From: a virus
Length of the DNA: 64,000 bases
IMG/VR virus record: IMGVR_UViG_3300047552_000910
Location: 1 to 64,000 of that record
Reading direction: 5' to 3' (one strand)
The first letter of the stretch is position 1. The number at the start of each line of letters is the position of its first letter. Position numbers and translations under genes: made by a program. Below the pieces are notes generated by a model. The model was not told the origin of the DNA. It did not search any database and saw only the letters and a list, made by a program, of their open reading frames with translations. This document shows positions 1 through 64,000 of the stretch, in pieces.

Positions 1-3
1 GAT

Positions 4-3000
4 TTGTACAGAGTACGAGTAGACGGTGCCGTTACTTCAGAAGGAACTATATCAAATCCTTTAGATACAAGCAATTGGGAGTTTTATGCTAGTTCGTTAT
101 TGACTGTAAATAATTTTGATTTAGATATTTTTGATGATAAAGATGCAGCAGCCGATTTAGATAATGAGAATTTGCGTGTATATGTTAATTCTAAAAAACT
201 TAATAAAGCCGACTGGCAATTAGAAGACGGTCCGTATTATAAAAAGATTGTTTTAAAAAAATCAGAGTTGGACGACGATTCTTATACTTCTGTTAATTAT
301 AATGATGTTGTTTCTATTAAGGTTTTTTCAGAATCGCCAATCAATGATAACGGTTATTACGAGATACCTATTAATTTACAACAAAATCCGTTAAATGAAA
401 CAATAGACGGGTTTACATTTGGGGAAGTATTTGACCATGTTGGTTCTATTATAGACAGCTTGCCCACACTCCAGTCAGACATTCCAGTAGAATTAAATCG
501 ATTAGTATTTAAACAAGAATCTATTGGTTATAATAATTTACGAGATATGGGTGCTGTGTCAAAATACGGAACAAAATTTGTTCAACATAGCGGTCCGTTA
601 AGCTTGTCTTTGTATCATATCACTTCTTCTGAAAATAATATAATACGAGCAATAGAACAAAGTAGAGATGATTATAGTAAGTTTAAAAAAGCATTTATTA
701 TAGTTGCAGAAACACTTGGCGTGGATACTGATGTATTCACTCATGTAAATTTGATTTTAGAAGAAGTTAATAGAAACAAGTCGTCGTCTTTTCCTTATTA
801 TCTAAGTGATATGATCCCGTATAATAATTTCAAACGGAATGATTTTGTTGTAATTGATAATAGAATTAAAGCGTATCCATTAGACAACGTATTTACTTTA
901 ACAAGCCTATCAAATAAAGCAGTAGGCGTATACTTGAATAGTATACAACTTTTATATGGTAAAGATTACACATTTGATGAGCAAGGGTTTGTTGTAATTT
1001 CTGCTAAAATTAATGATAACGATGTTATTTCAGTTTATGAGTACGATTCCACAGACGGGTGCTTTATACCAGAAACGCCTGCTAAGTTAGGATTATTACC
1101 TAAATACGAACCAATGTTGTATCTAGATACAACATTGGTTACACCGCGAATGATGATTCAAGGCCATGACGGAAGTCAAATATTAGCATATAACGATTAT
1201 AGAGATCAATTAGTTCTAGAATTAGAAAAAAGAATTTATAACAACATAAAATCACAGTACGATCCTGCTGTTTTTAATATCTATGATTTTATACCAGGTT
1301 ATTCTAGGATATGCAGCTATTCATTAACTGAGTTTAATCAAATTTTAGCTCCTACATTTTATGAATGGACTAGCTTGATAAACAGAGATTTTTCAAAACC
1401 ATTGACGTTCGATGAAAGTAATCCGTTTACTTCGAATTATGCAGCAATTGACGGAAGACAAGTGCCTGGATATTGGAGAGGCATTTATAAATGGATGTTT
1501 GACACAGATCGCCCGCATCTGTGCCCGTGGGAAATGGTAGGATATTCTACAGAACCTGTTTGGTGGGAAGATGTATATGGAGTTGCTCCGTTCTCTAGTT
1601 TAAACATGATAATGTGGACTGACATTAGTAACGGTTTAGTATCCGATCCCCGCAATGCTGTAAAAGTTTATGATGCAAATTTTAAACGACCATTTTTATT
1701 AACACATTTACCAGTAAATGTTGCAGGAGAGTTGTTAGACCCTGCTTCAATTGGTGTGGTAGTAGGCAGTAATAATCTTAATAATCGAAATGGTTATGTG
1801 TTCGGCGACGGCGGACCAGTAGAAAGTGCTTGGAGGAAAAGTAGCCACTATCCATTTAATTTAATAATTGCTGCAATGTTGATGCACCCTGCTAAGACAT
1901 TTGGATTATTATTAGATCGTGCTCGTATAAAACGTAATTTAACTAATCAGCTAATTTATACAGAGACCGGAGTTCGTATAACACCTGCTGATATTATAAT
2001 GCCTAGCGTATTTTTTAGCAGCAGTAGAATTCAAACATCTGGAATCATCAATTATTTGGTTAGCTATATTATACAAGATAAATTAAAAACTTTAGATAGT
2101 TATGTATATGATTTATCGTATATGAAAAGCCAACTTAGCTATCGTCTTGGTGGTTTTACCAGTGCTGAAAAATTTAATTTATTATTAGATAATAAATCTC
2201 CTGCGTCTTCGGCAAGTAGTGTATTTGTTCCTAAAGAAGATTATATCATTTTTTTAAATACATCTTCCCCACTTAAAAAAGTAGTATATAGTGGAGTTAT
2301 TGTTACCAAAACAACTGAAGGTTTTGAAGTTAAAGGGTATAGTAAATCTCATCCGTATTTTAATTATTATCAATGGTCTGGTGCTGGTAAAAATGTTAAT
2401 GTAGGCGGTATTTCCGAAAGTTATATGCAGTGGACTGCTGATAAACTTTACACCATTGGAAAAATTGTACAATATAGCGATAGATTCTATAGAGCTAGTA
2501 TAACCCACACATCGTCTGCAAGTTTTGATTTTGAATACTTTAAATTATTGTCGGCATTGCCTATAATCGGCGGGAAAGAAGCTAATTTTAGAAAAAGCTG
2601 GGATAGGTCTGTTGTGCAGGTGCTTCCATACGGCACAATATTACGAGATATCCAAGATGTTGTTGACTTATTATTAGGTTACGGGGAGTGGCTTAAAGAT
2701 CAAGGTTTTATATTTGATGATTATAATCAAGAAATTAATCAGATAACAAACTGGGAAACTAGTGCTAAAGAATTTCTTTTTTGGACTACGCAAAATTGGT
2801 CCACAGGAAAAGACAAGTGGGCTAATTGGCTCCCGTCAAATGAAATTGCAGCAGAGTCCATTGTCAAATATAATGGAGATTACTATAAAGCAATTCGCCC
2901 GTCTATTAATATAATACCAGATTCAACTGAGGGGTTATATTATTTTAGTAAATTAGACGGATTAAGTTCGGTTGGTAGTAGTGTTATATCAATGAGTCCG

Positions 3001-6000
3001 CTTGCTAATAAAATAACTTTTATTTCTGAACTTAGTGTAGTAGACGATATTACTAATCAATTTAATGAATATGAAATCGTTTCGGTAGACGGTAAACCAA
3101 TTCAGCCTTCTTATATAACTTCGTTTAGAGAAGACAATCGTGTTAGTTATATAAGTACTGATACCAATGGAATATACGGTGCAAGTTTTTATTTAATTCA
3201 AAAAGAACATGTAGTAGTTCTCAATAACAATACAATTTTCAATGATTTAATTTATAATTCATCATCTGGATATAAACAAGATCGAATTAAAGTGTCTGGC
3301 TATGTTATTTCTAACTGGAACGGATCTTTTAACTGTCCTGGTTTTATATTTGATAGAGCTAAAATTGTAGACTGGGCGCAATGGGTTGATTATGCACTTG
3401 GTGACATTGTTAAATATAAAGAATTTTATTATAGTGCAAATACATCTTTATCAGGAACAGAAGAGTTTAACGCAATTAGTTGGACAAAGTTAGATAATGC
3501 CCCAGTTAGTAAGTTATTACCTAACTGGTCTTATAAAGCTGCACAGTTTAATGATTTTTACAACTTAGATAGCGATAATTTTGATGTTGTACAACAGCAA
3601 CTGGGCCAGCACACCGTTGGCTACCAAAAACGTCAATATTTAGAGAATATTATTCAAGATGATGTTTCCGAATTTAAGTTTTATCAAGGTATGATTCTTG
3701 AAAAAGGCACACAGAATGTATTTAATAAGTTATTTGATGTATTAAGCGCAGACGATCAAGAAAGTGTTGATTTTTATGAAGAGTGGGCACTTCGTGTAGG
3801 TCGTTATGGCGCCAGCCCTGCATACGAGTCGATAGAATTTATATTAGATGAGGTGTTATTTAAAAATAACCCGCAAGGATACGAATTAGTTGAAACATTA
3901 GATAATACTCCGGTAGATTATATAATCAGACAGCGCCCACAAGATGTTTACCTAAAACCAATGGGGTACAATTCTGCACCGTGGCCGCTATCAAATCATT
4001 ACAAACAGTTTTTAAAGAGTCCCGGGCATGTTGTAGAGGCAGATGTTAAAGTAGTATTGCCTTCACTTGACCATATCATCGACAAGAACGACACCGGGGA
4101 AAGTTTATATCCAATTGAGGGTTTCGTAGAAGGCGATTATGTTTGGTGTACATTTGATCCTCCCCAATGGAATGTTTATAAGTATACCAATAGTAATATA
4201 CAAATTTTAAATATTACTCCAAATTCAAATTCGTGTACATTATTACTAAACGATGTAGATTCTTTTTTGATTGGTTCTTATATTGGTATAACAAATATAT
4301 CTAAAGGTGCAGGGTTTTATAAAATTATAGGAAAAGGCGAGTACACCATCGATATTTCTGCAAAAGCAGGTATATTTCCTCAGCCGTTCGACGAGATAGA
4401 AACAACGTTATTATATGAGCTAGCCGGCCAGCAAGTACAACGATTTGATGATTTAGCGGATAATAAAGCAGCAGCAAATATTTTTGCTAAAAACCTCAAA
4501 CCAAATGATTTGATGTGGGTGGATTATAATGGTGATACTACACTATGGGCAACTTGGAAATATGTTCCGGTATATATACCAAAATTAATATCATCTCCAA
4601 CACTAGATAGCAATTCATTATACGGCCGTGCTATTGCTGTGAATAAAGCAGGCCGTGTATGTGCAGTTGCAGAAGTGAATAGAAACAGAACAGTAACGAT
4701 GTTTACTAGATCAAACATAGATCGTTATTGGACTCCGGCATATTCGATTAATATGGTTACCGGCACTGAAATAGTAATATTTCAAGATTCACAGGGGGTT
4801 TTACGCCCGAGTGAAGTTGCTACAGAATTGGCATTGTCAGACGACGGTGTTTGGTTAGCAGTTGGTTCCCCTGCAGTTACTCGGGTATTGGTTACTAATA
4901 ATGTTTTACTACGCATGTCAGCGAGCGGCGGGCAATTGGCTCTCTCTACAGGTATTGTTTCGTTGTATAAAAAAGAGCCGAATACGAACAGATATATTCA
5001 TAATTGTACTTTCGCTAGTAGGAATTGTGACTTAGATAAATCCCGAAACGAATCATTTGGATCGTCATTGGTGTTCTCGGAAAATGCATTATTCGTTGGA
5101 GCACCTGGATATAATTCAAATAAAGGAATTGTTTATAAGTTAATTTATAATTCCGGATCTGATTTTTGGTCGTACGGGCAAGAAGCAGATGATATAAATC
5201 CAGAAACTATTACTGATATCGGTAATACTGTGTCTTTTGGTAGTTCCGTGGTATTTAATAATGATTATAGTATTTTATTAATTTCGAGTACTGGAAATAC
5301 GACAGTACCAGGTACTGTATCGGTATTTTATAAAGATGGCAGTTCATATGATTTAGCTACAGTGATCAACGAATCACACACACCTACGTCAAGTTTTGGC
5401 AGAGGTGTGGCGATTTCAAGTAATAATGAAATTGCAATTAGTGCGCAGTTAGAAACTACTGAACGTAAAAATAGAGGAATTGTATACACGTATTCTTTAA
5501 AGAATAATGCAGGTGTTACTACGTTTAGTAAGATACAAAGTATAGAATCTCCGTATCTTGGTTATAACTTATTTGGCAGCAAGTTAGCATTTATTAAAGA
5601 CAGTGTATCGGATTATTACTTACAAACGTATCAAGTGGAAAAATATGATGATACGTTGATGATTTATAACAGCGACGAGGGTTACGATAATTGGAATTAC
5701 GACATTCCGCGGTACGATTCCGAAGGAGCAAAGATTGGTGAGGGCTTAGTCCTGGCATACAATAGGTATTTTAATAAATGGGTATTATCTGAAGCTATTG
5801 GCCGATACGAAGATAATGTGTTTAGTACCGCTTATGGAACAGGATTTGCTGCAAGTAATACTTGTTTGTTAGTAGGGGCGCCATATTACAATTATGTATG
5901 GCCGTATACTAATCAATCTTTTCGAACAGGGCAAGTATTTGAATATCAAAATTTGCAAAGTAAAAGAAGTTGGACTGTTCGCGATTTAGAAGATTCCAAT

Positions 6001-9000
6001 ATAGATGTTTTTAAAATTAAACGAGCCTTTTTGTATAATAAAAAGACTAGTGAGTTAGTTACATATTTAGATGTTCTCGATTCAACGCAAGGTAAAATTG
6101 CAGGAGTTGCAGATCAAGAAATTAAATATAAAACATTTTTTGATCCTGCCATTTATAGTAATTTAACAGATCCAGTTGACGGATTAAGTGAATCTAAAGT
6201 TATAGGTATTAATGTTGTTAATATCGATAACGGCACATCGTGGACAAAAGAACAAGTTGGATTACTGTGGTGGGACTTAAAGACTTCTAAGTTCAATGTT
6301 GTGTCTAATAGAGATACAAATTATAGAAATACCATGCAAAATCGATTAGCAGTCGGTGCATCTGTTGACATTTATGAGTGGGTTGAGTCTTCTTATAAAC
6401 CATCTGAGTGGGACAAGTTGGCAACGTCTACCCAAGGCTATAGTCTTGGAATTAGCGGTACTAGTTTATACGGTGATCTCGTTTATAGTATTGCTAAACG
6501 ATACGATTCAGTTACTAAGATACCCAAAAATGTATACTATTTCTGGGTTAAAAATAAAACAACTGCGTCTCTTGCCCAGAATAGAAGTTTGTCAGCAAAT
6601 GATGTTGCTAATTTAATAAGTAACCCCCGCGGAGCAGGATATAAATTTATAGCATTTACTAGTCCGAGTTCTTTTAGTTTAGTTAACGTAGGTTCTTTAT
6701 TAAACGAAGAAAATGTTGTATTATCTGTGGAATACTGGATTACTGACCAAATAACGCAGAATATCCATTCTCATTGGGAATTAATTAGTGAAAATAAAGA
6801 TGCAGTGTTACCTCTTATTATAGAAGAAAAATGGTTTGATAGTTTATGCGGGCGAGATAAGAATGATTTGTTAGTACCAGATTACTCTTTATCACCGAAG
6901 TTGTTATACGGTGTAGAAAATCGTCCGCGGCAAGGTATGTTTATCAATAGGATAGAAATTGTTAAACAACTAGTAGAATATATTAATAAGGTATTAAAGA
7001 CTAATAGAATAACAGATCAAAAAAGCTTGTCTAAATTAAATTCTTTTGAACGTGCTCCTGGGTTACGTAGCGGCAAATATGATTTAGTAGTTGAGTCGAT
7101 GGTATCATTAGATGAGTTAAGCGATATAGATGTATCGGAATTCAAAGTACCAGAATTGCAAGTAAGAGCAGTCGACGGAAAAATTGATTCAGTACAAGTA
7201 ATTACTGCTGGGAATGGATATGCTGCCATAAACCCGTACGAAAAAGATTTGACTGGTGCTGTAGTTTCGTGGTATGGTCCTAAGTTTATAATAACAGGCG
7301 ACGGCAAAGATGCTGATGTAGTGTCGATAATTAATAGTAACGGAGCAATTATCGGATATAAAGTGATTAATGGTGGAGCAGGTTATAATACTGTTAATTC
7401 TAGGTGTACAATACGTAGCTATTCAGTATTAGTGCAATTGGATTCAACCGCAAGCGATGCATGGAGTATATACGAATACAATGTTGAATTCAATAAATGG
7501 AATAAAGCAGCGTCTCAAAGCTACGATACTCGCCGATATTGGAACACAATCGATTGGTATGATACTGGATACACCCAGTTTAGTGTGCCGGATTATATAA
7601 TTAACACGTATTTAGAATTAACAGATCCTAGATACAACGTTGGAGATTTAATTAAGATTACTGGCTCTGAGAACTGGGTGTTATTAGAAAAATTTGCTAA
7701 TTCTAACAATACTGATATAAGTTTACAATATCGTATTGTCGGGCAACAAAACGGCACCATTCAATTTTTGTCTAGTTTGTATGATTATAATTCTAATATC
7801 GGATACGACGGCACATTATACGATAATATTGGTTATGATAATATTTCTAGTATTGAGTTACGATATATACTCGAATCGTTAAGAGATGATATTCTTATAG
7901 ACGAGTTACGAATTGAATATATTAATTTATTTTTTGTATGTCTTCGATACGCACTGAGTGAACATCATTATTTAGATTGGGCATTTAAAACCAGTCTAGT
8001 AAAAGCTAATCATAATGTGGGTGGATTTAATCAACGATTAACATATAAAAATGATAATTTAAGTAACTTTGAAGATTATATATCAGAAGTTAAGCCGTAC
8101 CGAACTAAAATAAGAGAATATATTTCTAACTATACGAAGTTAGAGAATGTTGATTTAGCGGTTACTGACTTCGATTTACCCCCGGTATATGTCGATAATA
8201 AATCAATACCTGTAACATTGATGTTGCCCGAAGAAGAAAATAAGTGGTTAGATGACAATTTAGTATTATCATCGTACCCGTGGAAATATTGGTATAATAA
8301 TTATAAGCTAGGCATTAACACTGTAGATGTGCTTGCTTCAGGTCACAGTTATACTTCATCGAGTACTTCGATAAGTGTTGCGGGATTGTGTGACCGCCCA
8401 GCGAAATTAAAGGCTATTATTTCAACAGGGGAAATATTACTAATTACTGTTACAAATAGTGGTGCAGGATATAAAACTGCATTTGTGAATATCATCGATA
8501 CGGTTGGCACAGGCGCAACAGCAAATGTTATACTTGTTAATGGTGCAGTATCTGATATTGTTGTAACTAATAGCGGCACACGGTATTCAACAAATACTAC
8601 TATTGAGATTATAGGCCAATGTACTATACCGGCAAGTGCTAATTTATTAGTTTCTAATGGAAACTTAGTGGGTGTTGAAATACTTGACCCTGGCATGGGA
8701 TATACAACTATACCAGAAATTGGTATAGCGTCATCTACTGGTGTTGGCGGCGCCATTACGTGTACTATTGGTAGTGTTGTTCGAACCTCATTAATTAAGA
8801 TGAAGTTTGATAGGATTACAACAAATGCTTCGGTAATAAACCCAATTAAAACGGAAGTATTTGATTTGCCTTCATATGTTGACGGCGAAAGAACTGTATT
8901 CGAGTTAAAAATGTCGCCTAGTATGAAATTAGGAGATACTGTAGTTTCTGTTAAGCAAGGCGGAGATGTGTCGGTTGTTGAATTATCAAGCGACGACTAT

Positions 9001-12000
9001 TCTGTATTTAAAACACGAATACTCGGTGACACACATTATCAGAATACGGGTTTAGTTATTTTAGACGTTGCACCAACCGTAGGTTCGGTTGTTACTATAT
9101 CATACCATATAGACCAAGAAGCATTTAATGCAGCAGACAGAATTAATCACTTATATTTGCCCGCAATAAATCATAAAGGACAACATTTATCACAATTAAT
9201 GTCGGGTGTGGATTATGGTGGTGTAGTAATCGATGGAACTAGTTTCCATGTGGATAACGGCTGGAATAGTACTTCTTATTATTCTAGTAATTGGGACGTA
9301 TTTGATCCAGTGTTCAGTGATTATACTGTAACAGTGAGTGCAGATACGCACGAATTAACTTTGCCATACATTCCTTCCGCAACAGATATTATTAACGTAT
9401 ATCATTTAAAAAATTACGCGTCTTCTGTGTTGTCTGATGGTACAGCTCTGTCTTATAATTTTAACCCAGCGGTGTATCGTATTGCAGTTTCTACAGAGTA
9501 TGCAATAGTTACAGACATTGATATTAGTGCAGGGCAGCGGTTATTACCTTGCGGTATTGCAAGTACCGGCATTGCAGGTTTTACCGATCTCGGCAATAAA
9601 ATTGGTGTAAATTCTGTTGCTAATATACATGTCGGCGATTATATTAAGTTTACGAATAATGTTTTTGGCGGAATTACTCCGCATCAATATTATTATGTTA
9701 TCGAGGTGTTTGAGCCAGTATCTCAAATTACAATAGGAACAATTAAGGGAGATGTTGATTCAATAATTAATTTAACCGCTGCTAATGGTAGTATGACATT
9801 TGATGTAGTGCCAAGCATTAATCGTGCAAATATTAATGTCGGAGATACCGTGGAATTTCCTGTAATAACAGGTGCTGGCTTGTCTACAGACCTCGAGAAT
9901 AAAATTGTAGTAAATTCAGTGATTGGTATTAGTGCCGGCGCAATTATTAGGTTTATTAAAGATGTGTTTGGGGGAGTGGTATTAAATCAATATTATTATG
10001 TACTTGAGGTTCTCCCGTTACTGAATCAAATTACTATCGGAACTATTGAAAGTGATCAAGATTCAATCATTCAACTAACTGCCGGCACCGGAAATATGTT
10101 ATTTGAAATAGGGAGTTATGCAGGAAAAGAACCAACGGGTTTTGCCATTACAACTAGCAAGGCATCCAATAAAATTACATTGGAAGATTCGTATGCAAAT
10201 CAATTAGTGGCTGGCGATTTAATTAGATTTGGAGGGAATACATTTGGCGGGTTAACTGAAGGTCAATATTATATCAAAGAAGTGTTTAACACAACCAATC
10301 AAATCACACTTACTTTAGATATGCAAGTTAATGAGGTTGTAAAATTAAAAAATGGCTCTGGTTTAATGCAATACATTGTTGGCAAAGAGTTTGACAATGT
10401 ATTAGTTGATCGTATAATTCCTGAAGGCATCGTAATTAATCGAATGTTAACCAGAACATTGCCGGCCGGTTCGGCCATTACCTTCCGTAAAACATTGTCC
10501 CATCCTGCAGATATGATTATGTCGACTGAAGGCGAGATTTTGTTATCGAACCCGGTAGCTAGCGGAAGTATTATAAATTTACGCGGAGTTATCGACAGTG
10601 TTCGACTTGATCATGCCAATTTTGGAAAAACATGGACAATTATTAGTTCTAGTGCTACGTCAAATGAATTAGAAACCGTTGAGGATATATCGTTTAATGT
10701 GAACGATCAAATAATTTTTAACGGCACAGTATTTGGTAATGTACTTGTAGATACAAGATATTATGTTAGCCAAATAGTAACTAATAATACGTTTAAAATT
10801 AGTACATTAAGAAATGGTGTGGTTTTTAACCTAGAAACAAATACCGGAAGCATGACGGCATCTCAAGTACTAAAACCTGAGATTGTTATGGAAAGTTGGA
10901 AGGGAGACGGTATTAACAATATAGTCGATATTCCAATAACTGTACTAGTAGAGGACGGCGATCAGTTTGTTCTTCGTAAAGAAAATAGCGACGGTTCGAT
11001 TAATACACCAAGTTCTGCTTACGATACTACGCTATCGGGCGGAGATGTTGCGTATACTACAGCAACTGGTGTAAATCCAGACGATATTATAATTGACGGC
11101 GAAGAATTAATATCGCCAGTAAATTGTCCAGCATTAGAGGAATTAATACCTGGGCAAATGTTTGATGCTGTTGCAATAAAAGTATTTAACAGACCAAATA
11201 CCGGTGCAGCTAATATTAATGTTGAAAATTATATAAGTGACGGTAAGGACACAGTTTATGGAATCGGGCAAACGCCCAATAGTCCGAATGCAGTTATTGT
11301 AACGGTAACTAATACCTTGTATGTTGCACGATTAAACACATTTGATATATTACCAATAATTGGAGATTATTTATATAAATCAGTTATTGATATTGACGGT
11401 GATGCAAGTGTTGTATTATTGGGTACCGTAAACGAAGTTGACGATGTATTGTTCACAGTAACATACACTCCTACAAATTTAATAAGTTTATTTAATACAG
11501 ATGTCGTTCAAGTACAAGATACAGTACTAGGAGTTGTTATTGATGTTGATCATATATCAAATTCTACAATTAAAACGGAAGGAGTTGATTATCGCGTAGA
11601 TAAAGAAACAGTATTATTTACTCAGCCCGTGGCAGAGAATAATATAATTTCTATTTTTAGCATAGGAATTAACGGCGGCATTTATAGCATACAAAATCAA
11701 TATGCAACCGGTGTTAGTGAAAAATTTAGTGTAGATTATCCGTACTCGATTACATCTTATATCAAACCGCTAGTATATGTTAATTTTATGTTAATGATTG
11801 AGGGTGTTGATTATGTTGTTACAAGTCGTAGTAATAATATATTAGGTATTAATTTTAGCACAATACCTGCAGCTGGCCAATTAGTATCGGTGATGTTAGC
11901 TGATAACTCGCTGCAAACATTTGCTATAACAAAAACCGAAAAAATAATCGGAGACGGAAGAAGTAGACCATATAATTTAGCGTATAATGTTGGAGATTTA

Positions 12001-13689
12001 TTACCTAACGAAGCTAGCATGATTGTAAGAGTAGACCAAGAAATAATAAGTGCCCCTAAAAACGAATATTTTAAGATTAAAAGTAATAAGTTATATTATG
12101 CATTAGATTATTTGCAAATCCCGTATAATTCAATAACGGAAGACGATATATTAGTTCGTATAGAAGAATTTACATTGGTAAATGGTGTTGATTATACAGT
12201 AGACTTAGCAATAAATACTATTAAGATATCGTTTGATATAGCGAATAATTATGCAGGACAGGTATTATCTATTATTGTAAATTACGGCGCATCTTATACT
12301 TACACTCCTAGAAATAATGATAATCCTCCAAGAATACAATTTAATAAAGTTTACACGGCAGATAATTTTATTAGTGTAACTAGTTCATTTAAACACGATA
12401 TTTTAAATATTCAAAGAACTGAAATTAGTGCGACGCCCGTTAGTCCAGATTCAACGTTGTATTATAATTATACCAATTTGCATAGCGGGTTAATTTCGTT
12501 AGAACGTGCCGTGTTAAACGAAAACTTCGTATGGGTTATGAAAAACGGTAAATTGTTATCGCCCGTTATTGATTATAAATTAGTAAATGATAGGAAAGGC
12601 ATACAATTATACAGCGCATCAACTGACGAGGATAGATTTACAGTAATGACATACGACAGTAATTTATCGTATTCTGGAATTGCATATATGCAATTTAAAG
12701 ATATGTTGAATAGGATGCATTTTAAACGATTAAGTCTTTATAAGCAAACTCGATTAATTAAAGATTTGCTAGTGGATGATAAGTTTATTGAAGTAGAAGA
12801 CGCTCGCACGTTTAATTTGCCCGATAAAAAACGAAATCGTCCGGGTGTTGTTGAAATACACGGGGAACGAATTGAGTATTTTACAATTAATGGAAATGTG
12901 TTAAGCAGATTACGTAGAGGAACGTTAGGAACTGGCGTGCCCGCTATACATTCGGCAGGCACATTTGTACAAGATATTGGAGTTAGCGAAACAATTCCTT
13001 ATAATGATACAGTATTAGTTGATCGTATGGTATATCAAGATTCAAATACTATTATGTTAGATAAGACGCAAGCTGTCGGCAATACAGCAATGTCTACTGC
13101 TTGGAATTGGAAAAATAAGGAAGTTGGAGAAGGTTTAGCTTTAGAACAATATAACGAGTTAGCTAAAAATTCTTTAGAAATATTAATTGGCGGGTATCAG
13201 ATAGAAAAAAGATGGGGACCCGGTATAGTTTATAAAAAAGATGAAATACTTATAGTCGGCGAGTACACTTATAAGGTGTTAAAAACCCACATTAGCGGAT
13301 CGACGTTTGATGATTTAGTGATTACGTTGATAGAAGTTGACAACACATTGCATGAAGATCAAGTAAATGTTGATAGTAGTACAGTGTATGAGTTCATCAT
13401 GGGGAATATAAAATTACGTAAAGATGATTATTATATGTTTAACTCAAACATTGCTCCGACTAGTCCGGAGGGAGATATTAAGTTTGAAAGAGATTTTATA
13501 ATATCTGCATTAACTGGCGAATATAGTTCGATAGAATTAAATCAACCGTTATTACCTGGAACACAAGTTAATATATTTAAGAAAACCGGAGTAAATTGGG
13601 ATAGTTTTGTGAACATTGAAAATGACACAGGAGAAATTGCAGACTTCTTAAAAGCTGTGCCAGGAGCATTACCAAGTGCAAGCAGATAA
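4..13689 (+). CDS. Giant virion structural protein (baseplate/tail-associated), 5'-truncated by the window edge
   Basis: 4561-aa ORF open from the window start. FG-GAP-like beta-propeller repeats (FGSSLVF..LFVGAP, FGRGVAI, LLVGAP), CBM5/12-like W...G.IV.Y...YY.A motifs, G.GY repeats, four ~70-aa repeats. Lies upstream of tail-fibre genes. Confidence 0.75.
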   Translation: MYRVRVDGAVTSEGTISNPLDTSNWEFYASSLLTVNNFDLDIFDDKDAAADLDNENLRVYVNSKKLNKADWQLEDGPYYKKIVLKKSELDDDSYTSVNYNDVVSIKVFSESPINDNGYYEIPINLQQNPLNETIDGFTFGEVFDHVGSIIDSLPTLQSDIPVELNRLVFKQESIGYNNLRDMGAVSKYGTKFVQHSGPLSLSLYHITSSENNIIRAIEQSRDDYSKFKKAFIIVAETLGVDTDVFTHVNLILEEVNRNKSSSFPYYLSDMIPYNNFKRNDFVVIDNRIKAYPLDNVFTLTSLSNKAVGVYLNSIQLLYGKDYTFDEQGFVVISAKINDNDVISVYEYDSTDGCFIPETPAKLGLLPKYEPMLYLDTTLVTPRMMIQGHDGSQILAYNDYRDQLVLELEKRIYNNIKSQYDPAVFNIYDFIPGYSRICSYSLTEFNQILAPTFYEWTSLINRDFSKPLTFDESNPFTSNYAAIDGRQVPGYWRGIYKWMFDTDRPHLCPWEMVGYSTEPVWWEDVYGVAPFSSLNMIMWTDISNGLVSDPRNAVKVYDANFKRPFLLTHLPVNVAGELLDPASIGVVVGSNNLNNRNGYVFGDGGPVESAWRKSSHYPFNLIIAAMLMHPAKTFGLLLDRARIKRNLTNQLIYTETGVRITPADIIMPSVFFSSSRIQTSGIINYLVSYIIQDKLKTLDSYVYDLSYMKSQLSYRLGGFTSAEKFNLLLDNKSPASSASSVFVPKEDYIIFLNTSSPLKKVVYSGVIVTKTTEGFEVKGYSKSHPYFNYYQWSGAGKNVNVGGISESYMQWTADKLYTIGKIVQYSDRFYRASITHTSSASFDFEYFKLLSALPIIGGKEANFRKSWDRSVVQVLPYGTILRDIQDVVDLLLGYGEWLKDQGFIFDDYNQEINQITNWETSAKEFLFWTTQNWSTGKDKWANWLPSNEIAAESIVKYNGDYYKAIRPSINIIPDSTEGLYYFSKLDGLSSVGSSVISMSPLANKITFISELSVVDDITNQFNEYEIVSVDGKPIQPSYITSFREDNRVSYISTDTNGIYGASFYLIQKEHVVVLNNNTIFNDLIYNSSSGYKQDRIKVSGYVISNWNGSFNCPGFIFDRAKIVDWAQWVDYALGDIVKYKEFYYSANTSLSGTEEFNAISWTKLDNAPVSKLLPNWSYKAAQFNDFYNLDSDNFDVVQQQLGQHTVGYQKRQYLENIIQDDVSEFKFYQGMILEKGTQNVFNKLFDVLSADDQESVDFYEEWALRVGRYGASPAYESIEFILDEVLFKNNPQGYELVETLDNTPVDYIIRQRPQDVYLKPMGYNSAPWPLSNHYKQFLKSPGHVVEADVKVVLPSLDHIIDKNDTGESLYPIEGFVEGDYVWCTFDPPQWNVYKYTNSNIQILNITPNSNSCTLLLNDVDSFLIGSYIGITNISKGAGFYKIIGKGEYTIDISAKAGIFPQPFDEIETTLLYELAGQQVQRFDDLADNKAAANIFAKNLKPNDLMWVDYNGDTTLWATWKYVPVYIPKLISSPTLDSNSLYGRAIAVNKAGRVCAVAEVNRNRTVTMFTRSNIDRYWTPAYSINMVTGTEIVIFQDSQGVLRPSEVATELALSDDGVWLAVGSPAVTRVLVTNNVLLRMSASGGQLALSTGIVSLYKKEPNTNRYIHNCTFASRNCDLDKSRNESFGSSLVFSENALFVGAPGYNSNKGIVYKLIYNSGSDFWSYGQEADDINPETITDIGNTVSFGSSVVFNNDYSILLISSTGNTTVPGTVSVFYKDGSSYDLATVINESHTPTSSFGRGVAISSNNEIAISAQLETTERKNRGIVYTYSLKNNAGVTTFSKIQSIESPYLGYNLFGSKLAFIKDSVSDYYLQTYQVEKYDDTLMIYNSDEGYDNWNYDIPRYDSEGAKIGEGLVLAYNRYFNKWVLSEAIGRYEDNVFSTAYGTGFAASNTCLLVGAPYYNYVWPYTNQSFRTGQVFEYQNLQSKRSWTVRDLEDSNIDVFKIKRAFLYNKKTSELVTYLDVLDSTQGKIAGVADQEIKYKTFFDPAIYSNLTDPVDGLSESKVIGINVVNIDNGTSWTKEQVGLLWWDLKTSKFNVVSNRDTNYRNTMQNRLAVGASVDIYEWVESSYKPSEWDKLATSTQGYSLGISGTSLYGDLVYSIAKRYDSVTKIPKNVYYFWVKNKTTASLAQNRSLSANDVANLISNPRGAGYKFIAFTSPSSFSLVNVGSLLNEENVVLSVEYWITDQITQNIHSHWELISENKDAVLPLIIEEKWFDSLCGRDKNDLLVPDYSLSPKLLYGVENRPRQGMFINRIEIVKQLVEYINKVLKTNRITDQKSLSKLNSFERAPGLRSGKYDLVVESMVSLDELSDIDVSEFKVPELQVRAVDGKIDSVQVITAGNGYAAINPYEKDLTGAVVSWYGPKFIITGDGKDADVVSIINSNGAIIGYKVINGGAGYNTVNSRCTIRSYSVLVQLDSTASDAWSIYEYNVEFNKWNKAASQSYDTRRYWNTIDWYDTGYTQFSVPDYIINTYLELTDPRYNVGDLIKITGSENWVLLEKFANSNNTDISLQYRIVGQQNGTIQFLSSLYDYNSNIGYDGTLYDNIGYDNISSIELRYILESLRDDILIDELRIEYINLFFVCLRYALSEHHYLDWAFKTSLVKANHNVGGFNQRLTYKNDNLSNFEDYISEVKPYRTKIREYISNYTKLENVDLAVTDFDLPPVYVDNKSIPVTLMLPEEENKWLDDNLVLSSYPWKYWYNNYKLGINTVDVLASGHSYTSSSTSISVAGLCDRPAKLKAIISTGEILLITVTNSGAGYKTAFVNIIDTVGTGATANVILVNGAVSDIVVTNSGTRYSTNTTIEIIGQCTIPASANLLVSNGNLVGVEILDPGMGYTTIPEIGIASSTGVGGAITCTIGSVVRTSLIKMKFDRITTNASVINPIKTEVFDLPSYVDGERTVFELKMSPSMKLGDTVVSVKQGGDVSVVELSSDDYSVFKTRILGDTHYQNTGLVILDVAPTVGSVVTISYHIDQEAFNAADRINHLYLPAINHKGQHLSQLMSGVDYGGVVIDGTSFHVDNGWNSTSYYSSNWDVFDPVFSDYTVTVSADTHELTLPYIPSATDIINVYHLKNYASSVLSDGTALSYNFNPAVYRIAVSTEYAIVTDIDISAGQRLLPCGIASTGIAGFTDLGNKIGVNSVANIHVGDYIKFTNNVFGGITPHQYYYVIEVFEPVSQITIGTIKGDVDSIINLTAANGSMTFDVVPSINRANINVGDTVEFPVITGAGLSTDLENKIVVNSVIGISAGAIIRFIKDVFGGVVLNQYYYVLEVLPLLNQITIGTIESDQDSIIQLTAGTGNMLFEIGSYAGKEPTGFAITTSKASNKITLEDSYANQLVAGDLIRFGGNTFGGLTEGQYYIKEVFNTTNQITLTLDMQVNEVVKLKNGSGLMQYIVGKEFDNVLVDRIIPEGIVINRMLTRTLPAGSAITFRKTLSHPADMIMSTEGEILLSNPVASGSIINLRGVIDSVRLDHANFGKTWTIISSSATSNELETVEDISFNVNDQIIFNGTVFGNVLVDTRYYVSQIVTNNTFKISTLRNGVVFNLETNTGSMTASQVLKPEIVMESWKGDGINNIVDIPITVLVEDGDQFVLRKENSDGSINTPSSAYDTTLSGGDVAYTTATGVNPDDIIIDGEELISPVNCPALEELIPGQMFDAVAIKVFNRPNTGAANINVENYISDGKDTVYGIGQTPNSPNAVIVTVTNTLYVARLNTFDILPIIGDYLYKSVIDIDGDASVVLLGTVNEVDDVLFTVTYTPTNLISLFNTDVVQVQDTVLGVVIDVDHISNSTIKTEGVDYRVDKETVLFTQPVAENNIISIFSIGINGGIYSIQNQYATGVSEKFSVDYPYSITSYIKPLVYVNFMLMIEGVDYVVTSRSNNILGINFSTIPAAGQLVSVMLADNSLQTFAITKTEKIIGDGRSRPYNLAYNVGDLLPNEASMIVRVDQEIISAPKNEYFKIKSNKLYYALDYLQIPYNSITEDDILVRIEEFTLVNGVDYTVDLAINTIKISFDIANNYAGQVLSIIVNYGASYTYTPRNNDNPPRIQFNKVYTADNFISVTSSFKHDILNIQRTEISATPVSPDSTLYYNYTNLHSGLISLERAVLNENFVWVMKNGKLLSPVIDYKLVNDRKGIQLYSASTDEDRFTVMTYDSNLSYSGIAYMQFKDMLNRMHFKRLSLYKQTRLIKDLLVDDKFIEVEDARTFNLPDKKRNRPGVVEIHGERIEYFTINGNVLSRLRRGTLGTGVPAIHSAGTFVQDIGVSETIPYNDTVLVDRMVYQDSNTIMLDKTQAVGNTAMSTAWNWKNKEVGEGLALEQYNELAKNSLEILIGGYQIEKRWGPGIVYKKDEILIVGEYTYKVLKTHISGSTFDDLVITLIEVDNTLHEDQVNVDSSTVYEFIMGNIKLRKDDYYMFNSNIAPTSPEGDIKFERDFIISALTGEYSSIELNQPLLPGTQVNIFKKTGVNWDSFVNIENDTGEIADFLKAVPGALPSASR

Positions 13690-13711
13690 ATATACAATAC
13701 GGAGAACTGCA

Positions 13712-13807
13712 ATGGAGAATAAAGAATTATCGGGCATCTATATAGAGTGCCATCTTAAAATATGGGACCCCGCATCCGAAGAAGTATTTGTTAATGCCCG
13801 GGCATAA
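13712..13807 (+). CDS. Unannotated 31-aa ORF resembling the N-terminus of the next gene
   Basis: MENKELSGIYIECHLKIWDPASEEVFVNARA*, with GGAG RBS at 13701 and TAAATA at 13687. Compare LSIYGFLKIYDPASNDIFF in the next ORF. Confidence 0.65.
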   Translation: MENKELSGIYIECHLKIWDPASEEVFVNARA

Positions 13808-13819
13808 AAGCGAGACAAT

Positions 13820-14422
13820 ATGAAAGATACAACAGAATTATCCATATATGGATTTTTAAAAATATACGACCCAGCATCAAACGATATATTTTTTGACGGG
13901 CATAATGCTATCCATTATGAAAACATGTCGCAATCATTAGCAGCTAGTATAATTGGAACAGGCGCAGGGGTTATAAAGCACATGGCGTTTGGTAACGGCG
14001 GAACTGCCATAGATCCAACTGGTATTATTACTTACTTGTCTCCTAATAATGTTGGAACTAATGCGAGTTTATATAATCAAACATACCTTAAAACAATTAA
14101 TCAGTATGATAATGGGAATATAGATCCTACGAAAAATTACCTCCAATTTAGGCATGTTACGGGCGCGAACTATTCGGATGTTTTTATTACTTGTTTATTG
14201 GATTACGGCGAACCACCAGACCAAGCAGCATTTGATAATGACACAAATGATTCAGTTTATATATTTGATGAACTCGGGCTAGTATCGTATAGTGCAAATA
14301 TGAATGATCAGTTATTATTGTCGCATGTTGTATTCCATCCTGTGCAAAAAGCATTAAATCGATTAATTCAAATAGATTATACTATACGCATTCAAAGTTT
14401 AACTGGATTAGTTGGAGTGTAA
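13820..14422 (+). CDS. Conserved virion structural protein (tail/baseplate module)
   Basis: 200-aa ORF between the giant protein and the fibres. MAFGNGG, FDELGL and FHPVQK..RLIQIDY motifs resemble baseplate/tail-collar proteins. Confidence 0.6.
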   Translation: MKDTTELSIYGFLKIYDPASNDIFFDGHNAIHYENMSQSLAASIIGTGAGVIKHMAFGNGGTAIDPTGIITYLSPNNVGTNASLYNQTYLKTINQYDNGNIDPTKNYLQFRHVTGANYSDVFITCLLDYGEPPDQAAFDNDTNDSVYIFDELGLVSYSANMNDQLLLSHVVFHPVQKALNRLIQIDYTIRIQSLTGLVGV

Positions 14423-14425
14423 TTA

Positions 14426-15976
14426 ATGTCTTATTTAATACGATATTCCAACCCAAATAAAATTATAGTAGTACAAGATAATGCACTTAATTCAGAAACT
14501 AGTATTTCTTTTGTAGGTAAAGATTATACTAATTATGCGCCTGTTATTGCAGAAAGTTTTTTACATTTGTTAGAAAACTTTGCTAATGTAACACAACCAA
14601 TTAATCCGTTGCCTGGGCAGTTATGGTTTAACACCAGAGATAATTCTCTTTCGGTATTTAATAAAGCATTAAATTGGAAAAGTATTGGTTTAATTACGAC
14701 AGGCGGATTTATACCTACCAATCCAGTAGCTGGAGAATTGTGGGCCGATACTGTAAATAATCAAGTAAAATTATATACAGGTACCGAATGGATTGGTGTT
14801 GGACCAAACCCGTCTGGCCCCGTAAAATCTGGTGCGTATGTAGAAACTATTATAGACACTGCTAGTGTTTCACATGTTGTAATTTTATTATATTCCCGAG
14901 ATGTTATCCTAGCAATAATTAGCGGAGACGTTGCATTCTCGCCTAACGAAGAACGCAGCGGATTTCCTGTAATTTACCCTGGAATAAATTTATCAACCAC
15001 TATTAATGATATAAAATTTTATGGAACTGCAAGTAGTGCGAGTTCTCTTTCTATAAATAACGGCGAACAAATTGTATCCGCAGATAAATTTGTTCGCACT
15101 GATATTTCAAATATTCTTAACTCTTTGTTGCAAATTCAAAATAATGGCGGAGTTTTAGTAGGCCAGCGATTAGATTTTGGTATGCAAGTGATAGACGATA
15201 TTCCGACAATAATAAGCGGGTTACCTGGGTCTGGCGGCGATAACAGTTATAAAGATATTAATATAGATTTATATCCGCAAACCGGTACAAAACAAACAGT
15301 AGTAAAAATTAAATCTGACGGCAAAGTGGTTATCGGAGTTGATTCTGCTGAAGGTAGAGGACGTGATACTTTGCATATTAATGGTAATGTTTATATTGCA
15401 GGAGCATTAACATCTTCTGGTAAAATTGTTGCGAATTCACCAACAACTGAACAGATTTCAACGGAAGTCGAACTTAATTCATCGGGGTATGATATTGGTT
15501 ACGGTATTGATTCTGGTTGTCTATTAGAAGGTGTGTGGGTTGGTTCCAGTGATAGTGTTAAGGCACCGGTATCAGTTAATAAATATGATAGTAATTTTAC
15601 CGCAGCATCTTCGTATACAACTATGACGATTACAGCGGACGGCCAATACGAGATAATTGAGTTTATGACTACTGCAGACGGTAGTTCAATGAAAGAAATA
15701 ACCCATTCTGGCCATATTAATAAAATACGAGATCAGTGCTATTTTAGAGTAGGCGACGGCTCTAACGGTTTAGAGTTGACTCCTATTATTGTTAATCAAT
15801 CTTATGATTCACTAAATATGATTTATATTGGTCCGTCAGTGGGGCAGAGATTGCCAGTTATTGAGCGTCCGTGGAAAACATATTCGTATTATCGGGTATC
15901 TTATGAAACTGATACTGCCGGCGATATAATTACTAGATTATTATCAATAGCAAGACAATGGCCGCATTTACCGTAA
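14426..15976 (+). CDS. Tail fibre/baseplate-associated protein
   Basis: N-terminal GK.Y..Y......F..LLENFA...P..P..GQLW module shared with the next ORF; P..GELW repeat. Confidence 0.7.
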   Translation: MSYLIRYSNPNKIIVVQDNALNSETSISFVGKDYTNYAPVIAESFLHLLENFANVTQPINPLPGQLWFNTRDNSLSVFNKALNWKSIGLITTGGFIPTNPVAGELWADTVNNQVKLYTGTEWIGVGPNPSGPVKSGAYVETIIDTASVSHVVILLYSRDVILAIISGDVAFSPNEERSGFPVIYPGINLSTTINDIKFYGTASSASSLSINNGEQIVSADKFVRTDISNILNSLLQIQNNGGVLVGQRLDFGMQVIDDIPTIISGLPGSGGDNSYKDINIDLYPQTGTKQTVVKIKSDGKVVIGVDSAEGRGRDTLHINGNVYIAGALTSSGKIVANSPTTEQISTEVELNSSGYDIGYGIDSGCLLEGVWVGSSDSVKAPVSVNKYDSNFTAASSYTTMTITADGQYEIIEFMTTADGSSMKEITHSGHINKIRDQCYFRVGDGSNGLELTPIIVNQSYDSLNMIYIGPSVGQRLPVIERPWKTYSYYRVSYETDTAGDIITRLLSIARQWPHLP

Positions 15977-15991
15977 AAAAGGAAATTTAGA

Positions 15992-18574
15992 ATGTCATAT
16001 ACAATTAACAGATTTAACGGGGCAGAACTTACGGTAGTAACTGATGCCACAGTTGACGAAACACTCAATATTAAGTTAATAGGAAAGAACTATGCTGGGT
16101 ATGGAGAAATGCAAAATGAAAATTTTGTATACTTGCTAGAAAATTTTGCAGGCAAATCCCAGCCATCTAGGCCGTTATCAGGGCAGCTTTGGTACGACAC
16201 AGATAATAATAGGCTTAAATTCTATGATGTATCTTCTCAGTTTAGAAGTTTAGCAGGAATTAATGTACAAGCAGGGTCACCAACTGGTGCAGGGTCGTCT
16301 GTCGGCGAATTTTGGTATGATTCTACCAACAGTCAGCTTCATGCATGGAACGGTAGTAAGTATACTTTAATCGGACCACAAGGCGACGACGTGGGCGGTA
16401 CAGTTATTCGGGCCAGATTAGTGTATGCTCTTGCCGGAGGTCCGTATTATGTATTAGAAGCAACAGTTGACAGTAAATCTGTATTTTTAGTGAGTAACCA
16501 CGGGGCATTTACTTTAGTTCCTGCATCGGACACCAAAAACACGGGATTGGGCGAGTATAATAATTCTATAATACGGCCAGGCATTAATTTAGCAGGAACA
16601 AATTCTCTCGGAGTTACTGACTCTTCTTATAATTGGCGATTTAGCGGAACAGCAACCGATTCTGAACGGCTTGGTGGATATTTGTCGTCTAATTTGCCGG
16701 TCGTTGATACGGTGGTTTTAAGAAACGATGCAGGCGCTATTACTGCAACTAACGGTATTTTTTCAGGTACTTATATAAAGTTGCCTACTGGTACTCCAAC
16801 TAATCCAGAAGGCGGGATGTTACGCTATAATAGCGGGCAGTTCCTTGGGTTTAACGGGACTGATTGGCTCGATTTAGGCGAAATCGGACAACAAGGTACA
16901 TTTTCACTAGTGGGCGGCGGAGGTTCAAGCCCTTCTATAACATTATCGGGCGGGTCCGGCAACCCTATAACATTTGCTGTTGACACTGGCAGTAGTGTAA
17001 CACTATCTCAATCAGGTAACCTTATTACGATCGGCGGTGGCGGCGGGTCGGGCGGTGCGTATTCTTTAGCAATAAGTAATGCATCAGGATCATCTGCTCA
17101 GTTGTTATTGATGAACGGGAGTTCTATTGCAACAACAATACAGTTAAGCGGCACTAATATTACATTCGGCGGGTCCGGCACAGATCTTCAAATTATTGGC
17201 GACCCAGGCCAAGGCGGTGGCTCTGTGACAGGAGTATCCACTAATATTCCTGGGTTAATTTTTAATACACCCGGTACAACACCATTGTTAACACTTAATT
17301 TGGCTGCTCCGCCGGCAGAGTGGGGTACCCTTCCTTACCTCGATGGTACTCCAGCGGGTGTATATATTTCTGGAAATTCTACTGCAGGTAGTGTTGGTAT
17401 TGGTTTTCGAAATTCTCGATCTGGGGGTGGTACTGGATATATTGGAGTGGGTTCGGGGTTAGGGTTGAATTCGACAACAGTGGTGTTAACTGCGCGCAGT
17501 GTGACACCTGTCGTGGGTAGTTCTGATTACTCAACAGTATTTCGAGTAAATTCAACCACAGCTAATCTTGGTACGTTGTTTAGCGGCATTGCAGTTAGTA
17601 AAGTGGTAAATTATTCTGAATTGTTTACCAACAGGCCGAACGACCCGTCAAATACCGGAACCGGCTTGCTTATCACACACAATTCTAGTGGTACAACTCC
17701 TTTTAAGGGGTATATTGGGTGTACTGCTTCGGCTCTACAACTAGTTTCGCCATCTATGTCAGCTAATGTGTCAACAGCCAACGGCGCCCTCGGCTTTAAA
17801 CTTTTTATAAACTCAGCTACTAAATTTGTATTCGATGACAAAGGAATACATCACGGATCAGCGGAAGGCGATGAGTATCAAGTAACCTTTAATTCCGCGA
17901 TAAACACTGGCTCTAATAATAATACTGTACGCGGAATACTAATACAAGGAAATTCTGCAGTAAGCGGAACTGATTCTGCTAGAGATAATTTCGGGGGCAT
18001 TATATTCGGGAATCAAAAATTTACCAACTCAGATCCAACCACGTATGGTTTTATTGGGTGTACCGCGGCCGCGACGTCAATAATATCAGATAAGAAGGTA
18101 AACATTGCATCGGGCAATGGCTCTGATGTCGCAGTCGCCACGACTACGCGGTTATCAGTTACTACAGCAGGAATTGTAGTAACAGGCACAATTAACGGAC
18201 AAACCATCGGCTCAGATATTAGGTTAAAAGACGTAACCGGCAAAATACAAAACCCACTAGAAAAAATTAGTCAATTAACTGGTTATCATTTTAAATTTAA
18301 TAAATTAGGGTTAGAATACGGATTACCGGAAGGTCCACAACTAGGGTTAACTGCTCAAGATGTAAAAGCAATACTGCCGGAATTAGTTGTTAATTTACAT
18401 CTTAAGAACAACGAGTTTGATAATAGTAAAGTCGAAGATCCGTACTTAGGCGTTTTGTACGATAAATTAGTTCCGTTATTGGTAGAAGGAATTAAAGAAC
18501 AAACAAACACGATTAATTCACTTACAGATCGTGTTACACAGTTAGAACAACTTGTTAAAAAATTGGTTGCGTAA
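15992..18574 (+). CDS. Tail fibre with C-terminal intramolecular chaperone (peptidase S74 type)
   Basis: Gly/Ser-rich body. C-terminal SDIRLK...L.G..F.F...G..AQDV...LPELV...Y.KLVPLLVE.IKE followed by a coiled coil. Confidence 0.85.
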   Translation: MSYTINRFNGAELTVVTDATVDETLNIKLIGKNYAGYGEMQNENFVYLLENFAGKSQPSRPLSGQLWYDTDNNRLKFYDVSSQFRSLAGINVQAGSPTGAGSSVGEFWYDSTNSQLHAWNGSKYTLIGPQGDDVGGTVIRARLVYALAGGPYYVLEATVDSKSVFLVSNHGAFTLVPASDTKNTGLGEYNNSIIRPGINLAGTNSLGVTDSSYNWRFSGTATDSERLGGYLSSNLPVVDTVVLRNDAGAITATNGIFSGTYIKLPTGTPTNPEGGMLRYNSGQFLGFNGTDWLDLGEIGQQGTFSLVGGGGSSPSITLSGGSGNPITFAVDTGSSVTLSQSGNLITIGGGGGSGGAYSLAISNASGSSAQLLLMNGSSIATTIQLSGTNITFGGSGTDLQIIGDPGQGGGSVTGVSTNIPGLIFNTPGTTPLLTLNLAAPPAEWGTLPYLDGTPAGVYISGNSTAGSVGIGFRNSRSGGGTGYIGVGSGLGLNSTTVVLTARSVTPVVGSSDYSTVFRVNSTTANLGTLFSGIAVSKVVNYSELFTNRPNDPSNTGTGLLITHNSSGTTPFKGYIGCTASALQLVSPSMSANVSTANGALGFKLFINSATKFVFDDKGIHHGSAEGDEYQVTFNSAINTGSNNNTVRGILIQGNSAVSGTDSARDNFGGIIFGNQKFTNSDPTTYGFIGCTAAATSIISDKKVNIASGNGSDVAVATTTRLSVTTAGIVVTGTINGQTIGSDIRLKDVTGKIQNPLEKISQLTGYHFKFNKLGLEYGLPEGPQLGLTAQDVKAILPELVVNLHLKNNEFDNSKVEDPYLGVLYDKLVPLLVEGIKEQTNTINSLTDRVTQLEQLVKKLVA

Positions 18575-18581
18575 TAACAGC

Positions 18582-18612
18582 ATTAGGCGACTGAATTATT
18601 CAGTCGCCTAAT
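18582..18612. terminator. Bidirectional terminator-like hairpin
   Basis: Perfect 14-bp stem ATTAGGCGACTGAA-tta-TTCAGTCGCCTAAT between the convergent fibre and thyA genes. Confidence 0.8.
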
Positions 18613-19458
18613 TCAAACAGTAAACGGATAATTAATTGGAGAATGATAGTTATAATTCTGTAATTGTATATCGCTCATTCCAAATTGATTAATATCTTTA
18701 ATTTCAGGATTCAACCATAATTTTGGCGGAGTGAACGGCTCGCGAGATAATTGAATATTTGCATGTTCGATTTGATTTTCGTATATGTGCATATCGCCAA
18801 TAGAATAAATGAATTCTCCGACGTCTAAATCACAAACTTGCGCTATCATATGCGTCAATAAAGAATAAGATGCGATATTAAACGGACTGCCTAACGGTAA
18901 ATCTGCAGATCGTTGATATAATTGGCAACTTAATTTACCGTCGGTTACATCAAATTGGCTTAGTACATGACAAGGCGGTAGGCACATTTGATCCAATTCG
19001 CCCGGGTTATAATTCATTATAATGTGTCGACGGCTATTCGGATCTGTTTTAACACCATTAATTAAATTTTGAATTTGGTCAATTGATTCGCCGGAAGAAT
19101 TTCTCCAATCCCGCATTTGTTTCCCGTAAATTCTTCCACAATCGCCCGGGTAGTTTGCACGATCAATCCAATAATCAGCATAAGCATTTTCAGTCCATAT
19201 AGTTTTATACAAAGAATCTCTGCTGCTATGTAAAATTTCAGCTAGTCTCCGTTCGTCAGAACTACCTTCCAAGAACCACAATAATTCAGACACCATTGAT
19301 TTAAATGGTAACTTACGAGTAGTTATGGCGGGAAAACCATCTTGCAGATTAAAACGCATTTGATAGCCAAACACACTGACAGTATTAGTACCTGTTCTGT
19401 TTGTTTTTATTTTACCGTTATCTAATATATATTTAAGTGCTTTAAGATATTCTTTCAT
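18613..19458 (-). CDS. thyA: Thymidylate synthase
   Basis: RTGT, ELLWFL, LPPCH, LYQRSAD, PFNIASY and HIYENQ motifs. Confidence 0.97.
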   Translation of the reverse strand: MKEYLKALKYILDNGKIKTNRTGTNTVSVFGYQMRFNLQDGFPAITTRKLPFKSMVSELLWFLEGSSDERRLAEILHSSRDSLYKTIWTENAYADYWIDRANYPGDCGRIYGKQMRDWRNSSGESIDQIQNLINGVKTDPNSRRHIIMNYNPGELDQMCLPPCHVLSQFDVTDGKLSCQLYQRSADLPLGSPFNIASYSLLTHMIAQVCDLDVGEFIYSIGDMHIYENQIEHANIQLSREPFTPPKLWLNPEIKDINQFGMSDIQLQNYNYHSPINYPFTV

Positions 19459-19927
19459 ATTTTTCGATTACGCAAGTTTCTCCGACCATTTGATTCGTTA
19501 AATTAAACTGAGGTAGAAATGAATTGATTTCTATTTTAGTATCACAATTATATTTCCCCTTAATTCTAGTAATATACATTTTTTCTATTACGGGTATTGC
19601 TTGTAAAAGCAAATTGCCCCCGCCAATTACAAATATATTTTTTTCGGGCCACATTTCTTGGAGTGTAAGCAAATTTTGGCAAATATCACCATTAATTGTT
19701 TCAACTGGAAACTTTGCCGGAGCCTGCCTTGTAGCAACAATATTAATTCGATTAGGTAACGGTTTAGGCATTCCAGTGGAATTCCATGTATTAGAACCCA
19801 TTACTACTACGTGATTTAATGTAGTAGACTTAAACCAAAACATATCTTCCTTGTTAACAGGCCACGGCATGGAACCGTTAAGCCCCATGCCGTTTTCTTC
19901 GTCTATTGCAAAAATTGCAATTAACAT
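19442..19927 (-). CDS. folA: Dihydrofolate reductase
   Basis: G.NGSMPW, VVMG..TW, PLPNRINIV and VIGGG motifs; adjacent to thyA. Confidence 0.93.
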   Translation of the reverse strand: MLIAIFAIDEENGMGLNGSMPWPVNKEDMFWFKSTTLNHVVVMGSNTWNSTGMPKPLPNRINIVATRQAPAKFPVETINGDICQNLLTLQEMWPEKNIFVIGGGNLLLQAIPVIEKMYITRIKGKYNCDTKIEINSFLPQFNLTNQMVGETCVIEKYERIS

Positions 19928-20649
19928 TCGCCGAGGATGTCAGTTATTGCTGCAACAGTAGAAGTTTTAGGTGCACGAGCAGAACAGGCTTTCGATGCTA
20001 CGGACGGTGCTAGTCCGTTAGCAATTTTCCGGTAACTATTTGCTACTCTAAATAACTTATTCGCAGCAGCACGATATCTATCAGCTTTTTCTTCTGCAGA
20101 AAGTTCTTGCACAGTTGTTTCGAAATCAATTGGTACAAGATCTTCAACTGTTTTGAGGTGCGACGTTTCGTCCATTTCATCGGCTAACTTAGCAGCAACC
20201 GCGGCCTTTGGTGTTTCTTCTACCTTTGGTACTTCTTTCTTCGGAGTCTGCGCACTGTCGTCGGATTTGATAGCTAGTTCGTCTACCGGAATAGCCCGTT
20301 GATCTGCAATCATTTGATTAAGTTCTGATAACAAAATCTTAACATTTGAATTAGGAATCATTTCTACAGCATCGGTGGGCACTTTAATTAGCTTGCCCGC
20401 TACGTGTAATGCTGGTAGCATTGTGCTGCCGTCAGGAAACTGTGTTCTCGCCATTGCTTCTGCAAATTCAACAGCAGATTGACCAGCCGGACTCTCCACT
20501 AAATTAATAAGAGCATCGTGATAATCGTCTGCTAAGTTTTCTGTAGGAACGATAAGACAATTATACGCATCTCCTGGCAATGTTCGGTATGCAACCAAAC
20601 ATTTACGGTTAGTAGCAATTAAGCGCCCCACATGTTTGATGTTTGCCAT
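19921..20649 (-). CDS. Hypothetical phage protein
   Basis: 242-aa ORF tightly packed in the operon. Confidence 0.7.
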   Translation of the reverse strand: MANIKHVGRLIATNRKCLVAYRTLPGDAYNCLIVPTENLADDYHDALINLVESPAGQSAVEFAEAMARTQFPDGSTMLPALHVAGKLIKVPTDAVEMIPNSNVKILLSELNQMIADQRAIPVDELAIKSDDSAQTPKKEVPKVEETPKAAVAAKLADEMDETSHLKTVEDLVPIDFETTVQELSAEEKADRYRAAANKLFRVANSYRKIANGLAPSVASKACSARAPKTSTVAAITDILGEC

Positions 20650-20897
20650 TATTCTTCCTCAGTTGTAGAAGGCTGCGCTGGTTGATGCTTTTCTATAGCC
20701 TCTAAGAATCGAGATAGCTTATCATAAATTTGGCCGATTGCAGTCATTTCGTTTGCACGAAATGCACCGCGGGTAGTTGCAACATCGACCACATTCTTCA
20801 ACGCAACTAAGTCGTTAATATTTAATTCAGCAATAGCGGGTTGCGCATTGTCTTCGAGAGTCTCGTTGGAAACTTCGTTTGTTACTTCTTCGGTCAT
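20649..20897 (-). CDS. Hypothetical protein
   Basis: Likely start MTEEV at 20897 after a GAGGA RBS; DL..L..VVDVATTRGAFRA.E motif. Confidence 0.65.
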   Translation of the reverse strand: MTEEVTNEVSNETLEDNAQPAIAELNINDLVALKNVVDVATTRGAFRANEMTAIGQIYDKLSRFLEAIEKHQPAQPSTTEEE

Positions 20898-20911
20898 TTT
20901 GTTTTCCTCTT

Positions 20912-21184
20912 TTAAGTTAAGTGCGGACAAGACAGCACAAGCATACTTAGCTCTTTCCTGTCTTCAAATCCTAGTTTATTATAATACACGATACTTGAAT
21001 TTTCTACTTGTACAATCGGTAAACAATAGTATCGCCCAGTTAAATTATTATGAATCCAATTGATTAGTTCAGTAACTATACTTGTTTCATAAATAATCAT
21101 TGAACTAAATGTTGGAACTGCATACTTTACTCGTCGCATGTTAAAATAATTTAACGGATTGGGTTTAAGTATTCGTTGAGTCAT
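20912..21184 (-). CDS. Hypothetical protein
   Basis: 90-aa ORF in the operon. Confidence 0.6.
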   Translation of the reverse strand: MTQRILKPNPLNYFNMRRVKYAVPTFSSMIIYETSIVTELINWIHNNLTGRYYCLPIVQVENSSIVYYNKLGFEDRKELSMLVLSCPHLT

Positions 21185-21198
21185 ATATTTATACTAAA

Positions 21199-22362
21199 TC
21201 AACTTAGTTCCGAATAGTCTACAGTAATACCATGCGGAGCCTCAAATCCGGGCCGCCCGTGATTAATAAAAATTGTTGGGCAATACGACTCTTCGCCAAA
21301 CGAGCCAAAGTCATACATGTCGGAAAACATAATAAATCTTTTAGGGACAATATCATTTTCTCTCATATAATCCCAGTTACATTGAAAGTTTGTGCCACCA
21401 CCACCCTTCAACTTATAATCTAAAAATGTTTCCATGTTATACGCATTGAACGTTTCTTCGTTATAAACCCTAGTGTCAAACGTCCACAACTTTATTTGAA
21501 AGTCTTGATACTCTTCCATGATGCCTTTAATTTCTGATAAGAAGTCTTGGCATTGTTTATCACTAATCGAACCTGACAAATCTATGCTAACAGCAATGTC
21601 GATAGTGTCGGTGTAATTAGTTCCGGGTAGTATTGCAGTAGTGTGCCACCCTTTTCTATTAGGACGCATAAAACTATAATCATTCTTCACAGTACTTTGA
21701 ATTTGTTGGCGGAGCAACTCTCGCCAATTCATCTTTCTTTCGGTGATATCTCTAATTAAGCGTTCTATTGCACCAGGAACAGTGCCCGCAGCTTGTGCAG
21801 CTTGCAACGTGGCTTCGTACAATTCGTCGCGAATTGTAGCTAGTTCCTCTTTAGAATAAACAGGGCGGCCGTTGCCAGTATCCTTGTCCCATTCCATGTG
21901 CTCGTCAATGAGCTGGCCGAGCTTATTCAGCGATTCCTCGTCGTATTCTTTGTATATAATGTCGTATACTTGCTCGGCGCACATGCCTTTATATTTAGTG
22001 TCATGAAACGGCTTAGTTTCCTTAGGCACATCGCCGATTTTATCTTGAATCAGTATGCCGTTTACACAATAATCGGCGGCAATATTAAAGATTTTCTTAT
22101 GACGATTTTCGTATCTGCCCATATGGTCAAAAACATTATGCAGTATTTCGTGACAGAGAACGAACTCTACCTCTTTGATAGACATTTTATCAAAAAAATC
22201 ACGATTAAAGTAGATATGCCTGCCGTCCGTGGCAGCAGTATCACACCAGTCATTGTTTTCTACAATTTTCAAACGAGTAGCCATGTTACCAAAGTAAGAG
22301 TGCTTTAACAGCAATCCAACGCGAGCAGTAATGATTTTTTCAATGACTGGATCTGACATCAT
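21199..22362 (-). CDS. Metallopeptidase-like plus VWA domain protein (DUF2201 type)
   Basis: TAATDG, HEILH (HExxH), DLSGS MIDAS, GGGGTNF. Confidence 0.88.
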   Translation of the reverse strand: MMSDPVIEKIITARVGLLLKHSYFGNMATRLKIVENNDWCDTAATDGRHIYFNRDFFDKMSIKEVEFVLCHEILHNVFDHMGRYENRHKKIFNIAADYCVNGILIQDKIGDVPKETKPFHDTKYKGMCAEQVYDIIYKEYDEESLNKLGQLIDEHMEWDKDTGNGRPVYSKEELATIRDELYEATLQAAQAAGTVPGAIERLIRDITERKMNWRELLRQQIQSTVKNDYSFMRPNRKGWHTTAILPGTNYTDTIDIAVSIDLSGSISDKQCQDFLSEIKGIMEEYQDFQIKLWTFDTRVYNEETFNAYNMETFLDYKLKGGGGTNFQCNWDYMRENDIVPKRFIMFSDMYDFGSFGEESYCPTIFINHGRPGFEAPHGITVDYSELS

Positions 22363-22374
22363 AATACTCCTTGA

Positions 22375-23463
22375 TTAGTGAGAAATAGCAGCAACAATAT
22401 AAGAGCCGAATCGATTATGAAATTCGTCGAAGCAATCGATTTCATTCGGGTCCATTGGAAGACCATACTTCTTTAGTGCAAGACGGGCGCCAAGAATAAC
22501 AAGTTCGGTCTCAAAGTTGTCCATCATAAACCTAAAAAAGTTATTAACTTGCTTGCTCCAATCCTTAGCTCCAGCATCGCATGCTTCCTTCAGCTCGTAA
22601 CAAAGATTAATAGTCATAGAATACATAGCGGAAATTTCTTTAGTACTCAGTTTAGTGACTTTTCCTGATAGCACGTCACGGGGATCTGGCAGCTTAGAAG
22701 ACACTTTGCGATGCGCCATGAACTTGATAGCAAGTCCGTCTCCAACTGTGCCCGAGGTGAGATCCGTCAGTGTAGTATCGTCTGTATCGTTATCAGTTAG
22801 CAATTCCGACACAAATGTCCACGAGCGAGGAGTAGCAAACGCCTTACCGGAGCTCTTTGGATCAAAGTCGTGAAGATCCTTCTTATTAAGAGTAAGAAAA
22901 CCAATAACATCGGTGTGCAGTTTGTTAGTGACAGCCCAATCGAACCAATCATCCCAGTTAACGCGAATTTCAAGGTGAATAAACCTGTTACTAAGCGGAG
23001 CAGGCATTCTAAAAGTAACACCTCGGTCAGTTTCACGATTGCCCGCAGCAACAATAATGGTGTTGTTCGGCAAACGATATTGGCCAATCCTTCTATTAAG
23101 GATAAGTTGGTAAGCAGCCGCTTGTACTGCGGGAGGAGCAGAATTCATTTCGTCAAGAAACAAAATAACATGCGGGTGCTTGGAGGCAAGTTCTTCGTTC
23201 GGCAGTTCAGCTGGAGGTGCCCAAACCATAGTATTTGAGTTAGAGTCGAAGTACGGAATTCCTTTAATATCAGTTGGGTCCCACAAAGACAGCCTAACGT
23301 CGATAACGTGTGCAGACATTTCTTCGCCGAGCTGTTTGATAATGTCAGACTTACCGACGCCGGGCTCGCCCCACAAAAAGATAGGACGTTTGCTCTTGAA
23401 GGCTTTACGAAGACTTTTCTTAGCAGCGGAAGGCCCAACAGTACGTCCGATAATGTCACTCAT
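22375..23463 (-). CDS. MoxR/dynein-related AAA+ ATPase
   Basis: GEPGVGKS Walker A, LFLDEMN Walker B, AAGN, NRF; paired with the VWA gene. Confidence 0.9.
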   Translation of the reverse strand: MSDIIGRTVGPSAAKKSLRKAFKSKRPIFLWGEPGVGKSDIIKQLGEEMSAHVIDVRLSLWDPTDIKGIPYFDSNSNTMVWAPPAELPNEELASKHPHVILFLDEMNSAPPAVQAAAYQLILNRRIGQYRLPNNTIIVAAGNRETDRGVTFRMPAPLSNRFIHLEIRVNWDDWFDWAVTNKLHTDVIGFLTLNKKDLHDFDPKSSGKAFATPRSWTFVSELLTDNDTDDTTLTDLTSGTVGDGLAIKFMAHRKVSSKLPDPRDVLSGKVTKLSTKEISAMYSMTINLCYELKEACDAGAKDWSKQVNNFFRFMMDNFETELVILGARLALKKYGLPMDPNEIDCFDEFHNRFGSYIVAAISH

Positions 23464-23507
23464 TTTATATTCCTGTGTTTATTTACAAAAGTTGTTGCAG
23501 TAGTGTA

Positions 23508-23536
23508 ATTATAGTACAATTCCGATAAGCTGTCAA
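23508..23536 (-). promoter_or_regulatory. Sigma70-type early promoter
   Basis: Perfect TTGACA-N17-TATAAT on the minus strand upstream of the AAA ATPase. Confidence 0.85.
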
Positions 23537-23913
23537 CTACGACCTCGTACAGCTTTACGAAGTGCAAATTTATTAATGTCGTCGGTAAACATTAGAAGTT
23601 CCACTCCTTTTTTTTCAGAAAAAACTATGATACTATTGTTAGTGAGATAGTATGGGCAATCCATAGTTTTTTCGAGGAATATAATAGTTAACGGACTAAG
23701 TATTGTGCCGGGCGCAAACGGAATTTCGTATGATTTGAGTTTTAACTCTTCAGTAAGAAATAATATACCTTCGTTGGATAATCTAAATGAGTTATCTATA
23801 TTAACCCTAGTGGATTTCCACCATTTCCTAGAATACATTTTAAGGTTGACGTCGTCAACACTTTTATCTGATTGTTTAAGGAAAATTTTAGTTAGTTCGT
23901 CTCGGGTAATCAT
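23533..23913 (-). CDS. Hypothetical protein
   Basis: 126-aa ORF in the operon. Confidence 0.65.
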   Translation of the reverse strand: MITRDELTKIFLKQSDKSVDDVNLKMYSRKWWKSTRVNIDNSFRLSNEGILFLTEELKLKSYEIPFAPGTILSPLTIIFLEKTMDCPYYLTNNSIIVFSEKKGVELLMFTDDINKFALRKAVRGRS

Positions 23914-23915
23914 AG

Positions 23916-24155
23916 TTAATCGCCAAACTTGCCGCCATCCATGTTAACAGAAACAACTCCAGTATTGTTTTTTATTGTTGAGATCACTTCGTCTTGGTTA
24001 GACAACAACTTTGACATCATCTCGTTTAATGTCAGGCTAATTAATCTAGCCTGTTGCATAGTGATTTGAATGTTAACTTGCTTATTTAATTCAGCCGCTC
24101 GAACTAATTGAATAAATTTTATAATAGGCGACATATTGATTTGATTTTGTAGCAT
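23916..24155 (-). CDS. Hypothetical protein
   Basis: 79-aa ORF ending MDGGKF. Confidence 0.6.
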   Translation of the reverse strand: MLQNQINMSPIIKFIQLVRAAELNKQVNIQITMQQARLISLTLNEMMSKLLSNQDEVISTIKNNTGVVSVNMDGGKFGD

Positions 24156-25175
24156 TTACACATACCTTGCTTGGAATGGCATAGCGTATTGCTCAATATT
24201 GTCAGAGATCCGTTTCATATCAAATTTATTACAAAATTTTAACATATGAATGCCTACTTGAGTTACTGCTTTTGGGGTAGAATTATTTTTAATAGTTTCC
24301 GTAATAAGTTGTTTAATATTATCCGGTTGTGCTGTAAGATCAATTAGCATTTTGTTTCTCGAATAATCGTCTAATACCCGATGATCCACTCCTTCATGAT
24401 CCACCCACCGTTGTAATTGTAAGTTATTCCAAGCCCACCCTTTATTGTTTCTGTCAGCAAATGCCTCCAATAACCCTACCTTATTCTTAGAACCTTTTAG
24501 CCTAACTCCAGGAAATGCCGAAAATACATTATCACCCGGGTCGCCTGTCATGCATTTTAAAAAAAGAGCAAGAGAAATCCAGTCTTCTTGTGGAGTAAAG
24601 TTGTTGTCAACTTTACCGATTTTTAATTTAGAATTTCTCTCTACGGTAAATGCCAATTTTTGCTTTTTATCATTGAAGACACCGTTGTGTGTAATTAAAT
24701 GTCCAGTTACTCCATTATATTGTTTAACATTGGTGTCGATTAATTGTACAAAATCGCTATCTGTTGATACAATAATATGCTGATCATCGGGGTGATGTTG
24801 AATCCACCCAGCAATTAAGTCATCTGCTTCGAGTTGTGGGTGCTGAAGAACTGTGCAATTTGTTTTTTCCGTAACAAAAGTTTTAATTTCATCAAATGCT
24901 TCCCAAAATAATGCATCTTCTTCTTGTTCGGCGGGAGACAATGCATTTCTTGCTACAGTTCTATTTTTTTTGTACGGAGAATATGCCTCTTTACGCCACG
25001 AGCGTCCTTCGAGACAAATTACAGTATGATCCCCGTGAAAATCACTCCATGCTTTTTTAATAGAATTAAATATTACATGAAATGCCATTCCTATTTTTAG
25101 ATCAGCATTACCTTGTACTGCATGTCTCGCCCTAAAAAATAAGTTTGCTGCGTCCAATAAGATGTATGTTGCCAT
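24156..25175 (-). CDS. rnh: RNase H / 5'-3' exonuclease (FEN-like, T4 rnh type)
   Basis: LLDAANLFFR, YKKNR, EADDLI, STDSDF and GDPGDNV motifs. Confidence 0.88.
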   Translation of the reverse strand: MATYILLDAANLFFRARHAVQGNADLKIGMAFHVIFNSIKKAWSDFHGDHTVICLEGRSWRKEAYSPYKKNRTVARNALSPAEQEEDALFWEAFDEIKTFVTEKTNCTVLQHPQLEADDLIAGWIQHHPDDQHIIVSTDSDFVQLIDTNVKQYNGVTGHLITHNGVFNDKKQKLAFTVERNSKLKIGKVDNNFTPQEDWISLALFLKCMTGDPGDNVFSAFPGVRLKGSKNKVGLLEAFADRNNKGWAWNNLQLQRWVDHEGVDHRVLDDYSRNKMLIDLTAQPDNIKQLITETIKNNSTPKAVTQVGIHMLKFCNKFDMKRISDNIEQYAMPFQARYV

Positions 25176-25197
25176 TCGGTAGATATTCCGTTATAAG

Positions 25198-25617
25198 TTA
25201 AGTATGAGAATTTTTCAGTTTTTCTAAGTTTGCTAAGTCAACAAACCCAGCTTGCCGAGTAGCATCCATTCCTTCGTCTGAAAATATATTTCTTGCTAAA
25301 TCCCTAAACCATCTGTCGATAATACCTTCTTCGGTGTCCCCGTCAACTCCATACCCTTCTTTTTTAAGTTGAATAATAAAATATTCATTCCAGTCTAATT
25401 CAAAAAAACCATTGTTTGCATTAGTTGTATTAATGTGAGTTTTTATAACATCAACCCACGGTTCTTTTCTTGCAGTAGCTACTTCTTTTGCAACTAACTT
25501 AGCCGTTACCAGGTCCACTGACTGCTTTTTTTTACTAGGCTGTTGCTCTTCTAATGCTGCCAATTTATCTAATGCTAAATTTAGAGCATTTTCCAGCTTT
25601 TTAAGTTTTGCTTTCAT
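25198..25617 (-). CDS. Hypothetical protein
   Basis: 139-aa ORF with GFFELDWN motif. Confidence 0.65.
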   Translation of the reverse strand: MKAKLKKLENALNLALDKLAALEEQQPSKKKQSVDLVTAKLVAKEVATARKEPWVDVIKTHINTTNANNGFFELDWNEYFIIQLKKEGYGVDGDTEEGIIDRWFRDLARNIFSDEGMDATRQAGFVDLANLEKLKNSHT

Positions 25618-26258
25618 TGGAAATTCCTAATCGGTTGATTATATTGTTTACCTTTGATTATAACTAACATGCTATCGTAAAAGTGAACGGATTCAATATT
25701 TGAAACATCGATACCACTATCAAGTGAATTTCGAAGATGTTGTTCATTAATAACATCGATTAGTTTTTTTGAAAATTCTATCATCGAATCGGCGTTTTTA
25801 TATCCACCACCGTATTCATTCCAGTAACTAGTATGTAAATCTTCGCAAATATAAACTCCGCCGTGCGATATTTTCGGCCACACTTTTTTTAAAGTAACTA
25901 TTTGTTGTTCCATTGTATGGCCGCCGTCATCCAAGAAACAATCAATATACGGAATATCCAATAATGTATCATCCCAAAACGCGGGATTTGATTGATCACC
26001 AATAAAAATATTATTTGCGGGTAATTGCATATTTTTTACATTTGGATTTATGTCTATTCCGTAAATAGTTGCAGAATCACCAAAAAACTTGCGCCACATC
26101 TGTATGGAACCACCGTACATTATACCGACTTCCATGAAAATAGCAGATGCTTTGTCTTTAAACTTTGAAAAATACCTATCGTACACCTCAAAGTAACTAG
26201 TCCATTTATCTGATTGTAATGTGATTACGTTATCAAAAATTTCTCTCGTAGTGCTCAT
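25614..26258 (-). CDS. Class I SAM-dependent methyltransferase (sugar O-methyltransferase-like)
   Basis: EVGIMYGGS, GIDINP, GDQS, DDGGH and GGVYICEDL motifs. Confidence 0.85.
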   Translation of the reverse strand: MSTTREIFDNVITLQSDKWTSYFEVYDRYFSKFKDKASAIFMEVGIMYGGSIQMWRKFFGDSATIYGIDINPNVKNMQLPANNIFIGDQSNPAFWDDTLLDIPYIDCFLDDGGHTMEQQIVTLKKVWPKISHGGVYICEDLHTSYWNEYGGGYKNADSMIEFSKKLIDVINEQHLRNSLDSGIDVSNIESVHFYDSMLVIIKGKQYNQPIRNFQ

Positions 26259-26266
26259 TTAATACC

Positions 26267-26491
26267 TTAATTAGTTGTAATAACAATGCCAACGCCATCG
26301 ACGTACACAACTCCTGTAACCATGATATATGCATCGTTGTTTTGAACAAATATAGGAGTAGTCATGTTTCCTTTTTGTATTTGTCCTGAAGACTTGTCTT
26401 GATTTTGTTGCCAAAGGTCAATTATCTTTTTTGAAATATCGTAAGAATCTAAAAAGTCCATACTAGCTTCCGATGACATTTCCGTATACAC
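26267..26491 (-). CDS. Hypothetical protein
   Basis: Small ORF filling the gap between queE and the methyltransferase. Confidence 0.5.
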   Translation of the reverse strand: MYTEMSSEASMDFLDSYDISKKIIDLWQQNQDKSSGQIQKGNMTTPIFVQNNDAYIMVTGVVYVDGVGIVITTN

Positions 26492-27356
26492 TCACATGAT
26501 TTCGTGTTGCTACTTTATACCCGCGTTTCATTGCATCGTTGGCAATTTCGCCAACGGTTGGTCCTTGTTGTTGTTCTACGGTTGCACCAACAGGCATAAT
26601 CCAAAGCGACCAGTTTGGATTTTCTTTTATGATATTAGTAAAACCTTCGGTATACGAGTCTATTTCATCCCAACAAGCAGCAGTTCCGTTAGCTACTAAT
26701 TTAATACAGCCTTTATCACTATATCGTGCATATTCTTCAATAATATCGAGATATACTTTATCTTTTTCGCCAGAAACAGAAAATAACTTTGGACTACATG
26801 AAATGTTAACAGTATTATCGAAGTAATTAGTAGAATTTTTAAATTCACTAGTTAATCGTTTAGTTCCGTTTGTTTCTATAGTAATAGGATATGTATCCGA
26901 ATCTGATCTGCGATTCATTTGCTCGATAATATCAAGCATTGCTTTTTGTTGTAGCATAGGTTCACCGCCAGTAAAACACAATTGAACATGTTGTCTTGTT
27001 AGCGGGTGGCACATTTCGTTGATGATGCCGAAACGTTCTCTTCCTACCGTCAATAATTGTTCTACTATTTCCTCCACCGTATAAGAATACGACAGATGTT
27101 TATATTTCTTATACCATGAATAAGAAGAATCACACCCATATTCAAATACCGGCAAGTCCTCCATTTTAGAATAATTCGATATTTTAAGTTCTTTATAAGG
27201 AAGAATATAAGTAGCCGGATTAGTTGGGTCTGCTTGATTAAATCCGTTACATTGGAGATTGCAACCGAAGAATCTAACCCACAAACTTGGCATACCTGCA
27301 TTATTTGCTTCTCCTTGAAACGAAGCAAATATTTTTTCACTTATTTTGATATTCAT
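26463..27356 (-). CDS. queE: 7-carboxy-7-deazaguanine synthase (radical SAM)
   Basis: F.SFQGE, VRFFGCNLQC...GCDS, FTGGEP, IETNGT and SPKL motifs. Confidence 0.9.
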   Translation of the reverse strand: MNIKISEKIFASFQGEANNAGMPSLWVRFFGCNLQCNGFNQADPTNPATYILPYKELKISNYSKMEDLPVFEYGCDSSYSWYKKYKHLSYSYTVEEIVEQLLTVGRERFGIINEMCHPLTRQHVQLCFTGGEPMLQQKAMLDIIEQMNRRSDSDTYPITIETNGTKRLTSEFKNSTNYFDNTVNISCSPKLFSVSGEKDKVYLDIIEEYARYSDKGCIKLVANGTAACWDEIDSYTEGFTNIIKENPNWSLWIMPVGATVEQQQGPTVGEIANDAMKRGYKVATRNHVSVYGNVIGS

Positions 27357-27385
27357 AATTGTGCCTTTTGCAGTTATACTGATAA

Positions 27386-27733
27386 CTAACTAGCAGTAGT
27401 TAGTGTTTGTTTTTTACCGCCATAATACGGCACACCTAACTTTTCTTCTAATAGAATTTCATTGATTGATGTATCAGATTCTTTTAGATAAATTTCTCCA
27501 AGGAAATAACCCCACTTAGACATTTTAAATGTTCTAAGAATTACTTCTTTGCCTAAAATTAACTCAATTAATCGGTCCTTTGCCTCATTATATCCCGCCT
27601 GGCCTCGTTCTGGTGTATCGATATTTGCCAATCGAATTCTTTGATGCGAATATATTTTAAATCCTAAGTCAACCGACAAATCTACAGTATCGCCGTCAAC
27701 TATATTCATGACCTTAGCCGAGTAATTAAACAT
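27386..27733 (-). CDS. Thermonuclease (SNase) family nuclease
   Basis: IVDGDTV, IRLANIDTPE and K.GY.LG motifs. Confidence 0.9.
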   Translation of the reverse strand: MFNYSAKVMNIVDGDTVDLSVDLGFKIYSHQRIRLANIDTPERGQAGYNEAKDRLIELILGKEVILRTFKMSKWGYFLGEIYLKESDTSINEILLEEKLGVPYYGGKKQTLTTAS

Positions 27734-28157
27734 TTATTTTTCCTTTATTTGCTCGAAACTCTTGTACATCAATAATGGCCTTCTTAAGAGTTTCTGCATA
27801 ATTTAATGCTGATTGTTGAGACATGATGAGTGCTGCTTGGTATTCGAGATATCCGTGAACCCAAATTCCGTATGTTAATTTGAGTTTAATAGCCAGAGAA
27901 TTCCAAATACCCTTCCAAAACCAATCAAAACGTTGAAGGAACCAGTTATCAATATTATAGGATTTCTTTATTGTTTCGTCCCAGTCATTTGTTGACTGTT
28001 TGGTACAAGTCATAACAGTCACGCCCATCTCATCGGCTTCGATCCAGATATTATGTTCATGATCTGGGTCGGTACAATCACATGCTACTGTATAATGTTT
28101 TGCATCTCCGTAGTCGTGATTTACTAAAATGCCTTCTGCTGGTGTTTGTGGAGTCAT
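27726..28157 (-). CDS. Hypothetical protein
   Basis: 143-aa ORF with a CxC...H motif. Confidence 0.65.
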   Translation of the reverse strand: MTPQTPAEGILVNHDYGDAKHYTVACDCTDPDHEHNIWIEADEMGVTVMTCTKQSTNDWDETIKKSYNIDNWFLQRFDWFWKGIWNSLAIKLKLTYGIWVHGYLEYQAALIMSQQSALNYAETLKKAIIDVQEFRANKGKINV

Positions 28158-28161
28158 ATTT

Positions 28162-28824
28162 CTACTCTTTGATTGCTGTTAAAAATTCATTTTTGAGATG
28201 AGGATCATCCCTAAATGTGCCGCGCATAATAGAATTAATCATTTGTGTGTCGTGTTCTTTGACACCCCGCCATGTCATACACATGTGAGTTGCTTTTAAT
28301 AAAACAGCAATTCCGCGAGGCTTCATTAACTTTTCAAGTTCATCTGCAATCATAATGACAGCTTCTTCTTGAATATGCGGGCGAGACATAACCCAATCAA
28401 TAACACGGTTAAATTTAGAAATACCAATAACCCTATCAGACGGTAAAATACCAACCCATGCCTTGCCTACAATAGGAACTAAATGGTGACTACACGCAGA
28501 TCGCACAGTAATTGGTCCCAGGATATACAACTCATCTAAGTTCTTAGCATTCGGAAAATCAGTTACTCTTGGTTGAGGATGATATCTGCCCTTAAAGACT
28601 TCGTTGATATACATTCTTGCAACACGTTGAGCTGTTTCTTTGGTATTATGATCGTTGTCGATATCGATAATTAAAGAACGCATTAATGTATCGATATTTT
28701 TAGCAACTTCTTCTTGTAGCGGCACTAATTCGTTTGGCAGTATAAATTCGCTAATGTTGTCGTTAGCGAAATATGATTTGTCGGTTTCTAAAATCCGATT
28801 TCTTATAATTTCTGATGTGTTCAT
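28162..28824 (-). CDS. folE: GTP cyclohydrolase I
   Basis: T..RVARMY, S.CSHHLVP, GISKFNR, IQE and HMCM..RGV motifs. Confidence 0.96.
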   Translation of the reverse strand: MNTSEIIRNRILETDKSYFANDNISEFILPNELVPLQEEVAKNIDTLMRSLIIDIDNDHNTKETAQRVARMYINEVFKGRYHPQPRVTDFPNAKNLDELYILGPITVRSACSHHLVPIVGKAWVGILPSDRVIGISKFNRVIDWVMSRPHIQEEAVIMIADELEKLMKPRGIAVLLKATHMCMTWRGVKEHDTQMINSIMRGTFRDDPHLKNEFLTAIKE

Positions 28825-28844
28825 AATTTTTCCCTTAAAGATAC

Positions 28845-28873
28845 ATGATATAGTATAGTATAATATATATCAA
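28845..28873 (-). promoter_or_regulatory. Sigma70-like promoter upstream of folE
   Basis: TTGATA-N17-TATCAT on the minus strand. Confidence 0.5.
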
Positions 28874-28875
28874 GT

Positions 28876-29103
28876 TTAAGAATTTAAATCTAATCCTTTT
28901 TGCTTTGTCGGCAGTTTAGACTTATTGGGTTCTTTGGGCTCTGTTTTATGATAATATATAAGTGTCACTGATATCATTGTCAAATAACCCGCAAATAATA
29001 TAACGGCCAACTTAAAATTAAATATTATTGCTGCTATGATGATAACGCAAAGCCAAATTTCTGCTATGATTACTTCCATTGGTTGCCCTAAAAAACTTTT
29101 CAT
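28876..29103 (-). CDS. Small membrane protein
   Basis: 75 aa with two hydrophobic segments. Confidence 0.6.
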   Translation of the reverse strand: MKSFLGQPMEVIIAEIWLCVIIIAAIIFNFKLAVILFAGYLTMISVTLIYYHKTEPKEPNKSKLPTKQKGLDLNS

Positions 29104-29486
29104 TTGGTTTTCCTGTTTGTATAATAATTGCCTTTAGCGGGAATACAGTTACGAATACCCCCGCGCGGATCTTCCGTATCATTTAATCTTCGAGGAATCA
29201 TATGAACATGCGGGTAATCTACCGTTTGTCCAGCAACTTCTCCTACATTTTGCCCTATGTTAAATCCAGACCACTTTCCGTCGTCCACTCCGTCACATCC
29301 CCATTTATAAGCAGCTTCGAAACATTTATATAAACAAGCAGGAGTTTTCATAACAGGAACAAATAATAAATGACCTGTGCTAACAGGGAATCCGTCAGCA
29401 AAAACCCAAAAATCGTGGCAGCGATATTCTATCTCTTTCCACGGAGCAACTCCAGTATTTAATGCTTGTTCAATATCAGAAACCAC
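29100..29486 (-). CDS. HIT-family nucleotide hydrolase
   Basis: D.FPVS.GHLL.VP, N.G.N.GE.AGQTV..PHVH.IPRR. Confidence 0.9.
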   Translation of the reverse strand: MVSDIEQALNTGVAPWKEIEYRCHDFWVFADGFPVSTGHLLFVPVMKTPACLYKCFEAAYKWGCDGVDDGKWSGFNIGQNVGEVAGQTVDYPHVHMIPRRLNDTEDPRGGIRNCIPAKGNYYTNRKTK

Positions 29487-30018
29487 GATGCCAAGCCTCC
29501 CAAGGATATATCACCCAAATATCTTCTTTGGACTTGTCAATTTGCTCGGTAGTGTAATCAACTTTCTCAGGTGATGCAATGTTATTCACAATCGTTGCGA
29601 ATCGAACATTATGCCCCCAGATATTATTCCATCTCGGATCGGCTGGTAAACAAGAATCTTGCCAACTTTTTTTAATCCAAGCAATAGTTGCTCCTGTGTC
29701 GTTAATATCATCGACTATTAAAATGTTTTTCTTATTTTCTTCGGAAGGATATCCATATGCATCTTCAGCCATTCCTAAATCGTGCGTACAATCTTCATGA
29801 TCTCGTAAATTAACCATTAACGGCTTCATCGGAATTCCTAGCAGTTGACTTAGCAAAATTGCAGGAATTGCGCCACCCCTAGTAATTCCAACGATATAAT
29901 CTGGTTCCCAGTTGCTTGCAACTAACAGGTCGCTAATATCCATACAAGCATTTTCAATTTCGTACCAGTTATATTCCATTTCTTTGACGTTATCTCGTTC
30001 TCTGATTGTGATCATCAT
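29476..30018 (-). CDS. Type I phosphoribosyltransferase (xanthine/guanine PRT-like)
   Basis: IVGITRGG, PRPP loop ILIVDDINDTGAT, WVIYPWE. Confidence 0.9.
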   Translation of the reverse strand: MMITIRERDNVKEMEYNWYEIENACMDISDLLVASNWEPDYIVGITRGGAIPAILLSQLLGIPMKPLMVNLRDHEDCTHDLGMAEDAYGYPSEENKKNILIVDDINDTGATIAWIKKSWQDSCLPADPRWNNIWGHNVRFATIVNNIASPEKVDYTTEQIDKSKEDIWVIYPWEAWHRGF

Positions 30019-30319
30019 TTAAGTTGTCCCAAGTTTTATATTTTTCTAAGGTAGCAGTGTATTCGTTTGCGAGCCGGACAAGTTCAGGATATTTCTTCTC
30101 CATACCAATGTCCCTATTAATAATATTAAGAAGTTGTTCGATTAAGTCAAGTCGCTGGTCAATTCTTTTAAGATTTTGTTGTTCTATCCTTTTGAGTTGA
30201 TGTTCTATCTCAATATAATTATTATCAATATTTCCGTTTACTGAAACTGTTGAAACATTAATATAGTCAAGCGGGTTTACAAACCCGGTAGTAACAGCTG
30301 GAATACTAACATCATTCAT
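29990..30319 (-). CDS. Hypothetical coiled-coil protein
   Basis: 109-aa ORF. Confidence 0.55.
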   Translation of the reverse strand: MNDVSIPAVTTGFVNPLDYINVSTVSVNGNIDNNYIEIEHQLKRIEQQNLKRIDQRLDLIEQLLNIINRDIGMEKKYPELVRLANEYTATLEKYKTWDNLNDDHNQRTR

Positions 30320-31413
30320 TGTTGATTTCCTACTGAATTTATTTGATTAATCAGACTAGTTGCTGAAAAATAATTAGTGTATGCATCGGCTACTAATTGG
30401 CTAAGTTCGTAAAGGTAGCGATAGTAATTTTCTATGTAATCAATAAGTCTATTAACCACTTTATCTCTGTTTAAAATATAATTATCCCAACTGCTAGTCC
30501 ATTCAGATGGATATAAAAATGAACGATGATTTTTGAAAATTTCTGAGTAACTTAATCTGTCCGGCACCATCGGAATAGCTCCGAGAATGGGACCTTCTAT
30601 ACAAGTAGAAATACCCAATGTTTCTTGAAGATTAGCACTAAAAACAATTTTAGCCTTGCCAAGCAAGTTATGATATTCAGGCTTGGTTAATTGGGTTGAC
30701 TGGCACATAACAAATTCATATTGCGGAAGTTGCTTCTGTAAATCGAGAAAAATATCTGGTTGTTTTTCGACTGAAATTCTATGGGGGAACAAAATTAGGT
30801 TTTGTTTACTATCGAGCCTATATGGATTAAGTTCAAATGGCATGTACTCCATGGGCCACCCTGTTCTAATAATCTTTTTAGAAGCAAGACAACTTTCTTT
30901 ATTAAGGCCAAACACATCACAAAACATGTCAATGTGAAAGTCTGTAGCAAAATAATTATGCGTGAATGATTCAAAAAAACTTTGTTCGGCGTGTCGAACC
31001 CACGGAGCAGCTCCGATTAAGTCTCCTAGTCTGTCGGCTGGATCCCAACTACCTGCATGATACAATCCGTGAAATGTCCAATTAAGCCCCAATAAATCAT
31101 TCATATATTTAAGTTGAATAATTGTAGGGTTCCACGCGTCAGTAAACAAGAAATGATCATTCGGGCTTGTTTTATTATTGTCGTAGTACACTAAAAAATT
31201 GCAGAGTTGTGAACTTTTCCAATAATTAGTGTCGGAAAAATTCAAAAATGCACCAGGTGTTGTTTGTGTACTTTTTTGAATACCTGGCACTTGCATAACT
31301 AAAAACTCGTCGTGCAGCTTGCTTTTGAGCAAAGGCGGAATATGTTTTTCCCACTCGCACGTATATCTGGTAGGAATTGGTTCTAAACTAAAAATCCATA
31401 GTGTTTTTTTCAT
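30316..31413 (-). CDS. GT-B fold glycosyltransferase
   Basis: FPHRIS.EKQP, EY..LL..AKIVFSA.LQETLGIS..E, P.VPDRLSY.E (GT4-like EX7E region). Confidence 0.8.
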   Translation of the reverse strand: MKKTLWIFSLEPIPTRYTCEWEKHIPPLLKSKLHDEFLVMQVPGIQKSTQTTPGAFLNFSDTNYWKSSQLCNFLVYYDNNKTSPNDHFLFTDAWNPTIIQLKYMNDLLGLNWTFHGLYHAGSWDPADRLGDLIGAAPWVRHAEQSFFESFTHNYFATDFHIDMFCDVFGLNKESCLASKKIIRTGWPMEYMPFELNPYRLDSKQNLILFPHRISVEKQPDIFLDLQKQLPQYEFVMCQSTQLTKPEYHNLLGKAKIVFSANLQETLGISTCIEGPILGAIPMVPDRLSYSEIFKNHRSFLYPSEWTSSWDNYILNRDKVVNRLIDYIENYYRYLYELSQLVADAYTNYFSATSLINQINSVGNQQ

Positions 31414-31438
31414 GATATGATTTAATTATTGAAATGGT

Positions 31439-31462
31439 GAACGGAGCAATAACGCTCCGTTC
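31439..31462 (-). terminator. Hairpin (terminator or processing signal)
   Basis: 9-bp stem GAACGGAGC/GCTCCGTTC just after the 31473 ORF; no clear U tract. Confidence 0.5.
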
Positions 31463-31472
31463 GTGTTTAGGT

Positions 31473-31724
31473 TTACGCAGATTGCGTGGGCTTTACTGCG
31501 GGTCTTGAGTTATGTTGCTTACGCGGGTACGTTCGTTTGACGCCTGTGCTTTTTTCGTATGCTCGCCAAATATAACTTTCTCGATTGTACAAGTCTGCAG
31601 GGTTAAACGGCATCCAGTTTAATCGACAAAAATCTAGGAATACTTCGAGATCATCAAAAATCTTAGTAATTTCAGGATGATTATTAAAGTAGGTGTGTTC
31701 GTACTTCTTATATTTCTTTGCCAT
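31473..31724 (-). CDS. Hypothetical basic protein
   Basis: 83-aa ORF, IFDDLE.FLDFCR...FNPADLY motif. Confidence 0.65.
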   Translation of the reverse strand: MAKKYKKYEHTYFNNHPEITKIFDDLEVFLDFCRLNWMPFNPADLYNRESYIWRAYEKSTGVKRTYPRKQHNSRPAVKPTQSA

Positions 31725-31926
31725 GGTATTATAGAATTAAAGTTAAGGGTTAAAAGGTATAATTAAAAACAATCAATTAATCGTATTCAATGATGCATCC
31801 GCATTCTCCGTTACTTATATATCGGTTGTTATTTTAACTTAATTTATTATACACGCCTTCTACTAAAGTTTCTATACTATATCGCGTGTTTCGGTTTTTA
31901 CCGTTTAACAAAAGTTAATAGGCTGG

Positions 31927-31995
31927 TAAATAAGCGTGCCGATCACAATACTAGTCATATTCATCGGCGCTAACGATTATAAAGGAATCATCAGC
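31927..31995. ncRNA. Structured leader/antisense element of the HNH endonuclease gene
   Basis: TAAATA-N5-GCCGAT-CAC-AATA-loop-TATT-C-ATCGGC-GCTAACGATT-loop-AATCATCAGC-ATG; same architecture as 63705-63770. Confidence 0.65.
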
Positions 31996-32700
31996 ATGAA
32001 TATATATCTTCAGGAGCTAGATAGCTTCGTTATCCCCAATAAATATACCAAATGGTATAATTCTCTTATTGAAAAGGCAGCAAACAGATTTAATATTGAT
32101 CCTAGTATTCAAATAATTCAAAACCGCCGACGTGCTAAAAAACAATTCGGTTATATTGAAGGTCATCATATTATTCCTCGCTCAATCAAACCAGAACTCT
32201 CAATTAATCATTTTAACATTGTTTATTTGACAGCCAAGGAGCATTTTATTGCTCACTTATTATTAACAAAAATGTTTCTAGGAAAAGAGAAACAAAAAAT
32301 GATTTTTGCTTTTCGAAGAATGCAACACCATAATAACGGAAAGCGATATACAAGTAAAGTATTTAGTAATTTTAAATTGCAAATGCCTCCTACTAATCTA
32401 GGTAAAATACAAATTACTGACGGTATTAACACGCGTCTTCATTTAAAATTTGAACCAATGCCCGGCGGGTGGACAAAAGGCGCCGGCTTGCTTTATAAAA
32501 ATGCCCGCAAAATAACTAATATAAATCTGCATTGTAATACCTATGAAGTATTTAATATTATTAATCAGGATAGATTTTTAGTTACAAATTTAAAAGAATG
32601 GGCCGTGACCGTAAATATTCCTTATTACACATTAGCTAGTGCGTGTCGCTTAAATAATGTTGTAAGAAAAACTTTTATTATAAATAAAATTAAAACTTAA
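31996..32700 (+). mobile_element. Free-standing HNH homing endonuclease, antisense to the flanking operon
   Basis: EGHHIIPRS...NIVYLTAKEHFIAHLLL. Real start ATG 31996 (MNIY) after an AAAGGA RBS. Confidence 0.88.
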
Positions 32701-33058
32701 TTAGCGCGCCATTTTCATTATCTTCAGAGACTTCGATCTCTATTTCCCGATCGGGGTATTTTTTAGAAATTTGTTCGTGCAAATCTTCCGCAATCATTTC
32801 GCAAGATTTATAGTCTAATTGTAATGTTTTTTGTGTATAAAGGTTTTCAAGCCACCGCTTTAATTGAATAAACTCAATTGAACGATTTGAATGTTCTACA
32901 GATATCCACACTTTAAAATGAAAAATGTGGCGGTGCGGATAACCTAAAAATCTAACGTCATATTCATCATCAGTTGATAATAATGAATCGGTTAACGCCT
33001 CAGGATACTTGTGTATGCCCTCTTTTTGAAATGTTACCCATATCCACTTTTTACTCAT
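32690..33058 (-). CDS. QueD-like T-fold protein, DpdL-like (candidate CDG decarboxylase)
   Basis: EGIHKYP, LGYPHRHIF (LxxxHRHxF instead of QueD CxxxHGH), SCEMIA, VSEDNENG. Confidence 0.7.
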   Translation of the reverse strand: MSKKWIWVTFQKEGIHKYPEALTDSLLSTDDEYDVRFLGYPHRHIFHFKVWISVEHSNRSIEFIQLKRWLENLYTQKTLQLDYKSCEMIAEDLHEQISKKYPDREIEIEVSEDNENGALIKF

Positions 33059-33060
33059 AA

Positions 33061-33450
33061 TTAACTCCAATATACTTTTTTAATGCCTACTGCGTCTATA
33101 AACGCTTGGCAAGAACTGCACGGCTTCGACAAGCCGATATTTCCAGACCTCGATACTTTAATAACATACAACGAACATTTCTTAAGTACTTCGTAATTAT
33201 ATCTATTTATTGCTTTAATAATAGCATCTTTCTCTGCATGAAGATAATCAGCACCTAAACATCGTTGATATTTCTTTTCAATGGGATGAGTTTTTTGATT
33301 CGAATGTCCAATTGATAGTACAGTTTTTTTGTATACTACGGCAGCAACATGTTTTCCACCTTTTACGTATCTGTTATTATTTACGGAATTGATCATCAAT
33401 AATTCAAAGATTTTGTCATTTTGGTGTGTGGGTGCAGAGTTCCAAATCAT
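33061..33450 (-). CDS. Zn-dependent deaminase (CDA/dCMP deaminase superfamily)
   Basis: HAE...KPCSSC motifs. Confidence 0.85.
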   Translation of the reverse strand: MIWNSAPTHQNDKIFELLMINSVNNNRYVKGGKHVAAVVYKKTVLSIGHSNQKTHPIEKKYQRCLGADYLHAEKDAIIKAINRYNYEVLKKCSLYVIKVSRSGNIGLSKPCSSCQAFIDAVGIKKVYWS

Positions 33451-33455
33451 GTTAG

Positions 33456-33956
33456 TTACGTTATCGTGTCGTTAATGTATTGATCCCAGTCAGTAAATGC
33501 AGTATCTGTTTTAAGTGATTCTAGCTTATGCGTCCATACTCCGGTGTTTGAATGCCCCCACGTTATGTCGTCTAATTTAATAGTTGCATTGTTATTTAAT
33601 AGTGAAATATTTGGCAATTTTACACTAATCATTGGAATAAATTTATCGAAATAATTCCAACTAAATTTGTATAAAAATTTAGCGTAGTTTACATCAAAAT
33701 CGAGTGTAACCCAATAATCGAGTTCTAATAATCCGAGAATCATTCTATCCCATTGTTTCCAATCAGTAATGGAAGATGGGTTAAAGCTTTGGCTAGTCCC
33801 TAAGTACACATGTTGTATATTATACGCTTTTTTAACAATGTCGTCAATGGGTTGTATCCCAACTACAAATAATGTATCCTGGCCAAACATTGGCGTGTGT
33901 TCAACTTCACTACCTGTAAAATATTGTACATTTTGCCGATTTTCTGAATCTAACAT
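33456..33956 (-). CDS. Conserved hypothetical protein in the modification island
   Basis: 166-aa ORF, G.EVEHTP..G..TLFVVG. Confidence 0.65.
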   Translation of the reverse strand: MLDSENRQNVQYFTGSEVEHTPMFGQDTLFVVGIQPIDDIVKKAYNIQHVYLGTSQSFNPSSITDWKQWDRMILGLLELDYWVTLDFDVNYAKFLYKFSWNYFDKFIPMISVKLPNISLLNNNATIKLDDITWGHSNTGVWTHKLESLKTDTAFTDWDQYINDTIT

Positions 33957-33957
33957 A

Positions 33958-34851
33958 TTAATTCCACCTTATATACGCACGACTAAAACCACTTGGCCGA
34001 TTAAGAGAATCGGTAAATGCTAGTTTCCAATTATAATCTCTGTCATACCCAATTGTCCAAAAAGGATCGACATTTAAATGCTTGTCTTTAATGTTTTGTG
34101 CGGCCATAATCATTGCATTATAAAACTCGTTACTTCTTGGGGAAGGAAATACCATAGTGCAAGCTTTCCAAAGTAAATTAGAGAAATCGGTAATTATCTG
34201 TTTTTGTACGCCCATTATGACTAGTGCTTCGTCTTTTACAATGGGCAACTTAAACACGTCGTCTTTATTAGATAAATCGACAATTACATCAAATTGGCCT
34301 TCGTAATTAGCTTGTAATAAATCGCCCCATACATTTTTATTAGAATTGCCTACAATAGTAATATCATATGATAAATTAGTTAAGTGAATAGCATTATAAA
34401 CAACCCATGCAAGAAAACCACTCCCTAATATTAATAATCTTTTGTTTGGCCCTTCTCTTTTTTGTAATTCCATGATGGGCTGTAAAATAACATTTATTCC
34501 GCAAGCAACTGGTTCGATAATATATCGTGGATGTGCTTCTGGTACTTTTACATAAGTGCCATATTCTGCATTATATTCGTCAGCATACCCTGGTTCTCCA
34601 CGAGTAGCAACCAAATCACCAATAGAAACATCAGTAATGTTCTTTCCCACCTCAATAACTTTACCAAGTCCTTCGTGCCCTTGCATATGGATAGGTAATG
34701 GTCCAAAATTGCCTTGCATCATATCAATGTCGGATCTGCACACACCCGTCATAATAGACTGTACACAAATTTGATTATCTGTTATTTCTGGTCTGTTAAA
34801 TTTTGTTTCGTAAAAATAACCGTTCCCGTCTGTGACTAATATTCTGTTCAT
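33958..34851 (-). CDS. Zn-dependent medium-chain (alcohol/polyol) dehydrogenase
   Basis: GVCRSD, GHEGLG, EP.ACG, Rossmann ILGSGF; no structural-Zn cysteine cluster. Confidence 0.85.
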   Translation of the reverse strand: MNRILVTDGNGYFYETKFNRPEITDNQICVQSIMTGVCRSDIDMMQGNFGPLPIHMQGHEGLGKVIEVGKNITDVSIGDLVATRGEPGYADEYNAEYGTYVKVPEAHPRYIIEPVACGINVILQPIMELQKREGPNKRLLILGSGFLAWVVYNAIHLTNLSYDITIVGNSNKNVWGDLLQANYEGQFDVIVDLSNKDDVFKLPIVKDEALVIMGVQKQIITDFSNLLWKACTMVFPSPRSNEFYNAMIMAAQNIKDKHLNVDPFWTIGYDRDYNWKLAFTDSLNRPSGFSRAYIRWN

Positions 34852-35714
34852 ATAACCTCTATTTGCTTGTGTATCCACATATCTTGATGATATTGTTCAA
34901 TCCAGAATGCATCATTATTTAGATTTTGGATTGCTGTTTCTATCATTGCTTTATAGGCGTATTCCGGACACAACCCCAACTCCATTTTATAAGCATTAAA
35001 ACTAATAGAAGCATCGTTGTCGTTGTCTGTTTTCCAATTAGCACTTAATACCCAATTAACTGAATTGTTATTATATTTAAGTTCGCAAAAATCATCAACA
35101 TCATAAACGCCATCTTTATTTACAACACCATAATCGGTATCTACGATATTATTGAGATTATGATTTTGTTTATAAGTAAAAGATGTCAGCTCTCCGTTTT
35201 TGTAATCAGTTAATGCACAGTAATAACTTAACATGTGAGGAATTAAATCGCGGCTAACTCCGCCGAACGCTAATTCTTTATTAGTAAACCAGCTGCCGGG
35301 GTTAGGAATCCTGTTCTTATTATGCCAAGTTACTTTAATAGTTTCGGATAAATTTACTAATTGTTTAAGGTTATTAATCGAACGTCTATATTGGTTGTTC
35401 TTAACCATCATAAACCGAGTATCAGGATAATCTGTTAGCAATCGATGCCACAATTCATGATTTTTTAGACCCGGCTTTTCTATTAACACAATTCGGCACT
35501 TGGTACTTATTGCCCTAGCCATATTTTCATGTAAAAAATTGGGGGCAGCAATAATACCTATGTCGTATTTTTTAATATACGGTACTTGGCTAATTGAAGT
35601 ATATGTTGGATTTTTAGAAGTATCTGTGTCTACTGTATCTACCTCATACCCTAGCTCGTTGCAAACTGTTTGATATAATTGCCCGATGCCTAATCCGATT
35701 ATTAAGCAGTTCAT
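34848..35714 (-). CDS. Gfo/Idh/MocA-family NAD(P) oxidoreductase
   Basis: IIGLGIG, P..LH, VLIEKP, GGV..DL.PH. Confidence 0.85.
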   Translation of the reverse strand: MNCLIIGLGIGQLYQTVCNELGYEVDTVDTDTSKNPTYTSISQVPYIKKYDIGIIAAPNFLHENMARAISTKCRIVLIEKPGLKNHELWHRLLTDYPDTRFMMVKNNQYRRSINNLKQLVNLSETIKVTWHNKNRIPNPGSWFTNKELAFGGVSRDLIPHMLSYYCALTDYKNGELTSFTYKQNHNLNNIVDTDYGVVNKDGVYDVDDFCELKYNNNSVNWVLSANWKTDNDNDASISFNAYKMELGLCPEYAYKAMIETAIQNLNNDAFWIEQYHQDMWIHKQIEVI

Positions 35715-37405
35715 AGCGAATTCTCCAATGTATCTAAGTTTTCTTCTTCGTCTGTAGTAAATTCTTCTGAGTGCTCGTCTGCATAAGAAAAAAGTGCATT
35801 AAAGCTGGTTGAAGAATTAGTTTCTTTTTTACCTGTTGCGCCACGCGTACCGATAACTTTCGATAATATCCTATCATACTTTTTAATCAATTTTAATGCA
35901 GTAGGCATATCAGCAGCAAATATTTGATCAACTAAGTCACCGATATAAATTCTTTCGTGTACTTCGCTAACTAGCATAGCAGGACAGCTTTGTTTATTTT
36001 CATAAACTTGGTTTGCTCGTAATACAGCATTCAAGTGGGCATAAACATTATGCCCCATTTGAATTGCATAAGAAAAAGAATCCCAGCTAGTGCTATTTTC
36101 TTTTCCTGCTTTATTTAAATCGCCTGGCGCGTATATACAAACATCTTTTATTTCACATTGGTCTATAACAGGACTAGATTCAAAAATAGGAAAAATGCCG
36201 TCTTGAATTACTGCATCTTTAAACAATCTTGTATCTTTTGCATATTTTTTATCGTCTGCAGACGATACCATTCGATAAACCCACTTCTTTCTATCTTCTA
36301 ATTCAGTTCGAACATAAATTTGTCCGTTTGCTGTTGCTAAGAACGGAGATGCACAATCGAAACTAATAGTAAAGTTGGGATTATGATATTTTCTAACGGC
36401 TTTTTGAATATCAGTTAAAAAAACAGCCCATTCTAATTTAGAAGTACCAAGAAAATGCATCCAATCGTGCTGGCCTTGAATCATTAATCCGTCATCAATA
36501 ATACGCCTAACCATTTTAATGGCTAATGTGGGAGAGCACATTAATTGGCCGCCTGCAGCCCACCCATTAAACGCTTTATCACCATATATTTTCGGATCGC
36601 AGAAATCTTTCATCTGTACATACCAATTTTCTGCTTGTGTATGGTTCTCGCCCTGAAGAACATTTAAGAACTTGCAATTACCATTGCGGTTTTTAATAAA
36701 GTATTCATTATTATATCGAGTGGCGTTAACTGCATCTTGATATGAAGATATGCCCGTTGCGAGCATGCTTGCAGGATCGCGGCAAGTCCATGCAGGAATA
36801 TCAAGAATCATACCGTAATCCATTAACGAGTCCATCCATGTTAATACCTGCTCTCGTTTCTTTTGTGCAGAGTCAAGTAGCCCTTGATATGCCTTAGCAT
36901 GATTAACAGCAGTAGTCTTCACATTACCTTGCTTAGTAAGAACAACATTGCCAGACTTATCTAAAATCGGTTTTTGCTCGATACCGAGTGCTGCCATTTT
37001 AGCCATCTTTTGTTTAACTTCAGTAGAAGTAGGAGCGCGCCACTCGCCGGCCCAAACACCCTTTCCTATTTGGAACCCACCGGAGTCGCCAATCACAATG
37101 GAAGTGTTTTTATTCCTGTTGCGAAACATATCTTCTGTTTGTTCTGGTTTATTTAAATCTAGTTTTGCATGGCCAGCCGAATAGAGGCTCCATTTATAAT
37201 AAAAAAGACCTTTATCCGGATCTAAGTAGTTAAGACTTTCCACACCGTTAACAAATGACTTTGGTACTCGTGTATACGGGATATACTCACCAAATCGCTG
37301 TTTACCTATAAAAGTGGCGTAAAAGCTTGACGTTGCAGGTAAAAAAACAGCATATTTGCTGAGACCATTTTCGTCTAATTGTATTTCAGTTAAGTTAACT
37401 TCCAT
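35711..37405 (-). CDS. TGT-fold guanine transglycosylase (DpdA-like)
   Basis: GDSGGFQ, LDIP, LNVLQG, G.A.GG, HFLG and SFDCASP motifs. Start 37405 after a GGAG RBS; located among deazaguanine genes. Confidence 0.8.
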   Translation of the reverse strand: MEVNLTEIQLDENGLSKYAVFLPATSSFYATFIGKQRFGEYIPYTRVPKSFVNGVESLNYLDPDKGLFYYKWSLYSAGHAKLDLNKPEQTEDMFRNRNKNTSIVIGDSGGFQIGKGVWAGEWRAPTSTEVKQKMAKMAALGIEQKPILDKSGNVVLTKQGNVKTTAVNHAKAYQGLLDSAQKKREQVLTWMDSLMDYGMILDIPAWTCRDPASMLATGISSYQDAVNATRYNNEYFIKNRNGNCKFLNVLQGENHTQAENWYVQMKDFCDPKIYGDKAFNGWAAGGQLMCSPTLAIKMVRRIIDDGLMIQGQHDWMHFLGTSKLEWAVFLTDIQKAVRKYHNPNFTISFDCASPFLATANGQIYVRTELEDRKKWVYRMVSSADDKKYAKDTRLFKDAVIQDGIFPIFESSPVIDQCEIKDVCIYAPGDLNKAGKENSTSWDSFSYAIQMGHNVYAHLNAVLRANQVYENKQSCPAMLVSEVHERIYIGDLVDQIFAADMPTALKLIKKYDRILSKVIGTRGATGKKETNSSTSFNALFSYADEHSEEFTTDEEENLDTLENSL

Positions 37406-37469
37406 TATTTCTCCGGATATTTCCACTTTATTCACAACAAAATATGTTTTTAGTTGTTGACTTACGAGT

Positions 37470-38030
37470 TCATTTCAGTAACTGGGAAGTAAAATCGTCG
37501 TACGGAGTATTTTGTTGCGGATCCCCTGCCCATTCAAACCGAACATTATGCCGCCGGGTTACTGCCCATGCGCAGACAAACACGTAGTCGCTCAAAATAT
37601 TTAATGCCCGTATATGCAGATCCATATTAGGATTAGTTTCTTTTAATTTGCAAGCTACTAATTCAGTATGGCGAATAATGCATCTGAGTTGCATTAACTT
37701 AGCGTTCTTTTTAGTAGTCCTAATAAAACCAGTTAATGGGTTTAGCCGCGGTGCTTCTGCCTTAATTACAGCTTCAAATTGAGCAGCTGACAAATTGATT
37801 AAATCTATGTATTTTTGGCTAGTAGGGGAATGATGATTTGCACCCAATGCAAACACTAAATCTTGAATCGAATACATATCTGCGGAATAGCTTTGTATCC
37901 AATCTAATAGACCAATATATTCGATATTTAAATCGGTTTTTGGAAATTGTTTATTGCCATTAAACCAAGTAGTGCCATTGTCACCGTATCCTGTTCTAAC
38001 AACTGTTATTACTTTTTCGGGTTTGTTCAT
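37470..38030 (-). CDS. PduO-like ATP:cob(I)alamin adenosyltransferase homologue (degenerate)
   Basis: TGYGDNGTT, K.D..IE..G.LD, IQD.VF.LGA, R..IR..E, LN.LSDY.F. Confidence 0.7.
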   Translation of the reverse strand: MNKPEKVITVVRTGYGDNGTTWFNGNKQFPKTDLNIEYIGLLDWIQSYSADMYSIQDLVFALGANHHSPTSQKYIDLINLSAAQFEAVIKAEAPRLNPLTGFIRTTKKNAKLMQLRCIIRHTELVACKLKETNPNMDLHIRALNILSDYVFVCAWAVTRRHNVRFEWAGDPQQNTPYDDFTSQLLK

Positions 38031-38758
38031 TTGGAATGCGCCGGGAGGATATAATTATAGGTAGTAATGCCGGAATCTACCGTAATTTGTAAGGCACCTG
38101 CGTCGGAAATATACATCGTGATATCTCCGTCTAAATTCAATAAACTTTGAATTCTGTTAATGGGCCAAGCTAGCGTATGCTTCAACGCGCCAGTAATATC
38201 ACTTTGGAATACAAATTTTCCAGCATGTGTGGACGCATCACCAAAACTAAACACCAAGTTATTATCACTTGTTGATATTTGGAACACAGTTTCTTCTGTA
38301 TGCGCAGCCGCTTGATATTTAAACCGAAGAATACTAGCAGCCGACGGTTTTAATTCGATGTTCCACTTTGCTCCTTTGAATTTTACGGAACGAAGTTTTT
38401 CGTTAACAACTTCATGATTCATAAATCGATAATCATTCTGGAAATCACCCGAAGCATTCTTAAAATGAATACCTACTGGGACTTCAGTACCATTCTTTTC
38501 TCGCGTAATTAAAGAAAGATCAGCAGAATCTCGATATTCTCCACACTTTAAATGGAGGTCTAGCTTATTAAGATTAGGCATACCGAAGACGCCGTCGAGT
38601 TCTGTAACAGGCTTATGTGTAGTAGCTGTCATAATAACAGACTTATCTTCGGCCATTGATTCAATCAATGTCTCTGTTGGCGACGCTGTGATTTTAATAA
38701 AAGGGAGGAATCCTAAATTGTGAGTGTGTGTTACTAAATCAAGTAAAAAGTCTTTCAT
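38027..38758 (-). CDS. Probable DNA sliding clamp (gp45/PCNA-like)
   Basis: 243-aa beta-rich protein beside PolB ending Y.YILPA; a clamp loader is present at 56582. Confidence 0.55.
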   Translation of the reverse strand: MKDFLLDLVTHTHNLGFLPFIKITASPTETLIESMAEDKSVIMTATTHKPVTELDGVFGMPNLNKLDLHLKCGEYRDSADLSLITREKNGTEVPVGIHFKNASGDFQNDYRFMNHEVVNEKLRSVKFKGAKWNIELKPSAASILRFKYQAAAHTEETVFQISTSDNNLVFSFGDASTHAGKFVFQSDITGALKHTLAWPINRIQSLLNLDGDITMYISDAGALQITVDSGITTYNYILPAHSK

Positions 38759-38781
38759 ACAAATGCTCCAAGTTAATGTAC

Positions 38782-38810
38782 AGTATAATTTAATTTATTT
38801 TGAATGTCAA
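38782..38810 (-). promoter_or_regulatory. Sigma70-type promoter
   Basis: TTGACA-N17-TATACT on the minus strand upstream of the clamp-like gene. Confidence 0.75.
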
Positions 38811-38848
38811 ATACTACTTTCTACCGTTATATAATAGAAAGTAGTATT
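38810..38848 (-). terminator. Hairpin after the PolB C-terminal gene
   Basis: 14-bp stem AATACTACTTTCTA/TAGAAAGTAGTATT. Confidence 0.6.
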
Positions 38849-38854
38849 AATTAT

Positions 38855-39838
38855 TTAGGAAAATTCGAATAGAGATTCAAATTCGTTATTTTTCACAGTA
38901 GACGCCAAGTCCCAAGATAATACACCAATTAGATTATCCAATTTTTTATGAATAATTGCGTTTTCCATTTCGTCGTGTGCAAACGGCAATCCTTTAAACC
39001 ACGCAGGTAGCCGTAACTCGTCTGTTGGGTATGCTACACTAGTAAATCCTAAAGGATTATGTTTCAATTTACAAACGATTACTTTTGTTCCGTCTGTAAT
39101 AGTAGAAGAATATTTGTCGTCGAATAATCGTTTAAGTGTATTCCAATTAATCGATGCTCTTACATGCCCGGGCATTGTAGATTTACCTACCAATGCTTCT
39201 TTATCTTGGTATTTAGTAATGTTATTAGCTCTCTTTGGGGATCCTTTCTCCCAACCCGGCCGTTCTTTAAATTCTTTTTTGAATTGATTAATATGCTCTA
39301 ATATCTCAGTTTCTTCGTGCCCTGTTAAAACCATCTCCAATACTTCACTCAAGAAATGTTGAATCACTTCTGGGGTATCGGATCTTCTAAGGTCCAGCCC
39401 CATTGCTTTAATTTTTCCTGGCTTGCCGTTTACATCGGTGCGTTTGCCGTCTTTATCGAAATATAAAATAGCATATCGTTTTTTAGTAATAAACAATGCT
39501 TTAGAACCCACTAATTCTCTGCCCGCCCTAATTACTTGTCCTCGAGATAACGGGCAATGAAACGTATTTAACATAAAGTCGGGGAAGCTGTCATTTGTTT
39601 CAGAACCAATCTGATCATATAAATTGATTACATTTTCTCTGGACCAATTAATTCGTTTAGCATCTATGTCGGTTTTTAAAGTTTGATACGCAGAAAAATA
39701 AATGGAATCTGTGTTATGTACTAAAATATCATTTGCGAAAAAGAAAGGATCTTGTTCGTCTATGCTTATATCATAAACATAATCATCTACATCGCCTAAA
39801 CACTCTATACTTTTTATTGTTGTTCTTTCAATATCCAT
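38855..39838 (-). CDS. polB: Split-intein C-part (42 aa) fused to the C-terminal part of family B DNA polymerase
   Basis: VYDISI...FFANDILVHN|TDSIYF, then KKRYA, MGLDLRRSD. Confidence 0.92.
   Translation of the reverse strand: MDIERTTIKSIECLGDVDDYVYDISIDEQDPFFFANDILVHNTDSIYFSAYQTLKTDIDAKRINWSRENVINLYDQIGSETNDSFPDFMLNTFHCPLSRGQVIRAGRELVGSKALFITKKRYAILYFDKDGKRTDVNGKPGKIKAMGLDLRRSDTPEVIQHFLSEVLEMVLTGHEETEILEHINQFKKEFKERPGWEKGSPKRANNITKYQDKEALVGKSTMPGHVRASINWNTLKRLFDDKYSSTITDGTKVIVCKLKHNPLGFTSVAYPTDELRLPAWFKGLPFAHDEMENAIIHKKLDNLIGVLSWDLASTVKNNEFESLFEFS
39713..39838 (-). other. IntC of split intein
   Basis: Blocks F/G: YVYDI, terminal His-Asn, +1 Thr. Confidence 0.9.
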
Positions 39839-40767
39839 TGTACCACCTTTTCAATAGTAAACTTTTTGTCTAACATAAAGTCTTGTTCCCACACCGTAAG
39901 TGCTGAGAATCCTAAATCTGTTACTGTTTTTATTTTTAACATATCTCTATGTTGTATATCTTTTGCACAACTGCCGCGAATAATTGCAGTATCTGTGTAA
40001 ATTTTAGGATTTGCGTGCCAATAATCGCCATTAAATTCTATTATACAATTTTTATGTTTTATATCATAAATTACATACGTGTTTAATAACGGCGACCATT
40101 TTCCGAATGGTTTGTTAAAGCTGGTGTGTTCTAATTCACCTATGCATTGAATTACTAAGTCAGTAAATTCTTTTTCCATCTTACTAGAATGAGACGTATT
40201 TTGCCGGGTTATAATTAGTTGGGCTGCTTCTTCTTCGGTAATTGCAAGATGCGCCGCTAACAATGCAGGGTTGTGTGGTATTGATTTTTTATGATTAACT
40301 TCTAAGTATTTTTGAACCCCAATGTTATTTCCGTATTTTTTTATAAAATATTCTTTTGTATTTGTGTACCCTTGACGCAAACAATACTTTTCCCATTTTT
40401 CGGCGCCAGCAACTTCTCCGTGGCGCGCTATCATTTTTTCTAGTGTCTGCGACCTTGATGAGTTATAACTATCGAACTGCTCTTTGCTCCATCCGTATTT
40501 TTCTTTTTTATAATCAAAAGAATTTGTTATTGCTTGTTTTTCTGTGTATTGCCGCCACCGATCGTTACCGTCAGTGTCCCCGTATTTTTTTATAAAATTT
40601 TCTAAAGTTACTGCCTTGGCCTTTGCTGATTCCGCGGATATAATTTGTGCGCCAGGGTACGCCAATTTATATTCTCTCCCATTATTAAATCTTCCGGTAC
40701 ATTTATATTTGAAGTGTGTCCATTGGAGCAGCGGGCTTTCAAATCCGCATTCTAAACATTTAACCAT
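39814..40767 (-). mobile_element. Free-standing endonuclease (Vsr/DUF559-like PD-(D/E)XK) between the split-intein halves
   Basis: N-terminal CxxC..H, three I.KYG...G...W/Y repeats, C-terminal IEFNGDYWHANP...VWE.D. Confidence 0.8.
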
Positions 40768-40794
40768 ATACTGATACTCCTATCCTTATAGTAT

Positions 40795-43113
40795 TTATGT
40801 ATTTAAGCAAATTATAAGGTCAGTATCTTTAATCTCTAGCGGAGTCACTTCTAGCAGGAACCCGGCTCGATCAACCATTACGCTATGATCTTCAGTAACT
40901 GTCACAGATTTATCATTTTGCAATGTAATTTTATACAACTTCTTTTTAGTTTTGTGCCTCATAACATACGAAATTGTAGACATAACAGGGGAATCTTCAA
41001 AAGCATTAAACCCAACTACTTTAGCAAAAGATTGTACTCCGTATTCTTTTCCGTATTCTATCACATGTTGGCAGCATTGTTCATAGAGCTCTTTAATTGG
41101 TATCTGCCCTCCGTCAGTTCTTATCATAGTGTCGCCAGTAACACTGTCGTTATATTTGACTGATTCCCCTTTATAATCATAAAAGCCTGTTATAATCTCA
41201 TTAACTTTAGCGGACATGTGCTTAACTACCTGTCTGCCAGTAAGAGTAACTGATTGCCCTAACCGTTTGTCAAAGAATCTAGAACCTGCATTGAGTAGCG
41301 CGCCGTAAAGGGAATTTAACTGTATCTTGGTAACCTGTTGGCGTTTATCCCAGTGTTCTTCTGCAACTTTATCTTTCTTTTCAATTGCTTCTTGTAAGTT
41401 CTTTTGATATGTTTGCCTATCAGAATACCACTTAGTTAATATTCCCGGAATAACTCCTTCCTTGGAATAAGTAAAAATAGTGCCGTTAGCAGAAAGCATA
41501 TACGGTTGATTCGAGTTATAAATTAGTTCGTGTATTTCTGCACCTGAAAGGGTATCGGTTGTACCATTCTCCCAGTCTACAGTAATCATTTTACCTTTGT
41601 CTTTTTCAAGAACAGCAGTAAATTCTAACGATCCAAACAATCCTTCCCATGCGGTTGCAAAGCTTGTACCATTTTCTATTTTATTTTGGATAAAGTTTTC
41701 GGTATCGGTTTGTCTAAGTTGTCCTACTATTGTTTCGGGACTCATATTCATTGCACGGATAACCGACGGATATAGACTCTTAACATCAAGTAATCCCACC
41801 CAATCGTGTAATCCTTTTTTTGGATAAGCTACATACGCGCCTGCTGCTTGTGTATCTAAATCTTTAGTACGAACACGATCTTTGATACAAAAACCTAGTT
41901 TATGAGCTTCGTTGATTATTGCTTGGTCTGTAGCAGAAACAACGCCCATTGTGGTTGGAATTAATACTCCAATTTCGTGAGCAACCTCGTTAGCAATATC
42001 AATAAATTTAAGTTTATTATCAAGTTTATTTAGAAGTGCGCAGTCTTGTCGGTTGTATTCGACAAATTTAGCAAAATCATCGTGATACAGTTGATCTAGT
42101 GTACCTTCATAAACAGTTTTTCGTTCATGCAGTTCATATTCTGCAATAGCATCCAATTTATACGAGTGCCGTTCTTCGTAAGTATATTTGCGATACAACT
42201 CCAGACTATCTATATGCATTCTTCCTACTAAGTCGTAAGTAAATGCAGTTCTTCCGTACTTTTCATATTCGCGTTTCTTAGGGAATTGGTCGAATAGACA
42301 TAACTTCTTAGTATATTCCTTGGATAAAATCCGAGTAATCCTATTCACAACATACGGAATATCAAATCCTTCTCCGTTCCAAGCAGAAAGTACATCAACA
42401 TCTTCGATTAAATCTAGAAATGTCAATAACATTTCTTTCTCAGATGTAAAAAGATATGTATTTGGAATATCTTTTATCAATTCAGCAGCAGCTTCCTCAG
42501 TTAATGAGGACGGAATCAATGCCAAACAAATTAATGCATCGGACCATTGCAGATGAACAGATATTGCAGTAATGGGGAGGAATGCTTCTTGAGAAGCAGC
42601 ATAGCCAGGTCCTGCTTCTATATAACGGCATGTGTTAGCTTGCACCCACTTTTTATCGATATGATCGTAAACTTTATATCGTTCTCTATGAGGAAGTAAT
42701 CCTAATTCTCGTACAGTAATATCTTTGTCTGGCGGTGTAATTCTAAGTTTGAAGCCCGACGGAAACGCATACGGTTGGAAATCGGTTTCAATGTCAAAGA
42801 AACAGACATTAAGTTTCGGGGTTGGGAGGTTTGCGTAATATTCCGATAAGCAAGTAAAAATAGGATTTAAATCAGTTTCGAATAACTGCTTAGTAGCGTA
42901 TGCAGAACGCGCCATTTTAAAATCTTTTAAGTTTTTGCAAGTAACCTTTCTTACAGCATCTCCATAAATTGATTTATGTTTGCCGTTATGATCTTCTACA
43001 TAAAAGGAATATTGCACAGGGTGGGTATTAAAAACACGATTACCATCTTTATCTCTGCCTACTACATGAATAATATCCGTGGTTTTATTGTGCCAGCAAT
43101 TAACGTAATTCAT
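40795..43113 (-). CDS. polB: Family B DNA polymerase N-terminal part fused to split-intein N-part
   Basis: Exo DIETD, WNG..FD, YN.QD; motif A DVKSLYPS; motif B KIQLNSLYG; YND followed by intein SVTGDT...VTEDHS. Start ATG 43113 after a GGAG RBS. Confidence 0.93.
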   Translation of the reverse strand: MNYVNCWHNKTTDIIHVVGRDKDGNRVFNTHPVQYSFYVEDHNGKHKSIYGDAVRKVTCKNLKDFKMARSAYATKQLFETDLNPIFTCLSEYYANLPTPKLNVCFFDIETDFQPYAFPSGFKLRITPPDKDITVRELGLLPHRERYKVYDHIDKKWVQANTCRYIEAGPGYAASQEAFLPITAISVHLQWSDALICLALIPSSLTEEAAAELIKDIPNTYLFTSEKEMLLTFLDLIEDVDVLSAWNGEGFDIPYVVNRITRILSKEYTKKLCLFDQFPKKREYEKYGRTAFTYDLVGRMHIDSLELYRKYTYEERHSYKLDAIAEYELHERKTVYEGTLDQLYHDDFAKFVEYNRQDCALLNKLDNKLKFIDIANEVAHEIGVLIPTTMGVVSATDQAIINEAHKLGFCIKDRVRTKDLDTQAAGAYVAYPKKGLHDWVGLLDVKSLYPSVIRAMNMSPETIVGQLRQTDTENFIQNKIENGTSFATAWEGLFGSLEFTAVLEKDKGKMITVDWENGTTDTLSGAEIHELIYNSNQPYMLSANGTIFTYSKEGVIPGILTKWYSDRQTYQKNLQEAIEKKDKVAEEHWDKRQQVTKIQLNSLYGALLNAGSRFFDKRLGQSVTLTGRQVVKHMSAKVNEIITGFYDYKGESVKYNDSVTGDTMIRTDGGQIPIKELYEQCCQHVIEYGKEYGVQSFAKVVGFNAFEDSPVMSTISYVMRHKTKKKLYKITLQNDKSVTVTEDHSVMVDRAGFLLEVTPLEIKDTDLIICLNT
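40798..41145 (-). other. IntN of split intein (116 aa, Ser1)
   Basis: Block A SVTGDTMI, block B TVTEDHS, ends at a stop codon. Confidence 0.9.
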
Positions 43114-43204
43114 TCTTCTCTCCGCGTGACCTTTGCGGCGGCCACATACCACTCTTTGTGAACCTTTAATTCGTCAGGTATTGTCAGGCAATACCGTCGA
43201 ATCG

Positions 43205-43462
43205 TCAGATTCGTTTAGTAATATCTAGTATAGCTTCAATTTCCTCCCAATCTGAATTATGAGAATCCCAATCACCTTTATGTGCTATTCTAATAGCCTT
43301 ATTAATAATTGACGGTTTAATTTGGAGTTCTTCAGCCACTGCTTTTACAGTATCTCTAAGTCCGTCTTGAAGATCTTGCACTTCTCTTAGAACAGTAGAG
43401 CCCTCAGTAATTAGTCTTTCTAACTTCTTTTTTTCTTCTTCGCCATAAGCACGACTAGTCAT
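43205..43462 (-). CDS. T4 DsbA-like dsDNA-binding protein
   Basis: 85 aa; L..LI.EG.......L.D......EEL.....INK.I...HK.D pattern of T4 DsbA. Confidence 0.65.
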   Translation of the reverse strand: MTSRAYGEEEKKKLERLITEGSTVLREVQDLQDGLRDTVKAVAEELQIKPSIINKAIRIAHKGDWDSHNSDWEEIEAILDITKRI

Positions 43463-43565
43463 CGTTTACTGTCTCCTAAATGAATATTTTAAGGCATAAC
43501 AACTGTTATGTCTATTTATTGTTTGTTTTTGTAGGAAGTAACCCGTTTAAACAGGTTATATTTGA

Positions 43566-44333
43566 TTAGTTAAGCCATGCAGCAGGAGTCCACTCAACAG
43601 CAGGAATATCATTCACAAACATATCGAGTTTTTCCATAGCATTTCTTACTTGTGCAGTCTTACCAGCAGAAGATGCAGCAGCTTGATCTATTGCAATTCT
43701 AGCATCATTTACTAGTTTTTGAATTTCAGGACTAACGGTTTGCTTTGAAACGGGCTGTGTTGCACTAGATGCAGGTTGTGGGCTTGTTCCAGTAACCGGT
43801 GCGGTAGGTGCGCCGCTTCCGCCTTGTTGTGGGCTTGTGCTTGTAGCCGATTGCGTGCCGGTGCCTAATTTAGAAGTAACGGTGTCTTTGTATTTAACAG
43901 CCGCGGTAATAATTCCCGCACCGATTAATGCCTTTTTCCAACTAGAATCTTGTATTAAAGTTCTCAATAAAGATAGTCGTGAGATTGGAGGCACTGGAGG
44001 CACGGGCGGCCGGGGCGGCGGAGTTGGCGCGGGAGGCAATTGGGCTCGAGTTACACCTCTTAATGCTGCAGGATCGGTGCCTGCTATTCTGTTATTTTGC
44101 GTATCAATCCAATGATTGCCATTCCATTTATAATCTATTGAATCGGTGCCTCTTCTTATCTCGCCAACCACCGGAGGGGGTAGTGGCCCGCGAGAAAACA
44201 ATGATTTAATTTTTCTGCCCGCAGTTCTAAGAGTGCCTGCTCCAACTTCGTTTAGCACTTCTTTTGATTCAATGTTTCGCAATCTACTTTGCAATAAAGA
44301 CATCGATTCGGTTAGTGTAGGTTGATTATTCAT
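43566..44333 (-). CDS. Pro-rich hypothetical protein, probable virion-internal protein
   Basis: LTE/LNE motifs, Pro-rich linker, one hydrophobic segment. Confidence 0.55.
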   Translation of the reverse strand: MNNQPTLTESMSLLQSRLRNIESKEVLNEVGAGTLRTAGRKIKSLFSRGPLPPPVVGEIRRGTDSIDYKWNGNHWIDTQNNRIAGTDPAALRGVTRAQLPPAPTPPPRPPVPPVPPISRLSLLRTLIQDSSWKKALIGAGIITAAVKYKDTVTSKLGTGTQSATSTSPQQGGSGAPTAPVTGTSPQPASSATQPVSKQTVSPEIQKLVNDARIAIDQAAASSAGKTAQVRNAMEKLDMFVNDIPAVEWTPAAWLN

Positions 44334-44342
44334 ATGTTAGCT

Positions 44343-45404
44343 TTATACTTCTGCAATCGGCAATTTAACACCGGAATTTATAAACTCTTGTTTTAACGCA
44401 GCAACCAATTCCTCAGTTTTAGCAGTCGGGGGCAGATGCACGTTGTTTGCTGCAAGGAATTGTCGCACAGCTTCGTCTACAACAGGTATAGATCCTGTAA
44501 TTGGTACATTGGCTGCAGGTTTACCCGATGGCATTTTAATCGGTGTAGTATCTGTTGCTGTTTGTTTGGGCAAGTCTTTTAAATTTGGGGTTGGGTTATT
44601 TGTAATTGGTTTAGGTTCGTTGGTTTTTAATGGTGCAGTTGTTACGGAATTATCTGTCGGTAGTGCTAATGCTTGAATTGTTTCTGGTTGTTTTGCATCT
44701 CTATATGCATAATCAACTACTGCTCCTACAATTTCTGAAACATCGTCTCCTGCGGCATAATCAGCAGCAAAGCCCCCGGCAATAAATCCAGGCAGGGCAC
44801 CGATACCACCCCCCAATGCACCGCCAATAATTCCGCCAAACACGCCCCCAACCCAAAACACACCATATTCGGCGACTAATTTAGCTATTATTTTAGTAAC
44901 TTCTTGCTTGTATTGCTGTTTTGTTAATGTTTTTGGTAATTCTTCTATTTGCGTCCAGCCGGCATATACTCCCATTGCTATTCCAACAGAAGGACCTAAC
45001 ATCTTTTTGCCGCCCCGCTTAATCTTATCCCACATTCCGGGTTCGTCGGCTTCGTTAATGTCATATCCAAAACTTTCTATTAATTGGTTTGCAATATTGA
45101 ATTCAAACGACTCATTTGGGTTGTTACGGATGGCGGCTTGCAGTTTATTATAAATATTATTCAGCCTAGTAACATGCCTATCCATTTCAGATGAGTTATC
45201 AGTTCCTGCTTGCCGTGTCGGCTTACCTTTATTAGGTGCACGACCGAGTATATACGGGTCAGTCAAATCCGGTTTCCCACCACCACGAGTCATCCATCGT
45301 TGATCCTCTGGACTTAATGATTGATAAATTCGGGATTGGTCGGGGTCATCCTCGTATGGGTTAGATATTTCGTCTAATTTAGAAATGAGTTGTTTAAAAT
45401 TCAT
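44343..45404 (-). CDS. Glycine-zipper protein, probable virion-internal/ejection protein
   Basis: Start MNFKQLI at 45404; GGVFGGIIGGALGGGIGALPGFIAGG. Confidence 0.55.
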   Translation of the reverse strand: MNFKQLISKLDEISNPYEDDPDQSRIYQSLSPEDQRWMTRGGGKPDLTDPYILGRAPNKGKPTRQAGTDNSSEMDRHVTRLNNIYNKLQAAIRNNPNESFEFNIANQLIESFGYDINEADEPGMWDKIKRGGKKMLGPSVGIAMGVYAGWTQIEELPKTLTKQQYKQEVTKIIAKLVAEYGVFWVGGVFGGIIGGALGGGIGALPGFIAGGFAADYAAGDDVSEIVGAVVDYAYRDAKQPETIQALALPTDNSVTTAPLKTNEPKPITNNPTPNLKDLPKQTATDTTPIKMPSGKPAANVPITGSIPVVDEAVRQFLAANNVHLPPTAKTEELVAALKQEFINSGVKLPIAEV

Positions 45405-45405
45405 A

Positions 45406-45912
45406 CTATTGTTCCGGTGGCGGTGGCAATGCTTTTTGCTCGCCGACAATAGCGTCATATTGATCCATTGTTAAAACATCGTGTTCCTTAGAGAATTCAA
45501 TTAGTTTATCTGCAACATTATGTAGATCCATATCTGTTTCTGCATCTTCTTTTGCATATTCTAATAAACGAATTAATAATGGAACATCTACCCGAACTGT
45601 ATCAATAGAATCGTTCACTTCTGCTGATTGAGAATAGTTATCATCTTCTCGTAATTTAATTCGATTGACAATAGCTTTAGCATGTTCGTGTGTTTTAGCT
45701 AACTTATTCTGTTTAACAACAGCATTTTCGTTTTCTATTAGTTTTATATACTTCTTAGTGATACTATTTTTTGGTTTTGCAGCAATATCTGCATTTTGAT
45801 ATTGCTGCATAGCCATTCTAACGGACAAACTAGTACCTTCGTGTAACTGACTATTCTTTTTAGCGGGTTTATCACAAGAATCTATTACTTGCAGTAGTTT
45901 CTTCAAGTCCAT
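45406..45912 (-). CDS. Hypothetical protein, probable head-internal protein
   Basis: MDLKKLL start; LHE/LIE/LRE; DVPLLIRLLEYAKED motif. Confidence 0.6.
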   Translation of the reverse strand: MDLKKLLQVIDSCDKPAKKNSQLHEGTSLSVRMAMQQYQNADIAAKPKNSITKKYIKLIENENAVVKQNKLAKTHEHAKAIVNRIKLREDDNYSQSAEVNDSIDTVRVDVPLLIRLLEYAKEDAETDMDLHNVADKLIEFSKEHDVLTMDQYDAIVGEQKALPPPPEQ

Positions 45913-45913
45913 G

Positions 45914-46930
45914 TTACATTCCAGAAAGGAATCGCATCTCGTCTAATGAAAATTCCTTGGGCGGTAACTTATCGGTAAACTGCTCAGGCGGCACTACGGC
46001 TTTTTCCAAGCCGCCATCTCCCATTACAGGACCTAATCCGTCATTTAGGCGATTTAGTAATGCCTGTATTCGACGTTCTATTTGATCTAAGTGTGCAGTA
46101 CCTTGATATTTTTGCTTCATATTTAAAAGCTTTGCCATCTGGTCAACAGATTGTGCCCACTCCTCGGGTGTTTTATCGGCGCCAAATGCTTCGCCCATAC
46201 CAGAGTCAGCAGGATCAGCAGGTACAGCAGTATCGCCTGCTGGATTATATGTCGGATAATCGGTATTTTCCTTGATAGCCTTTTGTTTTGCTTTGTTCCA
46301 AATAGCCGATCCTGCTACTGACTTTGGGTCTTTCTTAGGTGCGGTTTTTGATGTTACTGGGGTTTTTGCTAATGCAGTTCTTGCAACGCCTGTCTTCTTT
46401 GCTAACGTGTCTTTTGCAGTAGTTAGCTTCTTTGGAGTTGCAGGTTTCTTTGGCAGTACCTTTGTTGCATTCTCATCTAAATCGTCTTTTTTATCTTTAG
46501 TATCGGCCTTAGCTGCGGGCTTTTCTTTAGTGATTTTATCTGCTTGGGCGATTTTAATCTTAGCTAACTTCTCTTTAGCCTCCGTTAGCTTATTTTTGAG
46601 TTCTAGCTTTTGGGATTCGTTATACATATCGGAATCTTCAATACGTTTACCGTATTCTGAGAACTTCATCTCGTATTCAAGGTAATGATATACACTAGCG
46701 ATATAATCCGCCGCTTTTGTGATTTTTGCTTGTACCCAACCTTCTAATTGGTCTTCATCGTTAATCTTTTCGTATAACTTATAGCTATACTTAGCCAATT
46801 TAAATAGATCAGCCTTTGCCATAGCACCTTCGTCGTCCCGAATTTCGTTATCTAACCCAACATCATCCACTGATACATCAGGCGCTTTTTCGTCAAAATC
46901 GAAATCAAAATTTTCAAACTCATTAAACAT
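45914..46930 (-). CDS. Hypothetical protein, probable head-internal/scaffold-like protein
   Basis: EG.MAK.DL...LEGWVQAKITKAADYI motif, Lys/Ala-rich linker, C-terminal EMRFLSGM. Confidence 0.6.
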   Translation of the reverse strand: MFNEFENFDFDFDEKAPDVSVDDVGLDNEIRDDEGAMAKADLFKLAKYSYKLYEKINDEDQLEGWVQAKITKAADYIASVYHYLEYEMKFSEYGKRIEDSDMYNESQKLELKNKLTEAKEKLAKIKIAQADKITKEKPAAKADTKDKKDDLDENATKVLPKKPATPKKLTTAKDTLAKKTGVARTALAKTPVTSKTAPKKDPKSVAGSAIWNKAKQKAIKENTDYPTYNPAGDTAVPADPADSGMGEAFGADKTPEEWAQSVDQMAKLLNMKQKYQGTAHLDQIERRIQALLNRLNDGLGPVMGDGGLEKAVVPPEQFTDKLPPKEFSLDEMRFLSGM

Positions 46931-46953
46931 GGTTTACTCCATCCTATATCGTG

Positions 46954-46964
46954 TATTTACCGTT
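46954..46964 (-). promoter_or_regulatory. Late-promoter-like motif
   Basis: AACGGTAAATA, overlapping an 8-bp inverted repeat (46956-46976). Confidence 0.6.
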
Positions 46965-46988
46965 TTTTACGGTAAAACTACAAAGTTT

Positions 46989-47972
46989 TTACTTGCGTTT
47001 AGCAGGCCCACCAAAAATACTAGTGCCTTTTAAATCAATTCCGTTTTTTGCAACACCGGCCTTTGTTTTTGGTTGAACTACTTTTGGTTGCGGTGGTGAT
47101 TTGGTACCAGATTGCCCAGGAGCACCAGTATAGCTCTTATTTCTTCGTGCAGCACCGGGCGAAATATGCGGATTTGGTATGGAAGCAATGTTAGCAGAGC
47201 TAGTTGCGCCTGCTGTAGCAGTTTCTTTAATGGGATTGCCCGGAACCGCAGTGTTTACTACTGGTTTTTTGCGAGTCATCGCTCCGGGTGTTGCTACTGT
47301 TAGTCCTGGAGCACGTAATCTGTACTTTTCATTAATATTTTCTACACGAGAGTCAAAAACTAAGTTATAGAATTGTTTATTACCGAGTCTATTTGCTTCT
47401 TTAATATAATACCGGCCGTGTTCTATTAAACCAGCTGCTAATGCATCGGGTCCAGACATTGAAAATGCATATAATGGGTTTGCAGCACTTGCAAACCTGT
47501 CTCTAATAGGTTTAAGTCCGGGTTCTGGGCCAAACGATAATATAAGTTTTGGTCCTTCAACAATATATGCAAATGTACTTTCAGGATTAGTCACTAACTC
47601 AGTAGCAAATTCTACGTTAAAGTTAATTTGCGAAGGTCGATTACCGGAAACTTTTGCGTACTCTTCCTCTTGGGCTGCTTTTTCTAGTTGTTGTTTCTCT
47701 AAGTGCTGATCCACTGCTAAACGAATATTAGCAGTTGCTTCTTTTCTAGTAGCACCGACTGCCTTAACTATAATTTTACCTTTTGGTGTAATTTTTTGTG
47801 CCCACGCATTTACTTGATTATTACTATCTGGGAACTTTTTGACAAAACAATCAAATTCGTTATACTTACCCAAGTCAATTTTCATCATGTTTTGTGGAAC
47901 GCTGTCCGGCTTCCATGCAACTTCTTCGAGGTCGGAATCGATATCCTCTAATAATAGTTCTGATATTTTCAT
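46989..47972 (-). CDS. Hypothetical protein, probable head-internal protein
   Basis: MKISELLLE start; IKETATAGATSSANIA motif. Confidence 0.6.
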   Translation of the reverse strand: MKISELLLEDIDSDLEEVAWKPDSVPQNMMKIDLGKYNEFDCFVKKFPDSNNQVNAWAQKITPKGKIIVKAVGATRKEATANIRLAVDQHLEKQQLEKAAQEEEYAKVSGNRPSQINFNVEFATELVTNPESTFAYIVEGPKLILSFGPEPGLKPIRDRFASAANPLYAFSMSGPDALAAGLIEHGRYYIKEANRLGNKQFYNLVFDSRVENINEKYRLRAPGLTVATPGAMTRKKPVVNTAVPGNPIKETATAGATSSANIASIPNPHISPGAARRNKSYTGAPGQSGTKSPPQPKVVQPKTKAGVAKNGIDLKGTSIFGGPAKRK

Positions 47973-47975
47973 TTA

Positions 47976-48242
47976 TTAAGTCTCCGAGTGGTTTCCAAAC
48001 CATAGTTCGAACCACTCCGGGCAACCTGGCTTGATATTTTGTTCTTTTTGAATTTGGCTTTTGTTAGTTACCTTAATTACCGGTAATTGTTGATTTTTAT
48101 AATCAGCTAACGCTTGTTCAGAACCCAATCCGCCTAATTGAGAAACACTTTTTAATTGATGTACAGGATCGTCGGGCGATAAGTAACAATCAGTTGGGTC
48201 TTCTTTGTGTAAGTCTGCCGTAGTAATTCTATATTGTTTCAC
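47976..48242 (-). CDS. Hypothetical protein
   Basis: 88 aa ending IKPG.PEWF.LWF. Confidence 0.65.
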   Translation of the reverse strand: MKQYRITTADLHKEDPTDCYLSPDDPVHQLKSVSQLGGLGSEQALADYKNQQLPVIKVTNKSQIQKEQNIKPGCPEWFELWFGNHSET

Positions 48243-48245
48243 TTC

Positions 48246-49277
48246 TCAGACTCCGTATTTGTTTTTATTTCGTTTTGCAACAGGACTTTTACTATTTGTG
48301 CTAGGCAATTCTTTACTGCCGGCAGTAGTACAACTTGACGATTTCACACCAAATGACTTTTCTGCACTCTTTCGAATTTCTTTATCTCCATCACTATAAT
48401 CAATCATTACAAGTTTAGATCCGAGTGGTCCTTCTTGGGGAAGATTAGAGGCAGGGCTGCGAGCAAGTGCTACACCAAATCGATAAGACAAATACGGATG
48501 ATTATTATTATCTAAGTGGGAGTATGAATGCATACCAGGTGTCGCATCTTTTACGCTATTTTTTAATTGCGTTTTAGCTTCTGATAAAGAAACTTCTAAT
48601 TCAAGAAATTTGTCTTTTAAAGATGGATTTGAAGAGATGTCTTCTTGTGCTTTTGCTCTTAGTCTTTCAAAGAACTCGCCTTGTAATCGGGTTTCTAGTG
48701 CTTGTTCTAATAAAAATACACCTAGATGAATAGTATCGGGATTATTCATCCATTTTTCAAATTGTTTATGTTTTGGAGAGTGGAAACCAACTTTATCAAC
48801 AAACTTAAACATTTCGGCGAAGCCAATGTTGGTTGCGTACACTGCTTCCAATAAAGAAAACTTTTTAGTTATTACTTTTTTTGTTTCTTTTATTGAAGGT
48901 ATTGAATTTGGTGGTTTTTCTTCTTCTTGATAGTGTTCTAAAATATCAGCTTTTAACTGCTTGCATACTTTAACTAATATTTTAGTATCTAATTCGTCAG
49001 GCAATTCTTTTATTGGGTATTCTCTTGTGTATTCATTGTAGCTATTAATTACTGCTGATTTAAAGATTGCAGAATTAAAACTTTTTTTACTTTTTAACGC
49101 AGCAACACATTTAACTACAACCGGATATAATTGATTACGATAAACTTTGTCGTTGTTATTCATGAAATAAACAAGATCATCAACTAAATCATAGTTTATT
49201 TCGTTCCCATCGTCTTTTCCCTCAATATAATCGGTATCGATAAAATGATTTTCGCGTAATAATTCTATAAGGTTCAT
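48246..49277 (-). CDS. Hypothetical protein, probable head-internal protein
   Basis: MNLIELLRE start; IKE/LLE/LSE motifs. Confidence 0.6.
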   Translation of the reverse strand: MNLIELLRENHFIDTDYIEGKDDGNEINYDLVDDLVYFMNNNDKVYRNQLYPVVVKCVAALKSKKSFNSAIFKSAVINSYNEYTREYPIKELPDELDTKILVKVCKQLKADILEHYQEEEKPPNSIPSIKETKKVITKKFSLLEAVYATNIGFAEMFKFVDKVGFHSPKHKQFEKWMNNPDTIHLGVFLLEQALETRLQGEFFERLRAKAQEDISSNPSLKDKFLELEVSLSEAKTQLKNSVKDATPGMHSYSHLDNNNHPYLSYRFGVALARSPASNLPQEGPLGSKLVMIDYSDGDKEIRKSAEKSFGVKSSSCTTAGSKELPSTNSKSPVAKRNKNKYGV

Positions 49278-49291
49278 ATTTAATCCGTGAA

Positions 49292-49357
49292 GTAACGAAC
49301 TTGCAAGTCAGCAGTTTAAGTATTTACCTGTTTATAAAAATCTTGCAAGTTCGTTAC
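49292..49357 (-). promoter_or_regulatory. Late-promoter-like motif inside a 16-bp inverted repeat
   Basis: GTAACGAACTTGCAAG (49292-49307) / CTTGCAAGTTCGTTAC (49342-49357) enclosing AACAGGTAAATA (49321-49332). Confidence 0.7.
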
Positions 49358-49364
49358 ATCCGAA

Positions 49365-50009
49365 TTAGTTGATAATAGTATTGATTTTTTTAATAGACTC
49401 GCCTAGTTGTAATTTTACCAATAAAAGTGTTTTTTCGTCTGAAACATAAAAGTATTTGCCATAAGTCAAATGCGGGTAATTTAATTGAAGAATGCTGCTT
49501 TCGGTCATTCTAATATTTTTATTATTCTTAGCCCAGTTAACAAATGTTTCGTTATTTGATTTCAAAGATTTCAAAGTTACTTTATAACCGAATGGTACAT
49601 TTGGCATTCTAATGGTGTCGGGCGATAGTGTTATTCCGTCTTCTGGTTTATGTATTTCTCTTACTCGATTTTTACACAAATCCATTAATTCTAAAATATC
49701 ATCGTATGAATTAGTATAAACCGACACATATCGTTCAACCCGCAAATCTATATCTTTAAATCCTTTCAAACAACGGAGGAATTTTAATGCAAATTCTTTA
49801 TCAGCTGCGGTATTAATATGATTATATTTCCAAATACTTAATTGGAGCGGCTTAGGATTGTATACGGTGGTGGCTAATAACCGTTCTATTGAATCGAAAT
49901 CTGGCTTTTTGTTAACCTTTGAACGAAATATTCTAGAGCCAGGACAATCGATTACAATTTTAAATTGATATTGATTCTTGTACAGTCGTCTCATCGGAAA
50001 AAATTTCAT
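49365..50009 (-). CDS. Hypothetical protein
   Basis: 214-aa ORF. Confidence 0.65.
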   Translation of the reverse strand: MKFFPMRRLYKNQYQFKIVIDCPGSRIFRSKVNKKPDFDSIERLLATTVYNPKPLQLSIWKYNHINTAADKEFALKFLRCLKGFKDIDLRVERYVSVYTNSYDDILELMDLCKNRVREIHKPEDGITLSPDTIRMPNVPFGYKVTLKSLKSNNETFVNWAKNNKNIRMTESSILQLNYPHLTYGKYFYVSDEKTLLLVKLQLGESIKKINTIIN

Positions 50010-52263
50010 GTGGTACCTTATTAAGTTGTGGTTTAATTCTTTTAGCCTTTCCGACTAATATTAGTTTATTGTTAGATGCATCGGTAGTAATATTCAACAC
50101 CCCTCCATTTTTAAGATTGCCGTAGAGGAGCATTTTAGCCAATTCACGCTTAATTTCCTTGTCAATAACGCGGCCCAACGGCCTTGCTCCCATTTTAGGA
50201 TCAAATCCTTTTTCTAAAAGCCAGTTAGTTGCTTCGTTGGTAAGTTTGATAGTAACACCTTTACTCTTTACTTGCCCTCTTAGTTCATTAATAAATTTTT
50301 CAGTAATAAGTTTCATTGTATCAACATCGAGCTTGTTAAACTGAATAATGCCGTCTAATCTATTTCTAAACTCTGGCGGGAAAAATTGTTTTAATTCAGT
50401 ATCTTCGTAAGTAGCTTCGAAGTTAGTAAATCCGATATGATTCTTTTCAGAAGCTTGCGCGCCTGCATTAGTTGTAAGAATAATAATAAGATTTCGGCAA
50501 TCTGCTTTCTTGCCATTCGATCCAGTGATTGACCCAGTATCCATCATTTGCAGCAAAATGGTTGATACATCCGGATGACTTTTTTCAATTTCGTCTAGTA
50601 GCAAAACTGCATTAGGATGTTCTTGAATTTGTGTAATCAGTACTCCGGCATTATCATCGAATCCAATATATCCGGGCGGACTACCTAATAATTTACTAAT
50701 ACTGTGTTTTTCTTGGTATTCCGACATATCTAACCTAATTAGTTCGACGCCAAGATGTTTAGCTAATGTTTTTGCAAGGATTGACTTTCCAGTACCTGTT
50801 TGGCCGGAAAATACAAAACTACCAACTGGTTTATGTTCTGGTTTTAATCCTGCTTGTGATATAGTAATAATGTTAACCAATTCGTCGATAGCAGTTGCTT
50901 GTCCGAATACTTCCGATTCTAACTTCTCCTTCAATGTTTCAATTTTATTATCTTGAGTCTCCATAATTTGCTCTTTGGGCAAATTGACCATTTTTGACAG
51001 TTCGTATTGGATATCTTCTTCTTCTATCACACGATGTTCTGTTGTTTTTAAATTAAACCTAGAACATGCGCAATCGATTAAATCGATTGCTTTATCGGGT
51101 AATTTTTTATCAGCTTGATACTTTACAGAAAGATCGATTGCTGCTTGCAGTGCAGCAACTTTAATTTTAACTTTATGAAATTGTTCGTAGTACTTCTTAA
51201 TACCTTTAAGTATTTCCAATGTCATTTCGGGGGACGGTTCATTTATTGTAACACGCTGGAATCTCCGCATTAATGCACGGTCTTTTTCGAAGTGTTTACG
51301 ATATTCTTCCCATGTAGTAGACGCGATTACTTTGATATTGCCTTTACTCAATGCAGGCTTCATCATATTCGCTAGGTCGTTTGATGAGTTGCTGCCCGCA
51401 CCTGCTCCGCTCATCATATGAGCTTCGTCTATTGCTAATATCGTTTTCCCTTGCTTTTGTAATGCAGCCAATACCGCTTTAAATCGTTCTTCAAATTCAC
51501 CTCGGTATTTGGATCCTGCTAATAATGCAGATATATCTAAATTGTATACAGTATAATTTGTTAAAAATTCAGGTACCAGTTTATTAACAATATTATAAGC
51601 AAGCCCTTCTAAAATTGAAGATTTGCCTGTACCTGGGTCGCCAACTAAAATAATAGAATTTTTAGTTCGTCTGCCCATAACTAATGCCACAGCAGTGAGT
51701 TCTTCTTCTCTGCCAATAACAGGATCAATTTTTTTGTCTTTAGCTAATTGGTTTAAGTTTGTAGTAAACGCCATTAATGCTTTTGAACTTCGGGCATCTA
51801 CTTGGTTATTATCAGTATCGCCCGTATCATTATTTGTAATACCTTCAATATAATCGTTAAATTTTGCCTTATCGATATTTGCGGGAGAGATATAATAATG
51901 AGCCCAAGTTTTTGTTTCGCTCATGATAGACAATAATACATCCAATGTTTCAATTTCTTGTCGGCCATTGAATAGTACTCGAGTAAATGCTCGATTTAGT
52001 ACCCTAGCAACTGCTTGGGTTTTTTTAGGCTTAACTACTTCGGTTACTGTGATTTCACTACATTGCGTTTTTAAATAATTAAGTACCGTGTCACTTAATT
52101 CTTGGGGATTTATTCCAAATTCTTGTACAGAGTCAATCACAGTTGACTCTGTTAATGATGCAAATAACAAATGTTCTACGGTAACATATTCATGATGTAA
52201 GTTTTGTGCAGTATCGATTGCTTTATCAAAAACTGCCTGTACATTTTCACTGAGTTTAACCAT
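49960..52263 (-). CDS. clpA: ClpA-like AAA+ unfoldase
   Basis: Clp N-domain (HEYVTVEHLL), DPVIGR, two Walker sets, DMSEY, GSPPGYIG, IGF loop, GARPL; no ClpB M-domain. Confidence 0.93.
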   Translation of the reverse strand: MVKLSENVQAVFDKAIDTAQNLHHEYVTVEHLLFASLTESTVIDSVQEFGINPQELSDTVLNYLKTQCSEITVTEVVKPKKTQAVARVLNRAFTRVLFNGRQEIETLDVLLSIMSETKTWAHYYISPANIDKAKFNDYIEGITNNDTGDTDNNQVDARSSKALMAFTTNLNQLAKDKKIDPVIGREEELTAVALVMGRRTKNSIILVGDPGTGKSSILEGLAYNIVNKLVPEFLTNYTVYNLDISALLAGSKYRGEFEERFKAVLAALQKQGKTILAIDEAHMMSGAGAGSNSSNDLANMMKPALSKGNIKVIASTTWEEYRKHFEKDRALMRRFQRVTINEPSPEMTLEILKGIKKYYEQFHKVKIKVAALQAAIDLSVKYQADKKLPDKAIDLIDCACSRFNLKTTEHRVIEEEDIQYELSKMVNLPKEQIMETQDNKIETLKEKLESEVFGQATAIDELVNIITISQAGLKPEHKPVGSFVFSGQTGTGKSILAKTLAKHLGVELIRLDMSEYQEKHSISKLLGSPPGYIGFDDNAGVLITQIQEHPNAVLLLDEIEKSHPDVSTILLQMMDTGSITGSNGKKADCRNLIIILTTNAGAQASEKNHIGFTNFEATYEDTELKQFFPPEFRNRLDGIIQFNKLDVDTMKLITEKFINELRGQVKSKGVTIKLTNEATNWLLEKGFDPKMGARPLGRVIDKEIKRELAKMLLYGNLKNGGVLNITTDASNNKLILVGKAKRIKPQLNKVPHEIFSDETTVQESISI

Positions 52264-53111
52264 TAATTTTTCCCTAAGTAGCTGTTAAGTTCTAGATTTA
52301 ACGTTTGGAGCTTATCTAACATCGTTTTATCTGTAATTTGCGGAGTTTTAATTTTTACAACACACACCATTCTACCTATTTGATTATTGTGTGGGTTTTT
52401 AAACCCGTAGTTTGGCACTGCTAATTTTGTGCCTGTTTCCGCACCAGGGTGGACTTTTAACAAAATAGTTTTATTGGTTATAGTTTTAATTTCTTTACTA
52501 GTGCCGATAATTGCTTCTATTGGATTAATCGTTACTTCGGTGTATATGTCGTCATCGTGCCGAGCAAAATTTGTGTCAGGCAATACCAGAATTGTTAAAT
52601 TAAGATTTCCTCTGGGGATATTTGGTATAGTGTCGTCACCAAGTCCATTGTATCTAACTGTTTCGCCGTGCGAAACTCCAGGAGGGATAGTAACATTGAC
52701 AGTATGCTGTTTATTAAACAGTTGGAATGTTGCTTCTATTTCTTTTCCTAAATAAGAGTCGAGTAATGATATTTGGCACCTAATATTCACATCCCTATTA
52801 CGTGGTGCTCGATTATTCTGCCGGCGAATATTTCCGAAGATATCGCCAAACGGGTTGTGGCCGTTAAATAAATCTTCGAAATTAATATTAGAAGTATTAA
52901 ATTGTGAATAACCGCCAGCCCGCATTGCATCATATTGCGCTCGCTTATTAGAATCACTAAGTGTTTCGTAAGCATGGTTAACACTTTTAAATGTTGCTTC
53001 GTCGCCGCCCCTGTCAGGATGATGTTTCATTGCTGCGGACTTAAATGCTTTTTTAATTTCTTCTTGCGAAGCAGACGGTTGTACGCCTAATGTTTCGTAA
53101 AAATTATCCAT
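52263..53111 (-). CDS. dnaJ: DnaJ class II (CbpA-like) co-chaperone
   Basis: J-domain with HPD, G/F region and C-domain, no Zn finger; start MDNFY at 53111. Confidence 0.9.
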   Translation of the reverse strand: MDNFYETLGVQPSASQEEIKKAFKSAAMKHHPDRGGDEATFKSVNHAYETLSDSNKRAQYDAMRAGGYSQFNTSNINFEDLFNGHNPFGDIFGNIRRQNNRAPRNRDVNIRCQISLLDSYLGKEIEATFQLFNKQHTVNVTIPPGVSHGETVRYNGLGDDTIPNIPRGNLNLTILVLPDTNFARHDDDIYTEVTINPIEAIIGTSKEIKTITNKTILLKVHPGAETGTKLAVPNYGFKNPHNNQIGRMVCVVKIKTPQITDKTMLDKLQTLNLELNSYLGKN

Positions 53112-53163
53112 ATTTGTAAACCGTAGATTTTGAAAATGCAAAGTATGTTAAGTATATAAACAT

Positions 53164-53192
53164 ATGATATAACATACAAAGAAAAAAGTCAA
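53164..53192 (-). promoter_or_regulatory. Sigma70-like promoter upstream of dnaJ/clpA
   Basis: TTGACT-N17-TATCAT. Confidence 0.6.
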
Positions 53193-53200
53193 GAGTAGTA

Positions 53201-53428
53201 TTACTTGCCCGATACTGGGGTGCCTTCGTGTTTTTGGTGCAGTTTTATTGTTTTACACTGTTCAACTAATTGACCTTGTTTATTTTTTACTGTTTCACAA
53301 ACTTGTTTTGTGGAAGATGCATTAGTTGGAGATTGTTTAGTATTAGTTGGCGGAGTGTTGCCAGTATCTTCTACACAGCCCGTCAAAAGCAGCATAGTTA
53401 TTAATAGAATTTTCAAAGTTGAAGCCAC
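53201..53428 (-). CDS. Small lipoprotein
   Basis: Lipobox LLTGC after a basic/hydrophobic N-terminus; two further Cys. Confidence 0.7.
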   Translation of the reverse strand: MASTLKILLITMLLLTGCVEDTGNTPPTNTKQSPTNASSTKQVCETVKNKQGQLVEQCKTIKLHQKHEGTPVSGK

Positions 53429-53433
53429 TGATA

Positions 53434-53847
53434 TTAATCCTCCTGCGTCGGTTCGTATTTTACATGTTTTCGTGGAGAGTCGCGTTGCTCGTCGTGATAT
53501 GCTCTATAATCCGCGTCTTCGTCATCTTTATCTTTACTTAATGCTTTACCAATGAGGGCATTAGCAACCCATGCCCCCATGTAGCCAATAAAATACCATT
53601 CTGATAAGTTATCAGATATTATCAAATATACAAAACCCCAGGTACTAACAATCCATGCTCCGAACCTAGAAATTTTTCTTTCGTTTAATTTACCGTTAAC
53701 TGCTATTAAATCTATTACTTCTATATCGTTTTTATTGTTTCTGTTTTGTGCCCATAAAAAAATGATTGTTCCTAGGACAAAAAAACCTAAAATAATATAC
53801 ATTATATCATTTGAGGTTAATAGTCCGTTGACGATTTTATCGAACAT
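53434..53847 (-). CDS. Putative holin
   Basis: Three hydrophobic segments and a charged C-tail, within the lysis cassette. Confidence 0.55.
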   Translation of the reverse strand: MFDKIVNGLLTSNDIMYIILGFFVLGTIIFLWAQNRNNKNDIEVIDLIAVNGKLNERKISRFGAWIVSTWGFVYLIISDNLSEWYFIGYMGAWVANALIGKALSKDKDDEDADYRAYHDEQRDSPRKHVKYEPTQED

Positions 53848-54110
53848 TATTTAACAGAATCGAATATTTTCTTTTGTTCTTTATGCCAGGCAATCCAAGC
53901 ATCGACTTTTAAACTGCATTCATAGTATTTAGAATAGTTTATAGTAACTACATCTAATACTTCACTTAACTTTGTTGTTTTATTATCAGTTAATACCAAT
54001 TCTCCGCACGGAGCAGTTAAACTAGGCGGAATATCTGGAAAATTTCTATTAACAGGGGCAGTTAGGCACCCACTTAATAGCATACACGGTAAAATGATTA
54101 AATATTTCAT
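53847..54110 (-). CDS. o-spanin (Rz1-like lipoprotein)
   Basis: Lipobox LSGC, P..PP.L..PC, Y.EC. Confidence 0.8.
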   Translation of the reverse strand: MKYLIILPCMLLSGCLTAPVNRNFPDIPPSLTAPCGELVLTDNKTTKLSEVLDVVTINYSKYYECSLKVDAWIAWHKEQKKIFDSVK

Positions 54111-54541
54111 TTCTTTTTTGGTTTTTTTGCCGAAGAATTAAGAATATCAACTACTTCGGGTGAAATTGTACATTTAGCATCTATTTTTGAAGAAACGTTT
54201 CGTATTTGTGCCTGGAGAGACTGCCGCATTTCTGTAACAGACTGTAAAGCAGCCATAAATTCATGATCTATCCTAGAATTAGCCTCCTCGGCTTGTTTTT
54301 CCGATATTGCAATCTTTAATTCTAATTCTGCAATCGCTGCTTTATATTCAGCGTCTTTTGCAATGCCGCCTTCGTACCACACGCTAATAACAGTCAGTAA
54401 AATTCCTAAGAGTTGAATTGGTAAGTTATACGTCGAAATAAAAGGTACAAATGTTAGTACAATGCTAGCAATTATCAGCAAAATGCCAATAATTAACATT
54501 ATATGAACTACAAAAGCAGGTAAAAAGTTTAAAATCCACAT
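54107..54541 (-). CDS. i-spanin (Rz-like)
   Basis: Start MWILN at 54541; N-terminal TM segments, coiled coil, C-terminal Cys. Confidence 0.75.
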   Translation of the reverse strand: MWILNFLPAFVVHIMLIIGILLIIASIVLTFVPFISTYNLPIQLLGILLTVISVWYEGGIAKDAEYKAAIAELELKIAISEKQAEEANSRIDHEFMAALQSVTEMRQSLQAQIRNVSSKIDAKCTISPEVVDILNSSAKKPKKK

Positions 54542-54542
54542 T

Positions 54543-55172
54543 TTAAGCAAGTATTTGTTTAATTTTTTGATACAATTCCAATCTAGAATTGAGTCCAATT
54601 GTGCCACCGTTAATTTTCTTTGTTAACCCGAGCATATCTCCCTTGTCAGCTAATGGATTTAAGTTATTTTCCTCCCAAAACCAAGCTGCTGCTTGTATTG
54701 CTCCTTCGTATGTGCCTAAATAAGCAGGTATTTCTTCTAATGGAGTATCGATTGATTGTGCAAACGCTTTATAATTATTTTTGCCTGTTATTTGTAAAAT
54801 ACCTCGCCCACGATATCGATATCCATCTCCGGATGCTTCATCACCATTACCCATTCTATTACTGTATACTTTATTAGCAATTTTTTCTGGTTTATGAGCA
54901 TATCGATTTGCGTCTGCTAATGTAGGAAAATACTTAGGGAATACTTTTCTTAACGTTTCTGCCCGATAATTTAAATTTTCTGATAATACTGTGAAATTTA
55001 TGCTTTCATGCGCAGTTTGCGCTAAAAATGCTGAGACCCGTGGTTTAGTATTGATCTCATAATCAGGTAATATTTTGATTAGCGCAATATACCATTTATC
55101 TACATTATTATTACCCGCTAAAATTTTTGATAAATCAGCAATGCTAAAATCGAAGTCAAATTCCGTAGTCAT
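54543..55172 (-). CDS. Endolysin, GH19 chitinase/lysozyme-like
   Basis: AFLAQ.AHES, ENLNY, GDGYRYRGRG.LQITGKNNY, INGG..GL..R. Confidence 0.92.
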   Translation of the reverse strand: MTTEFDFDFSIADLSKILAGNNNVDKWYIALIKILPDYEINTKPRVSAFLAQTAHESINFTVLSENLNYRAETLRKVFPKYFPTLADANRYAHKPEKIANKVYSNRMGNGDEASGDGYRYRGRGILQITGKNNYKAFAQSIDTPLEEIPAYLGTYEGAIQAAAWFWEENNLNPLADKGDMLGLTKKINGGTIGLNSRLELYQKIKQILA

Positions 55173-55903
55173 ACTTTCTCCAATGCTACTGCATAATTAT
55201 TTGTTTCAAAGATGTATGTATTATTAATTTTATTAATATTATACGGACCAATATATTTGGTTAGATATAGTACATCAGCTATATCTTTATGTTCTAACAT
55301 AATAGGTCCTTTAATTTTACTGTATACTTCTTTTGATGTGCCGCTTGTAATTATATTAAACATTATTGGTGATTTATTACCGTTTCTAAATATAATAGAC
55401 TCGTCTAATAGTGTAATATCATCGACAAAGCTATTATCAAAGAAATTAATAAAATTTTCTAATACATTACGATTAGTAGCATCTTCATATTGGTTTTTAT
55501 CTAAAGGAACTACTTTTATTAAATTTTCCTTAGTGGCTGCATGGCTTTTAAAATTTTTGAAGTATCTAAACCGCATATCTTCGATACCTGTTAGTTGTTC
55601 AATACCTTTTAGTAGTTTTAAGATATAATCAACTGCATGACGATTTCGTTCAAGCTCGACAAATACAATATAATCACCGTCATCTGTTTCCCCGGCACTA
55701 ACATCGGCATCCAATACAAAATCATACCCCATTTCTATAAAGTTTTCTAGATCCTTAGCAGGATCTTCGTATTGAACTATAAAGTTCAGCACCATAATAT
55801 CTTCATCATCGCCAATTTTGCTCTTATAAGCATCTATGCCAAAAACTTTTTTGACTAAATTATTAAGATCGTTTGCTCGTAAGTTTTCTACAATTTTTGT
55901 CAT
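55169..55903 (-). CDS. Conserved hypothetical protein
   Basis: 244 aa, ID.YKSKIGDD..I.VL.F. Confidence 0.65.
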   Translation of the reverse strand: MTKIVENLRANDLNNLVKKVFGIDAYKSKIGDDEDIMVLNFIVQYEDPAKDLENFIEMGYDFVLDADVSAGETDDGDYIVFVELERNRHAVDYILKLLKGIEQLTGIEDMRFRYFKNFKSHAATKENLIKVVPLDKNQYEDATNRNVLENFINFFDNSFVDDITLLDESIIFRNGNKSPIMFNIITSGTSKEVYSKIKGPIMLEHKDIADVLYLTKYIGPYNINKINNTYIFETNNYAVALEKV

Positions 55904-56491
55904 TTACATCATTCCTGGAACTGGTGTGGGCGGCATGCCTCCTGCAACGGGCGCGCCGGTTGGAGAAGGTGGCATTCCTGGTACAGGCGGCGTGGGTGGT
56001 ACTGGTGCATTTCCAGGAGCCGCGATATTATCAACAGGTGTACCCAACGATTCTTCGTTGTCATTGCGTAATTTGTCCATATAGCCTTTATACATATCAA
56101 ATGCCAACTTTTTAGGCATCATAATATTAACAAGCCAAATTGGCTTACGTTCTAATTTTCCTTTTTTAGTTCCTGGCCTAAAATCGTTTTCGGTTTTAAT
56201 CGGAACTGGTTCTATCAGGTGTGATTGTTCGTACTTAACCTTGCAGCCGATATCTAGTAACCGTTCGGCACCTGTAGGGTCAGGCATTTTTAATTTTGGC
56301 CACATAAATGCTACAGATATCCAATGTCTGTCTACTTGCGGACCATATGCCAATTCACCGTCTTCCCAGTTATCATAAGCATAAATATCCATTTCATCTA
56401 ATACTCGTTCGAAGTCTTTTAAAACAGCGAGATTAGAGTTGTTTTCGTATAAATCTTGTATATTTTCAATTACATCTAGAATGTCGTGCAT
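55904..56491 (-). CDS. Conserved hypothetical protein with Pro-rich tail
   Basis: DFERVLDEMDIYAY.NW..GEL..GP. Confidence 0.65.
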   Translation of the reverse strand: MHDILDVIENIQDLYENNSNLAVLKDFERVLDEMDIYAYDNWEDGELAYGPQVDRHWISVAFMWPKLKMPDPTGAERLLDIGCKVKYEQSHLIEPVPIKTENDFRPGTKKGKLERKPIWLVNIMMPKKLAFDMYKGYMDKLRNDNEESLGTPVDNIAAPGNAPVPPTPPVPGMPPSPTGAPVAGGMPPTPVPGMM

Positions 56492-56516
56492 AATTAATCC
56501 TGTTGAGCATTATGAG

Positions 56517-56528
56517 TATTTACCTGTT
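56517..56528 (-). promoter_or_regulatory. Late-promoter-like motif
   Basis: AACAGGTAAATA, 26 nt before the ATG. Confidence 0.7.
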
Positions 56529-56546
56529 TCGACACGCTAGTCGTGG

Positions 56547-56575
56547 AAAAAGGTGAATGTATGCATTCACCTTTT
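56547..56575 (-). terminator. Rho-independent terminator
   Basis: GGTGAATG-cata-CATTCACC followed by TTTTT, after the clamp-loader gene. Confidence 0.8.
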
Positions 56576-56581
56576 AATTTG

Positions 56582-57505
56582 CTAGTTCAAGTAACTTAAT
56601 TTTATCAAGCAAGCTGCCATATTTATTTCAGAATCTGCACAAATAACATGATCCACTAATGCTTGTTTAATGATAAGGGTTGCTTTATTTTGTTTCTCTT
56701 CGTCTCCAAATAAGGAAATATTATTGTAGAGCCATACATAGATATCTTGCATTTCTTCCGGGCGAGCAGTCCCGCAAATTAGTTTTCTTGCTTCGGTAAT
56801 CTTGCCTGCCTTAAATAATTCAACCATTTTAATCTTATAATCGGCCGTAGTATTATCCGATGATTCTGGAACCATCAGTTTCTTATTAACGCTATTCAAT
56901 TGTACATTATTAATACATTTGCGTAAATCTGGGTAAGTACCTTTAACAAAAGTATCGAGTGTATCTAAATCAAATTCGATATCTTCAGAAATCAATATCT
57001 GTGCTGTTCGTGCAGTAAATTCATTTAAATCTAATTTTTCTATATGAAACCCTTGACAACGAGAATGTATAGCAGGAATAACCCTATTAGGATAATTTGC
57101 TGTGAATATGAATCTAGTAGTAGCGTGATGCGCTTCCATAACTCCGCGCAGTGCCGCCTGAGCCGCAGTTGATAAAAAATCGCATTCGTCCAAAAAGATT
57201 ACATTAAAATCACCAAACGGTATCAGTTGTGCAAAATTTACAATTTTATTACGGACATCATCAACCGAATTAGTTCTACTAGCATTTATTGCTAATACAT
57301 CTAGGTTATTAATTTGTAATTCGTTAATTAATATTTGGGCAAGACAAGATTTTCCTGTTCCTTGAACACCCGAAAAAATACAATTCGGAATTGACTGTTG
57401 TGTAATCCATTCCATTATTTGAGCTTTTTGTTGTTCATCTTTAAAAACATACTCGTCGATTGTTTTGGGTCTGTATTTTTCAACCCAAAGATCTTTAATT
57501 GCCAT
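56582..57505 (-). CDS. Clamp-loader ATPase (RFC small subunit/gp44-like)
   Basis: WVEKYRP, G..GTGKS, NAS, LDECD, AQAALR, SRC, DLRK. Confidence 0.93.
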   Translation of the reverse strand: MAIKDLWVEKYRPKTIDEYVFKDEQQKAQIMEWITQQSIPNCIFSGVQGTGKSCLAQILINELQINNLDVLAINASRTNSVDDVRNKIVNFAQLIPFGDFNVIFLDECDFLSTAAQAALRGVMEAHHATTRFIFTANYPNRVIPAIHSRCQGFHIEKLDLNEFTARTAQILISEDIEFDLDTLDTFVKGTYPDLRKCINNVQLNSVNKKLMVPESSDNTTADYKIKMVELFKAGKITEARKLICGTARPEEMQDIYVWLYNNISLFGDEEKQNKATLIIKQALVDHVICADSEINMAACLIKLSYLN

Positions 57506-57537
57506 GACGGCTCCTGATAATTGATTTATTGTTTAGA

Positions 57538-57571
57538 AAAAGTATTGAGGTCTTAAGACCTCAATACTTTT
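57538..57571. terminator. Perfect 34-bp palindrome, probable terminator
   Basis: AAAAGTATTGAGGTCTT|AAGACCTCAATACTTTT. Confidence 0.7.
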
Positions 57572-57857
57572 ATAGGCTATTTAATTGTGAAAATAATTCT
57601 TTAATTCGGCTAGTGTGTTCGTCAAGTGTACCCGAGGAACAAATCGCCCAAGTTGTTGGGACTTTAAAACAGTTCTTAATATTTCGATTTCCTGTAGTAA
57701 ACACTTGCATTTCTACCGAATAAGTAGAAGAAATTATTAATTTTCTACAACTTCCAGCCCGTTGGCGTTTCCATTCGTAACTAAGTAATTGGCAGCCAAG
57801 CCAACCATGTGATTGATAATAAACATTATCGACTACATATAATATACGATTAATCAT
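57570..57857 (-). CDS. Hypothetical protein
   Basis: 95-aa ORF abutting the collagen-like gene. Confidence 0.45.
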   Translation of the reverse strand: MINRILYVVDNVYYQSHGWLGCQLLSYEWKRQRAGSCRKLIISSTYSVEMQVFTTGNRNIKNCFKVPTTWAICSSGTLDEHTSRIKELFSQLNSL

Positions 57858-57858
57858 A

Positions 57859-58722
57859 TTAGAACCAACTAGTTACAAACAAGTATAGCACACCACCAAT
57901 ACTTTGTACATACAAGCTCACAGTTTCGTTAGTTCTTGGGCTAATTGACAAGTTATATCCGTCTGCCCATTTTAACGGTGCCGCGGAATCTACCGTTATG
58001 GTATTTGTTCCGTTAGTTGACGAAGTTAACAATAATAAGCATTCCCCGTATTGGCTAGCACCTAATGCATTTATTGAAATCGCGCCACCTGTGTATATCA
58101 CATTGGCTGTATAAACATTGATACCAGTTAATGCAGGTGTAATTTCAACCCCGCCAACATTGCCAAGGTTAGTCACTAACCGTGTATATTGCGGCCCAAC
58201 TACTCCTTGAATTCCTTGTAAGCCGATTGACCCTTGCGAGCCTAGTACTCCTTGAATTCCTTGCAAGCCAGAGGGCCCAGTTGTGCCGGTGTTGCCGGTT
58301 TGCCCAAAGAATCCTTGAAGTCCTTGCAAGCCCATTGCTGCATATTCTCCAGCAATGCCTTGTGCACCGGCTGGCCCAGTTTCTCCGAAGAATCCTTGAA
58401 GTCCTTGCAAGCCTATTGCTGCATATTCTCCAGCAATGCCTTGAGCACCCATTATGCCTTGCGCACCGTCTGCGCCCATTGCTGCATATTCTCCAGCAAT
58501 GCCTTGTGCGCCGGCTGGCCCACGTTCACCAGGCAAGCCTTGCTGGCCAGTAGCACCTTGCAATCCAGTTTGAAAAAGCTGTAACTCTGAAATTTCAGTT
58601 TTAGCTGCGGAAAATGCTGTTTTAATTGATTGAAAATTACTTCTAAAACCAGCCGACGAGTTATCTCTGCCTTCTATTGGAAATGCTTCATCTATATCAT
58701 CATAATTAATTTGGCTTGCCAT
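57859..58722 (-). CDS. Collagen-like fibre protein
   Basis: Gly-X-Y tract with three GAQGIAGEYAA(M/I)G units. Confidence 0.85.
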   Translation of the reverse strand: MASQINYDDIDEAFPIEGRDNSSAGFRSNFQSIKTAFSAAKTEISELQLFQTGLQGATGQQGLPGERGPAGAQGIAGEYAAMGADGAQGIMGAQGIAGEYAAIGLQGLQGFFGETGPAGAQGIAGEYAAMGLQGLQGFFGQTGNTGTTGPSGLQGIQGVLGSQGSIGLQGIQGVVGPQYTRLVTNLGNVGGVEITPALTGINVYTANVIYTGGAISINALGASQYGECLLLLTSSTNGTNTITVDSAAPLKWADGYNLSISPRTNETVSLYVQSIGGVLYLFVTSWF

Positions 58723-58730
58723 GGTATTTC

Positions 58731-59060
58731 CTAAATTCTAATTTGGCTAGGGTGAACTTTCGATGATATTAGGATACTATTTGTATCAACTTTTCTAATA
58801 GTAATGTCGTTGTTATTTTCTTCTACCAGAATGCCTCGTGACCATCTGCCGTGTTCAATTAAAACCCAGTCATTAACCTCTAAATCTTTTTGCGCAGGAC
58901 CAATTGCCCACACTCGCCCCCATCGAGGACGTATTCCTTCAGTTTTCCCGTCATCACTTCTTATAATAATACCAGATGCGGTAATTACTTCCCCGAAGTG
59001 CATATCAGCCACCAGAACAGTATCATTCAGCGGCTTGATTTTTCCTTTTATTGGTAACAT
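58731..59060 (-). CDS. groES: GroES-like co-chaperonin
   Basis: IKPLND.VLV, T.SGIII, G.V.AIGP, ..V.D.VL. Confidence 0.8.
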   Translation of the reverse strand: MLPIKGKIKPLNDTVLVADMHFGEVITASGIIIRSDDGKTEGIRPRWGRVWAIGPAQKDLEVNDWVLIEHGRWSRGILVEENNNDITIRKVDTNSILISSKVHPSQIRI

Positions 59061-59322
59061 TTGCTATATTCTCTCGGATAGGTTGGTTTGTAACATTATT
59101 AGCAGGTGCGGATGTTCTAACATTTGATTGGGCAGGAATAACATTCTTATCACGTGTTACTTCTTCTCGCTTTCTAATAATTCTACCACCAGGACCTAGC
59201 TCGTCGCCGCGAGCATTAACGCGGGCATTTCCAATAGCCACTGTCATTTCATTTTGATTTAAAAGCTTATTCATGTCAATCTCTTTGCCTTGCATTGACC
59301 TATGAATTGTATGTACTTCCAT
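59023..59322 (-). CDS. Conserved hypothetical protein
   Basis: GKEIDM..L...NE...AIGN..VNARGDELGPGG. Confidence 0.7.
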   Translation of the reverse strand: MEVHTIHRSMQGKEIDMNKLLNQNEMTVAIGNARVNARGDELGPGGRIIRKREEVTRDKNVIPAQSNVRTSAPANNVTNQPIRENIANVTNKRKNQAAE

Positions 59323-59341
59323 ATTTTTTCTCCGTATTTGA

Positions 59342-59353
59342 TATTTACCTGTT
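59342..59353 (-). promoter_or_regulatory. Late-promoter-like motif
   Basis: AACAGGTAAATA, 20 nt before the ATG. Confidence 0.7.
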
Positions 59354-59360
59354 AAGGTGC

Positions 59361-59861
59361 TTACCGTAAAAATTCTCTATAATCAAGATTATATTTTAAG
59401 CTATTAATTTTGTGAACGCCGATTTTATATAAAACAAACGAACTAACGCTACTTCCTCGGCCAACTCCTATAATAATATTTCTTTTATTACAAGAATCTA
59501 CAAAATACTTTAACCAGCGTAATAAGTCGATCATATTTCTTTTTTCGAATTCTACCAACTCTTGATTGGCTCTAATAATTTCATCTGGTGAGGTACATTG
59601 TTGTATAACCCATTTTCGTATATTAAATGATTTATATTCATCAGGAATAAACCAGTTATCTTGTCTTTCTTTATCAGACGAATATTGTAATATGTTTGTT
59701 TCATCGAATATGTCAAATTGAATATTCGATACTTGCACCAATCTTTGAATATCTTCCGATGAAACTACTGTCAGTTGATTTAACTCCACATTATTTTGAT
59801 ATAATGCATTAAATATATCCGCCTCTTCGAAGACAACCGTATTATATTCATTTGTATACAT
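59361..59861 (-). CDS. Stand-alone DnaE (Pol III alpha)-like fragment
   Basis: R...EL......GVGRGSSVSSFVLY.IGVH.I..LKYNL...FL. Confidence 0.8.
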   Translation of the reverse strand: MYTNEYNTVVFEEADIFNALYQNNVELNQLTVVSSEDIQRLVQVSNIQFDIFDETNILQYSSDKERQDNWFIPDEYKSFNIRKWVIQQCTSPDEIIRANQELVEFEKRNMIDLLRWLKYFVDSCNKRNIIIGVGRGSSVSSFVLYKIGVHKINSLKYNLDYREFLR

Positions 59862-59867
59862 TTATGT

Positions 59868-59896
59868 ATTTTAAATGACTAATGTAAAAATATCAA
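59868..59896 (-). promoter_or_regulatory. Sigma70-like promoter, possibly giving leaderless mRNA
   Basis: TTGATA-N17-TAAAAT ending 6 nt before the ATG at 59861; no RBS. Confidence 0.5.
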
Positions 59897-59899
59897 ATA

Positions 59900-60130
59900 T
59901 TAAGATATATGAATAAGATTATCGAGATCTTTGTTACGGCTATCAAATGATTTTTGTAGATCGATTTTACTTCGCTCATTTCGATGTTCCGTGTATGTTT
60001 GGAGTAATAATGCTATTTGCGACTTAACTCCTTGGTTGGTTGCCATAAAATACTTCGATGTGAGATCTGATATCTTAGCTTCCAATTGGGAGTCTTTAAG
60101 TTTTTCTAGATTTTCTATTAGAGGATGCAT
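59900..60130 (-). CDS. Hypothetical protein
   Basis: 76-aa helical ORF. Confidence 0.6.
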   Translation of the reverse strand: MHPLIENLEKLKDSQLEAKISDLTSKYFMATNQGVKSQIALLLQTYTEHRNERSKIDLQKSFDSRNKDLDNLIHIS

Positions 60131-60131
60131 T

Positions 60132-61328
60132 TTAATTGATAGTAATTATATCGTTTTTAAATATAATATGGTCGTCTACAACATACCGATTAACAACAAA
60201 ATCTAATTGATTAAATGTAAATTTAGTATCGGCCATATGTTTTTGTATATTTTTAACAATTTTAGTGCCACTTCCTGGCAAGCAATAGCATAATACCACG
60301 GAAGGAGTAAAACCCATTTCTTGTTTTGCTGTAAGTTGCGAGCTTCGCATCCAATACGGCAAATAGTTACGTTCAACATTTAATACTTCGTCGTTATTTC
60401 GCCAATCTCTAATTCTATTACGCCAATTAGTAATAGAATTAACGGAATATACAGTGGGTAGCGGATCTGATACTAAGTATTCTCCGTTATCTACACTTAA
60501 ATAAACATTAGCTTTAACATTATTTCGACTTGCGTCATTTAATTCATCAAAATCTCTAGTCCAGTATATATCACAATCGTTGTCTGCAGAAATTGGAGAG
60601 GTCACCATTGATGATAGTTTAACTCTATCAGGTAATGCAATGTTATTATATTCTAAAGAATCTTTCATTATTAGATAAACAACTTCGTATATTCCTATAG
60701 CAGGATTTGTTTGCGGTAAAACTGCTCTAGCTACTTTAAGTTGGCCGAATGTAAATCTCTTTGTTCTATTACCAGCCCGCATTGCACTAATATACTTTAT
60801 TACATTAGTTTTTTCAACGCCCGCTAACACTAACATATTAAGTTCTCGTTGAATACCGAATTGTTTATTATCTGGCTCGTATATATATTTTGGCGGGAAA
60901 ATGTAATTGTTATTTATAAATTCATTCCATATATTTCGTTGTTCTTTAGATAACAGCGGTTTAGCTATAACATTTTTATATGCAATGTTAATTACCGTGA
61001 ACACAAATTCTTTATTAGCCGATTCGAAATTATTAGGATCAATTGCTGTAACAGTAAATGTAAAGGTTGCATCTATATTAGTTGAGCTGTTGTCAAATGT
61101 AGTATTTCCTGAATCGAATTTAGTTATGCCTTCAGTATCATAATCATAAATTAAGTTTACTTCGCCGGAAATAATACCGTAAAGACTTAAATCTAAACCT
61201 GGAGGTAATTTGCCTGCTGCAATAGTATAAAAAACTAACCCGCTATTTGAAGTAGCAGTTAATATTTTAGTAACCGCCGTATTTGGCGTTAATATGCCTA
61301 AATCGGAATTAGTGATCCAAGATATCAT
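60132..61328 (-). CDS. Virion protein with putative Ig (He_PIG-like) domain
   Basis: G.LPPGL.L...G.ISG...FTFTVTA.D. Confidence 0.7.
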   Translation of the reverse strand: MISWITNSDLGILTPNTAVTKILTATSNSGLVFYTIAAGKLPPGLDLSLYGIISGEVNLIYDYDTEGITKFDSGNTTFDNSSTNIDATFTFTVTAIDPNNFESANKEFVFTVINIAYKNVIAKPLLSKEQRNIWNEFINNNYIFPPKYIYEPDNKQFGIQRELNMLVLAGVEKTNVIKYISAMRAGNRTKRFTFGQLKVARAVLPQTNPAIGIYEVVYLIMKDSLEYNNIALPDRVKLSSMVTSPISADNDCDIYWTRDFDELNDASRNNVKANVYLSVDNGEYLVSDPLPTVYSVNSITNWRNRIRDWRNNDEVLNVERNYLPYWMRSSQLTAKQEMGFTPSVVLCYCLPGSGTKIVKNIQKHMADTKFTFNQLDFVVNRYVVDDHIIFKNDIITIN

Positions 61329-61348
61329 TAATAAGTTTACTCCAGCAA

Positions 61349-62839
61349 TTAACCGCGAATTACATAAAATGTAGCAGGGTCGGGTGTCGGTATAGCATCA
61401 TATAGTGCTTGTGTTAATGAAATAATATTTGTAATTCTTGTTGCACCAGGCACCGAAGATATATCTGATACCACTTTTGTATCATTTAATATTTTACCTT
61501 GTGCTGCAGACAGTGCAGCTACAATGGACGTACTGTCAAGTGAATTAATTACCGATATGGTAACTCCTTGGATGCCTTGTGTACCTTGTATGCCCTGAAC
61601 ACCTTGCGAACCAACGCCAGCATTGCCAGTTCTGCCGGTGCTACCTTGGATTCCTTGCATGCCATCGGCACCCTGTATACCAATACTGCCAGTGTCTCCG
61701 GTTGTTCCTTGTGTTCCTTGAAGTCCTTGTGTTCCTTGGAAACTTCTACCTTGCGTGCCTTGATTTCCTTGTAAACCTTGAATGCCTTGGACTCCTTGCA
61801 ATCCGATTACACCGGATGTGCCAATTAATCCTTGTAAGCCAATTAGTCCTTGTGTGCCGTCTATTCCTTGAATGCCTTGCCCTGCAAATAAGCCATCTAT
61901 GCCTTGTAAGCCAATTAATCCTTGGAGTCCTTGGAGTCCAAGTTCTCCTTGGAGGCCAGTTTCGCCGGTATAGCCTTGTATTCCTTGTACGCCCTGTATG
62001 CCAGCTTGTCCGGTAGACCCGTCCAAACCTTGAAGTCCTTGAATACCTTGTCCTGCAAATAACCCATTAATACCTTGGGCACCGTCAAATCCCTGGACAC
62101 CTTGCTCTCCTTGGAGTCCTTGTGTCCCTTGTCTTCCTTGGAGTCCTTGTGTCCCCTGCCTTCCTTGAATACCTTGAATACCTTGAATACCTTGAATACT
62201 TTGCGTTCCTTGCGTGCCTTGCGTTCCTTGCGTTCCTTGTAATCCTTGTCTGCCTTGCGTCCCTTGTAATCCTTGCCTACCTTGAACTCCAGTAAAGCCC
62301 TGAATACCTTGAATGCTTTGATTTCCTTGTACGCCCTGAACTCCTTGCGTACCTTGTGTTCCTTGCCTTCCTTGTACGCCCTGGCGACCTTGAATACCTT
62401 GTAACCCTTGTATGCCTTGAATACTTTGAACACCTTGAATTCCTTGTATACCTTGTATACCCTGTATACCTTGGTTGCCGCGAGCACCTTGCGCACCTTG
62501 TTTTCCTTGAATGCCTTGTACACCTTGATTACTTGATAACCCTTGCAAGCCTTGCAAGCCTTGTAGTCCGTACAAGCCTTGTAATCCTTGTATGCCTTGT
62601 ATGCCTTGCAGTCCTTGTATGCCTTGTATGCTTTGTATGCCTTGGAATCCTAATAACCCCTGGAGACCTTGGATTCCAAATACACCTTGCAAGCCTTGCG
62701 GCCCGGGTATTAGATGAACCCCGTCAATTATGCCTTGCATTGATAAAAAATTATTATTAACCTTTTGGAATGCGGCGCGAACATTGTCGCCTGTGCCATC
62801 ATTTGCATAATTGCCGATAAGAATAGGGTCTATTGTCAT
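61349..62839 (-). CDS. Long collagen-like (G-X-Q) fibre with T4 gp9/gp10-type N-terminus
   Basis: IG..ANDGTGD..R.AF.KVN.NF; more than 100 GXQ triplets; C-terminal ALSAAQGK.L and LTQA.YDA....DP.TFY. Confidence 0.88.
   Translation of the reverse strand: MTIDPILIGNYANDGTGDNVRAAFQKVNNNFLSMQGIIDGVHLIPGPQGLQGVFGIQGLQGLLGFQGIQSIQGIQGLQGIQGIQGLQGLYGLQGLQGLQGLSSNQGVQGIQGKQGAQGARGNQGIQGIQGIQGIQGVQSIQGIQGLQGIQGRQGVQGRQGTQGTQGVQGVQGNQSIQGIQGFTGVQGRQGLQGTQGRQGLQGTQGTQGTQGTQSIQGIQGIQGIQGRQGTQGLQGRQGTQGLQGEQGVQGFDGAQGINGLFAGQGIQGLQGLDGSTGQAGIQGVQGIQGYTGETGLQGELGLQGLQGLIGLQGIDGLFAGQGIQGIDGTQGLIGLQGLIGTSGVIGLQGVQGIQGLQGNQGTQGRSFQGTQGLQGTQGTTGDTGSIGIQGADGMQGIQGSTGRTGNAGVGSQGVQGIQGTQGIQGVTISVINSLDSTSIVAALSAAQGKILNDTKVVSDISSVPGATRITNIISLTQALYDAIPTPDPATFYVIRG
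61560..62705 (-). repeat. 9-bp-period coding repeat (GGN NNN CAA/CAG)
   Basis: CCTTG recurs every 9 nt on the + strand. Confidence 0.9.
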
Positions 62840-62864
62840 GGTATATCCTGAAATTCACTTATAG

Positions 62865-62876
62865 TATTTACCTGTT
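62865..62876 (-). promoter_or_regulatory. Late-promoter-like motif
   Basis: AACAGGTAAATA, 26 nt before the ATG. Confidence 0.7.
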
Positions 62877-62901
62877 ATTGGATAAAGCTAATTTTCTAAT
62901 C

Positions 62902-62929
62902 AAAAAAATACCGCAAATGATTGCGGTAT
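62902..62929 (-). terminator. Rho-independent terminator
   Basis: ATACCGCAA-tcat-TTGCGGTAT followed by TTTTTT. Confidence 0.85.
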
Positions 62930-62936
62930 GTTATAA

Positions 62937-63101
62937 TTAATTTGACCAGTGTTGAATAATTCCGGCAATAATAGTCAAGTTAGTAATTAAATATATTAGA
63001 ATTATCATAGTTCGGACGATAGCAATTTTATCGGCTTCGGCATCATCCGAACTTGCTTTTTCACCAAGGGACTTGGCCCATATTCTCCAAATTTGTTTCA
63101 T
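62937..63101 (-). CDS. Unannotated 54-aa small membrane protein
   Basis: MKQIWRIWAKSLGEKASSDDAEADKIAIVRTMIILIYLITNLTIIAGIIQHWSN; ATGA overlap with the queD stop. Confidence 0.8.
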   Translation of the reverse strand: MKQIWRIWAKSLGEKASSDDAEADKIAIVRTMIILIYLITNLTIIAGIIQHWSN

Positions 63102-63649
63102 TCGCCTGTATATTTACAATGCGATTTTGCAGTTTCCCACAATTCTACTGATACAACAGTAGCAAAGTCTTTAATTTGCGATTGCACATATTGTTTAATA
63201 TGTTTACAAATATTTTCAGAAGTAGGAACAAAATCAACCAATACAAACGAATCAACAAATTCATCCATTAGCGTATCTGCATCTAACGGTAATGCTCCGG
63301 AGCACAACTCTCCGAGATTTGTAAAATTTAACAACGGACCAGGAGCCCATTTCATCCCTGTAATTGTACGGAATAACGGATCGTTAACATCGATCATAAA
63401 CTTATGATCTAGTACTTCGTCGACAAACTTTTTTACGAAGTTTAAGTTCTTAAAATCTGTAACCATTCCAGACTGATCTAATTTATCCGATCCAAGATGC
63501 ACTTTAATCGTATAGCTGTGGCCGTGAAGATGTTTGCATTTTGTGTACGTATCGATACTAAGCTCTGGATTATTTAGTTGTTGTGCCCAAACACGATGCC
63601 CCATTTCAAAATTAAAACTTTTTGATATTGTCCACTTATAGTCGTTCAT
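63098..63649 (-). CDS. queD: 6-carboxytetrahydropterin synthase
   Basis: F..GHR, CKHLHGH, GMV.DF, LDH, PTSEN, ET.KS. Confidence 0.93.
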   Translation of the reverse strand: MNDYKWTISKSFNFEMGHRVWAQQLNNPELSIDTYTKCKHLHGHSYTIKVHLGSDKLDQSGMVTDFKNLNFVKKFVDEVLDHKFMIDVNDPLFRTITGMKWAPGPLLNFTNLGELCSGALPLDADTLMDEFVDSFVLVDFVPTSENICKHIKQYVQSQIKDFATVVSVELWETAKSHCKYTGE

Positions 63650-63670
63650 TTAACGCTCCTTAAAATATAT

Positions 63671-63699
63671 ATTTTATACGAAATAAAAAAGAAAAGCAA
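63671..63699 (-). promoter_or_regulatory. Sigma70-like promoter upstream of queD
   Basis: TTGCTT-N17-TAAAAT. Confidence 0.5.
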
Positions 63700-63704
63700 A
63701 TTTA

Positions 63705-63770
63705 TAAATAATGGTGTAGTTCGCGGAACACCCATTCCCAACTACCCTAACAATATGGAGCATTGCCAGC
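63705..63770. ncRNA. Structured leader/antisense element of the GIY-YIG endonuclease gene
   Basis: TAAATA-N5-GTAGTT-CGC-GGAA-loop-TTCC-C-AACTAC-C-CTAACAAT-loop-ATTGCCAG-C-ATG. Confidence 0.65.
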
Positions 63771-64000
63771 ATGAATATTTATTATGTTTACGCATATTTA
63801 CGAAACAAATCTTCCCAAATAGCAGAAATTGGAACGCCTTATTACATCGGCAAAGGTAAAAATAATAGAGCGTATCAGAAACACCGAACTGGTTCACGCG
63901 GCATTTCGCTTCCTTTAGACAAATCTAATATTGTAATATTAGAAAGAAATTTAACCGAAGTTGGTGCACTTGCATTAGAGCGCAGAATGATAAGATGGTA
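63771..64000 (+). mobile_element. GIY-YIG homing endonuclease, 3'-truncated by the window edge (not in the ORF track)
   Basis: MNIYYVYAYLR...PYYIGKGKNNRA...E..ALALE..MI. Confidence 0.85.

Follow-up and report, generated by a model that had tools for sequence, protein, structure and literature searches.

A portable two-hairpin cassette at the start of homing endonuclease genes in uncultured T4-related phages, with a fold selected on the strand opposite the gene

The cassette at two nuclease genes of a giant phage

The window analyzed here is the whole stretch of 64,000 nucleotides at positions 1 to 64,000 of the IMG/VR virus record IMGVR_UViG_3300047552_000910, and it carries two nuclease genes on the plus strand, both of which start with the residues MNIY. 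The first is an HNH-type homing endonuclease gene of 234 aa (31996..32700), whose product matched the homing endonuclease family phrog_655 (9.6e-27) and the HNH family phrog_12434 (8.8e-12) in PHROG. In its alignment H57, H58, H83 and H87 are invariant, and its profile gave weak matches in PDB (E 0.06-0.6), nearly all of which were HNH domains. The second is a GIY-YIG-type homing endonuclease gene of 220 aa (63771..64000, extending past the window to position 64433 of the record), which matched homing endonuclease PHROGs and whose subfamily profile reached the solved domain of the PDB GIY-YIG entry 9u75 (E 1e-4). The residues invariant in its subfamily alignment (Y5, Y7, Y9, Y24-Y25-I26-G27, R33, E70 and N89) make up the GIY...YIG...R...E...N pattern of the catalytic core. 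Pfam searches with the single sequences of these two ORFs reached no family.

Both nuclease genes of this giant phage start with the same cassette of about 85 bp, whose family consensus opens with an ATAAATA box, continues with two hairpins and closes with ATG-NNT-ATT-TAT. The elements follow one another in the same order in both copies: TAAATA, a 5-nt spacer, a 6-bp stem, a CRC/C interior, a 4-bp stem, one linker base, and a second hairpin that begins with CTAAC and holds the Shine-Dalgarno sequence in a 7-nt loop, followed by CAGC and ATG AAT AT. The positions re-measured by us agree throughout with those given for this two-hairpin anatomy in the original prediction, which had been made from the letters of the window. 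None of 100 shuffles contained the pattern CTAAC-N12-22-CAGCATGAATAT, which the window has twice, and the likeness of the two copies is far beyond chance. A possible third copy at 43505 was discarded, because the covariance model described below did not score it as a cassette.

In copy 1, the sense box is GTAAATA at 31926..31932 on the plus strand (TAAATA at 31927-31932), a variant of the consensus that we read as a putative T4-type late-promoter box. Hairpin 1, assigned to the minus strand, occupies 31938..31968; its 6-bp outer stem is formed by GCCGAT (31938-31943) and ATCGGC (31963-31968), its interior sets CAC (31944-31946) against C (31962) in plus-strand letters, leaving an R:Y pair between two bulged bases, and its inner stem is the 4-bp AATA/TATT. 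Hairpin 2 (31970..31994, minus strand) is a 9-position hairpin that begins with CTAAC at 31970-31974 and closes on the 7-nt loop ATAAAGG, the ribosome-binding site of the nuclease gene. Its pairing is complete, including two G·U pairs, on the minus strand only, where the loop is complementary to the Shine-Dalgarno sequence; its energy is -5.6 kcal/mol on this strand versus -0.4 kcal/mol on the plus strand. CAGC and the ATG at 31996 are followed by AAT ATA TAT, so codons 2-4 contain the inverted box ATATATA (32001..32007, minus strand), a variant of ATAAATA and a candidate promoter for an antisense RNA. The predicted antisense RNA of about 65-70 nt, for which both ends are likewise predicted, would span 31927..31995 on the minus strand.

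Copy 2 has the sense box TATAAATA at 63703..63710 on the plus strand. Its hairpin 1 (63716..63745, minus strand) has the outer stem GTAGTT (63716-63721) and AACTAC (63740-63745), CGC versus C in the interior, and the inner stem GGAA/TTCC. Hairpin 2 (63747..63769, minus strand) begins with CTAAC at 63747-63751 and has the loop ATGGAGC, so that the anti-Shine-Dalgarno sequence again stands in the minus-strand loop; its energies are -5.6 and -1.0 kcal/mol on the minus and plus strands, respectively. The ATG at 63771, preceded by CAGC, continues with AAT ATT TAT and contains the inverted box ATAAATA (63776..63782, minus strand). The predicted antisense RNA, about 66 nt long with both ends predicted, would span 63705..63770 on the minus strand. 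The whole folds of copies 1 and 2 amount to -20.8 and -17.6 kcal/mol on the minus strand, and to -12.0 and -13.3 kcal/mol on the plus strand. The early observation that two A·C mismatches in hairpin 2 of both copies turn into G·U pairs on the opposite strand was borne out. On the minus strand, the covariance model gave 67.4 bits for copy 1 and 85.6 bits for copy 2, both of which were among the 69 sequences that built it.

Size and distribution of the family

We scanned IMG/VR with the pattern TAAATA-N34-48-CTAAC-N12-24-CAGCATG and found at least 119 matching loci, including at least about 100 unique homologues with the full anatomy among the matches listed. The pattern permits 64-90 nt, and the matched lengths cluster at 66-72 nt among the IMG/VR matches listed. 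When a stem filter was applied, 15 matches in 14 loci failed; three of them appear by inspection to be true copies and the rest are without stems. A covariance model, R1, was built on the antisense strand from 69 sequences, and it recovers further cassettes outside the scan pattern. Over 846 kb of loci this model gave 107 hits, all of them on the antisense strand and none within those false pattern loci that were searched, so that the check for strand bias proposed at the outset gave hits on one strand only. In total, the cassette is common to well over a hundred such nuclease genes in uncultured T4-related phages.

The number of cassettes found by R1 varies widely among genomes. The complete 360-kb genome G001 has 13, and the genome fragments G003 (142 kb), G006 (95 kb) and G004 (139 kb) have 12, 6 and 5, respectively, while three were found in G002 (161 kb, 96% complete), two in the complete 372-kb genome G007, and two in the 99 kb examined of the record to which the window belongs. 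The only cultured phage concerned is the Rhizobium phage RHph_I1_18 (171 kb), whose one diverged copy, at 80288-80374 of MN988519, was the sole true copy obtained by BLAST of named phages; a hit in the Citrobacter phage Merlin falls within ordinary genes and was rejected as a chance match. Megablast of the region against phage records matched nothing. The DNA polymerase of the window shares 65% identity with its counterpart in G007 and 56% with the one in G001, and its nearest named relatives are the PA5oct-like jumbo phages (43%). On the basis of these identities, we consider the phage of the window to be a member of a group of T4-related phages of about 360 kb.

The module had not been recognized as a named family at first sight, and the Rfam check agrees with this view: the window had no hit at the gathering threshold, and four cassette loci searched with E up to 1 gave nothing relevant. 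A full-text search of the literature found no account of the cassette. The text of a catalogue published in 2023, which covers over ten thousand candidate phage RNAs (PMC10690425), is without mention of it, and the catalogue itself may contain it.

Association with homing endonucleases and portability

In 84 of 87 complete contexts, the cassette stands at the head of an ORF that measures 90 aa or more; two others are solo cassettes. Among the 86 downstream ORFs that were scanned, 53 matched phrog_314 and 25 phrog_655, both of which are annotated as homing endonuclease. The Pfam domains found downstream include NUMOD3, GIY-YIG, SegE, HNH, HNH_3, HNH_5, the I-TevI DNA-binding domain and a Vsr-like domain, as well as others. 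A lack of linkage to endonuclease genes had been named beforehand as a point that would speak against the element; the link proved strong, with homing endonuclease PHROGs dominating.

The cassette is also portable between nuclease genes of different folds, as had been supposed from the two copies of the window. When we took pairs of cassettes at least 88% identical to each other, 54 of 73 pairs headed ORFs without detectable similarity past the first six residues. Cassette identity was 70.6% within a genome and 67.0% between genomes, a slight difference. One locus (L030) differs from two others (L033 and L117) with 98-99% identity by a single nuclease ORF body of about 650 bp, and the latter two retain the cassette, followed by a 4-codon remnant of the nuclease ORF. 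A similar comparison with empty sites gave no result for copy 2, since synteny was not conserved among relatives of the PTPS/QueD-like gene near it. We found no conserved sequence flanking the cassette, either ahead of the outer box or past TATTTAT, and none at the 3' ends of the ORFs.

Covariation and the strand of the selected fold

The stem sequences of the two copies in the window differ while their pairing is kept, and this characteristic of a covarying module extends to the family. In the antisense alignment of 69 sequences (A3), standard pairs occupy 97.5% of cells; the corresponding values for controls were 31-47% when partners were slid by 1-3 columns and 77% in shuffles. Double-sided changes were found in 14 of 19 pairs, including all 11 of hairpin 1. 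RNAalifold applied to the sense alignment gave the same hairpin 1, with compensatory changes in 10 of 10 pairs. The further homologues with covariation that the original prediction expected are therefore present, at least about 100 of them, and every pair of hairpin 1 shows compensatory changes.

To which strand the selected fold belongs was examined by counting pair types at positions defined by the anatomy, without a folding program. On the gene strand, the cells of stem 1 are Watson-Crick in 586 cases, A·C or C·A in 19, A·A in one and G·T in none. The CRC interior sets its middle base against the single base on the 3' side, and the two form G-C in 65 copies, A-T in 14, A·C in 22 and G·T in none. 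At the fixed positions of hairpin 1, therefore, 41 A·C and no G·T on the gene strand correspond to 41 G·U wobbles when the opposite strand is read. Two positions of hairpin 2 that are free to vary, beside the fixed CTAAC/CAG, hold only T or C and only A or G, and these transitions always preserve the antisense pair. The mean energy of this hairpin is -6.0 kcal/mol for antisense and -2.0 kcal/mol for sense, with the antisense form being the more stable in 96 of 101 copies, and its length varies from 22 to 25 nt. Its third pair is an invariant G·U. In unbiased hits of the model, GTTAG alternates with ATTAG while the partner is constantly U, so that U·G alternates with U-A.

On the basis of this asymmetry of pair types and of the energies and transitions of hairpin 2, we conclude that the selected fold is that of the strand opposite the nuclease gene, as had been suspected from the mismatches in the two copies. 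The sense-strand hairpin 1 is still stable (mean -9.3 kcal/mol). G·T is also tolerated in single-stranded DNA, and the strand asymmetry by itself is therefore no proof of RNA.

Inverted boxes as candidate late promoters

The outer box of the cassette is [A/C/G]TAAATA, and the cassette ends in TATTTAT, seven bases that read ATAAATA on the other strand; two inverted ATAAATA boxes thus face each other about 70 bp apart. From the outer box the distance to hairpin 1 is 3-5 nt and that to hairpin 2 about 45 nt, both hairpins being downstream of it. Codon 2 is NNT and specifies N, T, S, I, D, Y, V, C, F, P, R or G, with a third base that is nearly always T. Because the residue varies while the third base is fixed, the inner box must be conserved at the nucleotide level, and this explains why unrelated nucleases all start with MxIY. 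In 30 unbiased hits of the model, the inner box was kept in 27 and the outer box in all 30. We saw no covariation between the outer and inner boxes, both of which are near-invariant. A helix joining them was rejected for this reason and survives solely within one of the alternatives discussed later, a leader on the nuclease mRNA.

Both boxes resemble T4-type late promoters, and we infer that they may be recognized as such by a gp55-like sigma factor. The cassette-bearing genome G002 has TATAAATA or ATAAATA 12-57 nt upstream of genes for tail sheath, tail tube, scaffold and head-tail adaptor, and it has a gp55 homologue (44% identity across the aligned part). Genes similar to gp55 are present also in the complete genomes G001 and G007 and in the Rhizobium phage RHph_I1_18; no gp55 was found in the 99 kb of the window's genome, which is estimated to be 28% complete. 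In the window's genome ATAAATA occurs 28 times, versus 49-117 times for the 20 other 7-mers of the same composition, and this approximately threefold depletion is as expected for a signal that is avoided where it is unwanted. The 8-mer TATAAATA showed no enrichment in the window's genome or in G001. Both boxes of copy 1 are variants (GTAAATA and ATATATA), which we count against the promoter reading. Neither sigma-70-like promoter nor terminator-like matches were found at either cassette of the window.

At T4 late promoters, transcription begins about 6 nt past the box. By this rule, the predicted antisense start falls at the base of the hairpin with the anti-Shine-Dalgarno loop, and the predicted sense start falls at or inside the 5' arm of hairpin 1, because the spacer there is 3 or 5 nt.

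Proposed antisense control of the nuclease

Among the three mechanisms offered at first (an antisense antidote, a processing signal and a ribozyme-like element), the antisense antidote fits best. We favor, at somewhat better than even chances, the explanation that the cassette is a cis-antisense control module in which a folded antisense RNA restrains the nuclease. The upstream box would be the promoter of the nuclease mRNA. Transcription from the inverted box would begin beside the start codon and proceed back across the leader, giving a short antisense RNA. This RNA would present first the hairpin with the Shine-Dalgarno complement in its loop and then the bulged stem with two invariant bulged G, and it would be fully complementary to the ribosome-binding site and the start codon of its own nuclease mRNA. 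Translation would be blocked by the RNA-RNA pairing, perhaps with cleavage as a further result, and promoter interference from convergent transcription would come on top. The existence of this RNA, its ends, its repression of the nuclease and the promoter activity of the boxes are what we infer from the cassette, and the module may in this way license toxic nucleases, as first suggested. The geometry is consistent with this explanation: hairpin 2 carries the complement of AGGAG in its loop, and the antisense fold begins beside CAT in the predicted RNA.

The orientation of neighboring genes gives a clue to how such an RNA could be produced. In the window, both nuclease genes have minus-strand ORFs on either side, and the initial remark that these genes oppose local transcription is correct here; in the family it does not hold as a rule and is merely a bias, because among 77 contexts 43 are antiparallel, 17 co-oriented and 17 mixed. 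In all of the 17 co-oriented copies, the antisense fold is the more stable, and antisense G·U are at least as numerous there as elsewhere. Selection on the fold is thus independent of the orientation of neighboring genes. Since the antisense fold has not decayed in co-oriented contexts, the predicted antisense RNA would need a promoter of its own, and the inverted box fits this role; we rely on this argument most for a dedicated antisense transcript. The antiparallel bias also means that read-through transcripts in most loci likewise carry the fold, which counts against a dedicated RNA.

Concerning the end of the transcript, the second antisense hairpin is followed by AC, a short pyrimidine-rich spacer and then UAUUUAU. 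An intrinsic terminator found no support: the consensus scan was negative, and a d'Aubenton-Carafa-type discriminant was negative in 101 of 101 copies. In view of this lack of a canonical terminator score, the predicted antisense transcript may be longer than stated above.

Several other ideas were examined and set aside. The ribozyme reading received no support in this analysis; CUGAUGA on the antisense strand of copy 1 is hammerhead-like, but it is not conserved (the family consensus is CUGRY) and the GAAA core is absent. A small antisense ORF starting from the palindromic CATG stops after 6 codons in copy 1, and its frame is broken in the family because of the aforementioned variation in the length of hairpin 2. 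Loop-loop kissing between hairpins 1 and 2 was inconsistent across copies.

Alternative explanations

The alternative that survives best, to which we assign a minor chance, is that the cassette serves the phage's own transcripts, as an outward promoter with a structured leader or as a processing or stabilizing element, so that the fold would matter on transcripts oriented like the neighboring genes. It would then restore or insulate expression of the gene beside the insertion, and repression of the nuclease would be secondary or absent. The excess of contexts antiparallel to both neighbors (43 of 77, versus 17 co-oriented) is in keeping with such a function, and at copy 2 the antisense transcript would enter the PTPS/QueD-like gene at its ribosome-binding site, about 55 nt off, read-on being plausible because the hairpin is not a canonical terminator. 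The two loci that keep the cassette after loss of the nuclease ORF (L033 and L117) agree with it, and promoters of neighboring genes located within T4 nuclease genes (seg and mob) are known (Edgell et al. 2010, PMC2988022). However, the 17 co-oriented contexts, in which the transcript would be antisense to the upstream gene, show no lesser conservation of the fold and boxes, and about 200 nt separate copy 1 from the next minus-strand gene, which has a sigma-70-like promoter match of its own. This explanation also leaves unaccounted for why the loop of hairpin 2 and the start of the RNA are placed exactly over the ribosome-binding site and start codon of the nuclease.

We regard as improbable a second alternative, in which the cassette acts in cis as a leader on the nuclease mRNA, in the style of the translational masks of T-even phages. 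In a read-through mRNA, ATAAATA would pair with TATTTAT in codons 2-4, and the resulting three-way junction would hide the start region, while late transcripts, which start past the box, would escape masking. This logic is documented for I-TevI, I-TevII, I-TevIII, segB and mobE (PMC2988022), and both the exact reverse complementarity of the boxes and the stability of the sense hairpin 1 (the aforementioned -9.3 kcal/mol) are in accordance with it. The fixed positions of the sense strand nevertheless hold 41 A·C mismatches and no G·U, the sense hairpin 2 is weak (-2.0 kcal/mol) and has the Shine-Dalgarno sequence in its loop rather than its stem, and the upstream variants CTAAATA and GTAAATA are uncompensated downstream. 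Furthermore, most copies are without a co-oriented upstream gene as a source of read-through.

A single-stranded DNA structure of the bottom strand, used in replication, recombination or homing with no role as RNA, appears very unlikely: it is compatible with the strand asymmetry, G·T being tolerated in DNA hairpins, and single strands are exposed both in T4-type replication and in homing, but hairpin 2 has an invariant G·U as its third pair and wobble is frequent at defined positions, both being traits typical of RNA, the register of the element is fixed to the ribosome-binding site, the start codon and the promoter-like boxes, and we know of no DNA signal of such a kind for homing of GIY-YIG or HNH nucleases.

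Comparison with known systems

For the antisense control module favored here, the closest analogue in logic would be RNA-IN/RNA-OUT of IS10/Tn10, by which the transposase is under cis-antisense control (Simons and Kleckner 1983; Ellis et al. 2015, PMC5006887). As in IS10, the 5' end of the gene of a selfish element would be under a short and stably folded antisense RNA, the antisense promoter (here a box, if it acts as such) faces the promoter of the gene itself, the overlap would span the ribosome-binding site and the start codon, and repression in trans is possible when many copies are present. The cassette differs from IS10 in being unrelated in sequence and in Rfam, in having two hairpins instead of one, in having phage late-type boxes instead of sigma-70 promoters, and in serving the homing endonucleases of lytic phages, with many different ORFs under one cassette.

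Known controls of T4-type nuclease genes are sense hairpins that sequester the ribosome-binding site and contain an internal late promoter, autorepression, and promoter choice (Edgell, Gibb and Belfort 2010, PMC2988022); that source brings up antisense transcripts solely as something that insertion might cause incidentally. The cassette shares with the masks of I-TevI, I-TevII, I-TevIII, segB and Aeh1 mobE the T4-type homing endonuclease gene, a box of the TATAAATA type immediately upstream, an RNA structure at the translation start and a presumed late timing. In contrast to these masks, the ribosome-binding site stands in the loop of a weak sense hairpin and not in a stable sense stem, the putative late promoter lies outside the hairpins, its box being 3-5 nt upstream of hairpin 1, and there is selection on the antisense strand together with a second, inverted box within the ORF.

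Another known group is formed by PeSL and PmSL, which are promoter-stem-loop cassettes of T4-like phages (Arbiol 2010, PMC2839356; Comeau 2014, PMC4122927). They resemble the present cassette as short conserved regulatory units that are repeated in T4-type genomes at gene-swap boundaries. PeSLs, however, consist of a sigma-70 (-35/N17/-10) or Mot-box promoter and one terminator-like stem-loop and flank ORFans, and they are without inverted late boxes, a two-hairpin core or a tie to nucleases. An antisense RNA that overlaps a homing endonuclease gene of a T4-like phage is reportedly known from the cyanophage S-PM2; this RNA, CfrI, which Millard and colleagues are said to have described in 2010, reportedly measures about 225 nt and connects psbA with the nuclease gene in a single transcript. 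CfrI is not known to be a conserved, portable and structured cassette at the 5' end of genes. Cis-antisense regulation of a selfish gene is thus a known kind of control that has apparently not been described for homing endonucleases.

Significance for phage biology

The cassette is a real and widespread structured element, whose strand-specific selection and portability are demonstrated by the family as a whole, and its function as an antisense repressor is plausible. A broader view, that it represents a new family of small antisense RNAs that put a universal safety catch on the homing endonucleases of T4-related phages, is more doubtful, and we offer it tentatively. If this view were true, the two bulged G and the pair that is always G·U would be a site for a dedicated protein of the phage or host, and copies in one genome would repress each other in trans through the shared core (multicopy inhibition). 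The cassette would in addition serve as a landing pad, with nuclease ORFs exchanged behind it.

Large lytic phages have homing endonucleases as their main mobile genes, and the tolerance of dozens of them by one phage is only partly understood; the controls known so far, i.e., sense hairpins, autorepression and promoter choice, span a handful of T-even genes. The antisense idea can be tested directly, because the cultured Rhizobium phage RHph_I1_18 carries a copy of the cassette. The face-to-face design of the presumed promoters and the apparent junction for ORF exchange bear on the shuffling of phage genes. If the idea is true, the cassette would define a new structured RNA family of phages and a ready marker for such genes in metagenomes, and a portable antisense-RNA module placed on hundreds of unrelated nuclease genes would be a new general layer of their control.

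Sequence Features Within the Cassette

In both cassettes of the window (copy 1 at 31926–32007 and copy 2 at 63703–63782), the start codon of the nuclease gene lies in the palindrome CATG, which therefore gives an ATG at the same place on the antisense strand, and in copy 2 this antisense ATG opens a frame of 33 codons. A conserved antisense frame starting from CATG was considered and could be ruled out, because the length of hairpin 2 differs by 1–3 nt across the family and the frame is consequently not maintained.

Across the family (loci L008–L126), the loop sequences of hairpin 1 include reverse-complement pairs: TGGGGA (n = 7) and TCCCCA (n = 3), TTGCCG and CGGCAA (n = 6 each), TTGGCG (n = 6) and CGCCAA (n = 4), and TTGCAG (n = 5) and CTGCAA (n = 3). 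To judge from these sequences, it looks as if small inversions had flipped the inner hairpin.

ATAAATA Boxes Outside the Cassettes

Throughout the whole viral record (G000), comprising positions 1–64000 of the window and 35 kb beyond it, ATAAATA is depleted approximately threefold: it occurs 28 times, and the remaining 20 7-mers made up of five A and two T occur 49–117 times apiece. Several of its intergenic copies are located directly upstream of ORFs, e.g., at 13686, 40792 (−), 43513 (−), and 87391. The intergenic stretch at 43463–43565, which reads ...CTGTTATGTCTATTTATTGT, has a cassette-like start (ATG-TCT-ATT-TAT), but the ORF that follows comprises only eight codons; this stretch is without hairpins and was not called as a cassette by the antisense-strand covariance model. 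The ATAAATA box in this stretch, read on the minus strand, precedes an ORF of 86 aa (43205–43462) by 50 nt, and it may represent either a simple late promoter or what is left of a cassette. A perfect TATAAATA was also found at 32679–32686 (+), i.e., at the extreme 3′ end of the HNH ORF (31996–32700) headed by copy 1; it is directed into the convergent minus-strand gene 32690–33070, which overlaps the HNH ORF by 11 nt. Such a 3′ box is not general across the cassette family.

Neighboring Genes in the Window

In the interval separating copy 1 from the minus-strand gene that comes next (31473–31724), we found a sigma-70-like promoter match (TAGAAA-17-TATAAT, 10/12) at 31846–31874 (−), so that this gene may have a promoter of its own. 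The plus strand of 1–13689 is occupied by one ORF, which is cut off by the 5′ boundary of the window and encodes 4562 aa or more; an ATAAATA box is present just beyond its stop, with a one-base overlap, and tail-fiber-like genes (13820–18574) come after this ORF. The minus strand carries genes for a Lon-like ATP-dependent protease (49960–52263; phrog_4871, 2.4e-238), a collagen-repeat tail fiber protein (61349–62839), and a 6-pyruvoyl-tetrahydropterin synthase (63098–63649), the last of which is QueD-like and hints at 7-deazaguanine DNA modification.

Cassettes in Other Phage Genomes

In the T4-like genome G002, a cassette (G002:C1:89938–90021) and its nuclease gene adjoin the late sigma factor gene, a gp55 homolog at 89055–89411.

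What sets phage genome L030 apart from the near-identical genomes L033 and L117 (98–99% identity) is the body of a single nuclease ORF (L030:3811–4458 vs L033:3332–3337). Both L033 and L117 have kept the cassette, which is followed by a mini-ORF of four codons (ATG TCT ACG ATT TAA) in place of the nuclease ORF, and another solo cassette, with an ORF of eight codons, was found in L096. These cases suggest that a resident cassette stays in place while the ORFs behind it get lost or swapped.
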